Assembly: GCA_964435215.1 (NCBI GenBank)
Contig: CAYSXV010000004.1
Location: 1 to 37,355 of the forward strand
Origin: an uncultured Candidatus Peribacteria bacterium
GTDB taxonomy: Bacteria > Patescibacteriota > Gracilibacteria > Absconditabacterales > Absconditicoccaceae
Length of the DNA: 37,355 bases
Direction of reading: 5' to 3'
This document shows positions 1 to 37,355 of the stretch, piece by piece (positions within the stretch are counted from its first letter, which is position 1; each line of letters starts with the position of its first letter). Both the position numbers and the translations under genes were made by a program. The notes beneath the pieces were generated by a model. That model saw only the letters and a list, made by a program, of their open reading frames with translations, was not told where the DNA came from and did not search any database.

Positions 1-867
1 ATCTTTTATATTTTGTTTCTTTGATATATTTTCGTCTGAAGTATGATTTATAATATTTCGTATTTTGTTTATACAAAGATAGTATCATATAAATGGTGTA
101 TATTCTATTGTATCTTTTTGTGATATGTATGCGTTTCGTAGTTTAGGATTAATCTTTGTTGATAATCATAAGAAACTTCTATGAACTCAGACCGATCAAA
201 ATGTATTTTTTAGTGGATAAAATTTTATCTTGTCTTGCGGGTAATTAAATTGATTTTGTACCATGATTCATATCTGTATGAGCTCTATATTTTTGAAATA
301 TTCTATCACCAATATTTGTTCTTTTGAAAGATTGTTAGTATCTACAGTTACTGTATTGTTTTCTGTATCTATATTAAAAACTATATCTATGTATTTATTG
401 TCAGATAATCGTTGAGTATCTATATCTCATAAATTTAATATTATATCACTATATTTTTTGAATATTTTTTGAAAAAGTTCTTTATATTTCATCATAAATC
501 ATATATTTTCTATGTCATGGTTATTTAATTTTATTCATATCAAAACTTTGGATGGTTTGTCTTGTTGCCCAAAATGTTTAAATATTTTTTTTAGTTTCAT
601 TTCATTTGATGTAATTACATTCTTGAAATTTGATTTATCATCATTTGTTATAATCTCTGGTTTATAAATATAATCTCTTGTTAATCAGACTTTTAATATA
701 TCATTTATTATCAATAAAAAATTACTTTTTCAAGCTCAATTGGGTCAAATCAATATATTTATATTTCAGTTGGATTCTGTGTCAAACAAAACTCCTTGAT
801 GTTCATTAAAATTATCCAAATATGGAAAACTTAAGACATTGGAAATCTTTACTTTTTTTATTTGCAT
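1..867 (-). CDS. P-loop ATPase, N-terminal part (ABC/SMC-like, AAA_15/AAA_21/OLD-type). The gene runs off the left edge.
   Basis: Table-25 translation from ATG (865-867) gives MQIKKVKISNVLSFPYLDNFNEHQGVLFDTESNGNINILIGPNGAGKSNFLLIIN. Walker A GPNGAGKS lies at 724-747, and three of its Gly are TGA. The frame stays open to position 1. Confidence 0.7.
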
Positions 868-1022
868 AATAACCTTGAAACGTATAAACCTAGATGCGAA
901 TAATGACTTATTAAACGCATATATAATTATAATAAAAAATCTGGATTTGGCAAATTTTGATTTAAATTAATTTGTATGGTAATTTTAGTCGTAATCTGTA
1001 TAATCATAGATAGTGAAAACAA

Positions 1023-1200
1023 GGTAAAAAGTGGTAAGAGCCGTCTTCAGAAACTTTTTATTGTTACCACTTTTTACCACATAGAAAATTAAATATTTTC
1101 TATTCCGCTTAAAGCGGGGTAAAAACGACGTTAAACTTATTTTCTTGTTACTTTTAACAGGACAAATATAAGTTTCGGCGTCTTATTTTACAATTTCAAA
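1023..1200 (+). promoter_or_regulatory. Structured 5' leader of the DEAD-box helicase gene
   Basis: Perfect 15-bp inverted repeat GGTAAAAAGTGGTAA (1023-1037) / TTACCACTTTTTACC (1065-1079). A 9-bp hairpin ATAGAAAAT/ATTTTCTAT follows (about 1081-1103), then CCGCTTAAAGCGG, then a long-range pairing GACGTTAAACTTA...TAAGTTT..GCGTC just before the ATG at 1207. A possible extended -10 (TGTATAAT) sits at 997-1004. Confidence 0.4.
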
Positions 1201-1206
1201 ACTAAT

Positions 1207-3015
1207 ATGACAAACTTAGAAGCTTTTAAGGTACTTTGACTGACTAGTAAAACATTGGATGCATTAGCAAAAAAATGATTTGAAACACCATCAGAGATAC
1301 AAAGCCAAGTAATTCCATTACTTTTGGCTAATGAAAAAAACATTATATGACAAGCAGATACCTGAACTGGTAAAACTGCTGCTTTTGGTATACCTTTGAT
1401 AGAATTACTTACTCCTTCCAAAAACATACAAGCACTTATACTTGTACCTACTAGAGAACTTGCAGTTCAAGTTGCTGAAGAAATATCTTCTTTACAAAGC
1501 GGTACTTGATTACAGATTACTTCTATATATGGATGAGCATCTTATGAGACTCAAAATAGAGCATTGAGAAGAGGAGTTGATATAGTTGTAGGTACACCAT
1601 GAAGAATCATGGATCATATGGATAGATGAAGTATAAAACTAGATAATCTTTCTTATTTCATACTAGATGAAGCAGATGAAATGTTGAATATGTGATTCCT
1701 TGATGATATTAAAAAAATATTTTCTAAAACTAAAAAAGAAAAAAGAGTGCTTTTGTTCTCTGCTACTATGCCAAATGAAATATTAAGTATTGTAAAAAAA
1801 TATATGTGAGAATGTCAGCTTATATCTGCTAAAAAAGCACAATCTGATCTTGCTCAAACTGAACAATTCTATCTAGAAGTAAATGAAAGAGATAAATTCG
1901 AAGCTTTGTGTAGAGTAATGGATAATGAACCAGATTTTTATTGAATTGTTTTCTGTAAAACAAAGGCTGATGTAGATTTCTTATTTAATAAACTTCATGA
2001 AAGATGATATATGGCACAAGCTCTTCATTGAGATATAGCGCAAAAACAAAGAGAAAATATTTTGAAATTATTTAAAAATAAAAAGGTTAAAATACTTATA
2101 GCGACTGATGTTGCAGCTAGATGAATAGATGTAAATGATATGACTCATGTTGTAAATTATAATTTCCCTCAAGATCCTGAAAGATATGTACATAGAATAG
2201 GTAGAACTGGTAGAGCAGGTAAGACTTGAAAAGCTATTACTTTTGTAACGTGAAGTGAATATAAGAAACTTTGATTCTTTCAAAGAGCTACAAAATCTGA
2301 TATCAAAAAAGCAGAAATGCCTGAAATTAAAAATGTTATTAAAAATAAACAGACTAGATTAAAAAGTAGTATATATGCTATGATAGAAGCTTGAAATTTA
2401 GAAAAATATGATGATTTTGTAACAGAACTATTGATAGATAATGATGCTAATAAAATAATTGCTGCTTTATTGAAGATGGCTTATCAGAATGAATTGAGTG
2501 AAGATAATTATAGACCAATAGATAAAGCTGGTACAAGACAGGCATATTCTAGTACTTGAAGTACAAGATTATTTCTAGCTATCGGTAAATTGAAATGATA
2601 TTCACCTAGATCATTGGTAGAATATATCTATCAAGAAACTGGAGTGAGTGGAAGAGATATAGATGATGTAAGAGTAATGGAAGACTTTTCTTTTGTTACA
2701 GTACCTAGTGCAAAAGCTGAAATAATAATAAGTAAATTTAAATCTCAAAAACAAGATTGAAAATCTATTGTAAGTATAGCTAAAGACTCAAGTACTGCTC
2801 CTTCAAGAGATAGTTATGATAATAAAAGATCTTATGGTAAATCATATTCAAGGGATTCATGATCTGGGTGATATAAAGGTAAGAGTAATTATTGAAAACC
2901 AAGTGGTTGATATTGAGATAAAAAATATGGTTGATGATGAGATAAGAAATCTTATTGATCATCAGATAAGAAATCTTATTGATCGTCTGATAAAAAATAT
3001 TCTAAAAGTTATTAA
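1207..3015 (+). CDS. deaD: DEAD-box ATP-dependent RNA helicase (DeaD/CshA-like) with a DbpA-type C-terminal domain and a Gly/Ser/Lys-rich tail
   Basis: Table-25 translation carries the Q-motif region (GFETPSEIQ), motif I (DTGTGKT, with Gly = TGA at 1363-1365), DEAD (LDEADEM), SAT, and [10 protein letters not shown]. The frame is continuous from 1207 to TAA at 3013-3015. The tail reads ...GSGGYKGKSNYGKPSGGYGDKKYGGGGDKKSYGSSDKKSYGSS. Confidence 0.95.
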
Positions 3016-3025
3016 ATAAAATATA

Positions 3026-3054
3026 AACCTGATTTAATAGTCAGGTTTTTTTTC
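3026..3054 (+). terminator. Rho-independent terminator of the helicase gene
   Basis: Stem AACCTGA (3026-3032) / TCAGGTT (3041-3047) followed by a T-run. Confidence 0.75.
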
Positions 3055-3108
3055 TTTTGAAAATATATCTGGAAAGATTATAATGAATTTCAAAAACAAA
3101 AAATATAT

Positions 3109-3621
3109 ATGAAGAAAAATTTTGTAAAAGCTCTAGTCACTAGGGAATTCTGGGTAGAGTATATAAGTTTGTATGTGTCCATAATCATAGCTACATTAAT
3201 CGTTCAAATGGCTATATTGAAGATGGATATGAGTATAATTATATTCTGTTTAATTAAATCTTTTTTGGTAACCTTCCCCAATATCATTGCTATTATGTAT
3301 GGTAGGCGTATAAATATAGTTGTAAAGCACTGGTTTATGGAAGTAATTCTTTATGTTATCTGTAGTTTACCTTATTTTGAGATAATACTTATAGCTATGT
3401 ATAAACAGGATTTTATCCTGAGTATAGATATGTTGAAGTATTATGCTTTGGTATATTTAATTATGGGATTATTTATAAAGCAGTATTTGAATTTCTCAAA
3501 GAAGCTTATAAATAGGATATTTGACGGGGAATTCTTTTGAATCCCCGTTTTTTTATTTAGACAATATTGTCCTTGTATAATTAAAGTAAATCATTATATT
3601 ATGTCTAATATTAGGTATTAA
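3109..3621 (+). CDS. Small multi-pass membrane protein. It is 143 aa if the TGA at 3538-3540 terminates (standard code) and 170 aa if that TGA is read as Gly (host code).
   Basis: The ORF from ATG 3109 has no internal TGA, all its Gly are GGN, and it has hydrophobic segments. The only in-frame TGA sits in the loop of a strong terminator hairpin. Table-25 read-through continues to TAA at 3619-3621. Confidence 0.55.
3524..3556 (+). terminator. Rho-independent terminator overlapping the TGA of the preceding ORF
   Basis: Stem ACGGGGA (3524-3530) / TCCCCGT (3542-3548) followed by TTTTTTT. Confidence 0.8.
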
Positions 3622-3659
3622 GAACTTAATAGACTTTTAATTTTTTTTCACTAATTATT

Positions 3660-3857
3660 ATGAAACAAGGAACTATCAAAAAGTGGATAGAAGAGAAAAA
3701 TTTTGGTTTTATTCTTGCATCTGATGGAGAATTCTTTTTCCATATTTCAGGATGTGTAGAAAACTATCAGCCAAAAGAAGGAGACGAAGTAACTTTCGTT
3801 CTTGGGAAAAATGACAGAACAGGTAAAACACAAGCTCAAGACGTACAACCTGCATAG
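3660..3857 (+). CDS. Cold-shock domain (CspA-family-like) protein, 65 aa
   Basis: MKQGTIKKWIEEKNFGFILASDGEFFFHISGC...EGDEVTFVLGKNDRTGKTQAQDVQPA matches the CSD pattern (G-x-[VI]-K-W-x..KGFGFI...D-x-F-x-H). It ends at TAG and contains no TGA. Confidence 0.8.
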   Translation: MKQGTIKKWIEEKNFGFILASDGEFFFHISGCVENYQPKEGDEVTFVLGKNDRTGKTQAQDVQPA

Positions 3858-3885
3858 TAGATTTTCTTCAGATATTTTGAAAAAG

Positions 3886-3912
3886 GAGGCTCGCTTAGGC
3901 GGGTCTTTTTTG
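3886..3912 (+). terminator. Rho-independent terminator after the csp-like gene
   Basis: Hairpin CTCGC-TTAG-GCGGG (3890-3903) followed by TCTTTTTT. Confidence 0.6.
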
Positions 3913-3968
3913 TTGACTTGATTTTTGTTTTATGTAATGATAATTATATTTAGTTTGTAATATATGAA

Positions 3969-4241
3969 ATGAAGCACGCAAAAAAAATCGAAAAATATGA
4001 TTGAACTACGGATGAACTTATAGAAGACATAGGGAACTTAGACTATGATTCATTAGCTGAACATTTTGAAAAACTTTCAAAGAAATTTCAGAGAGATTCA
4101 ATCAATGATATTCAATTAAATCACCCTCAAGTAGCTGAAAAATTAAAAAATATATCTATCAGATTAAAAGATATTTTAGAACAAGAGTCTAGACCATTAG
4201 CTGATTTATGTAGGGGGTATAATGAAAGAAACGAAAGATAA
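3969..4241 (+). CDS. Hypothetical protein, 90 aa
   Basis: Table-25 ORF MKHAKKIEKYDGTTDELIEDIGNLDYDSLAEHFEKLSKKFQRD... with one TGA=Gly. It ends at TAA 4239-4241. Confidence 0.45.
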
Positions 4242-4369
4242 ACTTATCTTAGATATTCTCGAATCTGATCTTGAGGTCATTTTGGTTAAGTTTCTAGTGA
4301 ACTAATATTTATAGAGTTAATACATAAATGTATAATTTGTATTCTTAATATTGGAATAGTTCAGTTTTA

Positions 4370-4828
4370 TTATTTTTTCTTGTTATTGCTTATAATTGCA
4401 ATGGAACAAACTGTGATTACTATGAACGCAATTAATGCTAAAGCTGGTATAGTGATAAATCAAAATATTTTTCGATCTATTAAAGTACAAGGATTACCTG
4501 GAGCACAAGTAAGGACATTTAATGAATTTATATATTGTATGATATAGTGATAACTAGTTAAGATAATTCAAACAATAGAGATAGGCAATATTGTATAAAC
4601 TATTTTCTTATCTTTATTAATTAGTCAAACTAAGGAAATCCATACTAATGGATACATCAATATCCTTGCCCATCGACATAGATGACATGGCTCAAAACCT
4701 GTTCCACCAAACAAATCACCATTTCCTATATTTGCAATCGGATCTCCAAAATTGGAAAAATATAGTGATCAGGCTGTTGCTAATATGGCTTGTATGAAAA
4801 TAATACGAAGAAGATATTTAGATTTCAT
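4370..4828 (-). CDS. DsbB/BdbC-family disulfide bond formation protein (membrane thiol oxidoreductase)
   Basis: Table-25 translation reads MKSKYLLRIIFIQAILATAGSLYFSNFG...FEPCHLCRWARILMYPLVWI...LTCAPGNPCT.... It has the CxxC-W/Q-R-I-x-MYP signature, a second Cys pair and four hydrophobic helices. Length is 459 nt. Confidence 0.75.
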
Positions 4829-4910
4829 GTTTTATAATATATAAATTTAAACTTATTTGAGGATAATATGACTAGATAAAAACATTTCAATAGATTTTTT
4901 TTAAAACAAA

Positions 4911-4932
4911 AATTACTCCCTAGAGAGTAATT
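4911..4932 (-). terminator. Hairpin terminator downstream of the small acidic ORF (potentially bidirectional)
   Basis: 8-bp stem AATTACTC (4911-4918) / GAGTAATT (4925-4932). T-rich tracts flank it on both strands. Confidence 0.5.
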
Positions 4933-4955
4933 TTATTTATAAGTTGAAAAGATAA

Positions 4956-5075
4956 TTATTCTGCAGCTACTTCTTCAGTTGCTTCAGGAACTATTTCTTC
5001 TGCTTCAGTTGCTTCAGGAGTTGCTTCAGTAGCGTCTGTTGCTACTACTTCTTCTACAGTTGTTTCGTCTGTCAT
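4956..5075 (-). CDS. Small acidic Thr/Glu/Ala-rich protein, 39 aa (hypothetical)
   Basis: MTDETTVEEVVATDATEATPEATEAEEIVPEATEEVAAE runs from ATG 5073-5075 to TAA 4956-4958, with a hairpin terminator just downstream. Confidence 0.35.
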   Translation of the reverse strand: MTDETTVEEVVATDATEATPEATEAEEIVPEATEEVAAE

Positions 5076-5198
5076 TGTGTTTCGAGGTTAGTATATAAAA
5101 GGTTTCTCGTACCTATTTTTGATACTGCAATGACTATAATAAAAAGATAACGAATAGCTAGTCTTTATTGATATAATTAGAAAATTATTTAAAATTAA

Positions 5199-5226
5199 TT
5201 GACAAATGTTTTTTAATGTTTATAAT
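5199..5226 (+). promoter_or_regulatory. Consensus sigma70-type promoter (TTGACA-N16-TATAAT)
   Basis: TTGACA at 5199-5204 and TATAAT at 5221-5226, about 34 nt upstream of the ATG at 5260. Confidence 0.6.
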
Positions 5227-5259
5227 AAAATGTAATTTTACTTTTATATAAGTTATATT

Positions 5260-5850
5260 ATGAAGAAAAAAACAATTCCTGAGATCCATCAAATGAGAAG
5301 AGAATCTGCAAAATTCCAAAGAGGAGATACAGCTAAACAAAGAAAGGCATTGGTAAAAGTGTTTGAAGTTAAAGATAAAATAGAAAATGTTAATGATTAT
5401 AATAAACTGTATACTTTTGCTGATTTAGAAAAAAAACCTTTAGTCACTATAGAGGAATTTAGAAATACATTTAAAAATTATGCTATTACATGAGCTTGAA
5501 TAATATGAAGTGTGGTTATTAAAATAATAAATAAAATGAAAATAAATGAAGATGAATTATTTGAACTTATTAAAATAGCTAAAAAATGAATGGAGGTACA
5601 TTCAAAAATGAATGATGAACCAATAGAGGAAGAACAGTTTAGAAATGTAATGATTAATCTTGAAACTGACTTAGCAATAAAATTAATTAATGAACGAGAA
5701 GAAACTTGAATAATAAAACAAGATGATTTCTTGATGGAATATTTAAGTAAATATAATAATAAATATTTACCTGATTTGCCTTTGAAAAAAATTGAACAAT
5801 TTTGGAAAGCTATGTGAAGTGAATATGATGAACAATGACATAATATTTAA
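5260..5850 (+). CDS. Hypothetical protein, 196 aa under table 25
   Basis: The standard-code ORF is 5260-5493. The same frame continues through TGA codons (5491, 5497, 5506...) to TAA 5848-5850, with an in-frame ATG at 5536. The C-terminal half reads MKINEDELFELIKIAKKGMEVHSKMNDEP... Confidence 0.5.
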
Positions 5851-5864
5851 TATAAAAATATAGA

Positions 5865-5889
5865 AGAGGAGTAATGTCCTCTTTTTTTG
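5865..5889 (+). terminator. Rho-independent terminator
   Basis: Stem AGAGGA (5865-5870) / TCCTCT (5877-5882) followed by TTTTTTT. Confidence 0.7.
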
Positions 5890-5950
5890 TGTATTGCTTA
5901 TGTTAGATTAATCTATACACTGATATCATAATTTTATATATTATTAAAAC

Positions 5951-6448
5951 ATGACAGAATTACTTATTATTTTTCAGTTACATACTGATAAAAAAACTAT
6001 TATCGTTAGTGATATGATCATCCCAGTGCCTAAATGATTATCTAATATAGAGATGATGACTCTTATAAAAAATTCTCTTTCTGCAATAGATTGAGCTGGA
6101 GCTATACTCAATATCATCAATCTAAATACTATTAATGCTCCAAAAGTAGAAGTAGTAAAGGATTATACTCCAAGACCAGAACGTACTTCTTTCTGACCTA
6201 GAAAAGATAAGAGTTATGGTAATAATTGATTTTCTAGAGGTGAAGGTAGACCATCAGCAAGATATTGATGACATACATCTAAACCACCTAGAGAAGACAG
6301 ACCAGCTAGAGAAGATAGTAGACCATTTAGAGAGGAAAGTAAATGATGACATCGTCCTAATAAACCATCAGCTTGATACTGACATAAACCTACATGAGGA
6401 TGATTCCATAAATGAGGTAGACCATCTCGTCCATCTAGATCAAGATAA
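5951..6448 (+). CDS. Hypothetical protein with an Arg/Gly/Pro-rich C-terminal tail, 165 aa
   Basis: Table-25 frame from ATG 5951: MTELLIIFQLHTDKKTIIVSDMIIPVPKGLSNIEMMTLIKN...RTSFGPRKDKSYGNNGFSRGEGRPSARYGGHTSKPPREDRPAREDSRPFREESKGGHRPNKPSAGYGHKPTGGGFHKGGRPSRPSRSR. Stop is TAA at 6446-6448. Track ORFs 6216-6458(+) and 6214-6513(-) are off-frame shadows of this gene. Confidence 0.6.
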
Positions 6449-6460
6449 TTGTAAATAAAA

Positions 6461-6489
6461 AAAGCCTTCCCCAAAAAAGGCAAGGCTTT
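6461..6489. terminator. Bidirectional terminator between convergent genes
   Basis: Stem AAAGCCTT (6461-6468) / AAGGCTTT (6482-6489), with A/T runs on both sides. Confidence 0.65.
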
Positions 6490-6517
6490 CAATAAATAAT
6501 TTGAGCATGGCAATACG

Positions 6518-7942
6518 CTATGCTTTTTTTTCTTTGAGTAGAGCAGCTGTGGCTGCGTTACAGAATTCTTCCGAATAGCGGTTACTTTCTATTTGTTTTA
6601 GTAAGGCTGATTGGGAAGCAAATGGACACATCTCAACAAGAATCCTTAGATGATGAACTTTGAGAAAGATTTCATCTATTGAGTTTTGTGAGAGTTTGGG
6701 AATAATAGATAACATTGTTTGATAGTCATCACCAATCTTATTGGCAATTGAGATCAAATTGTTTTGTTCTTCCAGATAGATAGATGCGGCTCTGCATAAC
6801 CCTTCCGGATATTTTTTTTGTTTGAGAATTTCCATGATCTCTACATCAGTTTTCTTTTCGAAATGTAGATATGGAAGTACTTTGGAGCAAAAACCATCAT
6901 CGTATTTTGCCTTTTCCATCAATTCCCAAAGTCCAGGTTCGTCTCTCTTTTTGAGATTGAGTTCTTTGATTGCGATTTTTAGTGCATCATTACTGAAAAA
7001 GTTTTTTCCCAGGACAAAGATAATATTGTCGTCATCCTTGAGAAATGGAATTGCCTTTGGGCAAATACCACTCATGTAGTGATGCTTTTCCAGTAGAGCT
7101 AAGATATCTTCATCCTTTTTACATATGGGGAAGAGAACTTCGCAGGTACTGAAATTATTTTGGCAGGTTTCAAATGCTAACCACATGTTAGCTTTTTGTT
7201 TTAAGGTTGGAACAACGATATTGGCAACGAATGGATGATAGTTTGACTTCTTCATAAGTGTCATCTTTGTTTTTTCATCCGTTATCATAGGAATTCCGTT
7301 GATACATGTTTTGAGATCAAACTTTGATCCTACGATTACTTCCATGATTTCTTTCTTTTTTTTGAGCCGGAGGACTCCGATTTCAGAAATATGATCACGA
7401 TAATTAAATCGTTGCATAACCTTGAGTGCGTTACTGGCAGATAAGTAGGGTATAAGTAAACGACAAATCGTCCAGTTGTAAACTGAATTTTGTACAAGTG
7501 CCCAGCGCCATGATTCTTTTTTTTCTGAGATTTTGAGCAGGGGAATGATAGCATCGCACATGTGAAATCCATACTTTGATTGTTCCATGATTTCTAACAA
7601 TTCCAGTTCTGTTTTGGTCTCCAGTCTGAAAAATGGAATCATATAATGGCAGACAATATCATCGTAACCGCTCTGTTTGATAAGAGCTATTAATTCTTTG
7701 TCTGTCTTGGCTGTGAGAGTGATCCGAGATAGCAACAAAGGTAATAAATCAGAGGAATGACTAGCTTTGGCAATAGGATATAATAAACCCTCAAAACTGT
7801 TTTGTTCCTTGAGTAATGAGATACCCAATCTACATACCTCCACTTCATACTTTGATTGCTCCATAATATTAAGAACTGTTTTTTCAGCGACCGTAATCTT
7901 CTGAGAAATACAAGCTCTAAAAAATCCTGATAAGTGTTTCAT
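6518..7942 (-). CDS. 474-aa alpha-helical repeat protein of unknown family. It is TGA-free and is the last gene of the RT cluster.
   Basis: Uninterrupted ORF with no TGA in 474 codons; all 14 Gly are GGN. About 12 degenerate repeats of roughly 38-42 aa share the pattern hhxhMxxSKYxxxxCxxhhPhLK (for example IMEQSKYEVEVCRLGISLLK, IMEQSKYGFHMCDAIIPLLK, LMEKAKYDDGFCSKVLPYLH). It looks GC-richer than its surroundings. AAGG lies 3 nt upstream of the ATG. Confidence 0.8.
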   Translation of the reverse strand: MKHLSGFFRACISQKITVAEKTVLNIMEQSKYEVEVCRLGISLLKEQNSFEGLLYPIAKASHSSDLLPLLLSRITLTAKTDKELIALIKQSGYDDIVCHYMIPFFRLETKTELELLEIMEQSKYGFHMCDAIIPLLKISEKKESWRWALVQNSVYNWTICRLLIPYLSASNALKVMQRFNYRDHISEIGVLRLKKKKEIMEVIVGSKFDLKTCINGIPMITDEKTKMTLMKKSNYHPFVANIVVPTLKQKANMWLAFETCQNNFSTCEVLFPICKKDEDILALLEKHHYMSGICPKAIPFLKDDDNIIFVLGKNFFSNDALKIAIKELNLKKRDEPGLWELMEKAKYDDGFCSKVLPYLHFEKKTDVEIMEILKQKKYPEGLCRAASIYLEEQNNLISIANKIGDDYQTMLSIIPKLSQNSIDEIFLKVHHLRILVEMCPFASQSALLKQIESNRYSEEFCNAATAALLKEKKA

Positions 7943-8052
7943 AGCCTTATTTGTTTTAGTTATTGATTGTGTTTTTATTATTGTTGGTTTTGTATTTTAT
8001 TAAGTATTACAATATAGATAAGAAAAATAATATCAAGAATAATGTTTTTTTA

Positions 8053-8331
8053 AAAAAATGCCCTGAATAAAAATCCAGGACATAAGTGGTATGGGCAAGT
8101 AAGGTTCCTGTCAGAAATGTAACCTTATTTATAAGGTTATAAATAAGACTGATTTTTATTGATATTCAACTGAATATCTTTTTCTGTCGGAACTTGTCGG
8201 AAATGTAAGGTTACATAAATATCACTTCCTCTTGTCCTAATCATAAATACCTCGTCTCGCAATATGCGGGGACTTTCAAAAGACAAAGCTTTAACCGGCA
8301 TTTAACGTGCAAAATACGCACGGCTTTTTTT
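8053..8331 (-). ncRNA. Structured RNA, paralog 0 of the RT-associated RNA family (diverged copy between the vWA gene and the 474-aa gene)
   Basis: It shares the 20-nt core GTCTCGCAATATGCGGGGAC (8254-8273, + strand notation) with the copies at 15237-15256 and 15559-15578. It also has the same closing stem, AAGTGG(TAT) at 8084-8092 against (ATAT)CACTT at 8219-8227. The two upstream hairpins are replaced by different sequences that still form hairpins (CGTGC..GCACG at 8307-8323; CTTT..AAAG). Confidence 0.55.
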
Positions 8332-10665
8332 TTATTTCTGTTTAAATATTTTTCATTGCATTGCGATAAAATAATCTCTTAACCTTTCTTTTCATTTAGT
8401 CATAATTTCTCAAGCATTATCCAAAAATAATTTCCATTCTGAAGTAAATATTTCAGAAAAATATTCTTTTTCAAAGTCTTGTAATCATAATCATACAAGG
8501 ATATCATTTCAATCAAATCTTTCAGCGACTTCTTTTAGTTCGTCTCAGTCTTTTCATTTATTTGGTTGGCCATCAGTAATAATAATAGGCATAAGTAATA
8601 TATCACGATTTTTTACAAAAAATTCATCTCATTTTTCGAGAATATCTTCTAATCATGATGCAATATCTGTCCTACTTTGTAAATTACTTAACATTCTACT
8701 TATTATTCATTTATTTGAATAATATTGGTCATCAAAAGATTTAATTGAAGTAACTTTTGCTCAAAATGTATTTATATAAAATGGTATTCATAATCTCTCA
8801 CAAAATAATGACATAAAGATTGCAAATGCTAATACTTCAAGAGCGACATCAGACATAGAACCACTAACGTCGATACTTAATGACATTCATAATTGTATAC
8901 GTACAGAATTTTCTTCATCTTCTCTACCATATACATCGTAATGTCACATTTTTATTTTTCTTCATGCTCAAATAATATTATATATTTTACCAGAAAAATA
9001 ATCACCATCTATAGTAATATCTTTTAATTTTGGAATATCATTCATAAGATCTTGTATAAACTCTTCTACTAATGGAGCTATTCTCTGTTCTATAACCTGA
9101 TATTTTTGATAATCATATTCTTGATCTTCAGAGAATCATTGTTCTTTCATCTCTTCTAAAAATCTTTTTCTTTTTTCCAAAAGCATTTTTTTTCTATTCT
9201 GTATCATTTCTTCAGCGGCTTTTCTATTTTTATTTGTCTTTATATTTCATGCTTTTCACTCTTGTTCTTCAAGTTTTTTCCAATCTTTATAATCAAAATC
9301 TTTTATAGTCGATGCAATATCATCAACAGCTTTTTTATCTTTATGAAATTGTTTGATCATATCTTCAATCCTTTTTTGTAGATTATCATCTGGGATTTCT
9401 GATCAAGGTTCTTTATCTTTTCAAGTAGGTTTTTTACTAGATGGAACAATATTTCATTCATCATCAGTATCCCAATCAAATTGAGGCATAGATTTTTTGA
9501 CTTCTTTGAGACCATCATTATCTATTTTTTTCTTTGCACGATCTATGTATGGTTGTTTCTCTTCAGGAGAATTATTTTTCCGCTCTTCATCAATTTTACG
9601 TTGAACTCATTTTTTTTCTATAGGTGTTAAATCTTTGTTGTTGGGCACGTCATCTAGAGAATCCAAAAGATCATCTAAAACTGAATTTCATCATGGTTGA
9701 GATGAATTGGATCATGGGTTGGGTTCAGATTTATTATTTTTTTTTCATTTTTTTGATTTTGATTGAATTAATTTTTTTAATTCTTCTAAATATTTCATAA
9801 GTTTTGCTTGATCATCAACATCTTTTTTAAGAATATCTTCAAGTATAGGCCAAAAGGTAATATTTTTTATTCATATTCTTTTATCGTTATCCATACTGAT
9901 ATCAGCAATCTGTTGTAGATATGGTTTAGCATTTTCTAAATGGATTTTCACTTCATCTGTAATATCTACTTTTACGTTATAATCATTTGGAAAATAATTA
10001 TTTAAATAATAATAAATAACAGCTATTTCAAATTGTTTGATTCTAGGTAGATGCTGAGCAGAAAGTACTCATGTAGAAAATGGTGCTTGTATGTGTCTAT
10101 AAAGCATCTTTATACCATTTTTTCTAACGGCATTTGTTTTTGCTCTCATAGAGTTGATGTAAAAATCTTCTACAACATTAAAAAACCTATGAATAGGAGA
10201 AGATGGAAGTTGTTTGTGATATGCTATCCTATTGCATCTTACAACGTCTTTGAAATCAGATGATAGTGCGTGTTGCATTTCATGTCATTGTACTTCACGC
10301 AATAATTGATCATCTAATTGTAACATCATAGAAAGACTATAGTAGAGATATTTGGGTTCAAAAAGCTCTTCAGGAATTTTTTTAATAGAATAATTTCAGT
10401 TCATATATCATGGAATATATTCATCGATCTCTTCTCCCAATCAACAAGCAAAAGTATCTCAGTCCTTTAATGGTCTAAGAGTAAGCTTTTTGGGGGATAT
10501 ACTGATGAGATATTCTAAATATTCCAACTTGTTTTCTACTAGAGTTTCCAATGCTTCATCAGAAATTTCATCTCAATCAAATAATTGTTTAGCTAAATAA
10601 GCATTGGACAAATTGGGCTCAGTATAATCCGCATATTGAAGTACATCAAATGTTTTGTTTTTCAT
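8332..10665 (-). CDS. HExxH metallopeptidase-like plus von Willebrand factor A (MIDAS) domain protein, 777 aa (resembles the DUF2201_N/DUF2201 partners of MoxR ATPases)
   Basis: The table-25 frame was checked codon by codon and has no TAA/TAG. HEMQH lies at 10270-10284. A charged Lys/Glu/Asp-rich linker follows. The C-terminal vWA domain has the MIDAS motif DVSGSMS (8851-8871) and IIITDGQPN. Its ATG (10663-10665) is 2 nt after the stop of the AAA gene. Confidence 0.8.
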
Positions 10666-10667
10666 TT

Positions 10668-13346
10668 TTATGTATTTGGAGTCTGATTAAAGAGTGTTTC
10701 TAATTTTAGATTTTTATTTGTTCAATAATTTTTTACTTCTTCAAGAACTGTTTCTCTTGATAGAGTTTTTAAATCATTTTTTATAGTTTCTCTATCAGAT
10801 AGAGAGGGGATAGAGTTTATATAAACTTCGATAAACGCCTTTTCAGGAGTATATCATAAACAAAGTAAATATAGCATTTTATTTAAATCTCTTTGTGAAA
10901 CAGAAGATGTTATCTTGCTTGATCTATCTATACCAGTCATTTTCTGGATATATTTACTGCGGAAATAATGAGCATACAAAAGTATTTCATTTATAGATTC
11001 GATTCATTTAATAAATTCTGGATTATAAGAAGATGTCTGTTTTTTATTTATAATATCATTCCATACCTGGATAAATTCTCTATCAGAAAGATATGAATCT
11101 TGCATCTTTGATATTTTTTCTTTTTGATCTTCACGTAATCAGTTACCATTGTGTTCTCTGATAATATAATATTTGATTTCATCAACATCACTTTGTGTGA
11201 ATCCTTCCTTAGATAATAATTTATAAAAATAAGGTACATTTTTGTATGTCATCAAAGCTTCATCATAGTTAACTATATTGTCTGTTATCAGGCTAGGATA
11301 GTCAATAAATTGAAAAAACGCTCTGCTAGAAATTTCAGCTGATAAAACATTGTTTCATTTATATACGTGTGTATTTGGATTCATTGTACCAAATATAAGC
11401 ACACTTTCTTTTGCTTTTTTTGAAGTATCACTATGAGGGAAATATAATTTTCTTCTCATATCCAATAGAGAATTTAATAATTTTGCTACTTCAGGACGTA
11501 GACTGTTAATCTCATCAAGAACCAATATAGCTCATTCAGTTTCAATAGCTTTTACTACTTCAGAATTTAATTTATATGTACCATTTTTATCTATAAGCCA
11601 TAGGTATGTCATATCATCTTTAGTGGTTTTTTCATTACAAGCAAAATTGAATACTGGTCTACCAGTATAATGAGCAAAAATATCTATTGCTACATTTTTA
11701 CCTACACCAGCTTCTCATTCTAAGATACCAAATCAATCTTGAGTAAGTAATTGATACTCAGATAGATGTACTATTTTATGTAATATCTCCATCACTGATG
11801 GAGGAATAACTATTTTAGAATTTAATTCTGGTGCTTTTTTGAGAGCAGAAAACAATCATGGCATAGCATTTATTTTTCTGATAACTCTAAAATAATGAGG
11901 AATATTTTTTTCTATTTCATCTCTTACTTCATGTAAACGCATCTGTAATTCTTGATATTCTGCAGATTTTTTATCTTCAAAGCGAATCAAAGAATCTGTT
12001 AATCTCACTTCTTCAGCAAATAATTCATTACATTCTTGGGTTTTATGAAATGTTGTATATTCTTTCATCATCTTTTTATATTCTTCTTCAGTCATCTTAT
12101 ATGGATTTTCTGGTCTGATTTTTTTCTCATCAGAAGCTTTGATAATTTTTCAGGATTTGATATCTTTTATATTTAGATGTACATTATCATCTACAATTTC
12201 AGGTTCTGCTTTCCATAAACTATTTGGTTTGTATAAGAATCTAGGAAAAACTGCTGATCCAAAATGGACTTCATCTCATCTAACTTTTATTTTAGGGAGA
12301 TTGATCTGTAGTGTAAGTAATTGTTCTTTTTTAAGATCTTCAAGTATTCAAATTAAATAAGTTTTTTTATCCTCAGATAAAAAATTTAATAAAGATTTCC
12401 ATTGTTTAATAATATCTTTTTGTCAGTAAGCTTCCAATTCTTCCTTGCTATGTAATGTTTCGATATCTTCACTGATTACTGTATTTACAAAAATTTCACA
12501 TAGAGTATATATCTCTTTGGTATATGAATCTTTGACATCATCACAAAGTTTTATAAAAAATTTAGCTTCTTCTTCATCTCAAGCAAGCTCTTCATTTTTT
12601 TTATATATAACATCATTCATCTCATCAATCAAAATAGCTATGGGGACAAAAATATCTTTGGTCTTTTGAGCATGACGTAGTTCTTGCACGATACTGTGTT
12701 TTTTTTCATATACCTGTTTGAAATGATCTTGAATATAAGCATTACTAATCAATTCATGAGCGTATGTATAAGATTGGTCATCTAAATATCATTGCTCCAT
12801 AAAATATTTCAATTCTTTTTCGATATTTTTGGAATATTGATAATCGAGAGAAACATTGGAACATATATTTGTTGTCCATTTTAAAAGATTTTGTTGGAAT
12901 AAAGAACTAATAGTATTGCGTAATTGAGTTTTAAGAAAATCTTCTGCTTCAGGATCTCATGTAGCAAAATCATAGGAAATAAGATCATTTATATCATCAC
13001 GTAAAGATTTTTTATTATTTAATAAACTATCATACATATTATTTTCGAGTGAATTTTGTAGTGATTTCCAAGTCTTAGCTTTGGCTTTTTTATGCTGATT
13101 TAGCATGATTTTGATTAATTGAGGAAAAATATCAGTAATCAATTTACTAATCATTTCTTTTTCTTCTTGTGGAATATTGTCACGTGAAAGTGAATCCAAA
13201 AGCTGTTTCTGGACTTCTACTATCATATGTACATCAGCAAAACGATATTCGCCGATATCAGTATTTGATTTAATCTGACTTAATATTTTTGATATACGTG
13301 CCATACTCATGTTGTTGTCTTTTAAGAAATTAAATATTACATTCAC
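10668..13346 (-). CDS. Large MoxR/AAA_5-type AAA+ ATPase, 892 aa, with an uncharacterised helical N-terminal region of about 470 aa
   Basis: The table-25 frame was checked and is continuous. Walker A is GEAGVGKN (11694-11717). Walker B plus the AAA_5-like segment reads AILVLDEINSLRPEVAKLLNSLLDMRRK (about 11455-11538), followed by ...VLIFGTMNP. The ATG at 13344-13346 overlaps the RT stop by 10 nt. Confidence 0.8.
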
Positions 13347-14926
13347 ATATCAGCACCATTTACAATAGAGTAAGAATAATAATTTTTCTTAGCATTTATT
13401 TTTGGGAAATGTTGTTGTTTAGCTGATCGATAATATTTTTCAAATTCATCTGCGACATGTCATTTTAATACTTCACTAGGTCTATTTTCTAATCATTGTC
13501 ATTTTACATCGGCTATGAAACTTCTTATACCATTCAGAGTGTCTGCAAGTAGTAGACCATCAACTTTACCTGTTTTAGGATCTTTGAATTTAATAGGTAA
13601 ATTACTTGGAGCAGTAGCTGCTGTCCTAGCAAATCAAATATATCTTGTCATTTTTTCTTGTGATATTCATAGTCTTCAATCATGACCTATCATGATACCA
13701 TTTACTTCTCTTGCTGTAGAAGCATTACGTCATCGAGATTTACTTTTACTATGCTTTATCTTCCATCAATTATGATTAACTATAGTCTGGATCTCTTGTT
13801 GTAAAAAATCCATTCAATCTGTTCATGGAGTCATATTTACAAATTTTAAGTATCTATCTATTTCTCATATTATGTTGTATCTAGTTTGTTCGAAAACTTC
13901 TATATTATTAAATTGATTATTTGCTGCGTAATCTAATATCTTTTGTTTAATTTTAAGTAACAATGCTCTTACTCTTCATCTGTTATATTCATCATCAAAT
14001 ATTACAGGACATTTTACAAGTTCATTGATATCATTTGATATAGATTGTATCTGAAAAACTGATTCTAAACCACTTTCAGCTTTGTTACTAAAAGTACTTT
14101 CAAGTTTATTATTTGTCTGTATAAGTTGTTGTTCTATATTTATATAATTTTTAAAATCTTTGAAACTGATTGCTATATCATCTATATATCTACTATACAA
14201 TGCATCACTTACAGGTGAAGCTTGGTTATATAAAAATTTTAATATATCCTGATCTGTCTTTGCAAATACAATATTTAATATGCGTGAACTTGTAGGTGCT
14301 CACTGTGGTAATTCATCATTTAATGTAATCAGAACTGTAAGATAAACAAAAAATATTTTCTTTTGTTCTTCATTGAGATAGGGGAATGATAGTTCTAGAT
14401 TTTTGGACATAGCTGTAGAAAGATTTTTATATACTCTATATGCATTTACACTTGGATAAGCATTTTTGATATCAGTAGTATATAAATATTTATTTGGTCT
14501 ATGTAATAATGCATTCTTTTTTGGGCTTGTTCATTTTTCACCACCGACAGTAGCTATAGAAACAGGTACATTTCTAAGAACGTCCAATAAATTCTCTTGA
14601 ATCTGTTTTAAAGGATCGGCAGGAGCGTTTATTGTTCTATATTCTTTTCAATCAGCTTTAAGGATTTTAAATTGAAAATATCATTGAGAAACTTCTTCCT
14701 CTCTGCTGCTGTTTTTTAAGGTAACGGTAGCGAGTGATTTTTCTTTAAGTTTCAATTTAATAACATCGATAAGTGTAGTTATGCTGCAACCACAAAAGTG
14801 AGATAAGGCCTTTAAAATTTCCTTGTCTAGATTGTCTACTGACTTTCTCAGGATATCTTTTTGTTCTTCCAAAAAGTGTTGGTTCTTATCCAAAATTTCT
14901 GCATCTTTATTTTCGGGTGTATGCAT
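13337..14926 (-). CDS. Retron-type reverse transcriptase, 529 aa
   Basis: Manual table-25 translation shows YRTINAPADPLKQIQENLL (motif 1), SPKKNALLH (retron NAxxH region, 14501-14515), YLYTTDIKNAYPSV (motif 2), LPQGAPTSSRILN (motif 4), and YSRYIDDIAISF (YxDD, 14177-14188). REVNGIMIG sits at the position of the retron VTG motif. Stop is TAA at 13337-13339. Confidence 0.9.
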
Positions 14927-14958
14927 GGTTATATTAAATATATATAAATTTATATAAT

Positions 14959-14986
14959 CTTATAATTATTTACTAGTAAATGTCAA
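14959..14986 (-). promoter_or_regulatory. Promoter of the RT operon (TTGACA-N16-TATAAG), copy 1 of a triplicated promoter module
   Basis: On the minus strand, TTGACA is at 14986-14981 and TATAAG at 14964-14959. The block TATAATTATTTACTAGTAAATGTCAATA recurs at 15311-15338 and 15633-15660. Confidence 0.65.
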
Positions 14987-15011
14987 TACGAAGGACTAGA
15001 AAATTTAGAAC

Positions 15012-15303
15012 AAAAAAAGCCCCTGAATGGGGCAAGTGGTACAATGCTTGAGATAGGTCAACGGCAAATAAAGAGCAAATATAGAGCAAATTAAGAGCAA
15101 ATGAGGAGCAAGGAAATGTAGATATAACAAGGGTTATAGTGCTATCTGGAGATTTCTCTAGAGATTTCTCTAGATAGTTATCCGGAGTTATCTGAGTAAT
15201 ATTTCATTTCCACTTTATCTCAATCATCAATGTCTTGTCTCGCAATATGCGGGGACTTCAACAGGAAAGATCCTGTAACGACTAAGAAGGCGTAAGCCTC
15301 GGG
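15012..15303 (-). ncRNA. RT-associated structured RNA, paralog 1 (msr/msd-like candidate), with its own promoter and terminator
   Basis: A promoter sits at 15309-15336. The 5' scaffold of about 110 nt has three hairpins: GAGGC-UUAC-GCCUU, CAGG-AUCUUU-CCUG, and GUC..CGCA-UAU-UGCG..GAC. The closing stem AAGUGG/CCACUU (15211-15216 / 15034-15039) encloses an insert of about 170 nt. The terminator is GCCCC-loop-GGGGC (15019-15033) plus U7. Confidence 0.7.
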
Positions 15304-15308
15304 GACAA

Positions 15309-15336
15309 TATATAATTATTTACTATTAAATGTCAA
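15309..15336 (-). promoter_or_regulatory. Promoter of RNA paralog 1 (TTGACA-N16-TATATA)
   Basis: On the minus strand, TTGACA is at 15336-15331 and TATATA at 15314-15309. It lies immediately downstream of the paralog-2 terminator. Confidence 0.65.
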
Positions 15337-15343
15337 TAGAAGT

Positions 15344-15624
15344 AAAAAAAGAAAAAGCCCCTAAATGGGGCGAGTGGAAGCATGATTTAATAATGTGGTT
15401 TGTGGTGTTCCTTAGTTAGGAATTGAGTTAGGATTTTAGTACGTTGGTATTGAACGTTGCGAAATGTTGTTTCGCATTGCGAATATCAGTTTTCCCTAGT
15501 TATCCGTGGTTATCCCGATAGAATTACCTTTCCACTTTATCATAATCATCAATGTCTTGTCTCGCAATATGCGGGGACTCCAACAGGAAAGATCCTGTAA
15601 CGACTATGAAGGCATAAGCCTCGA
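15344..15624 (-). ncRNA. RT-associated structured RNA, paralog 2, with its own promoter and terminator
   Basis: Its scaffold and promoter are about 135 nt near-identical to paralog 1 (15527-15660 against 15196-15338). The insert (15380-15530) is completely different. The closing stem is AGUGGAA/UUCCACU. The terminator is GCCCC-loop-GGGGC (15357-15371) plus a U-run. Confidence 0.7.
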
Positions 15625-15630
15625 GGGCAA

Positions 15631-15658
15631 TATATAATTATTTACTAGTAAATGTCAA
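15631..15658 (-). promoter_or_regulatory. Promoter of RNA paralog 2 (TTGACA-N16-TATATA)
   Basis: On the minus strand, TTGACA is at 15658-15653 and TATATA at 15636-15631, about 12 nt after the helicase stop codon. Confidence 0.65.
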
Positions 15659-15669
15659 TAGTTAGATTT

Positions 15670-17052
15670 TTATGTCATATTTTCTTGAATAAATTTTTTG
15701 ATTGCTGGATGGAAAAACAGATGTCTCCTTTCTATCTTAGTTAATAATTTAATACCAGCTAAAGTCCTTGATCTGCTAAGTGCTGTATATGCTTGTCATC
15801 AAGTAAAGATACCATAAAGATCTAGTGTACAAGCATCGAAAGTCATTCACTGTGATTTATGGATAGTGATAGAGTAGGCGAGTTTCAATGGTAGCTGTGA
15901 ATAGGTTCATAAGATATCTTCTTGGACTGCTCATTTATCAGTAATAGTAACTTCTTTGTTATATCGAGTTTCTGGTAAGATAGAAATAGTTTCGTTTCAT
16001 ATTTCGACATCAACGAAGTCTTCTCATAGACCTTGTACAAATCACATAGATCAATTGATCCATCTACCTGACATATCGTTGGTAATCATCATGACCTTTG
16101 CTCATTTTTTTAATCTGAGTATATCATCAGCCTTTTTCATACCGTCTGGAAATTTTCATTCAGTTTCTCAATGATAGAGATATTCTTTTCATGATAGTTC
16201 AAATAATTTTTTATTATTTACTGTATCTACTTTGTTTCTATGAGTAGATAATAAAATCACATCTGAATCTGCTTCTCATAGTTGTTTATTTAATACAGAG
16301 AGATGAAAATCTGATATATCTTCATTTCTTATAGCATCTAGAATATCTCAGAAAAATTGATCATGTTCTTGTCTATAATTTTTTTTCAATTCTATGATAT
16401 CATATGGCAGTTTATTTTTAAATGTAATAGAATCAAAAAACCATTCGCTCTCATAATGATTTGCAAATTTATCTTTCCAATCTTGATTACTTACAGGTGG
16501 TAGTTGAAAAACATCTCAAACGAAAATAACTGGCTTACCTCAGAAAGGTTTCCTGGCTAGGCTAGAATCTCAGGTTTCTTTTGCGATATTATATGACATC
16601 AAAAAATTAATACAGTCTATAGTACTAGAGTTCAACATGCTGATTTCATCTATGATAACAAATGGCACATTCATAAGTGTTTTAACTTTTTTCTTTTTGA
16701 GTTTATATTGTCTATTTTTTTTATCTTTTAAATAATGTTGAATATCTTTGAAATATACATTCTCGATTCATAAAGAAAAAAAAGAATGAACAGTCTGTCA
16801 TCATATATTGAGTGCTGAGATACCTGTAGATCAGAGTGCTAGAGGTGGCTTGGATATACCTGTACAAAATTCTATCACATCTTTGATAAGAGTAGATTTT
16901 CCTGTACCTGCTTTACCAGTCAAGAATATACAATTATCTGTAGTATTTAGTTGATTTAGAAATGACAATGCATCAGGATTATCTTTTCGTTTATTTAGAA
17001 TTTTTTTGTATCTAGTTTTTACATCAGAGGATAAGTTATCAATATTTAGCAT
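15670..17052 (-). CDS. PIF1/RecD-like superfamily-1 DNA helicase, 460 aa
   Basis: The table-25 frame was checked and has no stops. Motifs: Walker A LTGKAGTGKST, GSTGISALNIGGQTVHSFF, Walker B VIIDEISM, VGDVFQLPPV, and C-terminal AYSITIHKSQGMTFD. Confidence 0.85.
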
Positions 17053-17080
17053 AAGTAGAGTAGTCGTTGTAGAGTAAAAA

Positions 17081-17479
17081 TTATAATCCTATTTTATTTG
17101 CGATTAGGTAAGTTATTATTGAAACAGATGCTGCAAGAGTTGCTCACCATAATAAATCAATAATAGTAACCAATAATGGCCATCCTTTTATTGTAGCCAA
17201 ATTAGTCAGATCGTATGTTGCATATGTTATCAAACCAAATAATGCACCTAATAATAATGCTTGTATCCATGAACCTTTTTCAAGTGCTGGTCTAATGACA
17301 AATATAACTAGTCCAACGATAAATAATAGATAGAAAATAATTGCTGCTGATCGATTGATATTATTTTTCATTAAAAATCATAGTTGTTTAGCATAGAAAT
17401 TTTTTGCTACTAATCCAAGCCATACCATATCAATAGCAAAAAAAACTGATAGAGCTATTGCATAAAGTTTTATAAACAT
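17081..17479 (-). CDS. DUF2177-like small integral membrane protein, 132 aa
   Basis: MFIKLYAIALSVFFAIDMVWLGLVAKNFYAKQLGFLM...GLITYATYDLTNLATIKGWPLLVTIIDLLWGATL.... It has four hydrophobic segments, and TGA=Gly read-through joins the fragments in the ORF track. Confidence 0.6.
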
Positions 17480-17521
17480 TTTTTTTATCTGAAAAGAATA
17501 AAATTTATTTATAATTTTTTT

Positions 17522-18283
17522 TTATTTTACCTCAATCAATCGTTCATTTGTTCTCATGAATGGAATAGTCCGAGGATCATTGTATTGATTTAAAATAGCT
17601 ACAGTATCTGTTGTAATATTTTGTTCTTTTAGTGCTTTTTGGAATATACTAAGTTGTTTATTTGCTCTGGACTCTTGCGCATATCGTGAAAATTTCCATA
17701 CATAATATTTTTTTGCTGGAAGTTCAACAAAAGTGATATTAGGATTGTTTGGTTTAGGTAAAGTTTCTATAGTATATTTGCTTGGCATAGTAAACGTAAT
17801 AAGATAACTATCGCCTTCTTTTTGTGTCCCCACAGGAGCAGTCATAGCAATAGTGCTATTTGTCTTTGTTACTCATACAGGAGCCGTCATGGCAATAGTG
17901 CTATTTGTCTTTGTTACTCATACAGGAGCCGTCATGGCAATAGTACTATTTGTTTTTGTTACTCATACAGGAGCAGTCATGGCAATTGTACTATTTGTTT
18001 TTGTAGTACCTACTGGAGCCGTCATAGCAACTGATGTCTTATTTGTATTTCATCAGAATATATATCACGCTAATTGACGGAATCAATCATTAAGAGCTTT
18101 ATTTTGTGAGCCTGTTACTGATACAACTGCTTGTATCATAGGTCCAATTTCACGCACTTCTATATTCCCAGTTATCATTGTGCTAGAAATAATTTTTGGT
18201 TTTTCGATGCTTCTTGTGCTAAAATATGACCAAGATACTCGTATCACTAATACGATAAATATAATTATAAGAACTATTTTCAT
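17522..18283 (-). CDS. SOUL haem-binding-family protein with an N-terminal signal/anchor and an internal 15-aa tandem repeat
   Basis: The sequence reads ...EKPKIISSTMITGNIEVREIGPMIQAVV...GFRQLAGYIFGGNTNK..., then five copies of (I)AMTAPVG.TKTNST, then ...YLITFTMPSKY...YNDPRTIPFMRTNERLIEV. A single table-25 frame links track ORFs 18083-18283 and 17522-17845. Confidence 0.8.
17832..18045. repeat. 45-bp tandem repeat, about 4.7 copies, in frame within the SOUL gene
   Basis: Units start at 17832, 17877, 17922, 17967 and 18012 (ACAGGAGC[AC]GTCATGGCAATAGTGCTATTTGTCTTTGTTACTCAT). There are only a few substitutions between units. Confidence 0.9.
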
Positions 18284-18450
18284 GGATATATAATAGATAA
18301 AAAAATATAATAAGATTTAACAATCAAATCAATATTTTAGTTTAGATTTAGAGAAAAGTTTTTCAAGTAGAAAAAATATTAATTAGAGTATAAATTTTAA
18401 TTTAAAAAAAAGGAAGATAAAAATCCTCCTATTGGCTACAAATTAATGTG

Positions 18451-18780
18451 TTAAAAACAGGGGATGATAACCCTTTCATGCTCTGATAGATCGACAATAG
18501 CAACTAGAATCAGATGATCATTATCACTGAAGAATTCTGATGAGAATTTTTGTCCATCTACAAATTCAATGATATTGATATCTTGTTTTTGATCTTTCCT
18601 TTTTATCTTCAACTTAAGTGGAAGGGATTTTTTTTCTATTGATCCTTTACCGAAGTGTTTGAAATAAAAAGCTTGCCATGAAGGATAGTCTGTTGGTTGA
18701 TAGTGAGTAAACTCACTTGCAAATCGGAATTCTCCTTCTACACCTATGAGCGAATAAATATTAGCGCCTTTTAGTATCAT
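18451..18780 (-). CDS. Hypothetical protein, 109 aa (TGA-free)
   Basis: Intact ORF ending at TAA. All its Gly are GGN. A hairpin plus T-run on the minus strand lies just downstream (about 18410-18440). Confidence 0.5.
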   Translation of the reverse strand: MILKGANIYSLIGVEGEFRFASEFTHYQPTDYPSWQAFYFKHFGKGSIEKKSLPLKLKIKRKDQKQDINIIEFVDGQKFSSEFFSDNDHLILVAIVDLSEHERVIIPCF

Positions 18781-18895
18781 ATATATATATTTGTTTTATA
18801 TTTTGTTTATATATATTTTGTATGTAAAGTCAATTAGTAGAAAACAATATATTTAATCTGATTTTTATATGGAAGTACCATTGATAACCCCATAT

Positions 18896-18923
18896 TTGAC
18901 AAAATAGAAAAATAGTTTATAAT
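18896..18923 (+). promoter_or_regulatory. Consensus promoter TTGACA-N16-TATAAT for the giant surface-protein gene
   Basis: TTGACA at 18896-18901 and TATAAT at 18918-18923, 52 nt upstream of the ATG at 18975. Confidence 0.6.
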
Positions 18924-18974
18924 ATTGATGTTTAATATTATTGAAAATCTAAATTTAGTTAGATAATCTTTATA

Positions 18975-21900
18975 ATGAAAAAATTAATATCTATAATTAT
19001 TTTTATTATGTCCATCTGTTCTTTCAGTGTATATGCAGCACAATTGACATGGGATGCCGTATCTAATGGAGTGACAATAGATGATGGTGTATGAACATGG
19101 AAGGTCTGATTCTTGACTTTTAATGATGGAGCTACAAGCGTTGCGTGGGCTACTGGTAGCGATGCAATAATTGGAAACTGATGAATAGGTTGAGTGATAA
19201 CCGTATCTGGTACCGTTATTCCAAACTCTATCTTATTTTTACCAGTATCTTCAAATTATACATTAAGTGGTGGTATAATTAATTTAACTAATACAAATAC
19301 TATTATAACAACTAGCTGATCAACATCGCCAATAATAAATTCTGTATTATCATGAACAGGTTGATTAACTAAAACGTGATCATGAACACTGACTTTGGGT
19401 GGTACGAATACATATACATGAAACACTACAATTAGTGAAGGAAAAATTATAGCAAACAATATTTATGCATTTGGTTTAACAGGAAATATTTCTGTATCTT
19501 CATGAGCTATACTTGATATTTCATGACTTAATTATTCTGGACAAGATAATATTTTTAGTCGTACAACTGTAGCTACTGGTGGTAGCATAATTTCATCTAT
19601 CCAAACTATAAAATATGATTTTGAATCTGATACATCATGAGTAAGACCAGCAGATATACTTATTGATTATAGATGAGACATGAAAGTTGGATCGATTACT
19701 GGATTAAATTGAAAATGAGCAACGATTTCTTCATCAGGTAGTGCTTGGCCACCAATAATTCCAATTACGTTAACAAAGTTTCCTGCTTCTACAGATTATT
19801 CTGTGATTTGGTTACAATCAAGTGCAAACACAGGATATAAAAATGGAATAACTCTCCGTGCTCAAGCTACAACAGGGACTCATGCAAATTCATGAGTAAG
19901 ACAATGATATCTTTTCCAGGTATCAAATTATAATAACCAATTAATGTTTGCGTTAGTTTGAAGTACATGATATAATATTACAATTAAGGCTGTTACTGGA
20001 GCACTTCCAAATGTTCCTCGTCGATATAAAGCTACAGTAATATGAAATACACAAACTTTTTCATATTCAGATGTTTCTAATAAGTGACCATGGATAGTGG
20101 CTATACAAAAGACATTTTCTAATTATGCTTCATGATATACACAATATACTGATGGATGGAATTATCAGACTTTAAATCTAGCATATATTGATGATGTTAC
20201 TATGCAATATGTTAATTCAACTACTATAGTACCAGATAGACCCAATGCTCCAAGTTTAGTAGAAATGTGATCTACATCAACAACTCTTTGATTTTCTGGA
20301 TATATATTATCTGGGGTGACTCAGTATACTATTACAGCTAACCCAGGAGCTATAACTGCTACAGGAGCAGGTAGTCCATTGACTGTATCTGGACTTTCTC
20401 CATCTACAACATATGCATTTACTTTATCAGCTCAAAATTCAGCAGGATCATCTATGGATTCAATTCCATATACAGGAACAACATCAGCATGAACAACTGC
20501 AACAATAACTTATAGTACAACATGAGCAACAAGTTGAAATGTAATCGCAACTTTAACATGATTAAGTGGAGCAACTATAACAAATAATGGTTGAAGTGAT
20601 GTATATACATTTACATGAAATTGAACTTTTACATTTACATATAGTCAGTGAGCAACTACTGGTAGTGCAGTAGCAACAGTAAATCGAATTGATAAAACCT
20701 CTCCAACTGCAACGATAAGTTACAATCCGACATGAGCAACAAATGGAAATGTGATTGTAACATTGACGTGATTTAGTGAATCAATTACAATTACAAATAA
20801 TGGATGAAGTTCTGGTTACACATTTGTAGGTAACTGAAGTTTTACATTTAATTTCAAAGATGCAGTAGGAAATACATGAAGTACTACGGCTGTAGTAACT
20901 TGGATAAATAATCCTGGGTCATTAACGATTACAAGTCCTGTTCAATATCAAGTAATTCAACGTGATAAAGTTACTAATAAATGATCTATACAGATTGTCG
21001 GTACTTATACTTGATCTGTTTCAGGTATTGAAGCAAGTCGGAATAATGGATGATTTGTAAATATATCAGCAGCTATGAATTGATGAGTATTTACTGGTAC
21101 TCTTACAAATCAAACAGGTGGTCAATGAACACTTATCATACGTTCAACAACTAATACAGAAGATGTAGCAAGCGTATCTATGATATGAGTTTGAGATATT
21201 TTTATTGTAGCATGACAAAGTAACGCTGCTTGATGGGGTTCAAGACCTCAGTTATTTACTGGATCTAATGGTATTACAGCTAGTTTATTTGGTAATGATT
21301 ATAACTGGAAAGCATTAACAGATCCATATGATATTAATACTAATCAAGTAGATGCGGTCAGTCTTGATTCATATACAAATGGATCATTTGTTCCGCTTTT
21401 AGCAACTAAAATTGTCGCTAGTCAGAATATCCCAGTCGCATTTGTACCTACTGCAATGTGATGAACCAATATCAGTGTATGGACTCCATGAGCAAATCAT
21501 TTTGATAGAACTACTCTTTATGGTTCTATGGCATATAGGATTGCTCAAGTATGATGAAAAATAGCTGGAGTACTTTTTTTCCAATGAGAATCTGATGTGA
21601 TGATGAAAAGATCAACAGCATCTTATCAAACAGCATTAAATACAATCGTAAATACTTTACAATCAGATTTTGCAGCTTCATGAACTATTAAATGGTTTGT
21701 ATGATCTATCGGTTCAAATAATTATTCTGGATATGCTATAGATGCAATACGTAAAGCACAACAAGAAATATATTTAACAAATTCATATGTATATTCTACA
21801 AACGCATTAACATACGATATCAATATAGCTGATGAATGAGATGCTAATCTTCATTTTAGATCTGATGGTGATCTAGCTGCTTTTTCAGAAAGACGATGGA

Positions 21901-22847
21901 ATACAATATCAAAAGAATATTATGGATTATCAGTAAATGCTGCACCTAGAATCGTTACTTCATGAGCTGTATTATACAACAATAATTCACTTGTACTTAC
22001 ATTTGATACGCCGATTGCAGAACAGGTTCCATCATCATACACAAACAATCTTGCATGAACTACATATCTTACATGATCAGTATGAGCATTTTGAATTAGT
22101 GGAGGAAATGTTTCTGTAGAATCAGTTTCTCTTTATGGAACAAATTCTATAATCCTTTCTTTGAGTGGAGTAACTTCATGAACAAGTTTGTATATAAATT
22201 ATGCAAATGCTACTTCTTGAGTAAATAAAGCTATATATAGTACTACAAGTTATCAACCAGCATATCCTATTTATAGTATGCCAATTACTGTTAGTGAAGC
22301 TAGCGTAGGATGAGTGTGTGTGTGATGATGAGTTTGAGAAGCTTGTCTAAGTCTAGAAATTACTGCTGTTACCTGACAATGTCGATACTGAGTAAATCTT
22401 GATCTATGAAATCATGATCAAACATATAGCGCATTTACTATGACTGGAGCGTTTACTGGAAATAATTGAACATATCCTCTTAGATGGTCATGTAACGATA
22501 CCGCTTGAAAAGCACCTTGGAATATGCAGATATCTTCAACTGATTTAACAGTTACTTGAACTGCTTATTCTATCCCAAATACTGCTATAGAACTTAAAAC
22601 TGCTGAATTTACAAAATATAGATGAAGCAATTCTTATGCTGGATCTATATGAGCATTTGCTGCGCGAGGTACAAATTTATCTGCCCCAAGAAAAGTTTTT
22701 GAAAAAACTTCGCCTGCTGGTACTGTAGGTGAGATATGAACTGATACGGTAGATCTTAGAGTACTTGTACCTATCAACCAGGAAGTATGAGCATATCAAG
22801 CGACTATAACTATTGCTTATCCTCAGATGTAATTAAAATTATTTAGA
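18975..22847 (+). CDS. Large secreted/surface protein, 1290 aa: signal peptide, autotransporter-associated beta-strand (PATR-like) repeats, an FN3-like module, two beta-repeat modules of about 70 aa, and a SASA/sialate-O-acetylesterase-like (GQSN) domain
   Basis: All 1291 codons were checked in frame and contain no TAA/TAG. TGA=Gly codons are frequent. Signal peptide: MKKLISIIIFIMSICSFSVYA. PATR-like segment: GGLTKTGSGTLTLGGTNTYTGNTTISEGKI. FN3-like segment: PNAPSL...YTITANPG...LSPSTTYAFTLSAQNSAGSS. Duplicated modules: ATITYSTTGATSGNVIATLTG... and ATISYNPTGATNGNVIVTLTG.... Esterase motif: DIFIVAGQSNAAGWG (about 21195-21240). Confidence 0.85.
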
Positions 22848-22858
22848 TATTTAGAAGA

Positions 22859-22881
22859 GGAGCGGAAGCTCCTTTTTTTGT
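22859..22881 (+). terminator. Rho-independent terminator
   Basis: AGGAGC-GGAA-GCTCCT (22859-22874) followed by TTTTTTT. Confidence 0.8.
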
Positions 22882-22916
22882 AATTGAAAATTATGAATTT
22901 ATTTTAAATAATTATA

Positions 22917-23453
22917 TTAAACAGATTCAAAAAATTTAATTGCGAATTCGGAAAAGTGTTTTACTATGTCTTTATTTAAATCGAATTCTTTTCTATCTCG
23001 AAGATAATTATCTGATATTGGAGTTATTATCTGACCTTCTTCTAATTCTTTATAATTTAAACATTTTATATCTTTTTTGGAAACAACAATAAAAAATACA
23101 TTATGATAAGGATAATCTTTATCTATATCTTTTCTTGAAAAGGTTCAATTTTTGCGAAATTTTACTTCAACAAAATAAAAAGATTTTGTGTCGGGATTAT
23201 GGACAACTAAATCAGGCATTCTTCTTATATCTGTTGCTACTTCTGTTTTTATTCAATGTAATAGTTCCATAATTCATGGAATTGTATTTTCCATTCCATA
23301 TTGAAAAATATTAAAATCAGAAGATAAAAACAGTTCTTGTATTAATGTCTCAGCAATTCTACCTTTTATCATATTATAATGAAAATTGTAATTTTTTTTT
23401 GTTAGTCAATTGAGATTTTTTTCTACTTTTTTACTTTCGATTCAATTATCCAT
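22917..23453 (-). CDS. PD-(D/E)xK nuclease-fold protein (putative), 178 aa
   Basis: The table-25 translation contains ...RRMPDLVVHNPDTKSFYFVEVKFRKNG.... This is a D...E-x-K arrangement typical of restriction-endonuclease-like folds. Length is 537 nt. Confidence 0.5.
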
Positions 23454-23605
23454 TGTAAATAGCTTTATTAAGATAAAATTAACCAGATTAATTATAGCTG
23501 CTTTTATTTTTTTTGCAAAATTTGATGATTTGAAAATTCTAATTGAAATTTGAATAAAAATTAGCATAAGGAAAAGAATTTACTTTTTATGAAATTGATA
23601 TAAAT

Positions 23606-24070
23606 ATGGAAAATACAGTTAGTAATTACGAATATAATATGGAATCTAATTCTGAATCAATTGAACTATTAAAAGATATGGAGAATAGGAATTTTAATTT
23701 AAGGAGTAATCACAATACGGCATATTTTACTTTTATATGATTTATTATAAGCATAACTTCTGTATTTATATGATTCAAATCAGATTTAAATATTTATACG
23801 ACATATATATTTTTATGAACTATATTATCTTTTGTTATTTGATTTTATTTGTATTTTGAAGAATCTGTAATTTTAATTAAAAAATCTGGAAAGATGTATA
23901 ATATTGTCGCTGATGCACTTGATAAAAAGACAAATCCTTTAGATTCTTTACAAAAAAACATAGAAAAAAAATGTTATGAAAAATTTATCTGAAAAGCATA
24001 TGTTTTTTTTCAGAATTTATGATTAATACTTTTTATGCTTTGAATTGTTGTTTATGTTGTTATTAGATAA
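23606..24070 (+). CDS. Small membrane protein, 154 aa (hypothetical)
   Basis: Table-25 ORF with hydrophobic helices (AYFTFIGFIISITSVFIGF, YIFLGTILSFVIGFYLYF, VFFQNLGLILFMLGIVVYVVI). Stop is TAA at 24068-24070. Confidence 0.5.
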
Positions 24071-24234
24071 TTAATAATAACTCACTATGAATATAGTCGA
24101 GAGATTATAGTAGGACAGTGGTATACTCGAAAAATTATTTATAATTATAAATTAAATCCCCCGAAAAAAATAAATTTCTTGATATATATATAAATAACGT
24201 TATTAGTTTATCAGCATTTACTTATAATTTTTTT

Positions 24235-24825
24235 ATGTATCTAGACGATCCAGAATTACAGAAACAAAAGGCTGAAGCTACTAAACAAAAATGGGAAAAG
24301 CTAGTCTCATGAGATGAGCCTTATAAATGTAGAAAATGTTGAGAATTGAAAGCTCCCAGTGATTTTGTGATTCAACGATTAGATAATTTTTGGGTTGGTA
24401 AATATCGTTATCTTTATGAATGTAAACAATGTAAAAAAAATAGAATATATGGTAAAAGATCTACTGATAGAGAAACTATAGACGGAGCTATGGATATTAT
24501 CATCAAACAATTACATCAATGAGCAAAAAAAAGAAATATTTCTTTTGAAATAAGTGCAGATGATTTATTGAAATTGCGAGAAAAACAAGGCGGGAAATGC
24601 TATTATACATCATATGATATGGAATATTGATTTATCCATTATAAAGAGTGAAAAGAGTCAGATAAAACTAGATGGCAGGTCTCATGTGATAGATTGGACA
24701 ATAATGTCTGATATCAGAAGGGGAATGTGGTTTTGTGTTGTACTATTGCAAATAAAATGAAAAATACCCTTTCACAAAAAGAATTTTATAAAATCTGTAA
24801 AGATATAGCAAATAAGCATAGTTAG
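24235..24825 (+). CDS. Zn-ribbon plus HNH-like (His-Me finger-like, apparently degenerate) protein, 196 aa
   Basis: It has CxxC...CxxC (YKCRKCGEL...YECKQCKK). The C-terminal segment GGKCYYTSYDM...VSCDRLDNNVGYQKGNVVLCCTIANKMKN resembles HNH modules, with D-R in place of D-H. Stop is TAG at 24823-24825. Confidence 0.45.
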
Positions 24826-25139
24826 AAGAAATAGTTTATTATGACTTTGCACTATATTTTTATAGTATCTGCAAGGTTATACAATGTATCTTGTGCAAGG
24901 TATAATGTATTTCTTTCAAATCCTCTAAATTTGCTTTAAATCTTATATTACGTTTATTTATGTAAAATAAATTAATTATTTGATCAGACTTTTTTTGAAA
25001 ATTTTTGAGAACGTAGAAAACATATATTATGCTCTTTGGATATAATGAGAATGACTTTACATGACAATGTCTCATTATAAACACCTAGTATTGAAAATAA
25101 GCTAATATGTATCCTATAATGCCTTTAAAGACAAAAATG

Positions 25140-25166
25140 ACGTGAAAATAAGACACGTTTTTTTTA
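25140..25166 (+). terminator. Rho-independent terminator in an intergenic region with no assigned gene
   Basis: ACGTG (25140-25144) / CACGT (25154-25158) followed by T9. Its transcript is unassigned: either a long 3' UTR of the 24235 gene or a small RNA/peptide starting near 24841. Confidence 0.5.
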
Positions 25167-25412
25167 TTGACCTGTAGTTGGTTCAGCTAGAGTGAAAAAA
25201 TCATCGAATTTGAATCGTATATTATGGCTTTATGAGCCTAAATTAGGGGAGTTTTAAAAACAAAAAATTAGGGTAGTACTACTCTATTTTTTATCATAAA
25301 ATAAAAATTCCTCTATCAAAAAATGACAATAAAATATATTTTGAAATATTTATTGATATTGGATCTTATAAAAAAATTGTAATTTGATGAAATTTTAATT
25401 TACTTTGCACAA

Positions 25413-26243
25413 TTATTGGTGTGAGTTATTTTCGTAATCCTCTATCTGTTTTTTTACTATTTCTTCATCCTCTGGATTGGTTACTCCAAATCGAGTATCT
25501 GGTGTAGAATACAATTTCATCTTTACTCACTCCTCTTTCACTATGTTTGATATCTCTACTGGTAGATAACATTCTATTCTTCTATCTCAATTATGTTCTA
25601 TTTTAAAATTTGATAATCTGTTATTTAATAATTCTAAAGCCTGATTACTCAATCAAAATATATTCATACTACATAGATCTTTGTTATTTAATCAGATTTC
25701 TGATAATTTTTCTTTTTCTATTCATATCATTTCTTTTATATCTTGAACATAGTTTTCTCAATCTATTTTAAATATTCATCTATTTACAGATCATTTATCT
25801 GGTACGACATTTTCAAGGATATATCATATAGATACTGATTCATCAGAATTTTGTAGATGATCAAATAATATTTTAAATGAATGAGTTCAATATATATCAT
25901 CTCAATTACATACTACACATGGTCAACTTATAATATCTTTTGCTGAGCATAAAGCATCTACTGTTCATCGTGGTCTATCTCTTAAAGTATCGTCAAATGT
26001 TTGCGTAGCGTATTCTACTGGTATTGATTTATAACTATCGCCAAATGTTTCTTTGAATGGAGAAGCCGTCATTTTACCTACTATAAAAATTATTTTGGAA
26101 AATCATGCAGGTAGTGCTTGTTGTAAAGAATATTCTATAAGAGTAGAATTGTTTGGTCAGACTTTTGCAAATTGTTTTATCTTACCTCCAAAACGTGATG
26201 ACATTCCAGCTACCATATACACCAATGAGATTTCTTTATTCAT
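25413..26243 (-). CDS. Sugar-phosphate nucleotidyltransferase (NTP_transferase family), 276 aa
   Basis: MNKEISLVYMVAGMSSRFGGKIKQFAKVGPNN...GTVDAL...VCNGDDIYG... shows the G-x-G-x-R-F/GGK and GD/DD signatures. Length is 831 nt. Confidence 0.7.
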
Positions 26244-26306
26244 AAATCAGATATTAAAAACTAAATATTAAAACTCTTATAATTTATTGTAGAGATAATT
26301 TCAAGT

Positions 26307-26340
26307 AAAAAAAAAGACTATCCAGTAGAAAACAGGATAG
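26307..26340 (-). terminator. Strong rho-independent terminator between an upstream structured region and the nucleotidyltransferase gene
   Basis: On the minus strand, CTATCC (26340-26335) / GGATAG (26323-26318) is followed by U9 (the A-run at 26307-26315 on the + strand). Confidence 0.7.
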
Positions 26341-26560
26341 CCGGTTACTCGAACCGGTAGCAGCCTATTACTATTAGGCGTATAGAATAAGAAGCTTGTA
26401 ACTGCCTATTTTATATGCCCAGTAAGAATATAGAAAACCGGTTCAAGAATGATGATGCGAAGTCACGTTTGTGTAAACGGAAAGCTTTGCTAACAAATCC
26501 TACAGAATACTGAGGTTTGTTTTTAAGATTATGGTCCATATGACATTACTCATTTTTGTT
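26341..26560 (-). ncRNA. Candidate structured RNA or cis-regulatory leader; class not recognised
   Basis: This G/C-enriched island sits in a 565-nt AT-rich intergenic region. It has several local hairpins (CCGG-N9-CCGG at 26341-26357; GCCTA-N7-TAGGC at 26363-26379) and ends at the terminator at 26307-26340. Confidence 0.35.
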
Positions 26561-26751
26561 TAATATTTTTTTGTTTTACATTAGCATGAGTAATCTTGTT
26601 TATAAAAAAAACAAATAGAATATATCATAATCCACTATACTTTTGTTATCACATGATATGTTTTATAATTAAATGTATAATTACATATTTTCAATAAGTT
26701 ATACAATATGATATTAATGTCTTATATATTGTGCTTTACAACTAGATAATC

Positions 26752-26777
26752 AAAAAAAACCAGAAAATTAATTCTGG
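26752..26777 (-). terminator. Terminator of lemA
   Basis: CCAGAA (26760-26765) / TTCTGG (26772-26777), with a U8 run on the minus strand. Confidence 0.7.
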
Positions 26778-26808
26778 CTTTTATATATTTATATCTTTAG
26801 AAATTATA

Positions 26809-27402
26809 TTATTCTTGTACCGTAGGAGCAAAATCTACTACTGGAGCTTTATCTGCTCATTCATTTGCTTCAAATAAGTTTGTTTGAGTAAATCACATTA
26901 TTCAAGCTACTATATTATTTGGAAAGCTACGTACATATATGTTATAAGCTTTAGCTGTATTATTGAAATTTTTTCTTTCAACTGTTATTCTATTTTCTGA
27001 TCATTCTAATTGAGCTTGTAGTTCTAAGAAGTTTTGATTTGATTTAAGATCAGGATAATTTTCTGTTACCATCAAAAGCCTTGAAAGTGCTGATGAAAGT
27101 TCTGTCTGTGATTTTTGGAAATCAGCAAATTCCTTTGCATCGTTTACATTTATATTAACTTTTGTAGCTGATGCTCTAGCATTTGTAACTCATAACAATA
27201 CTTGCTGTTCTTGTGTAGCAAATCATTTTACTGTGTTTACTAAATTTGGTATAAGATCTAATCTTCTTTGATATACATTTTCTACTTGTGATCGAGCTGT
27301 TTTAGTAGATTCATCCAATGAAACTAGAGTATTGTATTTACCTGCCAATAATAATATTATTACTACAATGATTCATAAGATAATTAGTCGTGTCTTTTTC
27401 AT
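26809..27402 (-). CDS. lemA: LemA family protein, 197 aa
   Basis: An N-terminal TM segment is followed by ...[27 protein letters not shown]...[34 protein letters not shown]...[15 protein letters not shown].... Confidence 0.9.
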
Positions 27403-27483
27403 AATGATTAACTTAATTAAAAATTAAAATGCTGATTGTTATTTATATTTTTATTTTTGTTATTTTCAATATTTTATAATATT

Positions 27484-28356
27484 TTATCGTTTTCATCAGC
27501 CACCTCCTCCACCGAAACCTCATCATCAAAATCATCAGAAACTATTTCATCATCAACCACCAAAACCTCATCCTCCTATTATTCATCATCATGCTCATCC
27601 GTTTCATCATTTACCAAATATTCATAATAGCATACCTATATATCATACTATCATATATAGTATTATACTTCAAGCCATTACTCATATTATGATTCATATA
27701 GCGCTTATTATTAATATTGCAAGTGCCCATTTCTTCTTGTTTTTCCTTTTTGCTTTTGGAACAATTCAACGACTTATAGATGATGCCATAAAGAATAAAA
27801 AGATCATCCAAAATAAATTAAACTTACCTATATTTGCTGTTGTATTATTGTTTGCTGAAGAATAAGTCTCAACAACTGTAGGATCTTTCTGTATATATAA
27901 ATTGATATCATTTATAGCTGCATATATTCATTGGAAATAATTTCAATCTCTAAAGTTTGGAACTATATTATTTTCTCAAATTCTTTTTGCTATTGCATCT
28001 GGTATGGTTCATTCCAATCAATATCAGACTTGTATAGATCGCGATCTATCTTCCATAGCAAATAGCATTATGATTCAATTATCTTTTCATTTTTCTCATA
28101 CTCACCATTTGGTTCATATCTCTGAAGCTAGTAAATTAGCATCATCTCAATCTATAGTAGGTACTATGAGAACTGCTATCTGTGCACTTGTTGTCTGTTG
28201 TATATTTGATATCAAATCAGAGATTTGAGTTTTTTGATCTAGTGTTAAAGTATTTGCTAAATCATTAACAAATCAATTTGGACTTGGTATTTCAAATCAT
28301 AGAGTAAAAGAAAATAATGTAGTTAACAATAGGAAAGTTGAAATTTTTTTGATCAT
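27484..28356 (-). CDS. TPM-domain (YgcG-like) membrane protein with a poly-Gly C-terminal tail, 290 aa
   Basis: It has a signal peptide. The TPM core reads FVNDLANTL...AQIAVLIVPTIDGDD...GVGEKGKDNGIIMLFAMEDRSRSIQVGYGLEG. TM segments follow. The tail is GKGGNGGAGGGIIGGGGFGGGGGNSFGGFGGGGFGGGGGGKR, encoded largely by runs of TGA (27490-27620). Confidence 0.85.
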
Positions 28357-28480
28357 TTTTTTATAATGTTCTTATAAATTTTAAATTCTCTATAGGACCG
28401 GTCTATTAATTAATATTTTTTATTATTTGGAGATAGGGCCAGATTTATAAGTATAAATCACACCACTACTCTACTCTGTT

Positions 28481-29842
28481 TTAGTAGGTATTATCTAGGG
28501 ATTTTGTAGCTTTCTCTGTAAATTTCATAATTTCTTTTTCGAAATGTAATTCTATTTCTCATACTGCTCCATTTCTATTTTTTCTTATACATATATCTGC
28601 TGTTCATTTTCTGTCTGTATCTTGATCGTAATAATCTTCTCTATGTATCATGATAACAGCATCAGCATCTTGTTCTATTGCTCATGATTCTCTAAGATCT
28701 GAAAGCTGTGGTTTCTTATCTACACGTTGTTCAACAGCACGAGAAAGTTGTGATAGTGCAATAATAGGCACCTCAAGCTCTTTTGAAAGCTCTTTTAATC
28801 ATCTAGATATTTCACTAATTTCTTGTACTTTATTATTTGATGTATATGTAACTCCATGCATCAATTGTAAGTAATCTATAATTACCAAATCTAAACTTCA
28901 TTTTTCTATTTTAAGTTTTCTAAGTTTTGATTTGAGTTGTGGCACTGTATATGCTCATTTATCATCTATATAAATTTTTGTTTCACCCAATGCTTCCATA
29001 GCTTCTCATATATTTGCAAAATCTTCTGCTTCTAAATTTCATTTTGAAAACTTATACATAGGAACTTTTGAAATCTCTGATAATATTCTATCTACTATAG
29101 ATTCTGATTGCATTTCTAGTGTAAGTAAGGCAACTGATTTATTTTGTTTGAGAGCTACATTTGTAAGTATATTGATAGCAAAAGATGTTTTTCACATACT
29201 TGGACGTGCAGCAATTATTATTAGTTCTCAAGGTTTAAATCATGTTAATAAATTATCTAATCATACATATCCAGATAGTACTTTTTTCTCGTTTGCCTTA
29301 TCTGGATTATCAACTATTTCCATATAAGTTTCTATTCTTTGTTTTAGGATATCTGATATCTTAACCATAGAATCTCACATTTTTTGTTGTGTAAGTTCAA
29401 ATATTTTTTTTTCTATATCATCTAATATTTCTGAAGTATCCTTTTGTTGATATACATCTCATATGATTTTTTGTGATACTTTAAGTATATTTCTTAGAGT
29501 TGATTTATCTTTTACTATCTTTGAATATTCTCAACAAGATGATGTAGACATCAAAAAACTAGATAGATTAAAAAGATAATCTATTCATCAGATTAAATCT
29601 ATTTCATTGTTCTTTGTAAGTTGATCAGCTACTGTTACAGCATCTATTGTTTTACGTTGTATCCATAGTTCTTGAATTGCTTTGTATATCATTCAATGTT
29701 CTTTCTGATAGAAATCTTGGAACATCAATCAATCACCGTCATATATCCATATAACGTCGTTGTCCATCAAAGCTCAACATAATATTCATTTTTCTGCTTC
29801 AATATTGTGTGGTGGTAGGTTGATTTCATCAGTTTTAACCAT
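28481..29842 (-). CDS. dnaB: Replicative DNA helicase DnaB, 453 aa
   Basis: The N-terminus reads [21 protein letters not shown]. Walker A is AARPSMGKTSFAIN, with its Gly = TGA at 29192-29194. Further motifs are [24 protein letters not shown] and [16 protein letters not shown]. Confidence 0.95.
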
Positions 29843-29952
29843 CTTATTAACTACTAATTTAAAATGTTGCGTTTGATTTGGGTTCAATATATATTTAAAA
29901 TAAATAGATTATCAATCAGAAAATTTATTAAATTTGTCTAGACTTGTCTATT

Positions 29953-30747
29953 TTAAAATAAAGATCAGTCTGTATATACTTTGTTATTTGCTTTTAATCG
30001 TTTTTGTGTAGTTCATATATCTCGGTAGGAATCTATTTTGATTGTATATATATCAATTTTTTTTGCTAAAATATTTATTCAATCAGCTAAACGAAATTTT
30101 CATCAATTTTTTTGTTTTTTGATATCATTTAATATAGTGAAAATTTCTTTAGGTAATATACAAAATCAATCCCATATATAATTTGACGCTGCTCTAGTAG
30201 AGTCGCGACTTTCCTCTATTTCAATTAATTTTTCTCAATCTAATAATGCTACTCAGTGGTTTCATGTCTCTTCTATGGGCTGAGGTACTATAGCTATTAT
30301 AGGGCATTTTGTTTCTTGAAATTTCTGAAATATCTTTTGAAAGTCAGTTTTATTATATATTGCATCTCAGAAATTTAACATAAAATAGTCACCGTCTAAT
30401 CGATCTTCAGCTTGCAATACTGCTCATCATGTACCAAGCCATTCTAATTGTTTTACAAATGTATAATTTGCCATATTTCTAGGTCTATTTACCATTTCCA
30501 ACATTTCAGTTTTTCATTTTTTTTCTAACATATCTTCAAGTTCATAGTTTTTATCAAATCGATCTTCTATAATTTTCTTTTGTGTTGTATTGATTATAAC
30601 AATATCTTTGATTCAACATCAAACTATTCAATCTACTATGTATTGAATTACTGGTTGATCTCATATTGGCATCATCTCTTTTGCTATTACCTTTGAAATT
30701 GGTAACATTCTTGTGCCGTATCATCAAGCAACTATAAGTGATTTCAT
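29953..30747 (-). CDS. galU: UTP--glucose-1-phosphate uridylyltransferase (GalU-like), 264 aa
   Basis: MKSLIVAGGYGTRMLPISKVIAKEMMPIGDQPVIQYIVDG...LGTGGAVLQAED.. matches the GalU N-terminal signature. Length is 795 nt. Confidence 0.85.
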
Positions 30748-30783
30748 AACGATATAAACTAAAGAGTTAAAATATCTTAAGGA

Positions 30784-32118
30784 TTAGAACAACTGTAGTT
30801 GAGTAGAGAAGAAATTTAATGTAAATAGGAATCATTTTTCTATGAGTTTTATATTAAGATTTTCACTTGATCATTGTGAATTACAATCTTTATTTGCTAT
30901 AGGTATCAATAGGATATTACTTGTTATGTTTTCTGTAATGGTATTTAAAACTGGTATAGTCATTCATAAATTTAATTGTATCACTTCGTTTTGAAATATA
31001 TCTTTTATAAATGATTCTGCTTTTCAAAAATATTTATTTTTTGTGTCTATTGCTGTCCACTGCGATATTTCATTAACCTTTATATCATAATCTACGTATT
31101 CTGGTATATTTGAGCCTATCCATTGTTGAAATGATTTAATTATTTTTTCTGAATTTTGTTTTTTAACTGTTTTAAAACTTATATTTGCTATTGCTTTATT
31201 TTGGATAGTTGATCTTGAAATTTTATCTTTGTATCATCATTTTATCGAAGTTACTTGTACTGTAGGTCTCAGTCAAATCTGTGATATATAATCTAGATTT
31301 TTTTCTTTGAATAATGTATTTATAGATAAGTCTTTTTGTATCTTTTCTATTTCAAATTCTATTTTTTTATTACTTAGTATTATATTGAATGGTATCTCCT
31401 GTACATCGTAATAAAAATATGGTATATTAATCTGATTATTTCATCAATGTATCTTGGATAACAACTTACACATTTCATGTATAGCATTTGGTACTATGCC
31501 TCAATATGTTCAAGGATTTATCTGATTATTTGCAGTTTTTATGATTAAAGATAGATCTATATTTCATCTTGTAGATACTCATATACATCAGTTATTATTT
31601 ACCAAATTTCAATCTGAAATAAGAAAGAAATCTGATTTTACTTTTTCTTGGTTTTCTATTATAAATTTCTTTGTATTTTCAGATCCAATGTTTTTTTCTC
31701 ACTCTATGAAAAACCTTATGTTATATCAGAGATTTTTTTCTTTCATCAATTCAAATATAGATACTATATGTATTAGTAACTGTCATTTAGTATCCGCAAC
31801 TCATCTTCAATATATGTTTTCTTTTCATATGTACAAAGAAAAAGGATCATCTTTTCGTCAATCTTTTTTATTTGCCGGTAATACGTCATAATTTCAATAA
31901 ATTGTACATGTAGGTAAACTTTTATTGTGTTCATAATCAGCTATTATTATAGGATTTCAGTATCATTCTATAAATTGTACATCCATCTTATGTTCTTCGA
32001 AAATTTTCTTTAGTCGTTTAGCTGCTTTTTTTATATCACTCAAGTGTTCTTTATCTACTGATATACTAGGAATTTCTATAAATTCTTTTAATAATTGATA
32101 GTATTGTGCTATCATCAT
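30784..32118 (-). CDS. M20-family metallopeptidase/dipeptidase, 444 aa
   Basis: ...IEIPSISVDKEH...IYGNYDVLPA...DPFSLYIGKENIYGRGVADTKGQLL...RFFIEGEKNIGSEN.... Length is 1335 nt in table 25. Confidence 0.8.
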
Positions 32119-32140
32119 GGTAATTTGAAATATTAAAAAA

Positions 32141-33055
32141 CTATTTTGCGTAGTTTTTTATTTTTCTTTTTGCTTTCTCATTAGATGGTTCTAATTCTAA
32201 TATCTTGAAGAAATATTTTTTTGCATTATCTGATTCATCTATTTCTTCATACAAATCAGCTAGCGTCATCATATAATTTGTATTTGTAGGTCTAAGTTTT
32301 ACAATCTTTTCCATACAATCTATTGCTTCTTTTTTTCTCTCTGTATTATATAGAATCTCTACCATACTGATATAATATTTTGGATTTGTAGGTTTGAGAT
32401 TAATTGCTTTCTCTACCAATATTTCTGATGTTTTGAGATCTCATGTAAGTAGATATATTTCTCATATCTGTCGTATAGCATTATGATCTTCTGGGTCCTC
32501 CTCTATAATTTTTTTTGATAAAGATAATGCTTTTTTATGATCTCATATAGTGAAATATAATTCTGCTAATTGTTTTGTTATCTCTAAATTACTTGGATCT
32601 ATAGCTAGTCATTCTATTAATTTTTTTTCATATTCATCTATTTTTCATTCTTTTTTCAATGTCAGTGCTTCATATACAATCCTCTCCAATAACTTTTTTT
32701 GTTTTAAAATAATATTTTTATCTTGTTCGCTCAATGGTTCTTCTTCCTCTTCTATTTCATCAACTTTTTCTATTTTTTGTTTACTTATAAGTTCTGTTAT
32801 CTCATCTATAGGCTCTATATTACCTTTTTCAGTACTAAAGTCTTTTATTGTTTCTGTTTCTATTTGTTCTTCTTGATTTTTTTCTAGAATTTCTTTTTTT
32901 ATTTTTTTTAGAGTTTTAAAATCACTAAATTTTTGTTCAAAAAAAGTTCAAACTTTTAATGTTCTTTTTGTTAAAATAAAGAATAGTAATCATAGTGGAA
33001 TAGAGACTACTATAACAGTAAGTAGTATCCATAACATTGTTCAGATTTTTAACAT
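32141..33055 (-). CDS. Membrane-anchored TPR-repeat protein, 304 aa
   Basis: The N-terminal TM segment is LWILLTVIVVSIPLGLLFFIL, followed by an acidic linker. C-terminal TPR-like repeats read ...AELYFTIGDHKKALSLSKKIIEEDPEDHNAIRQIGEIYLLTGDLKTSEILVEKAINLKPTNPKYY.... Confidence 0.75.
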
Positions 33056-33064
33056 GTTTATATA

Positions 33065-33985
33065 TTATTTTTCTAAATTTTCTGAATTATCTTTTTTTTC
33101 TTTTGTATCTTTATGTTCTCTTTTTTGATGATCTTTTTTTTCTATATGTTCTGGTATTTTTGCTTTTATGATTTTTATTTGATCAACAGGTACTCTAAAT
33201 GTTTCTCATTCACTTGTTTTGATTGTTACTTCTCATGTCATTATGTTGTATGATGTTGAGTATCATTTTGCTTCACAAGATTTACAATCTACTTCTGATC
33301 ATTTAGGTGGATATTTTTTACTTTCTTCAGTATATAATTCCAATTCATATATTAAACTACATTTTAATTTACCGCATCTTCATTTGAGTCTTTCTATATC
33401 TCTTCATTCTAGATTCTGTAATATAATATTTTCCATCTCTACACTTGGTAGTGCTCTAGAACTTTTACAACATAGATTCAATCCATTACATCATGTTATA
33501 TGATCAGTTCCTGGTGACATTTTTACCATATCTCTAGCTCAAACTTGAAATAGAAATATATTTTTTCATAATTTTTCTCTTAATCCTTTAACAAATTCTG
33601 TAAATACATATCTTTCTTCTGAGTAGAAATAAAAATAAATCTGATCTCAATATATATTAAATCTTGCTGTTACTGGTATAGATCATTTGAAATTCTTTTT
33701 GAAAAGATCTTTGAATAATGGGAATATATCTAATGCAAATTTTTGTTGTTCTTCGAAAAATTCTTTATCTTCTCACTCTAATTTTCTTTCAAAAGTACCC
33801 TTTCTATCTGTTATAATCTCATGTCATAAATTTATTCATATTGATAACTTTGTTGTATTGTTTTTATCTTCAAGATTGTAGACTATTTTATCTCATGTTT
33901 TTATAGTGGAAAACAATTCATCACCTACATTGATTATTTCTATATTTTTGTTTGTAAACCAGTCTAGTACGTATAATTTCATCAT
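33065..33985 (-). CDS. PSP1-domain protein (YaaT/RicT-like), 306 aa
   Basis: ...GDQIYFYFYSEERYVFTEFVKGLREKLGKNIFLFQVGARDMVKMSPGTDHITGCNGLNLCCKS... is the typical PSP1 C-terminal domain. Confidence 0.8.
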
Positions 33986-34014
33986 TTATGCGTTAAATAT
34001 AAAGTAGATTTGAA

Positions 34015-35880
34015 TTATTTATTTTTTGGGGACATTAAGTCTTCAAATTCCTCTCTTGTAAGATATTCCTTATCTAGTAGGATAACTGACATTTTTTCAA
34101 TCAGTGTTTTATTTTTATTTATTATTATTTTTGAGTTTTCATAGCATGATAATAAATATCATTTAATTTTTTGATCTATAAGCTCTGCTGTTTTTTCACT
34201 GTAATTCTTATATAGTTTATAATCTTCTTTGTTCTGATCTCAATATTGTATAGGTCATAGTTCTTCATCCATTCCATACTTTGTAACCATATTGTATATT
34301 ATAGCTGTAGCTTTTTCAAAGTCATTTGATGCTCAAGTTGTTATATTCTCCTTTCAAAAGAATATTTCTTCAGCGGCTCTTCATCACAATAGCGATGTTA
34401 CCTCATCCATAAACTTTGATTTGGAATATAGATATTTATCTTCATTGGGTAATATCCATGTAACTCATAATGCTTGTCATCTACGAACTATTGATATTTT
34501 TTCTACTGGGTCTGCATGTGGCAATATATGAGATGTGATAGCATGTCATAATTCGTGGTATGCTATTATTTTCTTCTCTTCTTCTGTTACTCATTTTCAT
34601 TTTTTCTCTGGTCACATCAATGTTTTTTCTAATGCATATTCAAAGTCTTTTGCTTCTATTACACTTCTGTTTTCTTTTGCTATTTTCAAAGATGCTTCAT
34701 TTGTTATATTCTCTATATCTGCTCATACTAATCAACTTGTTCTTTTGGATAATGATTCTACTTTAACATCTTTTGATATTTTCTTTTTCTTGAGGTAGTA
34801 ATTGAATATTTCTATTCTTTCCTCATATGTGGGAGCTCAAACCATAACCTTTCTATCAAATCTTCATGCTCTGAGTAGAGCTGGATCAAGTACATCTGGT
34901 CTATTTGTAGCTGCTATTACTATTATTTTTGTAGTATTATCAAATCAATCCATTTCAGTTAATATCTGATTTAGAGTCTGTTCTTGTTCTTGATGTCATC
35001 ATGTAAAACCAGATCCTCTCTTTTTACCTATAGCGTCTATCTCATCTATAAATATTATTGCTCTTCATACTGCTTTTGCTTTTCAGAATAGCTCTCTTAC
35101 TTTTGCAGCTCACATTCATACCAACATTTCCATAAATTCTGATCAAGAAGCGCTAAAGAATGGTACAGATGCTTCTCAAGCTACTGCTCTAGCAAGTAGT
35201 GTTTTACCTGATCATGGTTGTCAATAAAGTAGAACTCATTTGGGATGTCTTGCTCATACTTTGTGATATTTTTCAGGATTTTTTAGATAATCTACGATTT
35301 CACTTAGCTCTGCCTTTACTTCTTCCATTCATGCTACATCTGAAAATTTTGTTTTACTTTGATCTTTAGCGGCCTGTTTTCCTACTTTTATGTTAAACGG
35401 GAATCAACCTCATTTGGGCATAGCAAATTTTGCAAGGAAAAATAGTACAACCAAAAATAAAATCAATGGTCAGACTTGTTCTAATATCTTTTGAAAGACT
35501 CAAGTTTCTGTAAATTCAATCTCTATTTTTGTTTTTCAATTAATATTTATTCATAAATCTTTTAATGAAGTATCTGTAGGTTTATATGAACTATAAATAT
35601 TGAAAAAATCTTTTTTTAAGGTCTTATTTATAGACATAAAAGATTTATCTTCTCAAGTTCATAGAAATTGATATCATTGTAGTTTAGTGTCATTTATTAT
35701 CTTTATATTGGAAAATGTTCATGAATTATAAAATTTCAACCATTGGTCCAAAGATAGATCTTTTTTTTCTTTTATAGTTTGGATTGTATTATTTTCAAAA
35801 ACATTACTACTTTTATAAATTTGAAGTAATCACATCATAATAACTATAAACAATATCGTGAATATTATGCCCTTTTTCAT
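34015..35880 (-). CDS. ftsH: ATP-dependent zinc metalloprotease FtsH, 621 aa
   Basis: An N-terminal TM segment comes first. Walker A is GVLLYGQPGSGKTLLARAVAGEA, with a Gly = TGA at 35212-35214. Further motifs are [34 protein letters not shown], and the zinc site HELGHAI. Confidence 0.95.
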
Positions 35881-36021
35881 AAATTTTTAAAAAACTAAAT
35901 AAATATGTCTCTTTAGTATACAAAATTAGGTTAAGATTTCAATTAAAAAGTTTAAAGTTGAAAGTGAAAAGCAGAATGTTAAAAGTAAGTTGAAATATTT
36001 AATTAATAATTTTTATTTGTT

Positions 36022-37355
36022 TTGGATGAACTTAAATCTTTATTAAAAACTACGCCTAAATATATATCTCTTTTGGAAAAAAACTGAATAAGTAATCCAA
36101 AGGATTTTTTGCAATATTTTCCTAGAACATATGAAGATAGAACTAAAATAAGGAACCTCAATGAACTTATTTTTGATGAAAAATGATGAACTACAACAAA
36201 AGGTAAGATAATATCCAAAAAACTTTTTATGAGATGAAGTAAAAAAATATATGATATAAGTTTTGTAGATGAAATATGAAATAAATGATCAATATCTATA
36301 TTTAACTCATGATACTTGGCAAGTCAGATACAAGAATGAGAATGGTATATTATAATATGAAAGCCTACTATAAAGGCTAGAAAAATGGTGTTTTTTCATC
36401 CTAGTATTGTAAAAACAACATGAGAAGAATGAGAAGTTATTGATCAAGAATGAAGCAAAACAGATGATGAAACTTTTAAAATGGGTAGAATTTATCCTAT
36501 ATATCCAGAATTATATTGAATATCATCTTGATGGTTTGCAAAAAAAATGTGGTGACTTATGGACAAAGTGGACATATTTTTCGATGAGTACTTACCTAGT
36601 GAATTCTTACAAAAATTCGATCTTTTAAATGTGAATGAAACGATAAAAGAAATTCATTTTCCTACAAATATTGAATTGAATAAAAAAGCTTTTCATAGAA
36701 TATTTTTTGATAGATTACTTAGAATACAATTATATTCATTATTAAATAAAGATGATTATATTTTATGATCTAAACTTGCTGATATTGGAGAACCCAATCG
36801 AGAAGAAGTAAAAATGATAATTGAAAGACTTCCTTTTCAACTTACTATTGCTCAAAAAAAGGTAATAAAGCATCTTATAGATGATCTACATATGTCAAAA
36901 CCTATGATGAGATTGTTACAATGAGATGTAGGAAGTGGTAAAACTGTAGTTGCTGCAATAGCTGCATATTACACTCATAAAATACTTTGATGACAATCAG
37001 TATTTTTAGCTCCTTTGGAAGTTTTGGCTAATCAACATAATAGGACTCTGGCTAAATTATTATTACCTTTATGATTAAATGTTGCTCTTTTGACATGATC
37101 TATGACAAAATGAGAAAAAGATAAAATAAAATCTGATATAAAACAATGAAAAATAAATGTACTTGTTTGAACTCATGCTGTACTACAAGAAGATGTAGAA
37201 TTTAAAAACTTAAAATATGCTGTAATAGACGAACAACATAAATTTGGTGTAAGACAAAGAGCTGTATTGAAGAGATTTGGTAGTCCTCATATACTACAAA
37301 TGAGTGCAACTCCTATCCCTAGATCTATGGCATTAGCATTTTTTGGAGAATTTGA
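36022..37355 (+). CDS. recG: ATP-dependent DNA helicase RecG; the 5' part is in the window and the 3' end runs off the right edge
   Basis: The table-25 frame is open from just after the TAA TAA at 36004-36009. The probable start is TTG at 36022 (MDELKSLLKTTPKYISLLEKNGISNPKDFLQYFPRTYEDR). The wedge region is followed by helicase motif I LLQGDVGSGKTVVA and then VIDEQHKFGV. Confidence 0.85.

Follow-up and report, generated by a model that had tools for sequence, protein, structure and literature searches.

What kind of element is formed by a reverse transcriptase (RT) gene that is bordered by structured RNAs and followed by genes for a MoxR-type ATPase and a vWA protein, and is this arrangement shared with any described retron or defense RT? 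We addressed this question in a 37,355-nucleotide stretch of DNA (hereafter the window) from an uncultured Candidatus Peribacteria bacterium.

Layout and genetic code of the locus

With TGA read as sense, the minus strand of the window contains open reading frames at 6518-7942, 8332-10665, 10668-13346 and 13337-14926, which encode 474, 777, 892 and 529 aa, respectively. These are exactly the frames that the first-pass annotation had placed on this strand, and its observation is confirmed as a whole, with nearly all the elements that it described found in the sequence. The features are as follows.

15629..15658, minus strand: ncRNA-1 promoter (TTGACA, 18 nt, TATATT; palindrome TTTACTAGTAAA in the spacer; 11/12 matches, the best promoter-like site of the region)
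15347..15627, minus strand: ncRNA-1 (covariance-model match 106 bits, E=5e-23; folding z-score -4.7)
15626-15521, minus strand: ncRNA-1 scaffold
15371-15357, minus strand: ncRNA-1 terminator
15307..15336, minus strand: ncRNA-2 promoter (11/12 matches)
15012..15304, minus strand: ncRNA-2 (covariance-model match 102 bits; folding z-score -2.7)
15304-15199, minus strand: ncRNA-2 scaffold
15033-15019, minus strand: ncRNA-2 terminator
14957..14986, minus strand: RT operon promoter (TTGACA-TTTACTAGTAAA-TAATTATA, the same sequence as the RNA promoters)
13337..14926, minus strand: retron-like reverse transcriptase, 529 aa (RVT_1 1.3e-11; 17 TGA=Gly codons)
10668..13310, minus strand: AAA_5 (MoxR/CbbQ/CobS-type) ATPase, 880 aa from ATG 13310, or 892 aa from GTG 13346
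8332..10665, minus strand: zincin-like and vWA protein, 777 aa (36 TGA=Gly codons)
8052..8327, minus strand: ncRNA-3, a divergent paralog at the operon 3' end (covariance-model match 86 bits, E=6e-18; folding z-score -4.2)
8321-8217, minus strand: ncRNA-3 scaffold
8083-8058, minus strand: ncRNA-3 terminator
6518..7942, minus strand: 474-aa all-helical repeat protein outside the system (AlphaFold2 model all-helical, pLDDT 61)

The system genes use the TGA=Gly code of the host, as had been proposed: the conserved Gly of the RT motif LPQ-G-APTS is encoded by TGA, TGA codons align with GGN Gly codons in homologs, and 59-82% of the glycines in the RT, ATPase and vWA proteins are specified by TGA. 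The system is native to a code-25 lineage, and the sole relative with a taxonomic label is an Absconditabacterales genome. The 474-aa gene, previously thought to complete the cluster, was rejected as a member because the syntenic L001 and L015 loci lack it and none of its 14 Gly codons is TGA, compared with 53-82% in the adjoining genes. Its GC content is 35% versus about 28%, and it is probably a foreign, recent insertion, judging from its composition and distribution. Ordinary chromosomal genes surround the operon, and there is no defense island.

Structured RNAs and their ten-base duplications

When promoter-like sites within 6-16 kb were ranked, the top three were located at 15658, 15336 and 14986. 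Each upstream ncRNA gene lies between a promoter and a terminator of its own, and the conserved promoter has an operator-like palindrome in its spacer; these promoter-to-terminator units, with their negative folding z-scores, bear out two stand-alone structured RNAs upstream of the RT. The third RNA paralog of the cluster was recovered by the covariance model; it is without a strong promoter of its own and begins directly after the vWA stop codon. The 21-mer AGTCCCCGCATATTGCGAGAC is common to the RNAs, with three occurrences versus zero expected by chance.

Searched over 207 kb, the covariance model gave 20 matches (E<=6e-11), all of which flank RT operons; five of them belong to L015, which was left out of model building. 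A locus carries 3-5 ncRNA paralogs; in L001 and L015, two such copies follow the vWA gene. With copies ahead of the RT as well as behind the vWA gene, the RNAs bracket the three genes. Wherever the sequence preceding the RT gene of a clade member could be read, it holds a related RNA close to that gene; in distant homologs, among them GC-rich L020, the RT gene is immediately preceded by a unit with promoter, scaffold, repeats and terminator. The assignment of the RNAs as cognate to the RT is upheld by this distribution.

At its 5' end, every RNA folds into a conserved three-way-junction scaffold that covaries: 9 of its 14 base pairs carry compensatory changes when loci with an RT identity of only 34-42% are compared. 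The helix after the scaffold encloses a hypervariable region, and this closing helix (GUGGAA/UUCCAC) shows little covariation. A search of Rfam, intron RNA included, returned no match, and no conserved small ORF was found inside the RNA.

The hypervariable region always opens with an A-B-A' duplication (A 7-9 nt, B 1-3 nt) whose period is exactly 10: GGATAAC-cac-GGATAAC at 15515-15499 in ncRNA-1, GATAACT-ccg-GATAACT at 15192-15176 in ncRNA-2 and TTCCGACA-ag-TTCCGACA at 8202-8185 in ncRNA-3. The first unit is followed by more period-10/11 duplications and short palindromes, so that several different A-B-A' units stand in series within one RNA; ncRNA-2 further contains TCTAGAGAAATC twice and TTTGCTCT three times exactly within four period-11 TTTGC units. 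Exact 6-mer duplications of period 10 number 36, compared with 1.3 in shuffled sequences, and their density is 6.5 per kb in the ncRNAs versus 0.41 per kb in the remaining window. In 15 of the 16 MoxR-group RNAs, a period-10 A-B-A' at a fixed offset outranks all other repeats, and W_2 also has GATAACT-ccg-GATAACT at that offset; seven distinct A sequences occur and A always equals A'. The scaffold would serve the RT as a handle, and the variable region would template cDNA.

The enclosing helix allows a more conventional assignment, in which GUGGAA/UUCCAC represents a1/a2 of a canonical retron, the adjacent G primes through its 2'-OH, a single msDNA copy acts as the effector antitoxin and the duplications are only structural features of the msd. 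The RT bears retron hallmarks, a G usually follows the 5' strand of the helix, and in the distant clade each ncRNA continues into the RT gene, which has no promoter of its own, a retron-like arrangement. However, the handle-like scaffold lies outside and 5' of the helix, while its position in a retron is between a1 and msd; the G is not invariant, being missing in L001_e and one L015 copy; the variable region forms no long msd-type hairpin; and the closing helix hardly covaries. We regard this assignment as improbable.

Similar 7-8-mers occur in both orientations across loci (GGATAACT / AGTTATCC and GGAAAACT / AGTTTTCC), which is not predicted by simple templating and points to recognition of duplex DNA or to a protein-binding site. 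The RNAs might then be regulatory or decoy RNAs (or DNA decoys) rather than templates, with the duplicated 7-9-mers and palindromes binding a dimeric or tandem protein, such as one of the TrmB type, and the RT binding the scaffold only. A repeat period of 10-11 equals one helical turn, short perfect palindromes are scattered among the repeats, the promoters contain the palindromic operator-like element, and a TrmB HTH gene adjoins four distant loci. Against this, the repeats reside inside promoter-terminator transcription units and are fused to a covarying RNA scaffold, no paired copies of the duplicated motifs were found elsewhere in the window, and the RT-associated ncRNAs of retrons, DRT2, DRT9, DRT10 and UG27 are all templates. 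A regulatory or decoy function is unlikely, albeit with some claim to consideration, and we retain the variable region as a putative template.

The reverse transcriptase and its protein partners

NAXXH and VTG are hallmarks of retron RTs (Mestre 2020, PMC7736814). The motifs NALLH, LPQGAPTS, YIDD and VNG, which the first-pass annotation had read as retron signatures, are all present in the RT and kept across the family alignment; the enzyme is retron-like and catalytically intact. Between its palm and thumb the RT has an insertion of about 110 helical residues, and it is extended at the C terminus; its AlphaFold2 model is poor (pLDDT 63). The best matches are all retron RTs, and each of the 12 PDB entries matched is a retron RT or an unnamed RNA-directed DNA polymerase. 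Among the PADLOC profiles, RT_VI is the best-scoring retron model (5.5e-35, 119 bits), although this match spans only fingers and palm, and other retron RT models match too. NCBIfam retron_St85_RT gives 125.9 bits, under its cut-off of 235, and the RT scores under every family cut-off or curated retron threshold. In the strict sense the RT is at most a putative retron member, since its RNAs depart from the canonical a1-msr-msd-a2 layout. The RT clade is tiny, with about 13 full-length members, at least one of which comes from an Absconditabacterales genome.

Some MoxR-vWA-VMAP systems associate with the RTs of diversity-generating elements (DGR; PMC7159879), and a DGR or group II intron fragment was considered on this account. 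This origin is effectively refuted and its probability is negligible: there is no template-repeat/variable-repeat pair, with zero A-tolerant 30-mer matches outside the RNA loci, the RT motif QGxPTS differs from that of DGRs, the match to the group II RT model is poor (E=0.0065), and neither intron RNA nor any other Rfam match exists. The retron-like placement of the RT, made earlier, stands on these results together with the profile and PDB matches.

The ATPase matches AAA_5 (7.4e-23) at residues 541-675 with intact Walker A (GEAGVGKN) and Walker B (LVLDE) motifs, in agreement with its earlier assignment, and its N-terminal ~530 aa match no domain. Its ATG was thought to overlap the RT stop. 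The overlapping codon is instead GTG (13346), and the homologs and the database gene call start at ATG 13310, so the true start is probably this ATG, 26 nt after the RT stop. Translational coupling of RT and ATPase had been inferred from the overlap and becomes doubtful along with it. The vWA ATG does lie 2 nt past the ATPase stop codon, both in the window and in L001.

The 777-aa protein consists of an N-terminal zincin-like domain (HEMQH ... ED), a K/E-rich linker and a C-terminal CobT-like vWA domain with the MIDAS motif DVSGSM. The direct Pfam VWA match to the C-terminal part is weak (E=0.0011, under cut-off); several full-length proteins among 61 remote homologs match VWA, VWA_2 or CobT_C. 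H128, E129, H132, E166, D167 and DxSGSM are conserved in the homologs, which supports both motifs previously noted, and the HExxH protein is predicted to be a protease. PADLOC families gave no convincing match to the ATPase (one weak GajB match, E=1e-4) and no match at all to the vWA protein.

The RT-AAA-vWA order recurs in five loci; one of the five, L010, keeps ncRNAs-RT-AAA amid different neighbors. The conservation of this linkage is shallow because it is seen only among close relatives, the MoxR-vWA partner being confined to one sub-branch with RT identity of 73-88%. In other branches, the partner is TrmB plus a methyltransferase-fusion protein (the TrmB gene of the sister loci is paired with a Methyltransf_33 fusion protein), or other HExxH proteins (HEIGH in L004, HELVH in L006).

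The absence of the ATPase-vWA genes beside more distant RT homologs would fit a true two-part element of RT and ncRNAs that merely precedes a housekeeping MoxR-type chaperone pair (CbbQ/CbbO, NorQ/NorD or CobS/CobT-like). MoxR-vWA pairs are self-sufficient modules, the C-terminal domain here is CobT-like, and the genes around the operon are housekeeping. However, the two proteins are near-orphans that adjoin this RT in the cases looked up (window, L001, L015, L016): the only ATPase homologs found by word search are 84-98% identical, and those looked up (window, L016) lie beside it. The bracketing ncRNA copies, the ncRNAs-RT-AAA block of L010 and the conserved HExxH...ED domain, which is unusual in a chaperone adaptor, also speak against a chance neighborhood, and we give a separate housekeeping pair little credence.

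Relation to described systems and a possible mechanism

Like retrons of types I-XIII (PMC7736814), the system has NAxxH, QGxPTS, YxDD and V/I-x-G in its RT, a contiguous structured ncRNA upstream and effector genes alongside that differ by branch. In contrast to retrons, the RT has 529 aa instead of about 320 aa, each locus has 3-5 ncRNA genes, the upstream ones with individual promoters and terminators, the scaffold is 5' of the closing helix with no invariant branching G evident, and period-10 duplications replace the msd hairpin. Type VI retrons (ncRNA-SP-HTH-RT; Zhang et al. 2025 preprint, 10.1101/2025.10.22.683967) resemble the system in the top PADLOC model, in short direct repeats conserved in the RNA and in an HTH (TrmB) gene near sister loci, but the gene order differs, the RNA here lacks a conserved small ORF and the TrmB gene has a methyltransferase-fusion partner.

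DRT10 (UG17 RT + SLATT + ncRNA; Tang et al. 2025 preprint, PMC12632851) produces tandem-repeat cDNA from an A-B-A' template 3' of a stem. The ncRNAs here likewise have A-B-A' just 3' of a stem, with A and A' co-varying as the sequence drifts. The repeat unit is of comparable length (10 nt versus 9 nt in DRT10), but A is 7-9 nt rather than 2-4 nt, the RT is retron-like and not of the UG17 clade, SLATT is missing, and several differing units per RNA, not shown by DRT10, and several RNAs per locus are found; repeat synthesis would be by analogy.

The MoxR-vWA(-VMAP) conflict systems (Kaur, Burroughs, Iyer, Aravind 2020, PMC7159879), CbbQ/CbbO and CobS/CobT share with the locus an AAA_5/MoxR-type ATPase and, right behind it, a large protein that ends in a MIDAS vWA domain. 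RT association is described for some of the conflict systems, but those RTs are of the DGR kind and diversify FGS-domain effectors, in contrast to a retron-like RT with ncRNAs. No VMAP component was recognized here, the vWA protein has an N-terminal zincin-like domain, and the ATPase has the long unmatched N-terminal region.

The earlier interpretation is partly supported. Its view that a MoxR-vWA effector is undescribed for retrons and DRTs stands: no described retron type has a MoxR-type ATPase and zincin-vWA effector pair, and no paper linking a retron or DRT to MoxR/vWA appeared in the literature searched. Several ncRNAs for one RT are not new, as the UG27 systems (RT + sORF + bORF, ncRNA arrays; bioRxiv 10.64898/2026.09.22.753630) already show this, with conserved structure, diverse sequence and units gained or lost among close relatives. 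However, UG27 is phage-borne, has YSDD and is common in gut phages, while a search for a close phage relative of the present RT system found none; its units of about 150 nt carry AUCN7UANAG, a motif in 0/18 RNAs examined here, and its accessory proteins differ.

Our best explanation, held as a whole with slightly more belief than doubt, is a chromosomal system that joins RT, ncRNA and effector in the manner of retrons and DRTs. The A-B-A' units would let nascent cDNA realign to yield 10-nt tandem-repeat DNA, as in DRT10 and telomerase; alternatively, a single pass over them would give an msDNA-like product. The RT-RNA-cDNA complex would control the MoxR-type ATPase and vWA pair, or be sensed by it, and the pair would gate the HExxH protease, leading to an abortive-infection-type response to phage. 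While we infer this mechanism, the locus is real and represents a variant of the RT-ncRNA-effector theme that has not been described before: an RT with several structured RNAs bearing 10-base duplications, an AAA+ ATPase and a metalloprotease-vWA protein form a combination unmatched in described retrons or defense RTs.

Genetic code, gene layout and chromosomal setting

Read with table 11, the region yields short ORFs only. Once TGA is read as a sense codon, the minus-strand ORFs listed in the first-pass annotation are recovered at their exact coordinates, and the gene layout is as follows:

15670-17052, minus strand: PIF1 helicase, upstream of the RT operon
13337-14926, minus strand: 529-aa reverse transcriptase (RT)
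10668-13346, minus strand: 892-aa ATPase
8332-10665, minus strand: 777-aa protein
6518-7942, minus strand: 474-aa protein

TGA positions align with Gly residues of homologues, as in LPQ-G-APTS and at YNR[TGA]R of the window, which is YNRGR in a homologue, and in the genes for the RT, the ATPase and the vWA protein 59–82% of Gly codons are TGA, which indicates that code 25 is in use and that the genes are native. The housekeeping neighbours DnaB and DEAD-box helicase use TGA likewise, in agreement with the earlier proposal that the system is native to the recoded lineage. One relative's contig is labelled Candidatus Absconditabacterales. In the public protein database versions of these genes, which were used for structure prediction and exhaustive searches, TGA is translated as Trp. 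The flanks consist of ordinary chromosomal genes (DsbB, DUF2177, SOUL, nucleotidyl transferase, DnaB and DEAD-box helicase), and the stretch is not a phage. A tRNA search of the window returned none.

Elsewhere on the minus strand, a 290-aa protein (27484-28356) has a long Gly-rich C-terminal tail (GGNGGAGGG...GGGGGGGKR), with 37 TGA codons across the whole gene, and the SOUL heme-binding family protein (17522-18283; E=9e-36) contains approximately five tandem 15-aa units (TNSTIAMTAPVG[TV]TK) inside its domain. A 109-aa ORF (18451-18780) with a homologue in L001 (handles of this type denote fetched loci with RT homologues) has none of its six Gly codons as TGA, which may be chance in so short a gene. 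In L015, a JGI relative, an OLD-like TOPRIM/AAA_21 gene and an HTH_17 gene (19729-21648) lie ~7 kb from the RT operon, the sole hint of a defence-gene neighbourhood among all the loci.

The 474-aa protein, which had been counted as a member of the cluster, is composed of all-helical repeats (~38-aa units with a MEQSKY..C motif), and its single-sequence structure model shows helical repeats only. It has no counterpart in the syntenic relatives L001 and L015, and its gene has a GC content of 35% and 0/14 Gly codons as TGA, compared with 53–82% in the genome otherwise. It is therefore an insertion and not a component of the system, and looks like a recent acquisition from a standard-code organism or element.

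The reverse transcriptase and its partner genes

The RT matches RVT_1 (1.3e-11). Its 25 best PADLOC models are all retron RTs, led by RT_VI (5.5e-35, 119 bits, residues 79-271 only), and each of the 12 PDB matches is either a retron RT or an RNA-directed DNA polymerase without a specific name. The retron signatures noted at first pass (NALLH, LPQGAPTS, YIDD and VNG) are present and kept in the family alignment, where N138 and H142 of NALLH are invariant across the 12 members and the Gly of the V/I-N/T-G motif is conserved, coded by GGN or TGA. NAXXH (region X) and the VTG triplet (region Y) are published hallmarks of retron RTs (PMC7736814), and the window RT contains both, the latter as a VTG-type motif. 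Its scores are under the family level of the defined types: the RT_VI match is partial, and the NCBIfam retron St85, TIR and Ec67 models match far under their cut-offs (retron_St85_RT, 125.9 with a cut-off of 235). The RT, with a helical insert separating palm from thumb and an extended C-terminus, is ~200 aa longer than retron RTs; its structure model (pLDDT 63) is too poor for a fold search. Grouping with group II intron or diversity-generating retroelement (DGR) RTs, which would have contradicted the first reading, is not seen: the group II intron model matches at E=0.0065 only, and no template/variable repeat pair with A-specific mismatches was found, the best RT matches all being retron RTs. 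The clade also differs from that of DRT10 (UG17). Judged from its sequence, the RT is intact and retron-like.

The ATPase matches AAA_5 (7.4e-23) with intact Walker A (GEAGVGKN) and Walker B (LVLDE) motifs, and nothing matched its N-terminal ~530 aa. The ATG start reported to overlap the RT stop proved to be mistaken. The codon at 13346 is GTG, and in homologues and the database gene call the ATPase starts at the ATG at 13310, 26 nt past the RT stop TAA. The ATPase and vWA genes are indeed separated by 2 nt, a spacing kept in L001. No Pfam model matches the 777-aa protein above threshold; VWA matches its C-terminal part weakly (E=0.0011). An exhaustive phmmer search returned 61 relatives, many of them full-length at 750–900 aa. 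Several full-length homologues match VWA (3.8e-7), VWA_2 or CobT_C, and the alignment conserves H128, E129 and H132 (HExxH), N163, E166 and D167, and the MIDAS motif DxSGSM, so the description as an HExxH-vWA protein holds. The DUF2201-like label falls, as the DUF2201_N and DUF2201 Pfam models match neither half of the protein even at E<=10; the architecture alone is similar (HExxH N-terminal, vWA C-terminal). Word-based searches with the ATPase and vWA proteins found near-identical relatives and no other close ones. Downstream of the RT there is a tightly linked pair, an apparently intact AAA+ ATPase and a zincin-vWA(MIDAS) protein.

An AAA_5 ATPase with intact Walker motifs adjacent to a MIDAS vWA protein corresponds to a MoxR-vWA pair. 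The MoxR-vWA-VMAP systems (Kaur 2020) are linked to DGR RTs, not to retron-like RTs (PMC7159879); in contrast, the locus here has neither a third conserved gene nor a DGR template/variable repeat pair. A VMAP-like region may lie inside the ATPase N-terminus. The putative effector genes AAA_5 and zincin-vWA lie directly downstream of the RT and are co-encoded with it, as effectors are in retrons. A SLATT domain, the partner in DRT10, was found in none of the neighbouring gene products by Pfam scans or precomputed annotations. Full-text literature searches brought up no report of a retron or DRT coupled to MoxR, AAA_5 or vWA, in line with the earlier statement that no described retron or DRT is known to have such an effector. 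The system is of the RT-ncRNA-effector kind; what is new in it is the clade of the RT, the family of the RNAs and the pair of effectors.

Very few RTs belong to this family: a search of 5.8 billion proteins returned 12 full-length members. Scanning a genome collection recovered two full-length members, both known already, and a metagenome scan added one (L020); phage and viral searches yielded no members and no close relatives. The RT-AAA-vWA order recurs among relatives: it is present in the window, L001, L015 and L016, and in a fifth locus, L010, RT-AAA is followed by the contig end. Synteny extends to both flanks in the window, L001 and L015, and L010 has different neighbours, which suggests that the module can relocate as a unit. 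Conservation of the effector link is shallow. A MoxR-vWA pair that only hitch-hikes with the RT, to be weighed between this shallow conservation and the recurring gene order, seems quite improbable.

In some distant members of the RT clade, a conserved gene pair lies upstream (L002 2949-6035, L003 7421-9594, L008 1344-4963 and L011 1827-4839), of which one gene encodes a TrmB-type HTH protein. The second gene in L003, L008 and L011 encodes a 476–949-aa protein with an N-terminal Methyltransf_33 (EgtD-like) domain, and the 780-aa upstream protein of L002 has no Pfam match. The TrmB and Methyltransf_33 pair may be an alternative partner module for the RT-RNA core. Directly downstream of the RT, L004 encodes a 316-aa protein with HEIGH (11510-12460) and L006 a 1536-aa protein with HELVH (10591-15201), so a metalloprotease-like HExxH partner recurs in three RT branches. 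Such exchange of partners about a fixed RT-RNA core is a usual pattern among retrons and DRTs.

Structured RNAs and their period-10 duplications

The three RNA copies of the window (ncRNA-1, 15347-15627; ncRNA-2, 15012-15304; ncRNA-3, 8052-8327) have in common the 21-mer AGTCCCCGCATATTGCGAGAC, for which 0 occurrences are expected by chance. ncRNA-1 and ncRNA-2 each lie between a near-consensus promoter and a GC-rich terminator, and ncRNA-3 directly follows the stop codon of the vWA gene and has an 11-bp terminator at its end. Together with negative folding z-scores (-4.7, -2.7 and -4.2, respectively), these features bear out the three structured RNAs first proposed. The RNA promoters and the RT promoter are alike, with TTGACA, a spacer containing the palindrome TTTACTAGTAAA, and TAATTATA. 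This perfect 12-bp palindrome occupies the spacers of the ncRNA-1 promoter (15641-15652) and the RT promoter (14969-14980), the ncRNA-2 promoter has the variant TTTAATAGTAAA (~15319-15330), and L001, L015 and L010 keep the element. It is likely the operator for a repressor that co-regulates the RNAs and the RT. On sequence grounds, cognate structured RNAs are present at the locus, the upstream copies having their own co-regulated promoters. Rfam gave no match in the whole window at gathering thresholds and two chance-level matches only in a relaxed search of the RNA region. The RNAs are non-coding, since the 72-codon ORF of ncRNA-2 is not kept and meets a stop after 17 codons in an orthologue; no conserved ORF was found in the RNAs.

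Each RNA consists of a conserved 5' scaffold and a variable region. Seven loci, with RT identities as low as 34–42%, supplied the 14 scaffolds that we aligned. The consensus is a three-way junction of an outer helix, a hairpin and a GUC...GAC hairpin, with compensatory changes at 9 of 14 base pairs. A covariance model built from this alignment found 20 copies (E<=6e-11) in the 207 kb of locus sequence searched, each positioned shortly before an RT or shortly after a vWA gene; five are in L015, which was left out of model building. The most divergent RNAs (L004 and L006) lay beyond the reach of the model. In these two loci, in L002, L003, L008 and L011, and in the GC-rich L020, the RT is immediately preceded by a unit made up of a promoter, a scaffold-like part, a repeat-rich part and a terminator, and wherever the upstream sequence could be read an ncRNA adjoins the RT. 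The RT-RNA partnership is therefore the conserved core of the family. In L020 (1340-1730), an apparently non-recoded relative with a 30% identical RT, the unit comprises an upstream promoter, a scaffold-like GUCC...GCGACAAAGA, a 13-nt direct repeat (CAGTGGCGCTGTA x2, period 19) and the 3' motif GGATGCAAGGGGAGGAGG, which extends the RNA family beyond code-25 lineages.

A GUGGAA/UUCCAC helix encloses the variable region, with the conserved scaffold located 5' of the helix. This layout appears non-canonical for a retron: the candidate branching G beside the closing helix is not invariant, and the RNAs have no long msd-like hairpin. A canonical single-copy msDNA, the product that the retron hallmarks of the RT would bring to mind, is distinctly unlikely here. 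The multiplicity of ncRNAs per RT, earlier taken as a novel property, is shared by UG27 systems and loses its force as an argument. It is also the only point in common with UG27; membership was rejected, as there are no close phage or viral relatives and the AUCN7UANAG motif is missing from 18/18 RNAs.

Across the 18 RNAs, exact 6-mer direct repeats with a period of 10 number 36, compared with 1.3 in shuffles; there are 13 at period 11 and 9–12 each at periods 20, 21 and 22. Per kb, the RNAs contain 6.5 such period-10 repeats and the remainder of the window 0.41, a 16-fold difference. In the 16 RNAs of the MoxR group, the RT sub-branch with AAA_5 and HExxH-vWA partners (window, L001, L015 and L010), each RNA contains a short direct duplication, A(7-9)-B(1-3)-A', with a period of exactly 10. 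It is located at a fixed offset, 64–73 nt after AGUC and just 3' of a short hairpin, and is the strongest repeat in 15 of the 16; the remaining RNA, ncRNA-2 of the window, has GATAACT-ccg-GATAACT at the same offset. A occurs in seven versions (GGATAAC, GGGAAAACT, GATAACT(A), CAGATAACT, ACTAACTA, TTCCGACA and TGTCGAAA) and always equals A', which indicates that the two copies change together. At the level of sequence the A-B-A' units are thus conserved. The distant loci have pairs in series in an AABBCC arrangement (in L008, for example, ACTAACTGT x2, AGTTATCC x2 and AGTTTTCCC x2), and related motifs recur in the opposite orientation in other loci. No DGR-like copy of the RNA sequences was found elsewhere in the window. 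A DnaA-box reading was dropped; the reverse complement of GGATAACnnnGGATAAC is TTATCC(G/A)nn, which has only TTATCC in common with TTATCCACA.

Putative repeat addition and its implications

In DRT10, an A-B-A' unit 3' of a stem allows the cDNA to realign, which generates tandem repeats (PMC12632851). The RNAs described here share the position of the unit 3' of a stem and the identity of A and A' across homologues, with a putative template role. By this analogy, the scaffold would act as a handle for the RT and the variable region as the template, and the RNAs may program 10-nt tandem-repeat DNA, the expected product of repeat addition being (GTTATCCGTG)n-type 10-nt concatemers. In contrast to DRT10, in which A is much shorter, the RNAs here contain longer A elements and several different units per RNA. 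Because of these differences, and because the motifs occur both ways round, the single-copy msDNA, the hitch-hiking pair and a third alternative are retained. The third holds that the RNAs are decoys or regulators and not templates. Motifs in both orientations would fit duplex-DNA recognition or protein-binding sites, one per helical turn; a decoy or regulatory RNA appears unlikely.

The reading that we put forward, tentatively and with the chances against it, is that a retron-clade RT has independently adopted telomerase/DRT10-like repeat addition and that the repeat DNA serves as a platform or bait for a MoxR-type ATPase-vWA switch that releases a zincin protease. The RNAs would be interchangeable cassettes with one scaffold and one promoter/operator in common, each programming a different 10-nt tandem repeat from its own A-B-A'. 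The repeat DNA would present one unit per helical turn, with similar motifs used either way round. By analogy with retrons and with MoxR-vWA systems, for which a thresholding role has been described (PMC7159879), both the ATPase-vWA switch and the HExxH protease would be under the control of the nucleoprotein product, which would probably lead to an abortive-infection response. Overall, the first-pass observation stands with small corrections and its interpretation is supported at the core; the mechanism is one that we infer. Interest is limited by the rarity of the family and the shallow conservation of the effector link.

Retrons, DRT2/9/10 and UG27 illustrate that bacterial RTs make functional DNA from small RNAs by very different routes. 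The locus is a possible fourth route, in which a retron-related RT is combined with RNAs bearing an A-B-A' signature that has until now been associated with telomerase-like repeat addition, and the locus would test whether such repeat addition arose more than once. Its several independently transcribed RNAs, with one common putative RT handle, resemble swappable cassettes, and the compact scaffold with a programmable template region is a possible tool for making DNA inside cells. The MoxR-type ATPase and vWA-metalloprotease form a pairing not previously linked to any retron or DRT. If the proposed reading is true, it would constitute a new sensing and effector logic for RT-based immunity in ultra-small recoded bacteria, and the locus indicates that elaborate RT systems are retained by candidate-phylum bacteria whose genomes are reduced and recoded.

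Follow-up and report, generated by a model that had tools for sequence, protein, structure and literature searches.

The open reading frame (ORF) on the minus strand at positions 6518 to 7942 of the window (the whole 37,355-nt stretch of DNA that was analysed) is probably a recently acquired, self-contained accessory gene that stands outside the retron-like RT / AAA_5 / vWA-like system next to it. The features of the locus are:

6518 to 7942, minus strand: 474-codon ORF, ATG at 7942, TAG stop at 6520-6518; predicted product an all-alpha repeat protein
7943 to 8008, minus strand: 5' leader of ~65 nt, A-rich and T-poor; orthologs have leaders of the same kind
8009 to 8036, minus strand: putative sigma-70-like promoter (TTGATA, 16-nt spacer, TATTGT), called by consensus match and homology only
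8058 to 8083, minus strand: terminator-like hairpin of 11 pairs followed by T7, at the end of "RNA paralog 0"; conserved in the relative L011
6464 to 6481, minus strand: terminator-like hairpin and T-run, ~37 nt past the stop codon; an equivalent exists in all orthologs
6449 to 7980, no strand: segment missing from the syntenic site of L011; ends approximate, placed where BLAST/alignment homology stops

The window comes from a code-25 (TGA=Gly) genome of the Absconditabacteria/SR1 type, with TGA occupying universally conserved Gly positions in DEAD-box motif I (A-D-T-G-T-G-K-T), the motif TPGR and the AAA+ Walker A motif. Read with table 11, TGA breaks every other gene and the 6518-7942 ORF is by far the longest of the window; its product would be the same under codes 11 and 25. 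As the original prediction described, this 474-aa frame has no TGA and encodes all 14 Gly with GGN (it also has 14 Cys), its native neighbors are rich in TGA (~66% of Gly codons in the window's native genes), and it is more GC-rich than its flanks (36% versus 28%; 36.1% GC, or 0.361, for the ORF and 0.283 for the window). Comparison of GC and codon usage, which that prediction had proposed, made the gene a strong outlier, with the caveat that background genes were called by a simple ORF rule and the composition statistics are therefore approximate: GC3 was 0.354 and averaged 0.163 (sd 0.042) over 23 window genes (z about +4.6), and the synonymous-codon log-likelihood against the same 23 genes gave z = -4.2. 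The frequency of C at four-fold sites was 0.24 (0.05 in window genes), ATA made up 0.14 of Ile codons (0.55 in window genes) and TGA none of the Gly codons (0.66-0.67 in the window background). None of 19 other window genes with ≥9 Gly was free of TGA, and the binomial probability of its absence from this ORF was 2.8e-7, a type of value that overstates significance because the per-gene TGA share is overdispersed. In being C3-rich, ATA-poor and TGA-free, the gene's codon usage is unlike that of all native window genes. An assembly chimera was rejected because both gene/flank junctions recur at 99.8% identity in L013, which was assembled independently from a different run.

The slot that the gene occupies was compared with that of L011, a close and fully syntenic relative (78-89% nucleotide identity to the window). 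One collinear block of L011 comprises the PIF1 helicase, ncRNAs, RT, AAA_5 and vWA-like gene, with protein identities of 86-92% across this sister RT locus (database searches with the vWA-like protein gave a single homolog, P0085 at 83% identity, which is encoded on the same L011 contig). The other block begins with the 5951-6448 ortholog and extends to the DEAD-box helicase and OLD-like ATPase. Between the two blocks there is no solenoid gene; L011 has there a second ncRNA copy and, on the opposite strand, an unrelated 213-aa gene of native composition (TGA 6/9, GC3 0.11). Because the 6518-7942 gene is absent from this slot and an unrelated native gene stands in its place, we infer a recent, lineage-specific acquisition. 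Synteny would also permit loss in the L011 lineage, and only the unameliorated composition favors gain. Searches for a recombinase, an att-like site or repeats flanking the gene were negative, and a common insertion site in L008 and L011, based on a 31-nt match, was rejected since the match is a common promoter motif. The recent horizontal acquisition put forward in the original prediction thus stood as regards its recency and horizontal nature (a codon outlier, absent in L011), but the standard-code organism or phage that it named as donor was not found: the nearest ortholog (42% identity) belongs to another code-25 genome, there was no phage or plasmid match, and no donor lineage could be identified.

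The behavior of Gly codons in native genes provides a measure of residence time. When native genes of the window were compared with their L011 orthologs, 19/179 conserved Gly sites had switched between GGN and TGA, and 13 of 24 lineage-specific Gly in native genes were coded by TGA; a long-resident gene would therefore be expected to gain TGA. The same 13/24 led us to reject the neutral idea that young Gly codons are GGN. The probability of no TGA among 14 Gly since the split between the window and L011 was ~0.36. We propose that the donor may have been another CPR lineage with a GC3 of about 0.3-0.35, that arrival would have taken place around or after the split from L011, and that the gene would not yet have shifted to host codon usage. 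The slot that it occupies, on the margin of the RT locus, is variable and in L011 holds the second ncRNA copy and the native gene.

Sequence signals on both sides suggest that the gene is a self-contained unit of promoter, A-rich leader, ORF and terminator; promoter and terminator calls on the boundary between the RT locus and the ORF come from consensus scans. The leader has an A content of 0.63 and a T content of 0.17 over positions -60 to -1 (against 0.43 A and 0.39 T in the other genes of the window) and no functional-looking Shine-Dalgarno (SD) element. An AAGG had been reported ahead of the ATG as unusual for this DNA; it exists and is the sole SD-like motif among 26 window genes, but it ends 2 nt, not 3, from the ATG, and an SD element at that distance is too near to function. 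Leaders of the orthologs have no SD-like motif except for an AGG in L001. The promoter-like boxes align with the promoter of the second ncRNA copy in L011 (about 12636-12670), and the promoter of the gene appears to be resident, not imported. What had been called a weak hairpin upstream of the gene is in fact the conserved terminator-like stem at 8083-8058, which stands between the RT locus transcript(s) and the ORF and, with the ORF's own promoter-like boxes, would argue against joint transcription with the RT operon. The same set of promoter-like boxes, A-rich leader and terminator hairpin accompanies each ortholog. Autonomous acquired gene cassettes such as the "morons" of phages offer a comparison: the 6518-7942 gene resembles them in being a single gene that has promoter-like and terminator-like signals of its own, a composition unlike both flanks and presence or absence among close relatives. 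It differs in lying outside any prophage and in its seemingly resident promoter.

The product is predicted to be cytoplasmic and to form an alpha-solenoid in which about 16-17 two-helix repeats follow the consensus KSEEEILEILKKSNYDEEVCEAGIPLL. An AF2 model built on a 3-sequence alignment (pLDDT 88.6) has 34 helices, i.e., about 16-17 two-helix units, and consists of helices only, with no beta-hairpin predicted. A repeat HMM recognized 11 copies, with degenerate copies in the larger gaps (53-83 aa); the degenerate tandem repeats with a conserved Cys first noted in this protein are therefore present, but their period is about 27-31 aa rather than about 40. Each two-helix unit has a single conserved Cys, and 11 Cys are invariant across the three closest orthologs. 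The conserved residues look structural (S/T-x-x-E helix cap, Tyr in the turn, Cys and Pro in helix B) and the surface is variable, for which reason the fold and its conservation would fit a binding scaffold or adaptor rather than an enzyme.

As first noted, the protein could not be assigned to a named family. Sequence searches of Pfam, NCBIfam, PADLOC, PHROGs and the PDB with the protein and its relatives found nothing above threshold. A proposed resemblance to HEAT, ARM or TPR repeats was pursued with Foldseek against PDB and BFVD, using both a poor single-sequence model and the good model (pLDDT 88.6), and returned only generic or designed solenoids without significance (best E 1.7e-3, to designed repeats; E > 1e-3 throughout; TM ≤ 0.3 to natural solenoids). 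A PDB profile search likewise retrieved designed repeats only (E 0.005). The designed alpha-toroid dTor_12x31L (PDB 5byo) shares tandem two-helix units of ~31 aa and an elongated all-alpha fold. An idealized repeat consensus matched DARPin (E 1.8e-13), dTor 31L (E 5.8e-6) and Pfam RecX_HTH1 (27.4 bits; cut-off 26). The ankyrin/DARPin resemblance comes from this idealized consensus and not from real proteins, for which there was no Pfam Ank match at E ≤ 1; the solenoid has helices only and a period of 27-31 aa, against 33 in ankyrin. Similarly, the artificial consensus alone passes as a RecX three-helix repeat, while real proteins remained below cut-offs at 15.8-17.2 bits (P0021 and P0043 versus Pfam RecX_HTH1, cut-off 26; P0003 and P0008 versus NCBIfam RecX equivalogs, cut-offs 186-240). 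TPR, HEAT, ARM, PPR, Sel1 and HAT repeats gave no Pfam match and no significant structural match, and the repeat period is 27-31 aa instead of 33-34. One conserved Cys per repeat sets the family apart from known alpha-solenoids. On these sequence comparisons, the family appears to be undescribed and restricted to CPR bacteria.

Its distribution is very patchy, with seven ortholog loci in 5.8 and 1.84 billion proteins plus GTDB species representatives; neither the scan of GTDB genomes nor the first scan of metagenomes extended this list. Orthologs are known only from other code-25 Absconditabacteria/SR1 genomes, and distant members occur in standard-code CPR bacteria (GC3 ~0.35). All seven ortholog loci in code-25 genomes are TGA-free (0/79 Gly codons), and because 41 of 50 Gly columns are singletons among the orthologs, i.e., Gly is mostly lineage-specific, these counts represent largely independent events. 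When the discovery gene was left out, absence of TGA in the replicates gave a combined Fisher P = 3.5e-4, and 4/4 orthologs compared with 4/53 background genes (≥9 Gly) were TGA-free (empirical P = 1.8e-4). GC3 of the orthologs is 0.29-0.35, while that of their hosts ranges from 0.16 to 0.38; orthologs in genomes of 33-35% GC are near host composition (z about 1-1.6) and TGA-free nonetheless, so a simple recent arrival fails to explain the family-wide pattern. Orthologs end in TAA where the 6518-7942 ORF ends in TAG, with tandem stops in L001 only. There were no TGA-split fragments of the orthogroup among 81 HMM hits; the fragment P0057 looks frameshifted.

One explanation of this pattern, which we regard as unlikely, is that of a code-neutral mobile gene in a family kept TGA-free by selection, either because it moves back and forth across code-25 and standard-code cells with code-agnostic phages or other mobile DNA, or because it must be translated while TGA decoding is compromised. 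It overlaps with recent acquisition of the 6518-7942 gene and addresses the cause of the TGA absence. The 0/79 count, its significance among the replicates, the mostly lineage-specific Gly, a GC3 that stays steady across hosts, the distant members in standard-code genomes and the uniform use of TAA or TAG as stops are all in its favor. Furthermore, Liu et al. (2023, mBio, PMC10746230) report predicted phages of Absconditabacteria and Gracilibacteria that lack in-frame TGA and can be read in either code. The 6518-7942 gene shares with the code-11-compatible genes of those phages a code-25 lineage, the lack of in-frame TGA, a TAA/TAG stop and the same protein in both codes, but it is a single chromosomal gene without phage neighbors or a phage homolog, and tandem stops are found in only one ortholog. 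Against this explanation, no homolog was found in IMG/VR (profiles), INPHARED phages and PLSDB plasmids (tblastn) or PHROGs, and none of the copies adjoins a gene of phage, integrase or transposase type. The gene keeps a stable syntenic place behind SecY in both L004 and L015, which looks vertical. The per-gene TGA share is strongly overdispersed in code-25 genomes, where other TGA-free genes are known, and code-11 gene calling in some databases may favor full-length TGA-free members (although none of the 81 hits was a TGA-split fragment). That the orthogroup is selected to stay code-neutral in TGA=Gly bacteria, as a cross-code cargo gene or as a protein for times when TGA decoding is disabled (e.g., attack by a standard-code phage), we consider decidedly doubtful.

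Translational selection can deplete ATA and TGA and enrich C3, as would be expected if the gene were native and very highly expressed, and several observations accord with this: TGA shares of 0-0.1 in the ribosomal-protein genes and SecY of L004 and L015 (0.3-0.9 in other genes), the location of both orthologs directly after SecY, and the A-rich leader, promoter-like boxes and clean terminator of the gene. However, a codon model of ribosomal versus other genes trained in L004 rejected this reading by placing the orthologs in the non-ribosomal class (log-likelihood ratios of -0.10 in L004 and -0.04 to -0.12 in the others), and AGA makes up 0.29 of Arg codons compared with 0.96 in ribosomal genes. 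With the gene also missing from the sister genome L011 and its seven loci so patchily distributed, high native expression is a very improbable cause of its composition.

The neighboring RT is retron-like (PADLOC RT_VI / II-A / III-A, E 5e-35 to 5e-31) and accompanied by ncRNA copies, and the RT, AAA_5 and vWA-like genes are native (TGA share 0.59-0.82, GC3 0.16-0.17). The 6518-7942 gene lies immediately 3' of the RNA paralog copy on the strand of the RT locus, as the original prediction stated, and like a retron-type accessory or effector gene it adjoins a retron-like RT with ncRNA copies on the same strand. Co-regulation is possible because its promoter is homologous to the ncRNA promoter of the L011 RT system, and the surroundings (OLD-like AAA_21 ATPase, PIF1, RT) look like a defense island. 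Nonetheless, it is extremely improbable that the gene is a co-expressed effector, sensor or scaffold of that system, as had been suggested: the sister locus in L011 has the RT without the gene and instead a different one on the opposite strand, no RVT domain was found within the fetched flanks of the orthologs at the five other loci (L001, L002, L004/L005, L006/L007 and L015), terminator-like hairpins lie on both sides, the upstream one conserved, the composition is foreign to that of the native RT, AAA_5 and vWA-like genes, and the gene has no PADLOC match. Missing co-occurrence with the RT locus is an outcome that the original prediction had itself named as counting against its claim.

With recent acquisition as the preferred reading, the RT locus loses one candidate component, and the 3' boundary of the system would be the ncRNA terminator (about 8050), beyond which the slot would be a site of gene turnover. 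Within a TGA=Gly genome, the 6518-7942 gene would represent a clean, dated gain, for which the lack of TGA and the pace of GGN-to-TGA switching may serve as a clock. As it has no TGA, the unchanged gene should be expressible in E. coli, which would open a CPR-specific protein family, otherwise intractable, to direct tests. Should a full census confirm that the whole family avoids TGA, this would inform the question of whether the code change really isolates these bacteria from gene exchange, and were the family truly code-neutral, it would offer a natural marker for gene flow, or conflict, across genetic codes.

Under the standard bacterial code the window (28.3% GC) was almost devoid of long ORFs, with the exception of 6518-7942, and its genes were restored once TAA and TAG were taken as the sole stops. 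Because TGA falls where glycine is universally conserved, namely at the first G of DEAD-box motif I (A-D-T-G-T-G-K-T), the G of TPGR and the leading G of an AAA+ Walker A motif, the sequence indicates that the organism reads TGA as glycine (code 25). This assignment fits the taxonomy of the solenoid gene's only named relatives, candidate division SR1 and Candidatus Absconditabacteria. The gene and its surroundings were laid out as follows:

15670-17052, minus: PIF1-type helicase, upstream of the solenoid ORF
between PIF1 and RT, minus: two ncRNA-like paralogs of ~290 nt, both with a separate promoter and terminator
13337-14926, minus: RT (Pfam RVT_1; best PADLOC matches retron RT types VI, II-A and III-A)
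10668-13346, minus: AAA_5 ATPase
8332-10665, minus: 777-aa protein, C-terminus vWA-like by eye (DxSxS-type 'DVSGSM'), no Pfam match
~8330-8048, minus: third ncRNA paralog, ending in a terminator-like hairpin (8083-8058)
8036-8009, minus: sigma-70-like promoter of the solenoid ORF
between this promoter and the ATG, minus: leader of ~65 nt, A-rich and T-poor
6518-7942, minus: solenoid ORF, 474 aa, ATG at 7942, TAG stop at 6520-6518
6481-6464, minus: terminator-like hairpin 3' of the solenoid ORF

All 14 glycines of the solenoid ORF were encoded by GGN and none by TGA (binomial P = 2.8e-7), against a TGA share of 66-67% in the other window genes, where none of 19 with at least nine glycines was TGA-free. 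The ORF was also an outlier in base composition (GC 36.1%; GC3 0.354 against a mean of 0.163, sd 0.042, z = +4.6), and under window usage its synonymous codon choices scored 4.2 sd below the mean in likelihood. The shift was specific to C-ending codons (C at four-fold sites: 0.24 versus 0.05; ATC: 0.43 versus 0.15; AAC: 0.50 versus 0.15), AAG, which was commoner, and ATA, which was rarer (0.14 versus 0.56); codons ending in G were almost unshifted. The original prediction of a TGA-free, all-GGN ORF, G/C-richer than its TGA-rich flanks and following an RNA paralog on the same strand with a hairpin in between, was thus borne out. The AAGG that it had placed 3 nt before the ATG was found, but ends 2 nt from it; this is the sole Shine-Dalgarno-like motif among 26 genes, orthologs lacked one except for AGG in L001 (an ortholog locus in another code-25 genome), and we regard it as chance. 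A 109-aa ORF at 18451-18780 (minus; no Pfam match) was also TGA-free (0/6 Gly; GC3 0.27), with counts too few for significance.

The retron-like RT, AAA_5 and vWA-like genes form an apparent operon (8048-15676, minus; 4343-12985 in L011, a 69-kb JGI contig from a close relative), accompanied by ncRNA paralogs. In the window two of these precede the RT and one follows the vWA-like gene; L011 has two downstream and apparently more upstream. The paralogs have in common a conserved 5' domain (core ...GTCCCCGCATATTGCGAGAC...), some covarying pairs, a 3' part that varies, and individual terminators. Three near-identical promoters (TATTGACATTTACTAGTAAATAATTATA; 15633-15660, 15311-15338 and 14961-14988, minus) occur in the window, two apparently serving the upstream ncRNA paralogs and one the RT operon. 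Elsewhere in the window, a 253-aa protein that has a hydrophobic segment at its N-terminus (17522-18283, minus) contains five tandem 45-nt repeats encoding TKTNSTIAMTAPVGV units (17787-18056, minus), and a 1285-aa ORF (18975-22832, plus) with 11.8% Gly (80 TGA, 71 GGN) and internal ~210-nt repeats (20494-20850) is, by composition, probably a large surface or repeat protein.

The single database homolog of the vWA-like protein (P0085, 83% identity) lies on L011, which shares two collinear blocks with the window at a nucleotide identity of 78-89%. The first (window 15660-8048) runs from PIF1 through the ncRNAs, RT, AAA_5 and the vWA-like gene to the first of the downstream ncRNA copies, and the second starts at the ortholog of 5951-6448 and continues to the DEAD-box helicase and OLD-like ATPase. 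In the gap between them L011 carries a second ncRNA copy, which has a promoter of its own, and an opposite-strand 213-aa gene of native composition (TGA 6/9, GC3 0.11), where the window has the solenoid gene instead. The solenoid promoter aligns with that of the second ncRNA copy and homology stops just past the -10 box, so that the window-specific segment spans ~6449-7980. An independent assembly from another run matched window 8002-6236 at 99.8% identity; the junctions are therefore real. Gene content near this slot differed further (window 4286-5891 versus L011 14327-14909), with genes at 5260-5850 (plus) and 4370-4828 (minus, DsbB family) having no counterpart in L011; taken with the OLD-like AAA_21 ATPase at 1-867 and the RT system, these differences give the region the look of a gene-flux or defence island.

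Synteny by itself gives no polarity, and loss from the L011 lineage would produce the same arrangement as gain in the window lineage. Native genes common to both (78-93% amino acid identity) showed GGN-TGA switches at 19 of 179 conserved glycine sites, and glycines gained or lost were TGA-coded in 13 cases and GGN-coded in 11, so that new glycines take TGA and GGN about equally often; the spread of TGA into resident genes is thus rapid. If a gene entered at about the window/L011 split with all of its 14 glycines as GGN, its chance of still lacking TGA would be ~0.36, and a much older resident would not have stayed TGA-free. This invasion rate, together with unameliorated codon usage, favours gain over loss. 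The solenoid gene is a recent foreign arrival, as originally proposed, although the proposed donor, a standard-code organism or phage, was not demonstrated. The other proposal, that the gene is a component of the RT system, fails: one observation speaks for it, the present position of the gene behind an ncRNA-type promoter, but the sister RT locus in L011 lacks the gene, RT, AAA_5 and vWA-like genes are native in composition (TGA share 0.59-0.82), no PADLOC model matches the solenoid protein, and orthologs occur in unrelated contexts (beside NUDIX and peptidase S51 genes in L001, Band_7 and GlmS in L002, a PurC/PurE fusion in L006/L007, and directly after a ribosomal-protein operon and SecY in L004/L005 and L015) whose flanks, covered for up to 10 kb each way, contain no RVT gene.

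The predicted dozen or so degenerate ~40-aa repeats proved to be helical repeats of shorter length: a repeat HMM (consensus KSEEEILEILKKSNYDEEVCEAGIPLL) found 11 copies spaced 27-31 aa, with degenerate copies filling larger gaps, and an AlphaFold2 model (three-sequence alignment, pLDDT 88.6) gave 34 helices of ~10 residues, or 16-17 two-helix units. Eleven cysteines, one per repeat, were invariant among the three closest orthologs. Set against the predicted helices, the conserved positions of the consensus (S/T-x-x-E cap, Tyr in the turn, Cys and Pro in the second helix) look structural, from which we infer a putative cytoplasmic binding scaffold; no signal peptide or membrane segment was seen by eye. 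A word-indexed search of 5.8 billion proteins returned two homologs and an HMM search run exhaustively over 1.84 billion cluster representatives gave 81 matches, including five collinear orthologs (P0002-P0005 and P0008; 474-483 aa, 23-42% identity) and a wider set of 400-520-aa proteins with the same repeat, one from Candidatus Falkowbacteria; two wider-set loci in standard-code genomes were free of in-frame TGA throughout and had a GC3 of ~0.35. The repeats, left unassigned in the original prediction, fit no named family: no member matched Pfam or NCBIfam above threshold, nor the PDB by sequence. Foldseek, suggested as a check for a HEAT/ARM/TPR-like fold, returned generic or designed solenoids only. 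An idealised form of the repeat shows similarity to designed 31-residue toroids, to the consensus of DARPins and to the three-helix repeat of RecX, but this is resemblance only, since the natural sequences fall below threshold for all three. In a distant member (P0029, 775 aa, JGI), residues 77-111 lie in an acidic N-terminal array of same-pattern 31-aa units (..IKSFLEKVEHDAEFCKKLLPK..), one of which matches the Pfam Nif11 domain (E 7e-12), making a remote link to Nif11-type helical domains possible.

All orthologs in code-25 genomes were TGA-free across seven loci (window 0/14, L001 0/11, L002 0/10, L004 0/9, L006 0/11, L008 0/12, and L015 0/12, not independent of L004), in hosts with TGA shares of 0.66 (window), 0.44 (L001), 0.26 (L002), 0.17 (L004) and 0.26 (L006). 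With the discovery gene left out, Fisher's combined p was 3.5e-4, and 4 of 4 orthologs versus 4 of 53 background genes with at least nine glycines were TGA-free (empirical p = 1.8e-4), values to be read with the caveats that per-gene TGA share is strongly overdispersed, that other TGA-free genes exist in these genomes and that gene calling in some source databases may have used code 11. Among the other TGA-free or TGA-poor genes, the PurC/PurE fusion (L006 5137-6573; 0/19) and, in L001 (1280-1774 and 2772-4703), a 164-aa ORF (0/13) and an OLD-family ATPase-nuclease (2/23), all with raised GC3, are probably other horizontal acquisitions. In the L004 and L015 genomes (L004 1-9824, L015 116-5724) TGA use seems to follow gene class or expression closely: TGA encodes 0-10% of the glycines in ribosomal-protein genes and SecY (0-27% in single genes), 30-40% in glycosyltransferase and Wzy-type genes and 92% in one HAD hydrolase.

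Two explanations of the family's TGA absence remain, namely that the gene keeps moving, with a reservoir in lineages or elements with little or no TGA, or that there is direct selection for code-neutral sequence. High expression does not account for the pattern: ribosomal genes in L004 do avoid TGA (0-0.1), but the orthologs' overall codon usage is of the non-ribosomal class. Inheritance of old GGN codons is ruled out because most glycine positions belong to single lineages (41 of 50 columns singletons). Phages predicted for these phyla lack in-frame TGA and are compatible with both codes (Liu et al. 2023, PMC10746230); although the viral and plasmid collections searched (IMG/VR, INPHARED, PLSDB and PHROGs) held no solenoid-family member, such phages would be a plausible vehicle for a gene that keeps moving. 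The solenoid protein adds a new and unannotated member to the broad alpha-solenoid repeat class, carried as an autonomous accessory gene, and the absence of TGA across its family is a modestly surprising pattern.

Follow-up and report, generated by a model that had tools for sequence, protein, structure and literature searches.

In the 37,355 nt stretch of DNA analysed here, which we refer to as the window, a gene for a retron-type reverse transcriptase (RT) is directly preceded by two RNAs of a common type, A and B. A preliminary description of the sequence had proposed that a third, diverged member of the same family lies at the far end of the operon, between a gene for a vWA protein and a 474-aa gene. 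Is this third stretch a functional RNA gene that serves the RT, or is it what remains of a duplication? On the evidence set out below, we think it probable that 8050-8331 on the minus strand is a working gene, the third, C-type member of an RNA family serving the retron-type RT.

Reading the locus depends on the genetic code of its host. The 37-kb window (G+C ~28%) holds only seven ORFs of at least 100 aa when the standard bacterial code is applied; with TGA read as a sense codon, the total length in open frames grows from 7 kb to 50 kb. Assigning TGA to Trp would put 'W' at 5-7% of residues. Because a motif that is universal across the RT family, LPQG, appears as LPQ-TGA-APTS in part of the family and as LPQGAPTS in other members, we conclude that TGA encodes Gly in the window. 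Gly-reading TGA is code 25, in use by Gracilibacteria and Absconditabacteria. Tools that apply table 11 break up the genes of the window at this sense codon.

With TGA read as Gly, the minus strand carries in order ncRNA B (15625-15350; 15350-15658 with its promoter), ncRNA A (15303-15012; 15012-15336 with its promoter), the RT of 529 aa (13337-14926), an 880-aa MoxR-type AAA+ ATPase of the AAA_5 type (10668-13310), a 777-aa CobT-like vWA protein (8332-10665) and the C-type ncRNA, ncRNA C (8050-8331). The same strand and code give a PIF1 helicase gene at 17052-15670 and the 474-aa ORF at 6518-7942. Both A and B possess a TTGACA-N18-TATATT promoter (15336-15307 for A, 15658-15629 for B) and a GCCCC..GGGGC-T terminator (15033-15019 and 15371-15357, respectively). 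A promoter of the same type, TTGACA-N18-TAAGAT, is found directly 5' of the RT start (14957-14986, minus strand), and the RT operon and both upstream RNAs thus each have their own near-identical promoter (ATTGACATTTANTAGTAAATAATTATA). Elsewhere on this strand, a predicted protein of 265 aa (17522-18316) contains 4-5 tandem copies of a 15-aa unit (TNSTIAMTAPVGVTK).

By sequence comparison, the RT is of retron type and does not group with the UG/DRT families. The best 25 RT matches listed by PADLOC were all to retron RT models (5.5e-35 to 1e-20), the best being RT_VI at 5.5e-35, and all 12 of 12 matches in the PDB were retron RTs. The NAxxH, YIDD and VTG-like motifs are conserved, with N138 and H142 invariant; at the VTG position, the clade of the window has VNG and relatives have ITG (or ITW, in which W is a TGA codon). 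The protein has an extra C-terminal region of ~200 aa. An AlphaFold model of the RT made with 12 sequences reached a pLDDT of 63, with a disordered catalytic core, and is too poor to be informative.

The 880-aa protein matches Pfam AAA_5 at 7e-23, and its matches in the PDB are midasin, CbbQ and NorQ. The 777-aa protein had no direct Pfam match, and its assignment as a vWA protein is transitive: an exhaustive HMMER search found 61 relatives in 1.84 billion representatives, of which P0038 (above the gathering score) and P0048 match Pfam VWA and CobT_C, and P0042 matches CobT_C. The 777-aa protein has DVSGSM and TDG motifs, and is arranged as an N-terminal region, a charged linker and a C-terminal vWA domain with the MIDAS-like DVSGSM motif. 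Its N-terminal third, ahead of the charged linker and vWA domain, bears an HExxH motif (QGHEMQHAL), which could mark a zinc-metallopeptidase-like domain; this region matched no family. PADLOC gave no meaningful match for the AAA or the vWA protein.

The identity of ncRNA C was assessed first at the level of primary sequence. The 20-mer core GTCTCGCAATATGCGGGGAC, said in the preliminary description to be identical in the three RNAs, occurs exactly at 8254-8273, 15237-15256 and 15559-15578; these are the only three occurrences in the window, and dinucleotide shuffles contained none. Sequence similarity of C to A and B extends over ~50 nt around the 20-mer (TTGAAAGTCCCCGCATATTGCGAGACGAGGTATTTATGATTAGGACAAG). 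Within the window, the only matches of a covariance model built from 14 copies were A, B and C (E 1e-20 to 1e-25), in agreement with a third diverged paralog between the vWA and 474-aa genes, and model R1 scored the C copy at 90.2 bits (E=4.6e-20). Rfam showed no match at the three RNAs at E values up to 1. The folding energy of each of the three is below that of its own shuffles, with z scores of -2.7 to -4.0.

The first base of the C-type RNA adjoins the vWA stop codon (TAA at 8334-8332), and we detected no promoter before it of the 11/12 quality seen for A and B, as had been proposed. From 5' to 3', the RNA at 8050-8331 consists of a scaffold, an insert, the sequence CCACUU and a terminator, the last being a terminator-like hairpin, AUGUCCUGGAUUUUUAUUCAGGGCAU, with a T-run at 8052-8083. 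All positions given for this RNA are on the minus strand.

The relationship of the three RNAs is also seen in their structure. We aligned 14 scaffolds and derived a common fold from the RNAalifold consensus and pair counts. This structural alignment showed a consistent, covarying fold that extends beyond the 20-mer: 95.9% of cells were paired, as against 29-47% in slid controls (partners moved by 1-3 columns), seven pairs had changed on both sides, and the observed covariation score was reached by no shuffle. It should be noted that most of the both-side changes separate C-type from A/B-type copies, and the independent evolutionary events are therefore few. All copies share a 5' scaffold, in which stem P2 encloses hairpin HP2 and the invariant core hairpin, followed by a G-rich AAGUGG-like element, a stem-closed variable insert of 120-200 nt, CCACUU and a terminator.

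The strongest compensatory signal is that of P2, a stem which the preliminary description had not named. In the C-type RNA, its strands are UAAAUGCC (8297-8304) and GGUAUUUA (8244-8251); the upstream copies pair AGUC with GACU, whereas C pairs UGCC with GGUA, and additional pairs are UCA/UGA in A and B and UAA/UUA in C. HP2 (AAAG-CUUUGU-CUUU, 8279-8292) behaves as had been suggested, with CAGG/CCUG of A and B replaced by AAAG/CUUU in C and two pairs changed on both sides. The core hairpin GUCCCCGCAUAUUGCGAGAC (8254-8273) is exact in all three window copies, and its variants in the related loci L001 and L002 stay paired through G-U pairs. A second proposed replacement did not hold. The CGUGC..GCACG hairpin (CGUGCGUAUUUUGCACG, 8306-8322) exists, but it is found in the window only, inside a window-specific insertion (GTGCGTATTTTGCAC in place of AAAT), and since four orthologous C-type copies (from L001 and L251) read AAAT there, it is not a conserved element. 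By eye, most other copies have some hairpin at this first position, of unrelated sequence.

The closing stem, described earlier as preserved, is present in C but in another register. Its strands are AAGUGAUAU (8227-8219) and AUACCACUU (8092-8084), which pair at 8/9 positions and are shifted by 6 nt relative to the orthologs. In these, the 5' strand is AAGUGG and lies 6 nt farther upstream, where the window reads AAGAGG (within 8228-8237); the U has mutated, and pairing is regained through a new AAGUG located 6 nt downstream. Both versions of the stem are found in L251. The block at 8219-8237 thus reads GGACAAGAGG then AAGUGAUAU, comprising the mutated AAGUGG and the shifted 5' strand, and corresponds to AAGTGGAAATGAC or AAGTGGAAGTGAC in orthologs; being G-rich, it is a candidate priming site. 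The 3' strand, CCACUU, was placed at 8084-8089 from the coordinates and the comparison of C-type copies. In all copies, distant ones included, the 5' strand of the stem is followed by a G-rich element (GUGG, GGGG). In A/B-type copies, a longer stem, P3, can be seen by eye just outside AAGUGG, for example UGAUGAUUGAGAUA/UAUCUCAAGCAUUG in A and GAUGAUAAGAAUAAUG/CAUUAUUACUUAUC in copy 2 of L002. With a G-rich site after it, P3 looks like the a1/a2 of retrons. Cognate P3 strands pair with only a modest advantage over non-cognate ones (-11.6 vs -8.9 kcal/mol), and P3 duplex energy did not separate from shuffles; for both reasons we regard P3 as no more than a plausible stem.

Relatives of this RT are rare, with ~12 in 5.8 billion proteins. 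The RT-AAA_5-vWA operon is common to the window, L001 (RT protein 85-88% identical, RT gene DNA 88%) and L251/L132. Both L001 and L251/L132 have three A/B-type RNAs 5' of the RT and two C-type RNAs 3' of the vWA gene. In L001 and L251, the first C-type copy adjoins the vWA stop codon, as in the window, and the second has its own TTGACA promoter. The shared site indicates that the position of the C-type RNA is ancestral to the clade, and the absence of a promoter from the first copy in all three genomes fits co-transcription with the operon. L002, with an RT 73% identical, has three upstream RNA copies before the contig ends.

These orthologs bear directly on the possibility that 8050-8331 is a decaying, functionless duplicate. 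Such decay would account for the lack of an own promoter, for the mutation of AAGUGG to AAGAGG and for an 11-nt net insertion. However, the C copy is 92.6% identical to copy 4 of L001 outside one indel, which is above the neighbouring coding DNA (the RT, AAA, vWA and PIF1 genes are 86-89% identical between the window and L001, and the A/B orthologs 77-79%), and it occupies the same site in three genomes. Furthermore, its compensatory changes keep pairing and its terminator is intact. We therefore hold decay to be most improbable. The earlier proposal of a functional, diverged third paralog with retained structure gains from the same observations: the conserved site in L001 and L251, identity of 92.6% as compared with 86-88%, and the fold. 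From these comparisons, ncRNA C appears to be a genuine, selected third RNA of template type in a retron variant.

Comparison with the relatives also shows that the window has lost its second C-type copy. A promoter remnant at 8009-8037 (minus strand), alignable with the promoter that precedes the second C-type copy in L001 and L251, is now positioned 5' of the 474-aa ORF. This ORF occupies the site of the second C-type RNA of the relatives and is missing in L001 and L251. The predicted product has Cys-containing repeats of ~45 aa; the ORF has no in-frame TGA and a G+C content of 35%, and it matched nothing in Pfam, NCBIfam or PADLOC.

The AAA-vWA pair does not accompany the more distant relatives of the RT (33-42% identical). 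Their loci carry promoter- and terminator-bounded RNAs 5' of the RT, the exceptions being the short fragments L006 and L008. In the RNAs of L009 (5024-5352), L003 (9660-9985), L004 (9697-10060), L007 (7635-8440) and L005 (9596-9985), the core hairpin can be recognised (GUCUUAGC..GCCAGAC GAGA) and the cassettes are longer, an example being the GTGTCACA and TTGCACGGTGCAA arrays of L005; among these RNAs, the covariance model reaches only that of L004 (E=0.0012). In L003, two more TTGACA-promoter/terminator units (8535-9570), one with a called 41-aa ORF, lie 5' of the recognisable RNA, and neither matched the scaffold model. In place of the AAA-vWA pair, a conserved TrmB-like HTH gene, 40-43% identical between loci, is found upstream of the RT in L003, L004, L009 and L010, beside large genes that are dissimilar between these loci.

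Wider searches added little to this set. A scan of the species genome collection with the RT protein gave no confirmed relative, and word-based homolog searches with the vWA and AAA proteins returned close relatives only. In the genome and metagenome collections, a degenerate core pattern, GTCNNNGCANATTGNGAGAC (15 specified bases), proved insufficiently specific and produced chance matches; among the matches listed, only L132 was genuine. The core motif was not found in viral contigs, and the RTs of viral contigs are only 31-33% identical.

If the scaffold is what the RNAs have in common, the insert is what sets them apart. The insert of C (8100-8218) is made up of palindromes and a direct repeat: the palindrome ATGTAACCTTACAT at 8203-8216, the direct repeat TTCCGACA-AG-TTCCGACA at 8185-8202, the palindrome GATATTCA-GT-TGAATATC at 8161-8178 and the palindrome AACCTTATAAATAAGGTT at 8121-8138. 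Three insert hairpins, with one G-C to A-U swap, are kept in five C-type copies along with the AAGUGG/CCACUU stem. The insert had been called unique, which is true within the window; near-identical orthologs exist elsewhere, and all inserts share a motif grammar. In 18/18 inserts examined, direct 7-mer repeats are more numerous than the mean of the shuffles, at distances of 10 (73 cases), 11 (49), 12 (22) or 20-22 nt (61) and hardly any others. The words GGATAAC, GGGAAAAC, GTTAGCA, TTCGCAATGCGAA and ATGTAA(C/G)CTTACAT recur between loci in varying order and orientation, and two C-type paralogs have, at the same place, TCCGACA twice and the near-complement TGTCGAA twice. No motif pairs were found outside the RNAs in ~150 kb of related genomic DNA, and this absence means that no cognate binding protein is indicated.

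The composition of the inserts allows several readings, of which one is that the RNAs are never reverse-transcribed and act as RNAs, for instance as protein sponges or as regulators of the RT-AAA-vWA operon, with the repeated words, many of which contain GGA, serving as protein-binding sites in RNA. We count for this the strong promoter, terminator and stable fold of each RNA, and the occurrence of GGAUAAC and GGGAAAAC in RNA sense within the clade of the window. The words are reversed, however, in L009, L003 and L007 and in the second relative to the first C-type copy, which argues against any reading tied to one RNA strand; the spacing of 10-12 nt suits a double helix, and the RNAs are found with a retron-type RT in every case, over a range of 33-88% RT identity. 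A role as RNA alone consequently seems unlikely to us.

The same orientation-independence and helical-period spacing, reminiscent of iterons, would suit repeat cassettes that act as an array of binding sites in double-stranded genomic DNA, for titration or in an origin-like capacity, the transcripts being incidental. Yet the cassettes always stand between a covarying 5' scaffold and a terminator, with near-consensus promoters and beside an RT, and the contigs carry ordinary chromosomal genes, so that we judge this very unlikely.

A third reading starts from the repeats themselves: in every module, 2-5 units are directly repeated at a period of 10-12 nt, as realignment needs, and the inserts could be slippage templates on which the RT realigns at a neighbouring repeat to make long tandem DNA, in the manner of telomerase or DRT-type RTs. 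Repetitive cDNA products have been described for the DRT3 system, which we count in favour. A single template of 1.5 repeats would be expected, in contrast to the several different modules and palindromes of each insert, and the RT groups with retrons and not with the UG/DRT families; we find slippage quite doubtful. Two further candidates were rejected. For a diversity-generating retroelement (DGR), blastn-short of the three inserts against the window returned self matches, internal palindromes and chance matches of 11-15 nt. A DRT2-like coding concatemer was excluded since no stop-free frame is kept: stops occur in all six frames in window C, L001c2, L001c3, L001c4, L003c3 and L004.

The insert words also occur in viruses. 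Phage and giant-virus contigs bear 3-7 copies of TTCCGACA, (T)GGATAAC or GGGAAAAC with a period of 10-11 bp (e.g. L357-L362, L363, L371, L393 and L409; L257, L259 and L307; L542, L599 and L602), and in a widespread human-associated viral group two copies of TTGTAGGA adjoin four of TTCCGACA. The array-bearing contigs are unrelated, with G+C contents of 23-69%. In a test based on 10-bp-spaced word pairs, with two scrambled control words as the only comparison, the share of distinct viral contexts with at least three copies was 38% for TTCCGACA, 24% for GGATAAC and 36% for GGGAAAAC, and 5% for each scrambled control. With two controls, we regard these iteron-like viral arrays as suggestive. A literature search on the TTCCGACA word gave nothing informative.

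How does the locus compare with known systems? Its best reading, in our assessment, is a multi-template retron variant. The order of elements in canonical retrons is a1, priming G, msr, msd, a2. In common with retrons, the locus has the RT hallmarks, with only retron RTs as relatives in the PDB and among the best 25 matches listed by PADLOC; structured ncRNAs beside the RT on the same strand, A and B directly upstream; a stem that closes the variable region, followed by a G-rich element; and accessory genes, presumably co-transcribed and swapped modularly among RT relatives. The C copy is atypical, being on the same strand but downstream of two accessory genes. The locus differs from retrons in having up to five separately encoded ncRNAs instead of one, with one ncRNA class at the 3' end of the operon, in a scaffold that lies 5' of the closing stem and not between priming G and msd, in inserts that are repeat cassettes and not one long hairpin, in the ~200 extra RT residues and in a host that reads TGA as Gly. 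Retrons, composed of an RT, an msr-msd ncRNA and an effector, have been classified into types I-XIII (Mestre et al. 2020, PMC7736814); that classification mentions none of vWA, von Willebrand, MoxR or AAA_5, and the MoxR/AAA_5 and vWA effector pair belongs to none of its 13 types.

The type VI match of the RT invites comparison with Retron-Vpa2, a type VI retron with a hybrid RNA in which template and coding sequence are reported to share one transcript (bioRxiv 10.1101/2025.10.22.683967). A promoter-less C-type copy would similarly share the operon mRNA. In that account a small toxin gene lies 3' of the template, whereas here the template would follow three large genes, and no HTH/small-protein pair was found in the window. 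The effector genes resemble the MoxR-vWA pairs NorQ/NorD, CbbQ/CbbO and CobS/CobT, in which an AAA_5 ATPase is followed by a protein with a MIDAS-like vWA domain. Such pairs have been proposed as thresholding modules in conflict systems, some of them RT-linked (Kaur et al. 2020, PMC7159879). The RTs concerned are those of target-mutating diversity-generating retroelements, in contrast to the retron-type RT of this locus, and the window contains no variable-repeat copy of any insert. Like the Class 2 defence-associated RTs DRT2, DRT9 and DRT3b, the locus has a structured ncRNA beside the RT and a short, putative template region flanked by scaffold; it differs in an RT outside the UG/DRT families, in the lack of a conserved stop-free frame and in heterogeneous insert cassettes. 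Finally, engineered retron arrays and protein-binding retron DNA (PMC10370050; bioRxiv 10.1101/2023.09.27.556556) are likewise reported to combine several templates per RT with binding-site DNA. Those are laboratory constructs, of which the present locus would be a natural counterpart.

For a multi-template retron variant, we propose that the RT would bind the scaffold as its handle and use the insert as template for multicopy DNA, with priming, as in retrons, near the G-rich element 3' of the stem. Transcription through RT, AAA and vWA would yield the first C-type copy as the 3' end of the operon RNA, and this copy would act either in place or after processing. More speculatively, the DNA products or RNA-DNA hybrids may be baits for incoming DNA-binding proteins, a role suggested by inserts that consist of palindromes and direct repeats at 10-12 nt and whose words appear in iteron-like arrays of phages. 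The MoxR-vWA pair might then provide a gated output, and several RNAs might broaden the range of baits. Taken as a whole, this would be a natural multi-bait retron, in which one RT and up to five template RNAs yield phage-iteron-like decoys that signal to the MoxR-vWA pair when foreign DNA-binding proteins arrive, be they replication initiators, regulators or others; we put it forward tentatively, as a possibility well short of even.

To our knowledge, described retrons combine one RT with one template RNA, and the sensed target of the retron DNA product is known for few retrons only. The family described here appears to pair one retron-type RT with several distinct RNAs, each under its own promoter, whose variable parts are binding-site-like cassettes. 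Should the RNAs be copied into DNA, the insert sequences would hint at the target, and the sensing step of retrons would become directly testable. The locus would also bring a new accessory module, a MoxR ATPase with a vWA protein, and a new host group to retrons, and its naturally multiplexed scaffold is of interest for the engineering of retron arrays. If the proposed multi-bait function proves true, a bacterium with a reduced genome and with TGA read as Gly would possess, in these RNAs, a germline-encoded panel for pattern recognition.

What the first reader, a model, noticed from the sequence alone, without database searches (positions are those of the whole stretch)
15012..15624. Two tandem promoter-to-terminator RNA cassettes upstream of the RT share a scaffold but have completely different ~170-nt inserts
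Each cassette has a near-consensus promoter, a conserved 5' scaffold of about 110 nt, a closing stem, an insert and an intrinsic terminator. The scaffold has three hairpins and includes the core GUCCCCGCAUAUUGCGAGAC. The closing stems are AAGUGG/CCACUU in copy 1 and AGUGGAA/UUCCACU in copy 2, so the pairing is maintained with different flanking bases. The terminator is GCCCC..GGGGC plus a U-run. Scaffold plus promoter are near-identical over about 135 nt (15196-15338 against 15527-15660), and one of the few substitutions falls in a hairpin loop (GCGTAAGC against GCATAAGC). In contrast, the inserts (15040-15210 and 15380-15530) are unrelated in sequence. This resembles a constant RT-recognition module carrying exchangeable template or payload modules. 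The layout differs from canonical retron msr-msd: the stem closes only the insert, and the conserved hairpins lie 5' of it.
Basis: seen in the sequence. Interest (0 to 1): 0.88.

Follow-up and report, generated by a model that had tools for sequence, protein, structure and literature searches.

The report
Retron-like RT with ncRNA cassette array
A rare retron-like reverse transcriptase in a tiny recoded (TGA=Gly) bacterium is served by several separately transcribed RNAs that share one conserved folded handle but carry different payloads built from duplicated motifs that look like protein-binding sites, an arrangement not described for retrons.

Summary
On the minus strand, two promoter-to-terminator cassettes (about 15658-15344 and 15336-15012) share a 97%-identical promoter and a 93%-identical scaffold of about 100 nt, while their insert cores are 31% identical. 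A third cassette lies at about 8333-8050. The downstream gene (14926-13337, read with TGA=Gly) is a reverse transcriptase. Its nearest relatives in PADLOC, NCBIfam and PDB are all retron RTs, but it scores below the curated family cut-offs. Every RT homolog locus with readable upstream DNA carries 1-5 such cassettes, and only the RT and the RNA are conserved across loci. The scaffold has strong covariation support (17 cassettes, 92% of cells paired, 12 of 22 pairs compensatory). Rfam has no match. The inserts are not random. They are arrays of duplicated 7-10-nt motifs and palindromes spaced 10-12 or 19-22 nt apart (244 repeats against 8.5 expected). The same motifs recur in distant genomes, in either orientation. 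Best reading: a retron-family system in which one RT uses several msr-msd-like RNAs, with a constant handle and different templates. Reverse transcription itself and the role of the products as protein-binding bait or decoy are inferred, not shown. The nearest concept is the UG27 ncRNA arrays (preprint, September 2026), which belong to a different RT lineage.

The parts
15629..15658 (-). Promoter of cassette 1: TTGACA-N18-TATATT, with the perfect palindrome ATTTACTAGTAAAT between the two hexamers.
   Evidence: 11 of 12 consensus positions; repeats D2 and I15; the palindrome occurs only at the three promoters.
15526..15630 (-). Scaffold of cassette 1. HP1 is 15622-15609. P2 is AGUC/GACA, 15605-15602 with 15556-15553. 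HP2 is 15598-15583. HP3 is 15578-15559, followed by AAGA.
   Evidence: Covariance-model hit of 121.9 bits; fold; covariation.
15382..15550 (-). Closing helix X/X' (15550-15537 with 15393-15382) around the cassette 1 insert. The span also includes the conserved AGUGGAA (15536-15530). The insert carries duplicated motifs: GGAUAAC x2, UUCGCAA x2 and UCCUAACU x2.
   Evidence: cognate against non-cognate duplex energies, permutation p = 0.00045.
15344..15379 (-). 3' end of cassette 1: UUCCACU (15379-15373), then the intrinsic terminator hairpin 15371-15357 and a U-run.
15307..15336 (-). Promoter of cassette 2: TTGACA-N18-TATATT.
15204..15308 (-). Scaffold of cassette 2 (HP3 at 15256-15237).
   Evidence: Covariance-model hit of 119.2 bits; fold.
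15012..15228 (-). Remainder of cassette 2. Closing helix UUGAGAUA/UAUCUCAA lies within 15228-15215 and at 15055-15048. AAGUGG is 15215-15210 and CCACUU is 15039-15034. The insert carries GAUAACU x2, UCUAGAGAAAUC x2 and UUUGCUCU x3 exact copies plus a degenerate fourth (11-nt period). The terminator is 15033-15019 plus a U-run.
   Evidence: (D4, D19, I4).
14957..14986 (-). Third copy of the same promoter and palindrome, driving the RT gene.
13337..14926 (-). Reverse transcriptase, 529 aa when TGA is read as Gly. The fingers and palm are retron-like, with NALLH, YIDD and EVNG motifs. It has an N-terminal helical domain of about 75 aa, an insertion of about 110 aa after YIDD, and a C-terminal extension of about 100 aa.
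10668..13310 (-). AAA_5 (MoxR/dynein-type) ATPase, 880 aa. It is conserved next to the RT only in the window clade.
8332..10665 (-). 777-aa protein whose C-terminal part has a vWA-like DxSxS motif (SIDVSGSM) by eye. No profile matches it. An ortholog is conserved in L001; the L002 contig ends before this gene.
   Evidence: The motif is read from the sequence; the vWA assignment is an inference.
8050..8333 (-). Cassette 3. It has a variant scaffold (8328-8222, with the same HP3), an insert with AUGUAACCUUACAU, UUCCGACA x2 and GAUAUUCAGUUGAAUAUC, and a terminator hairpin at 8081-8060 plus a U-run. It has no promoter of its own.
   Evidence: (49.4 bits, E = 2.7e-8).

Best explanation
The locus is a divergent retron-family system in a bacterium that reads TGA as glycine (probably Absconditabacteria, a candidate-phyla-radiation lineage).

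One RT gene is accompanied by an array of independently transcribed RNAs that resemble retron msr-msd RNAs. Each cassette has four parts:
- its own sigma-70-type promoter, the same promoter and palindromic operator that drives the RT gene;
- a constant 5' scaffold of about 100 nt (a hairpin, then a three-way junction holding two hairpins and an invariant GUC...GAC-AAGA element);
- an insert of 110-170 nt closed by a covarying helix;
- an intrinsic terminator.

The proposed mechanism is inferred, not shown. The scaffold would be the handle that the RT binds, equivalent to msr. The insert would be the template, equivalent to msd. One RT would therefore produce several different multicopy DNAs.

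The inserts are built from duplicated 7-10-nt motifs and spacer-less palindromes at a helical period of 10-12 or about 21 nt. The motif set is shared between distant genomes in either orientation. This fits products that work as duplex or hairpin nucleic acid displaying binding sites for DNA-binding proteins. Those products could act as bait that senses invader or host proteins, or as decoys that titrate them. This step is the weakest inference.

In the window clade, cassettes bracket an RT / AAA_5 ATPase / vWA-like operon. Those two proteins are therefore the likely clade-specific partners or effectors.
For: RT identity:
- All significant hits are retron RTs: PADLOC RT_VI at 5.5e-35, NCBIfam retron_St85_RT at 1.8e-36, and 12 PDB sequences, all retron RTs.
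- The NAxxH motif and a (V/I)(T/N)G motif are conserved across the family.

Link between RNA and RT:
- Every RT homolog locus with readable upstream DNA has cassettes: L001-L004, L006-L009, L013, L093, L094 and L192.
- All-against-all BLAST shows that the RT is the only protein shared by all loci.

The scaffold is a real RNA structure:
- A model built from the near clade finds the distant scaffolds exactly upstream of their RT genes: L006 and L007, then L003, L004, L093 and L094.
- 91.8% of cells are paired, against 39-46% when the partners are slid. 12 of 22 pairs show compensatory changes.

The closing helix covaries.

Transcription units:
- The three best promoter-like sites and both minus-strand terminators fall at the cassette boundaries.

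Insert composition:
- 244 7-mer direct repeats, against 8.5 +/- 3.7 in shuffles. 236 of the 244 have offsets of 10-12 or 19-22 nt.
- 54 palindromes, against 4.8 expected.
- The motif pairs are essentially confined to cassettes within about 130 kb of sequence examined.
- Homologous motif blocks occur inverted between loci, for example a 58-nt block between L004 and L007.

Cassettes bracket the operon.

Precedent: UG27 RTs use variable ncRNA arrays as cDNA templates (bioRxiv 10.64898/2026.09.22.753630).
Against: - There is no experimental or transcriptomic evidence for the transcripts, for cDNA, or for a priming site.
- The RT scores far below curated retron family cut-offs (125.9 against 235 bits). 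It carries three extra regions with no recognisable domain, and the structure model is poor (pLDDT 61).
- In the window clade there is no terminal a1/a2 pairing, and no clearly conserved branching G.
- Most direct-repeat motifs have no complementary partner in the same RNA. A single-stranded product would therefore not display them as duplex, and a second strand or an RNA:DNA hybrid has to be assumed.
- No binder for any motif is known. Exact motif pairs in IMG/VR occur at about chance frequency.
- No effector is conserved across the family.
Confidence: 0.55

Rival explanations
1. Telomerase-like or DRT10-like repeat synthesis. Each duplicated motif (an 8-nt motif, a 2-nt spacer, then the motif again) would act as a repeat-addition template. 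The nascent cDNA would realign on the second copy, and the RT would stutter to make long tandem-repeat DNAs of several kinds.
For: Direct repeats at a fixed 10-12-nt offset are the dominant feature of every insert. Some motifs are present in 3-5 copies, such as UUUGCUCU and GGAUAACU. DRT10 makes tandem-repeat DNA from an ncRNA with telomerase-like template features (PMC12632851).
Against: Each RNA holds 4-8 different motif pairs, rather than one template at a fixed distance from the scaffold. The 2-3-nt spacers vary between the two copies. Many units are spacer-less palindromes with a 21-nt period, which suggests protein sites rather than alignment regions. The RT groups with retrons, not with class 2 UG RTs or DRT10.
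Confidence: 0.13
2. The cassettes act as RNAs and are not reverse-transcribed. They would be protein-sponge or regulatory sRNAs in the manner of CsrB or 6S, with repeated motifs that titrate RNA-binding proteins. The RT would either bind the scaffold for another purpose or simply be co-regulated.
For: The cassettes are complete transcription units with strong promoters and terminators. Repeated short motifs are typical of sponge RNAs. Nothing here shows cDNA.
Against: The scaffold is strictly co-inherited with one RT family across very different gene neighbourhoods. The same motif blocks occur in both orientations relative to the scaffold; this would change the RNA sequence presented and argues against RNA-level recognition. 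Perfect palindromes with 0-2-nt centres are typical of double-stranded DNA sites, not of RNA hairpins.
Confidence: 0.12
3. The function lies in the chromosomal DNA. The inserts would be arrays of operator, iteron or centromere-like sites bound in the chromosome, for example as titration sites or transcriptional roadblocks that gate production of the full-length RNA. Transcription through them would be secondary.
For: The 10-12/21-nt helical periodicity and the spacer-less palindromes. Motif function appears independent of orientation. Phage iteron regions look similar (L161). A palindromic operator sits inside each promoter.
Against: This does not explain why every array lies exactly between a covarying RNA scaffold and a terminator, or why it always travels with an RT. 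A covarying RNA helix closes the insert, which implies selection on the transcript.
Confidence: 0.1
4. It belongs to an already-described RT system other than a retron: a DGR template repeat, a DRT2-type rolling-circle gene template, or a UG27 array.
For: All three combine an RT with a nearby non-coding template. UG27 has arrays of diverse units.
Against: DGR: no variable-repeat-like copy of any insert exists in the 37-kb window. DRT2: no stop-free frame is shared by the inserts, and their lengths are not consistently multiples of three. UG27: the AUC-N7-UANAG motif is absent from all 17 cassettes, no accessory proteins are conserved, the family is absent from the phage and viral collections, and the RT's nearest relatives are retron RTs.
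Confidence: 0.04

Closest known systems
Retrons (msr-msd ncRNA plus retron RT; types I-XIII of Mestre et al. 2020)
   Same: The RT fingers and palm are closest to retron RTs, and the NAxxH and VTG-like motifs are present. A structured ncRNA is encoded immediately upstream on the same strand. Constant hairpins are followed by a stem-closed variable region. In the folds, four of the more distant family members keep a terminal 5'/3' stem like a1/a2.
   Different: There are several ncRNAs per RT, each with its own promoter and terminator, and more follow the operon. In the window clade the conserved hairpins lie 5' of the closing helix and no terminal a1/a2 exists. The inserts are strings of duplicated motifs, not one long msd hairpin. 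The RT is about 500 aa and has three extra regions. No effector is shared across the family. The scores fall below curated retron cut-offs.
UG27 RT systems with variable ncRNA arrays (bioRxiv 10.64898/2026.09.22.753630)
   Same: One RT is associated with an array of units that are conserved in structure but diverse in sequence. Related loci differ by gain or loss of units. In UG27 the units template short cDNAs.
   Different: UG27 is a class 2 UG RT with two obligatory accessory proteins. Its units are about 135-167 nt and carry AUC-N7-UANAG and UUYA motifs. It is found in prophages of Bacteroidota and Bacillota. Here the RT is retron-like and the units are about 280-330 nt. Most units are complete promoter-to-terminator genes. 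None of the UG27 motifs is present, and the context is chromosomal, in Absconditabacteria-like genomes.
Type VI retrons (ncRNA, small protein, HTH protein, RT; bioRxiv 10.1101/2025.10.22.683967)
   Same: This is the best PADLOC RT model (RT_VI). The ncRNA use is non-canonical, and conserved short direct repeats in the RNA are proposed to matter.
   Different: Type VI has a single hybrid RNA that also encodes the toxic small protein, plus a separate HTH protein. Neither gene is present here, and here each cassette ends at a terminator with no ORF.
DRT10 / telomerase-like tandem-repeat synthesis (PMC12632851)
   Same: An ncRNA contains short repeated template elements.
   Different: DRT10 is a class 2 UG RT (UG17). 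It is protein-primed and has a single template. Here there are many different motif pairs per RNA and a retron-like RT.

Membership tests
Retron | The RT belongs to the retron RT lineage: closest similarity is to retron RTs, and the NAxxH and VTG motifs are present. | tested here: met
   PADLOC RT_VI at 5.5e-35, and all of the 25 listed hits (of 40) are retron RT models. All 12 PDB hits are retron RTs. NALLH (N138, H142 invariant) and E(V/I)(N/T)G are conserved in 12 homologs.
Retron | The RT passes a curated retron family threshold. | tested here: not met
   NCBIfam retron_St85_RT scores 125.9 bits against a cut-off of 235. The TIR and Ec67 models also fall far below their cut-offs. The matches cover only residues of about 77-281.
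Retron | Terminal inverted repeats a1/a2 pair the 5' end of msr with the 3' end of msd and enclose both. | tested here: not met
   In the window cassettes the long-range helices close only the insert, and the scaffold lies outside them. No conserved pairing between the 5' end and the 3' end was found by inspection of the 8 near-clade cassettes. Distant relatives L006, L007, L008 and L013 do have such an outer stem.
Retron | A conserved branching G next to a1 primes synthesis through its 2'-OH. | tested here: inconclusive
   GUGGAAA is invariant in the 8 upstream near-clade cassettes, and G residues follow it. The position is not conserved across the family, and priming chemistry cannot be read from sequence.
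Retron | Production of multicopy single-stranded DNA linked to RNA. | not testable with these tools
   This needs msDNA extraction or strand-specific DNA sequencing.
Retron | An associated effector gene defines the retron type. | tested here: inconclusive
   Only the RT is shared by all loci. The AAA_5 ATPase follows the RT in the window, L001 and L002; the vWA-like protein is seen in the window and L001 only (the L002 contig ends first). A TrmB-family protein lies upstream in L004, L006 and L007. The two window partners have no PADLOC defence match beyond a marginal GajB hit.
UG27 ncRNA-array system | Three conserved proteins (RT, sORF, bORF) and a class 2 UG RT. | tested here: not met
   No accessory protein is conserved. 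The RT's nearest relatives are retron RTs. No UG27 sequence was available for direct comparison.
UG27 ncRNA-array system | Units of about 135-167 nt with the AUC-N7-UANAG start motif. | tested here: not met
   0 of 17 cassettes contain the motif, and the units are 250-345 nt.
DRT2 (UG2) de novo gene synthesis | The template yields a stop-free ORF when concatenated. | tested here: not met
   Most inserts have TAA or TAG in all six frames. No frame is consistently open, and lengths are not consistently multiples of three.
Diversity-generating retroelement | A template repeat with a near-identical variable repeat in a target gene. | tested here: not met
   Sensitive blastn of the three inserts against the window finds only self matches. 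The RT is not DGR-like.
Any Rfam family | A match to a curated covariance model. | tested here: not met
   No match better than E of about 8 in 14000-16500 on either strand, including the retron msr model.

The most novel reading that the evidence does not exclude
A single retron-like RT converts a genomically encoded catalogue of protein-binding sites (operator, iteron or arm-site-like motif pairs) into multicopy DNA. That DNA works as an innate bait or decoy library against the DNA-binding proteins of phages or plasmids, or as an amplifiable sponge for host regulators. This would be a defence or regulatory principle based on reverse-transcribed binding sites rather than on guides or toxins.
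Probability: 0.2. Interest if true: 0.92.

Novelty: new variant of a known kind. Interest (0 to 1): 0.78.

Why it matters
Retrons are described as one RT with one msr-msd RNA, and the msd is usually treated as a structural hairpin.

This locus suggests a lineage in which one retron-type RT serves a small library of separately expressed RNAs. The payloads of those RNAs have an information-like, modular composition.

If the inserts are reverse-transcribed, three things would follow:
- RT-linked ncRNA arrays would be shown to have arisen independently of UG27, inside the retron lineage.
- There would be a natural example of multiplexed retron templates, which so far have only been engineered ('retron arrays').
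- The long-open question of what msDNA sequence is for would become testable, because the motifs are short, discrete and conserved across genomes.

The locus also adds a candidate defence or regulatory system to Absconditabacteria. These are reduced, recoded episymbionts whose immune repertoire is poorly known.

Tried and rejected
- **Standard-code ORF calling.** It gave almost no genes. Recoding tests showed TGA is a sense codon, and Walker A and other glycine motifs showed it encodes Gly, i.e. code 25.
- **Rfam at a permissive threshold.** Nothing was found.
- **DRT2-like hidden ORF.** Rejected.
- **DGR variable repeat.** Rejected.
- **UG27 motif.** Absent.
- **Phage or viral origin.** There are no full-length relatives in INPHARED or IMG/VR.
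- **Motif pairs as copies of phage sites.** AGTTTTCCnnAGTTTTCC gave 59 IMG/VR hits and AGTTATCCnnAGTTATCC gave 34. This is roughly chance level by my own estimate. None lies next to an RT, and a few fall in iteron or DnaA-box-like regions. The result is uninformative.
- **DnaA-box idea for TT(A/T)TCC motifs.** Considered, but the CACA half of the box is missing.
- **Structure prediction of the RT.** pLDDT was 61 and pTM 0.38. Foldseek gave only weak retron RT hits (TM below 0.3), so no conclusion can be drawn about the extra domains.
- **Pfam scan of the N-terminal, insertion and C-terminal regions.** Nothing was found. The HTH-like look of residues of about 35-70 remains an impression only.
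- **GTDB and JGI metagenome scans.** They added only one new full-length locus, L013, plus the Absconditabacterales name for L011. The exhaustive HMM search shows the family is larger: 66 representatives at E <= 1e-30 and about 30 full-length. Their contigs could not be fetched, except L192.
- **The 10-bp stem seen in single-sequence MFE folds (CAUAGUCGUU/GAUGAUUAUG).** Replaced by the covarying 4-bp P2 plus the X/X' helix.
Full report
**Genetic code and host.** With the standard bacterial code the window has almost no long ORFs. If TGA is read as sense, coding density approaches 100%. TGA falls at invariant glycines, for example in the Walker A motifs of the FtsH-like and DEAD-box genes. The code is therefore 25 (TGA = Gly). 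G+C is 28%. A homologous RT lies on a MAG named Candidatus Absconditabacterales. The host is thus an Absconditabacteria-like member of the candidate phyla radiation.

**The observation.**
- Three copies of a 28-nt promoter block are the three best promoter-like sites in 13000-17500. The block is TTGACA, an 18-nt spacer containing the perfect palindrome ATTTACTAGTAAAT, and then TATATT or TAAGAT.
- Two copies start the cassettes (15658-15629 and 15336-15307). The third (14986-14957) drives the RT gene.
- Two intrinsic terminators (15371-15357 and 15033-15019) end the cassettes.
- Between the two cassettes, the promoter is 97% identical and the scaffold 93%. The first 35 nt of the insert are 63% identical, the insert core 31%, and the 3' end 82%.
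- Both RNAs fold better than shuffled controls (z = -4.7 and -2.0).
- Rfam has no match at E < 8.

**The RT.** The gene at 14926-13337 encodes 529 aa.
- Pfam sees RVT_1.
- The 25 listed PADLOC hits (of 40) are all retron RT models, RT_VI being the best at 5.5e-35.
- NCBIfam gives retron_St85_RT at 1.8e-36, but at 125.9 bits against a cut-off of 235.
- A family profile hits only retron RTs in the PDB.
- The retron hallmarks NAxxH and a (V/I)(T/N)G motif are conserved.
- The similarity covers only residues of about 77-281. The N-terminal 75 aa, an insertion of about 110 aa after YIDD, and the last 100 aa or so match nothing.
- The AlphaFold model is too poor to use (pLDDT 61).
- An exhaustive profile search finds 66 cluster representatives at E <= 1e-30, about 30 of them full-length. 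The family is small but real. It is absent from the phage and viral collections.

**Link between the RNA and the RT.** I fetched loci for the RT homologs.
- Every one with readable upstream DNA carries similar non-coding units immediately upstream of the RT, on the same strand. L001 and L002 have three each; L003, L004, L006, L007, L008, L013, L093, L094 and L192 have at least one; L009 has two.
- All-against-all BLAST of the encoded proteins shows that the RT is the only protein common to all loci.
- The AAA_5 ATPase follows the RT in the window, L001 and L002. The vWA-like protein follows it in the window and L001; the L002 contig ends before that gene.
- A TrmB-family protein lies upstream in L004, L006 and L007.
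- The PIF1 helicase next to the window cassettes is not conserved in position.

**The scaffold is a conserved structured RNA.**
- A covariance model built from the eight near-clade scaffolds recovered them. It also found three further cassettes downstream of the operon: window 8328-8222, and L001 12604-12705 and 12947-13048.
- It found the distant L006 and L007 scaffolds as well.
- A second model then found L003, L004, L094 and L093, each exactly upstream of its RT gene.
- On the 17-cassette alignment, 91.8% of cells form pairs, against 39-46% when the partners are slid. 12 of 22 pairs show changes on both sides. No shuffle reaches the observed covariation score. This alignment is fitted to the model, which favours the structure.
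- An independent MAFFT/RNAalifold analysis of eight cassettes gave the same helices.
- The structure is HP1, then a 4-bp P2 closing a three-way junction with HP2 and the nearly invariant HP3 (GUC...GAC) followed by AAGA.

**Closure of the insert.**
In L002 it changes only in weakening directions.
- Just 5' of it, the segment GAUGAUnnnGAUA pairs with a segment 6-8 nt upstream of CCACU, with clear compensation. The variants are UUGAGAUA/UAUCUCAA, GAUUGAGA/UCUCAAUC, GAUAAG...UAAUG/CAUUA...CUUAUC and GAUGAGGA/UCCUUCAUC.
- Cognate duplexes average -9.25 kcal/mol against -6.8 for non-cognate ones (permutation p = 0.00045).
- The two pairings cross. They are either alternatives or an H-type pseudoknot.
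- In L006, L007, L008 and L013 the minimum-free-energy folds add an outer stem between the 5' end and a conserved GAUGCAARG element just before the terminator. That stem encloses scaffold plus insert. By eye, L003 has the complementary GCAUC/GAUGC segments too, but its fold did not draw that pairing.
- That is the canonical retron a1/a2 topology. The near clade lacks it, so its layout appears derived.

**The inserts.**
- They are not random spacers. Across 20 cassettes there are 244 7-mer direct repeats within 30 nt, against 8.5 +/- 3.7 in shuffles and about 27 in random window segments.
- 236 of the 244 have offsets of 10-12 or 19-22 nt.
- Palindromes of 6+6 nt with 0-3-nt centres number 54, against 4.8.
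- Motifs in the window include GGAUAAC x2, UUCGCAA x2, UCCUAACU x2, UCUAGAGAAAUC x2, UUUGCUCU x3 exact copies plus a degenerate fourth, UUCCGACA x2, AUGUAACCUUACAU and GAUAUUCAGUUGAAUAUC.
- The same motifs recur as pairs in cassettes of RTs only 37-45% identical: AGTTTTCC, AGTTATCC, AGTTAGCA/TA and ATGTAAnnTTACAT. They are essentially absent from the other 130 kb or so examined.
- They occur in either orientation relative to the scaffold, even within one RNA. Whole blocks are inverted between loci, for example 58 nt between L004 and L007.
- Insert types are orthologous between close genomes. Window c1 matches L001 c1 and L002 c1; window c2 matches L001 c3; window c3 matches L001 c4. The window lacks the L001 c2 type.

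**Interpretation.**
- Firm: this is an RT-linked family of structured ncRNAs arranged in arrays.
- Probable but inferred: the scaffold is the RT handle and the insert is the template, by analogy with retrons and with UG27 arrays, where cDNA was demonstrated.
- Speculative: the products function as duplex or hairpin displays of protein-binding sites. This rests on three features. First, the period is helical. Second, the palindromes lack spacers. Third, the motifs work in either orientation.

**Rivals.**
- DRT10-like repeat-addition synthesis.
- An RNA-level sponge function.
- A function for the site arrays in the chromosomal DNA.
- DRT2, DGR and UG27 membership were tested and not met.

**Novelty.** Full-text searches found no description of retrons or RT-linked RNAs in Absconditabacteria or Gracilibacteria. 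They also found no natural multi-ncRNA retrons. The only natural RT-linked ncRNA array reported is UG27, in a different RT class. I therefore rate this a new variant of a known kind, with a minority chance of a categorically new function for the products.

Noticed in passing
whole window: TGA is a sense codon that encodes glycine (code 25). With the standard code, only one long ORF (492 aa) and one of 159 aa reach 150 aa.
   Followed up: yes
window 6518-7996 (-): This 492-aa ORF, a repetitive helical protein, contains no TGA codon at all, although TGA-Gly is frequent in the rest of the genome. It lies next to cassette 3. The cause could be foreign origin or codon bias, and remains unexplained.
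   Followed up: no
window 14968-14981, 15318-15331, 15640-15653: The palindrome ATTTAnTAGTAAAT sits between the -35 and -10 hexamers of all three promoters; two copies are perfect (ATTTACTAGTAAAT) and the cassette 2 copy differs at the central base. It occurs nowhere else in the window. It looks like an operator that co-regulates the RT and the cassettes. It is also present in L001.
   Followed up: partly
L003 4530-5135 and L006 4525-4990: A second kind of long non-coding unit (about 450-600 nt) has its own promoter and terminator. The two copies share ATGAGTATTCGATCC(T/A)GTAGATAAAC, and the scaffold model does not detect them. They lie upstream of the RT-proximal cassette. Small ORFs (41 and 65 aa) also lie between units.
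   Followed up: no
L003, L004, L006, L007, L093, L094: about 10-40 nt upstream of the cassette -35 hexamers: A conserved inverted repeat, TGTTAC-N8-11-TAACAAC(A), precedes the cassette promoters in the distant clade. A TrmB-family gene is a neighbour in L004, L006 and L007, so this may be a regulator site.
   Followed up: no
window 15670-17052 (-): A PIF1-family helicase (1.6e-28) lies directly upstream of the cassettes on the same strand. In L001 it is 91.5% identical and nearby, but separated from the cassettes by two genes on the opposite strand. It is absent from the other loci.
   Followed up: partly
window 17522-18283 (-): This ORF contains four to five tandem copies of a 15-aa unit (TNSTIAMTAPVGVTK).
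   Followed up: no
window 1-966 (-): A P-loop ATPase (Walker A GPNGAGKSN after recoding) is truncated by the window edge. It may be a defence-type ATPase, but this was not examined.
   Followed up: no
L161 1560-1830 (IMG/VR contig): This phage contig has an iteron-like region with the same style of paired 9-11-nt direct repeats, including AAGTTATCCC x2 and AAAGCAAGTAC x6. No RT is nearby. It shows what natural double-stranded DNA site arrays of this kind look like.
   Followed up: partly
L004/L093/L094 cassettes: The 5' strand after the scaffold (GCGAAAGGAGGGAAU) can pair with the duplicated AGUUUUCCC motif at the 3' end of the insert. In that clade, one motif pair is therefore part of the closing helix.
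   Followed up: partly

Follow-up and report, generated by a model that had tools for sequence, protein, structure and literature searches.

The locus and its genes

The window, meaning the whole stretch of 37,355 nucleotides analysed here, belongs to an Absconditabacteria-like host genome in which TGA is a sense codon (genetic code 25). It is read as glycine, the residue with which about 22 of the 28 TGA positions of FtsH align, Walker A included; ORF calling with table 11 was rejected, as it yields almost no genes. Three non-coding RNA copies, numbered 0, 1 and 2, adjoin a rare retron-type reverse transcriptase (RT) gene. The RNA copies are bracketed by three terminators and the three best promoter matches, every one of them on the minus strand. 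Because the RNAs are on the minus strand, the motifs as written in the first-pass annotation represent the antisense (cDNA-sense) strand. Copy 2 is preceded by a TTGACA-N18-TATATT promoter (15629..15658, minus strand; 11 of 12 positions, the best match in 7900-15800), which belongs to a 28-nt repeat (family D5) found three times and whose spacer contains a 14-bp palindrome, ATTTACTAGTAAAT. The promoter of copy 1 (15307..15336, minus strand) also matches at 11 of 12 positions, and a third copy of the promoter, again of family D5, is assigned to the RT operon (14957..14986, minus strand; 10 of 12 positions). No Rfam 15 covariance model matches the window at gathering thresholds, permissive Rfam scans of the RNA loci returned only noise (E>2), and neither tRNA nor tmRNA was found.

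The RT gene (13337..14926, minus strand) encodes a retron-class enzyme of 529 residues (Pfam RVT_1, 1.3e-11) with a YIDD motif, NALLH in region X (residues 138-142), VNG in region Y, a helical insertion of about 125 residues between these two regions and a C-terminal extension. The 25 best of its 40 PADLOC matches are retron RT models, with RT_VI reaching 5.5e-35 and 119 bits over the RT core only, and all 12 PDB matches are retron RTs. The NAXXH motif of retron RTs, located between RT2 and RT3, was defined by PMC7736814; among 12 family members, N138 and H142 of region X are invariant and A139 is nearly so. In region Y, which in retrons carries VTG in RT7 and where the family consensus is KEITGVMIG and the window has REVNGIMIG, the G of VTG is kept and the V and T are not strictly so. 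Structure prediction of the RT was poor (pLDDT 63, pTM 0.40). Wider RT scans of genomes, metagenomes and viruses added one full-length relative, L011, the other matches being ordinary retron RT domains.

Downstream of the RT, an 880-residue AAA_5 (MoxR/dynein-type) ATPase (10668..13310, minus strand; PF07728, 7.2e-23) carries a long N-terminal region; it adjoins the RT also in loci L001 and L002. It is followed by a 777-residue protein (8332..10665, minus strand) with an N-terminal HEMQH (HExxH) motif and a C-terminal vWA-like domain, whose match to PF00092 (E=0.0011, 19.6 bits) is below the gathering cut-off of 23.8 and which contains a MIDAS-type DVSGSMS (DxSxS) motif. No DNA-binding domain was detected in the accessory proteins of the window, and none of the PADLOC retron accessory models matches the AAA_5 or the vWA-like protein. 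The RT is the sole protein present at all loci of the family. A TGA-free ORF of 474 residues beside copy 0 was rejected both as an RT and as a member of the system: it has no family matches, it is missing from L001, and its SR1 homologue has no RT nearby.

Architecture of the RNA units

Read 5' to 3', a unit consists of a promoter, a scaffold made of hairpin P1 and a three-way junction, a bracketing helix P3, a variable part and a terminator; units either have their own promoter or come after the operon. Copy 2 (15346..15627, minus strand; covariance model R1, 122.6 bits) has its P1 hairpin at 15609-15622 and its three-way junction at 15583-15598 (P2a) and 15559-15578 (P2b), while the P3 strands (5' strand 15530-15536, 3' strand 15373-15379) enclose a variable part at 15380-15529, followed by a terminator at 15357-15371 and a T run. 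Copy 1 (15012..15305, minus strand) is arranged in the same way, with P1 at 15287-15300, P2a at 15261-15276, P2b at 15237-15256, P3 formed by 15208-15214 and 15034-15039, the variable part at 15040-15207 and the terminator at 15019-15033. Copy 0, of the downstream type (8050..8330, minus strand; covariance model, 105 bits), has P1 at 8306-8322, P2b at 8254-8273, P3 at 8223-8229 paired with 8084-8089, the variable part at 8090-8222 and the terminator at 8058-8083.

Pairing in the three-way junction reaches 93.9%, against 80.9% for shuffles, of which none of 500 scored as high, with slid controls at 49% or below and double changes at nine pairs. Helix P3 covaries as well, being GUGGAA/UUCCAC in the window, CCUGCG/CGCAGG in L007, CGUGCG/CGCACG in L095 and AUCAUGAA/UUCAUGAU in L004. 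The scaffold model matches just upstream of distant RTs in L094 (6e-20) and L004 (1e-17), and more weakly in L003 (0.009), L007 (0.01) and L095 (0.035). P3 encloses the variable part alone, the conserved scaffold lying 5' of it. Where retrons have a conserved priming guanosine beside the 5' repeat, a purine- and G-rich run (AAGG, GAAAGGGGAG, GAAGAGGGGG) is always found here 3' of the P3 5' strand, without one assignable G.

The variable parts, 117-209 nt long across the family, had been described as neither coding nor simple hairpins, and both statements hold. No open reading frame was found on either strand across doubled variable parts of the AT-rich units, and a coding or DRT2-like template was therefore rejected. 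When folding is compared with shuffles, copy 1 (z=-0.16) and copy 2 (z=-2.3) form small local hairpins only, and copy 0 (z=-3.9) forms a composite hairpin and is largely hairpin-forming. A diversity-generating retroelement (DGR) was rejected too, the only matches elsewhere in the window being of 10-13 nt at chance level (E>=0.04), with no variable-repeat counterpart.

Repeats in the three window copies

The coordinates given in the first-pass annotation proved exact for every motif. Copy 1 contains AGAGCAAAT at 15072, 15083 and 15094, GAGATTTCTCTA at 15149 and 15161, and AGTTATC at 15176 and 15186; copy 2 contains TGTGGT (15394, 15401), AGTTAGGA (15414, 15426), ACGTTG (15441, 15454), TTGCGAA (15457, 15477) and GTTATCC (15499, 15509); and copy 0 contains TGTCGGAA at 8185 and 8195. 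The two copies of GAAATGTAA[CG][CG]TTA in copy 0 (8114 and 8200) are 86 nt apart and hence do not form a phased pair. On the RNA strand, copy 2 shows two GGATAAC and one GGAAAAC on a 10-nt lattice, the dyad TTCGCAATGCGAA with another TTCGCAA at 20 nt, and pairs of CAACGT, TCCTAACT (12 nt) and ACCACA. Copy 1 shows GATAACT twice at 10 nt, TCTAGAGAAATC twice at 12 nt as overlapping palindromes, and ATTTGCTCT three times at 11 nt with degenerate copies flanking; copy 0 has one phased pair, TTCCGACA twice at 10 nt. A further example of a word pair is AGTTATCCGGAGTTATCC.

Exact repeats of at least 6 nt at offsets of up to 25 nt were counted against 2000 dinucleotide shuffles. Copy 1 has 9 such repeats where 1.05 are expected (P<5e-4) and copy 2 has 5 where 1.13 are expected (P=0.007, or P=5e-4 by bases covered), about one of its 6-mer pairs (TGTGGT, ACGTTG) being expected from chance; for pairs of at least 7 nt, its variable part gives P=0.002. 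Copy 0, with 2 repeats against 0.76 (P=0.18), is not significant alone. Ranked by repeats against every 150-nt window of the 37 kb, copy 1 comes first, copy 2 is placed within the top 2-6% and copy 0 does not stand out. The doublets reported in the first-pass annotation are confirmed as real.

Enrichment, period and conservation across the family

The family was sampled as 20 RNA units from 12 loci, with RT identity down to 30-40%, out of about 30-35 full-length RT clusters in all. The 20 variable parts contain 76 exact pairs of at least 7 nt, compared with 7.4 +/- 2.9 in shuffles (maximum 18), and the offsets concentrate at 10 nt (32 pairs), 11 nt (10), 12 nt (6) and 20-22 nt (22), none falling at 14-18 nt. 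Once harmonics are removed, the mean period is 10.37 nt for the one-turn class (n=52) and 20.76 nt for the two-turn class (n=17), the latter corresponding to dyad-symmetric words. The spacing of one helical turn proposed in the first-pass annotation therefore holds best at the level of the family, with offsets of 10-12 and 20-22 nt and about 10.4 nt per turn. Words are 7-12 nt long, dyads being longer; non-palindromic words occur in 2-5 copies at 10-11 nt and dyad-symmetric ones at 20-22 nt. Tight dyads with a centre gap of 0-2 nt number 53 against 14.4 expected (3.7-fold), those with a gap of 3-8 nt 31 against 22.8, and long-armed dyads are still able to form hairpins. Direct words at 10-11 nt, dyad words at 20-22 nt and this excess of tight dyads agree with the operator- or iteron-type format that had been suggested. 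Copy 0 and a few further units have one pair only; the hold-out locus L337 has GCGAGCCGTTC in 2.7 copies at 11 nt, and dyads too.

The vocabulary common to the units includes AGTTATCC, AGTTTTCC, AGTTAGCA and TGTAACCTTACA, in both orientations, and identical words are found again in relatives whose RTs are only 35-40% identical and whose accessory genes differ. Different clades share 57 8-mers as reverse complements where 31.7 are expected (P=0.006), and in one case the identity extends over 17 nt and includes the spacer, GATAACTCCGGATAACT of copy 1 being the reverse complement of AGTTATCCGGAGTTATC in L007. At the same position in paralogues, L1_D carries two copies of TTCCGACA and L1_E two of TGTCGAAA; gain, loss or inversion affects whole pairs as units. 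Word columns are 72% identical and other columns 63% (P=0.0013), a modest gap measured over compared pairs that are non-independent. Over 159 kb of flanking genome the words occur no more often than expected, or less often, and phased AGTT-type pairs are absent, the lone extra match of GTAACCTTAC in flanking sequence lying inside a coding region. Since homologous RNAs of other genomes keep the same doublet organisation, the tests that the first-pass annotation had set for itself do not overturn its claim.

With these data at hand, it is disfavoured, and highly improbable, that the pairs are functionless products of neutral replication slippage in AT-rich non-coding DNA. Short tandem duplications are indeed common in AT-rich spacers, and copy 0 alone does not rise above chance, but the ten-fold excess is confined to two narrow offset classes, the words are better conserved than their spacers, the same words appear in both orientations in RT lineages of 35-40% identity, and the flanking genome has no such pairs.

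Functional interpretation of the words

The reading tentatively preferred here, which falls somewhat short of being probable, is that the repeats are phased sites for one or more duplex-binding proteins; they would sit in the part of a new retron-like RNA that serves as template, from which multicopy DNA is probably made. As about 10.4 nt per turn is the repeat of B-form DNA, the copies of a word would come to lie on one face of a duplex. A word pair is best regarded as one recognition module, because the vocabulary is small and common to the units, is used in either orientation and is exchanged as whole pairs; such a module would be recognised by a sequence-specific duplex-binding protein, as a dimer or tandem pair. 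The repeats would form the template-like ("msd-like") segment of three retron-like minus-strand RNAs, whose 5' scaffold presumably docks the RT. By analogy with the priming of retron RTs at a1/a2, the RT would most likely start from the inner end of P3 and copy the variable part into multicopy DNA, so that many copies of the site array might be displayed as bait, sensor or assembly platform and report to the adjacent variable effectors, here the MoxR-like AAA+ ATPase and the vWA protein. A precedent is provided by DRT2, where the template lies between rigid scaffolds and the cDNA, which is functionally double-stranded, carries a promoter (PMC12039810). On the side of the product, direct repeats do not render a single-stranded cDNA double-stranded and a second-strand mechanism is not evident, which counts against the preferred reading. 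Further points against it are that no DNA-binding domain was detected in the window's accessory proteins, that the RT alone is shared by all loci, that some units, copy 0 among them, have a single pair, that words and spacers differ only modestly in conservation, and that long-armed dyads may still fold as hairpins.

A different use of the repeats during reverse transcription, namely slippage or realignment, is unlikely. In this scheme the pairs would resemble a telomerase template of about 1.5-2 unit copies, the nascent cDNA would re-anneal to the neighbouring word and the RT would stutter, giving a tandem-repeat or length-variable cDNA; the process would have left its imprint in the genome as arrays of 3-5 copies. 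The repeats do lie in the presumed RT template, and orthologues differ in their number of word copies, with TTTGCTCT present three times in copy 1 and five times in L1_C, and GGATAACTC four times in L004. Related behaviour has been described for type VI retrons, where the cDNA of one 7-nt direct repeat can pair with the other (10.1101/2025.10.22.683967), and for DRT2, where jumping is repeat-guided (PMC12039810). What slippage leaves unexplained are the dyad-symmetric words at 20-22 nt and the tight dyads, the retention of a pair as its reverse complement in another clade, and the stringing of 3-6 different pairs along one template. Spacers are unlike between copies whose words are identical, which disfavours a recent duplication of whole units. 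Template jumping at microhomologies, raised in the first-pass annotation, is a possible reading which likewise leaves palindromic words and orientation independence unaccounted for.

The words may alternatively act only in genomic DNA, where regulators would block or tune transcription of the RNA genes and the RT operon and the RNA loop would simply tolerate them. A B-DNA period and orientation independence are what genomic sites would be expected to show, the latter suiting chromosomal binding sites as well as it suits the preferred reading, which counts against that reading; a palindrome sits within the promoter spacer, and genes for TrmB-family regulators occur, in a distant clade only, upstream of the RNA (L003, L004, L007 and L094). 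Such a role is nevertheless improbable, given at least 15 different sites per locus, far beyond the need of one operon, always placed within the P3-bracketed segment of a structured RNA (117-209 nt), the absence of the words elsewhere in 159 kb of these genomes, and the window clade, in whose locus no regulator gene was found.

It is quite unlikely that the words are RNA-level modules, bound as single strands or small hairpins in the manner of a CsrB-like sponge or scaffold, or setting the fold of the template, with the RT product irrelevant to them. Structure is significant in several variable parts (mean z -2.7, with -6.2 for L7 and the value given above for copy 0), UAA(C/G)CUUA hairpins recur, and inverted pairs are able to fold into a duplex in some units only (L95, L7), yielding two 7-bp helices in L95. 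At the RNA level, however, a word is not the same molecule as its reverse complement, and both orientations are conserved; copy 1, L1_C, L2_B and L2_C are structured no more than shuffles, and a strict 10.4-nt period has no obvious sense for single-stranded RNA.

As to the partners of the sites, the first-pass annotation had named phage regulators and replication initiators. The former find little favour, because words that recur at 35-40% RT identity alongside differing accessory genes fit a conserved partner better, and a deeply conserved vocabulary makes fast-evolving phage regulators unlikely. A phage search returned at least 120 matches each for AGTTATCC and AGTTTTCC, which by a rough estimate is roughly chance; the genuine arrays were DnaA-box clusters with a different period, so that the search cannot support a phage origin. 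Very unlikely, too, is a DnaA-type decoy, in which AGTTATCC and AGTTTTCC would be weak DnaA boxes titrating a host or phage replication initiator. It draws on the occurrence of AGTTATCC in phage contigs almost only as AGTTATCCACA(G), within DnaA-box clusters, and on the agreement of some RNA words, for instance TTATCCAGA and TTTTCCCCA in L007, with the box at 8 of its 9 positions. Against it, the RNA words do not have the ACA end of the box, for which a period of 10 leaves no room; phage arrays are spaced at 11-12 nt (43 + 80), those of AGTTATCCACAG included, and only 2 at 10 nt; and most of the vocabulary (AGTTAGCA, TGTAACCTTACA, TTCGCAATGCGAA, TTTGCTCT) is unrelated to DnaA boxes. The canonical reading as the 9-mer TTATNCACA was rejected, the words ending in TTATCC or TTTTCC followed by non-ACA at period 10.

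A broader and more doubtful extension of the preferred reading is that a rare clade of retron-like RTs, with Absconditabacteria-type bacteria at its centre, uses reverse transcription to amplify duplex protein-binding cassettes as a modular library and couples the binding of proteins to varied effectors, such as a MoxR-vWA pair. In each cassette a conserved word would be present as a helically phased pair; the cassettes would be distributed over several RNA genes per locus, and their multicopy DNA would perhaps serve as bait, decoy or assembly platform for DNA-binding proteins. New uses of reverse-transcribed DNA have come to light repeatedly in retron and defence-associated RT systems, among them homopolymers, gene synthesis, and hairpin msDNA acting as an antitoxin or sensor. 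Should the words prove to be binding sites for proteins on DNA made by the RT, they would represent a new sensing or decoy principle, an RT-based sensing logic unlike those of hairpin msDNA, of gene synthesis by DRT2 and of homopolymer synthesis, and a natural design to express DNA binding-site arrays in cells. The hosts are recoded, ultra-small bacteria with an episymbiotic way of life, and their defence and regulation are almost uncharted.

Comparison with known systems

Retrons combine an RT with an msr-msd RNA from which msDNA is made, and are divided into types I-XIII (Mestre et al. 2020, PMC7736814). The present system resembles them in its retron-class RT with NAxxH and, in region Y, a triplet akin to VTG (ITG by consensus and VNG in the window), in an RNA gene directly upstream of the RT on the same strand, in the combination of a conserved structured part with a variable part inside an inverted repeat, and in its variable adjoining effector genes. 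In contrast to retrons, where a1/a2 at the RNA ends enclose msr and msd, the scaffold here lies 5' of the bracketing helix; every RT is served by 3-5 RNA genes that have promoters and terminators of their own; instead of one long hairpin, the variable part consists of phased direct and dyad words set in a lattice; the RT is extended at its C-terminus and contains an insertion of about 125 residues; and the host uses genetic code 25. Moreover, the pair of AAA_5 and vWA-like effectors fits none of the 13 types, and the term "vWA" is absent from PMC7736814. In the literature searched, neither a prior description of these RNAs nor a paper linking retrons with these lineages or with vWA/MoxR partners was found. 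The clade adds three features undescribed in that literature, namely natural arrays of multiple template RNAs per RT, a permuted RNA architecture, and templates whose helically phased words belong to a conserved vocabulary and are independent of orientation.

With DRT2 the system shares a template held by rigid 5' and 3' RNA scaffolds, and the DRT2 cDNA, which is effectively double-stranded, carries functional protein-binding sites in the form of a promoter (PMC12039810, PMC11100668). The DRT2 RT, however, belongs to a UG2/group II-like clade, whereas the best matches here are retron RTs; DRT2 reads a single template round and round and encodes an ORF, whereas the present units have no open frame and no flanking repeats for rolling-circle copying. 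The hybrid RNA of type VI retrons, the type that provides the best PADLOC match of the RT, has conserved short direct repeats proposed to act via the cDNA, although it is a single 7-nt pair in two distant loops that controls translation of a toxin ORF located within the RNA (10.1101/2025.10.22.683967), and here many adjacent pairs follow a helical period with no ORF.

In vWA-MoxR conflict systems, a MoxR-type AAA+ ATPase and a vWA protein stand beside a sensing or diversifying module, some of these systems using a DGR-type RT, and the third component is VMAP (Kaur et al. 2020, PMC7159879). The likeness covers the adjoining MoxR-type AAA_5 and vWA-like genes as a pair; the RT here is retron-class without a DGR template/variable repeat pair, and the vWA match lies below the Pfam threshold.

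Telomerase RNA is also RT-bound and contains slightly under two unit copies, which permit realignment, with one template per RNA; unlike the present units, it has neither palindromic words nor orientation flips. Finally, site arrays such as plasmid iterons, ParR-parC, response-regulator direct repeats and phage operator pairs are found at origins, promoters and partition sites and use one or two words. The units described here share with iteron-, operator- and centromere-like arrays the 10-11-bp words, the dyad sites of about 21 bp, the orientation independence and the combination of two direct copies with one inverted copy, and differ from them in that a transcribed RNA gene associated with an RT strings together as many as six different words.

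The repeat lattice of the variable parts

The variable parts of the three retron-like RNA units of the window (copy 0, 8090-8222; copy 1, 15040-15207; copy 2, 15380-15529) had been described in the first-pass annotation as arrays of short direct-repeat doublets spaced about one helical turn apart, and all the motifs listed there were found where they had been placed. When exact repeats of at least 6 nt at offsets of up to 25 nt were counted against 2000 dinucleotide-preserving shuffles, an excess was seen in copy 1 (15040-15200; 9 vs 1.05 expected, P<5e-4) and copy 2 (15385-15525; 5 vs 1.13, P=0.007; P=5e-4 for bases covered), whereas copy 0 was not significant alone (8085-8235; 2 vs 0.76 expected, P=0.18). 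Of all 150-nt segments of the 37 kb, that of copy 1 is the richest in repeats, copy 2 falls within the top few percent and copy 0 is ordinary. The doublets are therefore upheld within 15040-15530, and copy 0 is not convincing by itself; there, 86 nt separate the two occurrences of GAAATGTAA..TTA, which thus form no phased pair.

The organisation is a property of the RNA family: 20 variable parts, delimited by the strands of the P3 helix, contain 76 exact repeat pairs (>=7 nt, offsets 7-25 nt) vs 7.4 +/- 2.9 in shuffles (maximum 18), and 14 of the 20 units are individually significant. Offsets of 10 nt (n=32), 11 nt (n=10), 12 nt (n=6) and 20-22 nt (n=22) are represented, with none at 14-18 nt. 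Once harmonics are removed, mean offsets of 10.37 nt for a one-turn class (n=52) and 20.76 nt for a two-turn class (n=17) each correspond to ~10.4 nt per turn, the solution repeat of B-form DNA, so that the helical-turn spacing is upheld at the level of the family. Each class has its own kind of word: two-turn words are dyad-symmetric (TTCGCAnTGCGAA, ATGTAA(CC/GC)TTACAT, TGTTGCACGGTGCAACA, GTGTCAGTTTCTGACAC, TGTGAAnCATTCACA), and one-turn words are asymmetric (AGTTATCC, AGTTTTCC, AGTTAGCA, ACTAACT, TTTGCTCT, TTCCGACA). There are 53 perfect dyads with a 0-2-nt centre (14.4 expected) and 31 with hairpin-type gaps of 3-8 nt (22.8 expected); because long arms may still fold, the excess of tight dyads is no more than suggestive. 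On inspection of start positions, adjacent modules abut at 10-13-nt steps, with up to six words in one unbroken lattice (for instance, positions 102-154 of the variable part of L007, a locus of an RT relative). Two hold-out loci, both fetched after the pattern had been defined, behaved as predicted: L337 has GCGAGCCGTTC x2.7 at 11 nt plus tight dyads, and in L338, which is truncated, a word of copy 1 recurs in an imperfect TCTAG(A/G)GAAT pair spaced at 10 nt.

Strand and scaffold of the RNA units

The top three matches to sigma-70-type promoters between 7900 and 15800 are at 15658, 15336 and 14986 of the minus strand, as parts of one 28-nt repeat, and terminators stand on the same strand at 15371-15357, 15033-15019 and 8083-8058. 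This makes the RNAs transcripts of the minus strand, and the motifs of the first-pass annotation are antisense to them and have the sense of any cDNA. In each of the three promoter copies (14961-14988, 15311-15338, 15633-15660), the spacer between -35 and -10 contains a perfect 14-bp palindrome, ATTTACTAGTAAAT; kept with small changes in loci L001 and L002, it is a candidate operator through which a repressor would control the RNA genes and the RT operon.

From 5' to 3', each unit consists of a hairpin (P1), a three-way junction in which P2 is the closing helix and P2a and the almost invariant P2b (GUCCCCGCAUAUUGCGAGAC) are hairpins, the variable part between the two strands of the short P3 helix, and the terminator; an Rfam search of the RNAs gave no family match. 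Across 13 units the junction pairs at 93.9%, vs 80.9% in shuffles (0/500 reach the observed value) and at most 49% in slid controls, with double-sided changes at nine pairs. P3 is preserved across the family despite sequence differences (GUGGAA/UUCCAC in the window, CCUGCG/CGCAGG in L007, CGUGCG/CGCACG in L095, AUCAUGAA/UUCAUGAU in L004). As RNA, the variable parts differ greatly: those of copy 1 and L1_C, a unit of L001, are unstructured (fold z -0.16 and -0.19), and those of L007 and copy 0 are strongly structured (-6.2 and -3.9). A pair with its inverted pair next after it, as found in L095 and L007, would fold as two short helices one turn apart, so that some words would be shown as duplex even in a single strand.

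Conservation, orientation and turnover of words

A small vocabulary of words is common to RT lineages with only 35-40% identity, ATGTAACCTTACATTTCC having the same sequence in copy 0 and L007. Between the two clades, 57 8-mers are common as reverse complements (31.7 expected, P=0.006) and 45 in the same orientation (32.6 expected). For example, GATAACTCCGGATAACT of copy 1 is the exact reverse complement of AGTTATCCGGAGTTATC of L007, spacer included, and CTAGGGAAAACT of copy 2 is the reverse complement of AGTTTTCCCTAG of L003 and L006. Two paralogous RNAs of L001 carry, at the same position, the near reverse complements TTCCGACA x2 and TGTCGAAA x2. Such strand independence sits badly with words acting as modules of the RNA itself, a reading that the structured units would fit and that we consider distinctly unlikely.

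In orthologue comparisons, whose compared pairs are not independent, word columns are 72% conserved vs 63% for the rest (P=0.0013), and pairs are present or absent as whole units: AGTTATCC x2 occurs in L007 and not in L095, CAGTTAGTAA x2 in L095 and not in L007. Neutral slippage as the origin of the pairs is contradicted by both this conservation and the offset spectrum, and is very improbable. Neither word enrichment nor phased AGTT-type pairs were found in the flanking genome of ten loci (159 kb). Purely chromosomal operators would have the observed geometry, but the number of sites and their strict confinement to the RNA loop make this explanation an unlikely one.

The reverse transcriptase and its loci

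The RT (ORF 14926..13337, -), directly downstream of copies 2 and 1, has a Pfam RVT_1 match and a YIDD motif; its top PADLOC matches are all retron RTs (best RT_VI, 5.5e-35, RT core only), as are 12 of 12 PDB matches. With regions X and Y as defined for retron RTs (PMC7736814), the region-X motif NAxxH is present and invariant across the family, and the region-Y triplet is VNG in the window and ITG in the family consensus. A family-specific helical insertion (residues ~261-385, between YIDD and the region-Y triplet) and a conserved C-terminal extension (~420-529) are the only non-core protein parts common to all loci; the AlphaFold model (pLDDT 63) is too poor for assigning their folds.

A word-indexed search returned 12 full-length RT relatives, and a profile search run exhaustively over 1.84 billion representatives returned ~30-35 full-length RT clusters; this type of RT is rare. 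All readable loci have at least one promoter-RNA unit before the RT on the same strand: L001 (RT identity 85%) has three upstream and two beyond the vWA gene, L002 three, L006 two, and L003, L004, L005, L007, L094, L095 and L011 at least one each. A covariance model from close copies finds exactly three matches in the window, namely the three copies, and extends to L094 and L004; with a second-round model, units were recovered at the predicted positions in L003, L007 and L095. Two distant loci, L003 (8540-9135) and L094 (4900-5300), also have a conserved promoter-RNA-terminator unit of a second, unrelated kind upstream of the RNA that accompanies the RT. Its core is GAGTATTCGATCC[TA]GTAGATAAAC[AT]GTTG, and in L003 the unit contains GATGTAAGT x3. 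In L001, an extra ~240-nt segment (9020-9260) between the first and second upstream units has its own small GC hairpin (GGGGCGGGAAAAGCCCC) and no match to the scaffold model.

Accessory genes vary by sub-clade, which leaves RT and RNA as the sole constant parts: the window clade has AAA_5 and a vWA-like protein, a second group an upstream TrmB-family regulator and large unknown protein plus a downstream 230-513-aa protein, and L006 proteins of 1536 and 497 aa. In the window, the RT gene is followed by that of the AAA_5 (MoxR/dynein-type) ATPase, by that of a 777-aa protein (8332-10665, -) with a weak vWA match and a DxSxS motif, and then by copy 0. An HExxH motif (HEMQH) occurs in the N-terminal third of this protein, which may thus combine a metallopeptidase-like region, itself without a family match, with the vWA domain. 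The gene next upstream of the RNA array, in the same orientation, encodes a PIF1-like helicase (15670-17088, -), and L001 has a PIF1 gene ~3 kb upstream, which may reflect synteny or a functional link.

A putative array of protein-binding sites

The 10.4-nt period, the two-turn dyads, the lack of strand preference, selection that acts on the words and not on the spacers, and turnover in cassette-like units together point to the words being putative recognition modules read on the double helix. Since the sites always lie in a P3-bracketed RNA segment tied to a retron-class RT, reverse transcription of this segment would most economically give them a purpose. The RT would copy the variable part into DNA, and the resulting array of binding sites could serve as bait, sensor or platform for neighbouring effectors, a proposal that we make tentatively and rate somewhat short of an even chance. 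DRT2, in which rigid scaffolds hold the template, offers a precedent for a template between scaffolds giving functionally double-stranded cDNA with a promoter (PMC12039810). Against the proposal, direct repeats alone yield no duplex DNA. Slippage or telomerase-like realignment by the RT would explain why pairs lie in the template and vary in copy number, but fits neither the dyads, nor the orientation flips, nor several different pairs, and is improbable. Readings as a coding template or a DGR are excluded.

For an RT-amplified array of sites, the deep conservation of the vocabulary while accessory genes change suggests a conserved partner, which could be some protein of the cell or the additional domains of the RT itself, rather than fast-evolving phage regulators, which tempers the decoy idea of the first-pass annotation. 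A decoy of DnaA boxes, suggested by phage matches, is very unlikely: the boxes matched in phages are complete (AGTTATCCACA(G)) and spaced at 11-12 nt, whereas the RNA words lack ACA and are spaced at 10 nt.

Although its RT is retron-class, several features that define retrons are missing from the system: its RNA has no a1/a2 at the two ends, the msd is not a hairpin, and the effectors form no known set. The literature search found no retron link to these lineages or to MoxR/vWA partners, and no description of phased word arrays in an RT template; there is a realistic chance that such arrays constitute a new working principle.

Genetic code and other genes of the window

With the standard bacterial code, only 14 ORFs of at least 80 aa are called in the whole 37 kb; reading TGA as a sense codon gives a dense gene map. 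In the FtsH gene (34015-35886, -), ~22 of 28 TGA codons align with glycine of a solved FtsH, Walker A loop included, so that code 25 is the code of this genome and standard ORF calling fails on the window; all protein analyses used translations with TGA = Gly. TGA makes up ~69% of Gly codons in the window. Among relatives with a name, a 'Candidatus Absconditabacterales' genome comes closest at the RT locus.

Beyond copy 0, an ORF of 474 aa (6518-7942, -) encodes no RT but a lineage-specific protein of helical repeats (~27-31 aa each) without Pfam or PADLOC match. Its gene has no TGA among 14 Gly codons (P=8e-8 vs neighbours) and a GC content of 36% vs ~28%; its homologues are confined to SR1/Absconditabacteria, and one comes from a genome of higher GC and low TGA use, where no RT is close to it. 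The gene was probably acquired by recent transfer and is probably no component of the RT system. The gene at 17522-18316 (-), for a predicted membrane-anchored protein, contains five tandem copies of a 45-nt (15-aa) repeat encoding TKTNSTIAMTAPVGV units (17787-18056). Finally, the largest gene (18963-22832, +) encodes a Gly/Thr/Ser-rich, secreted-looking protein of 1289 aa, with 80 TGA codons and internal 210-nt repeats at 20494-20580 and 20704-20790.
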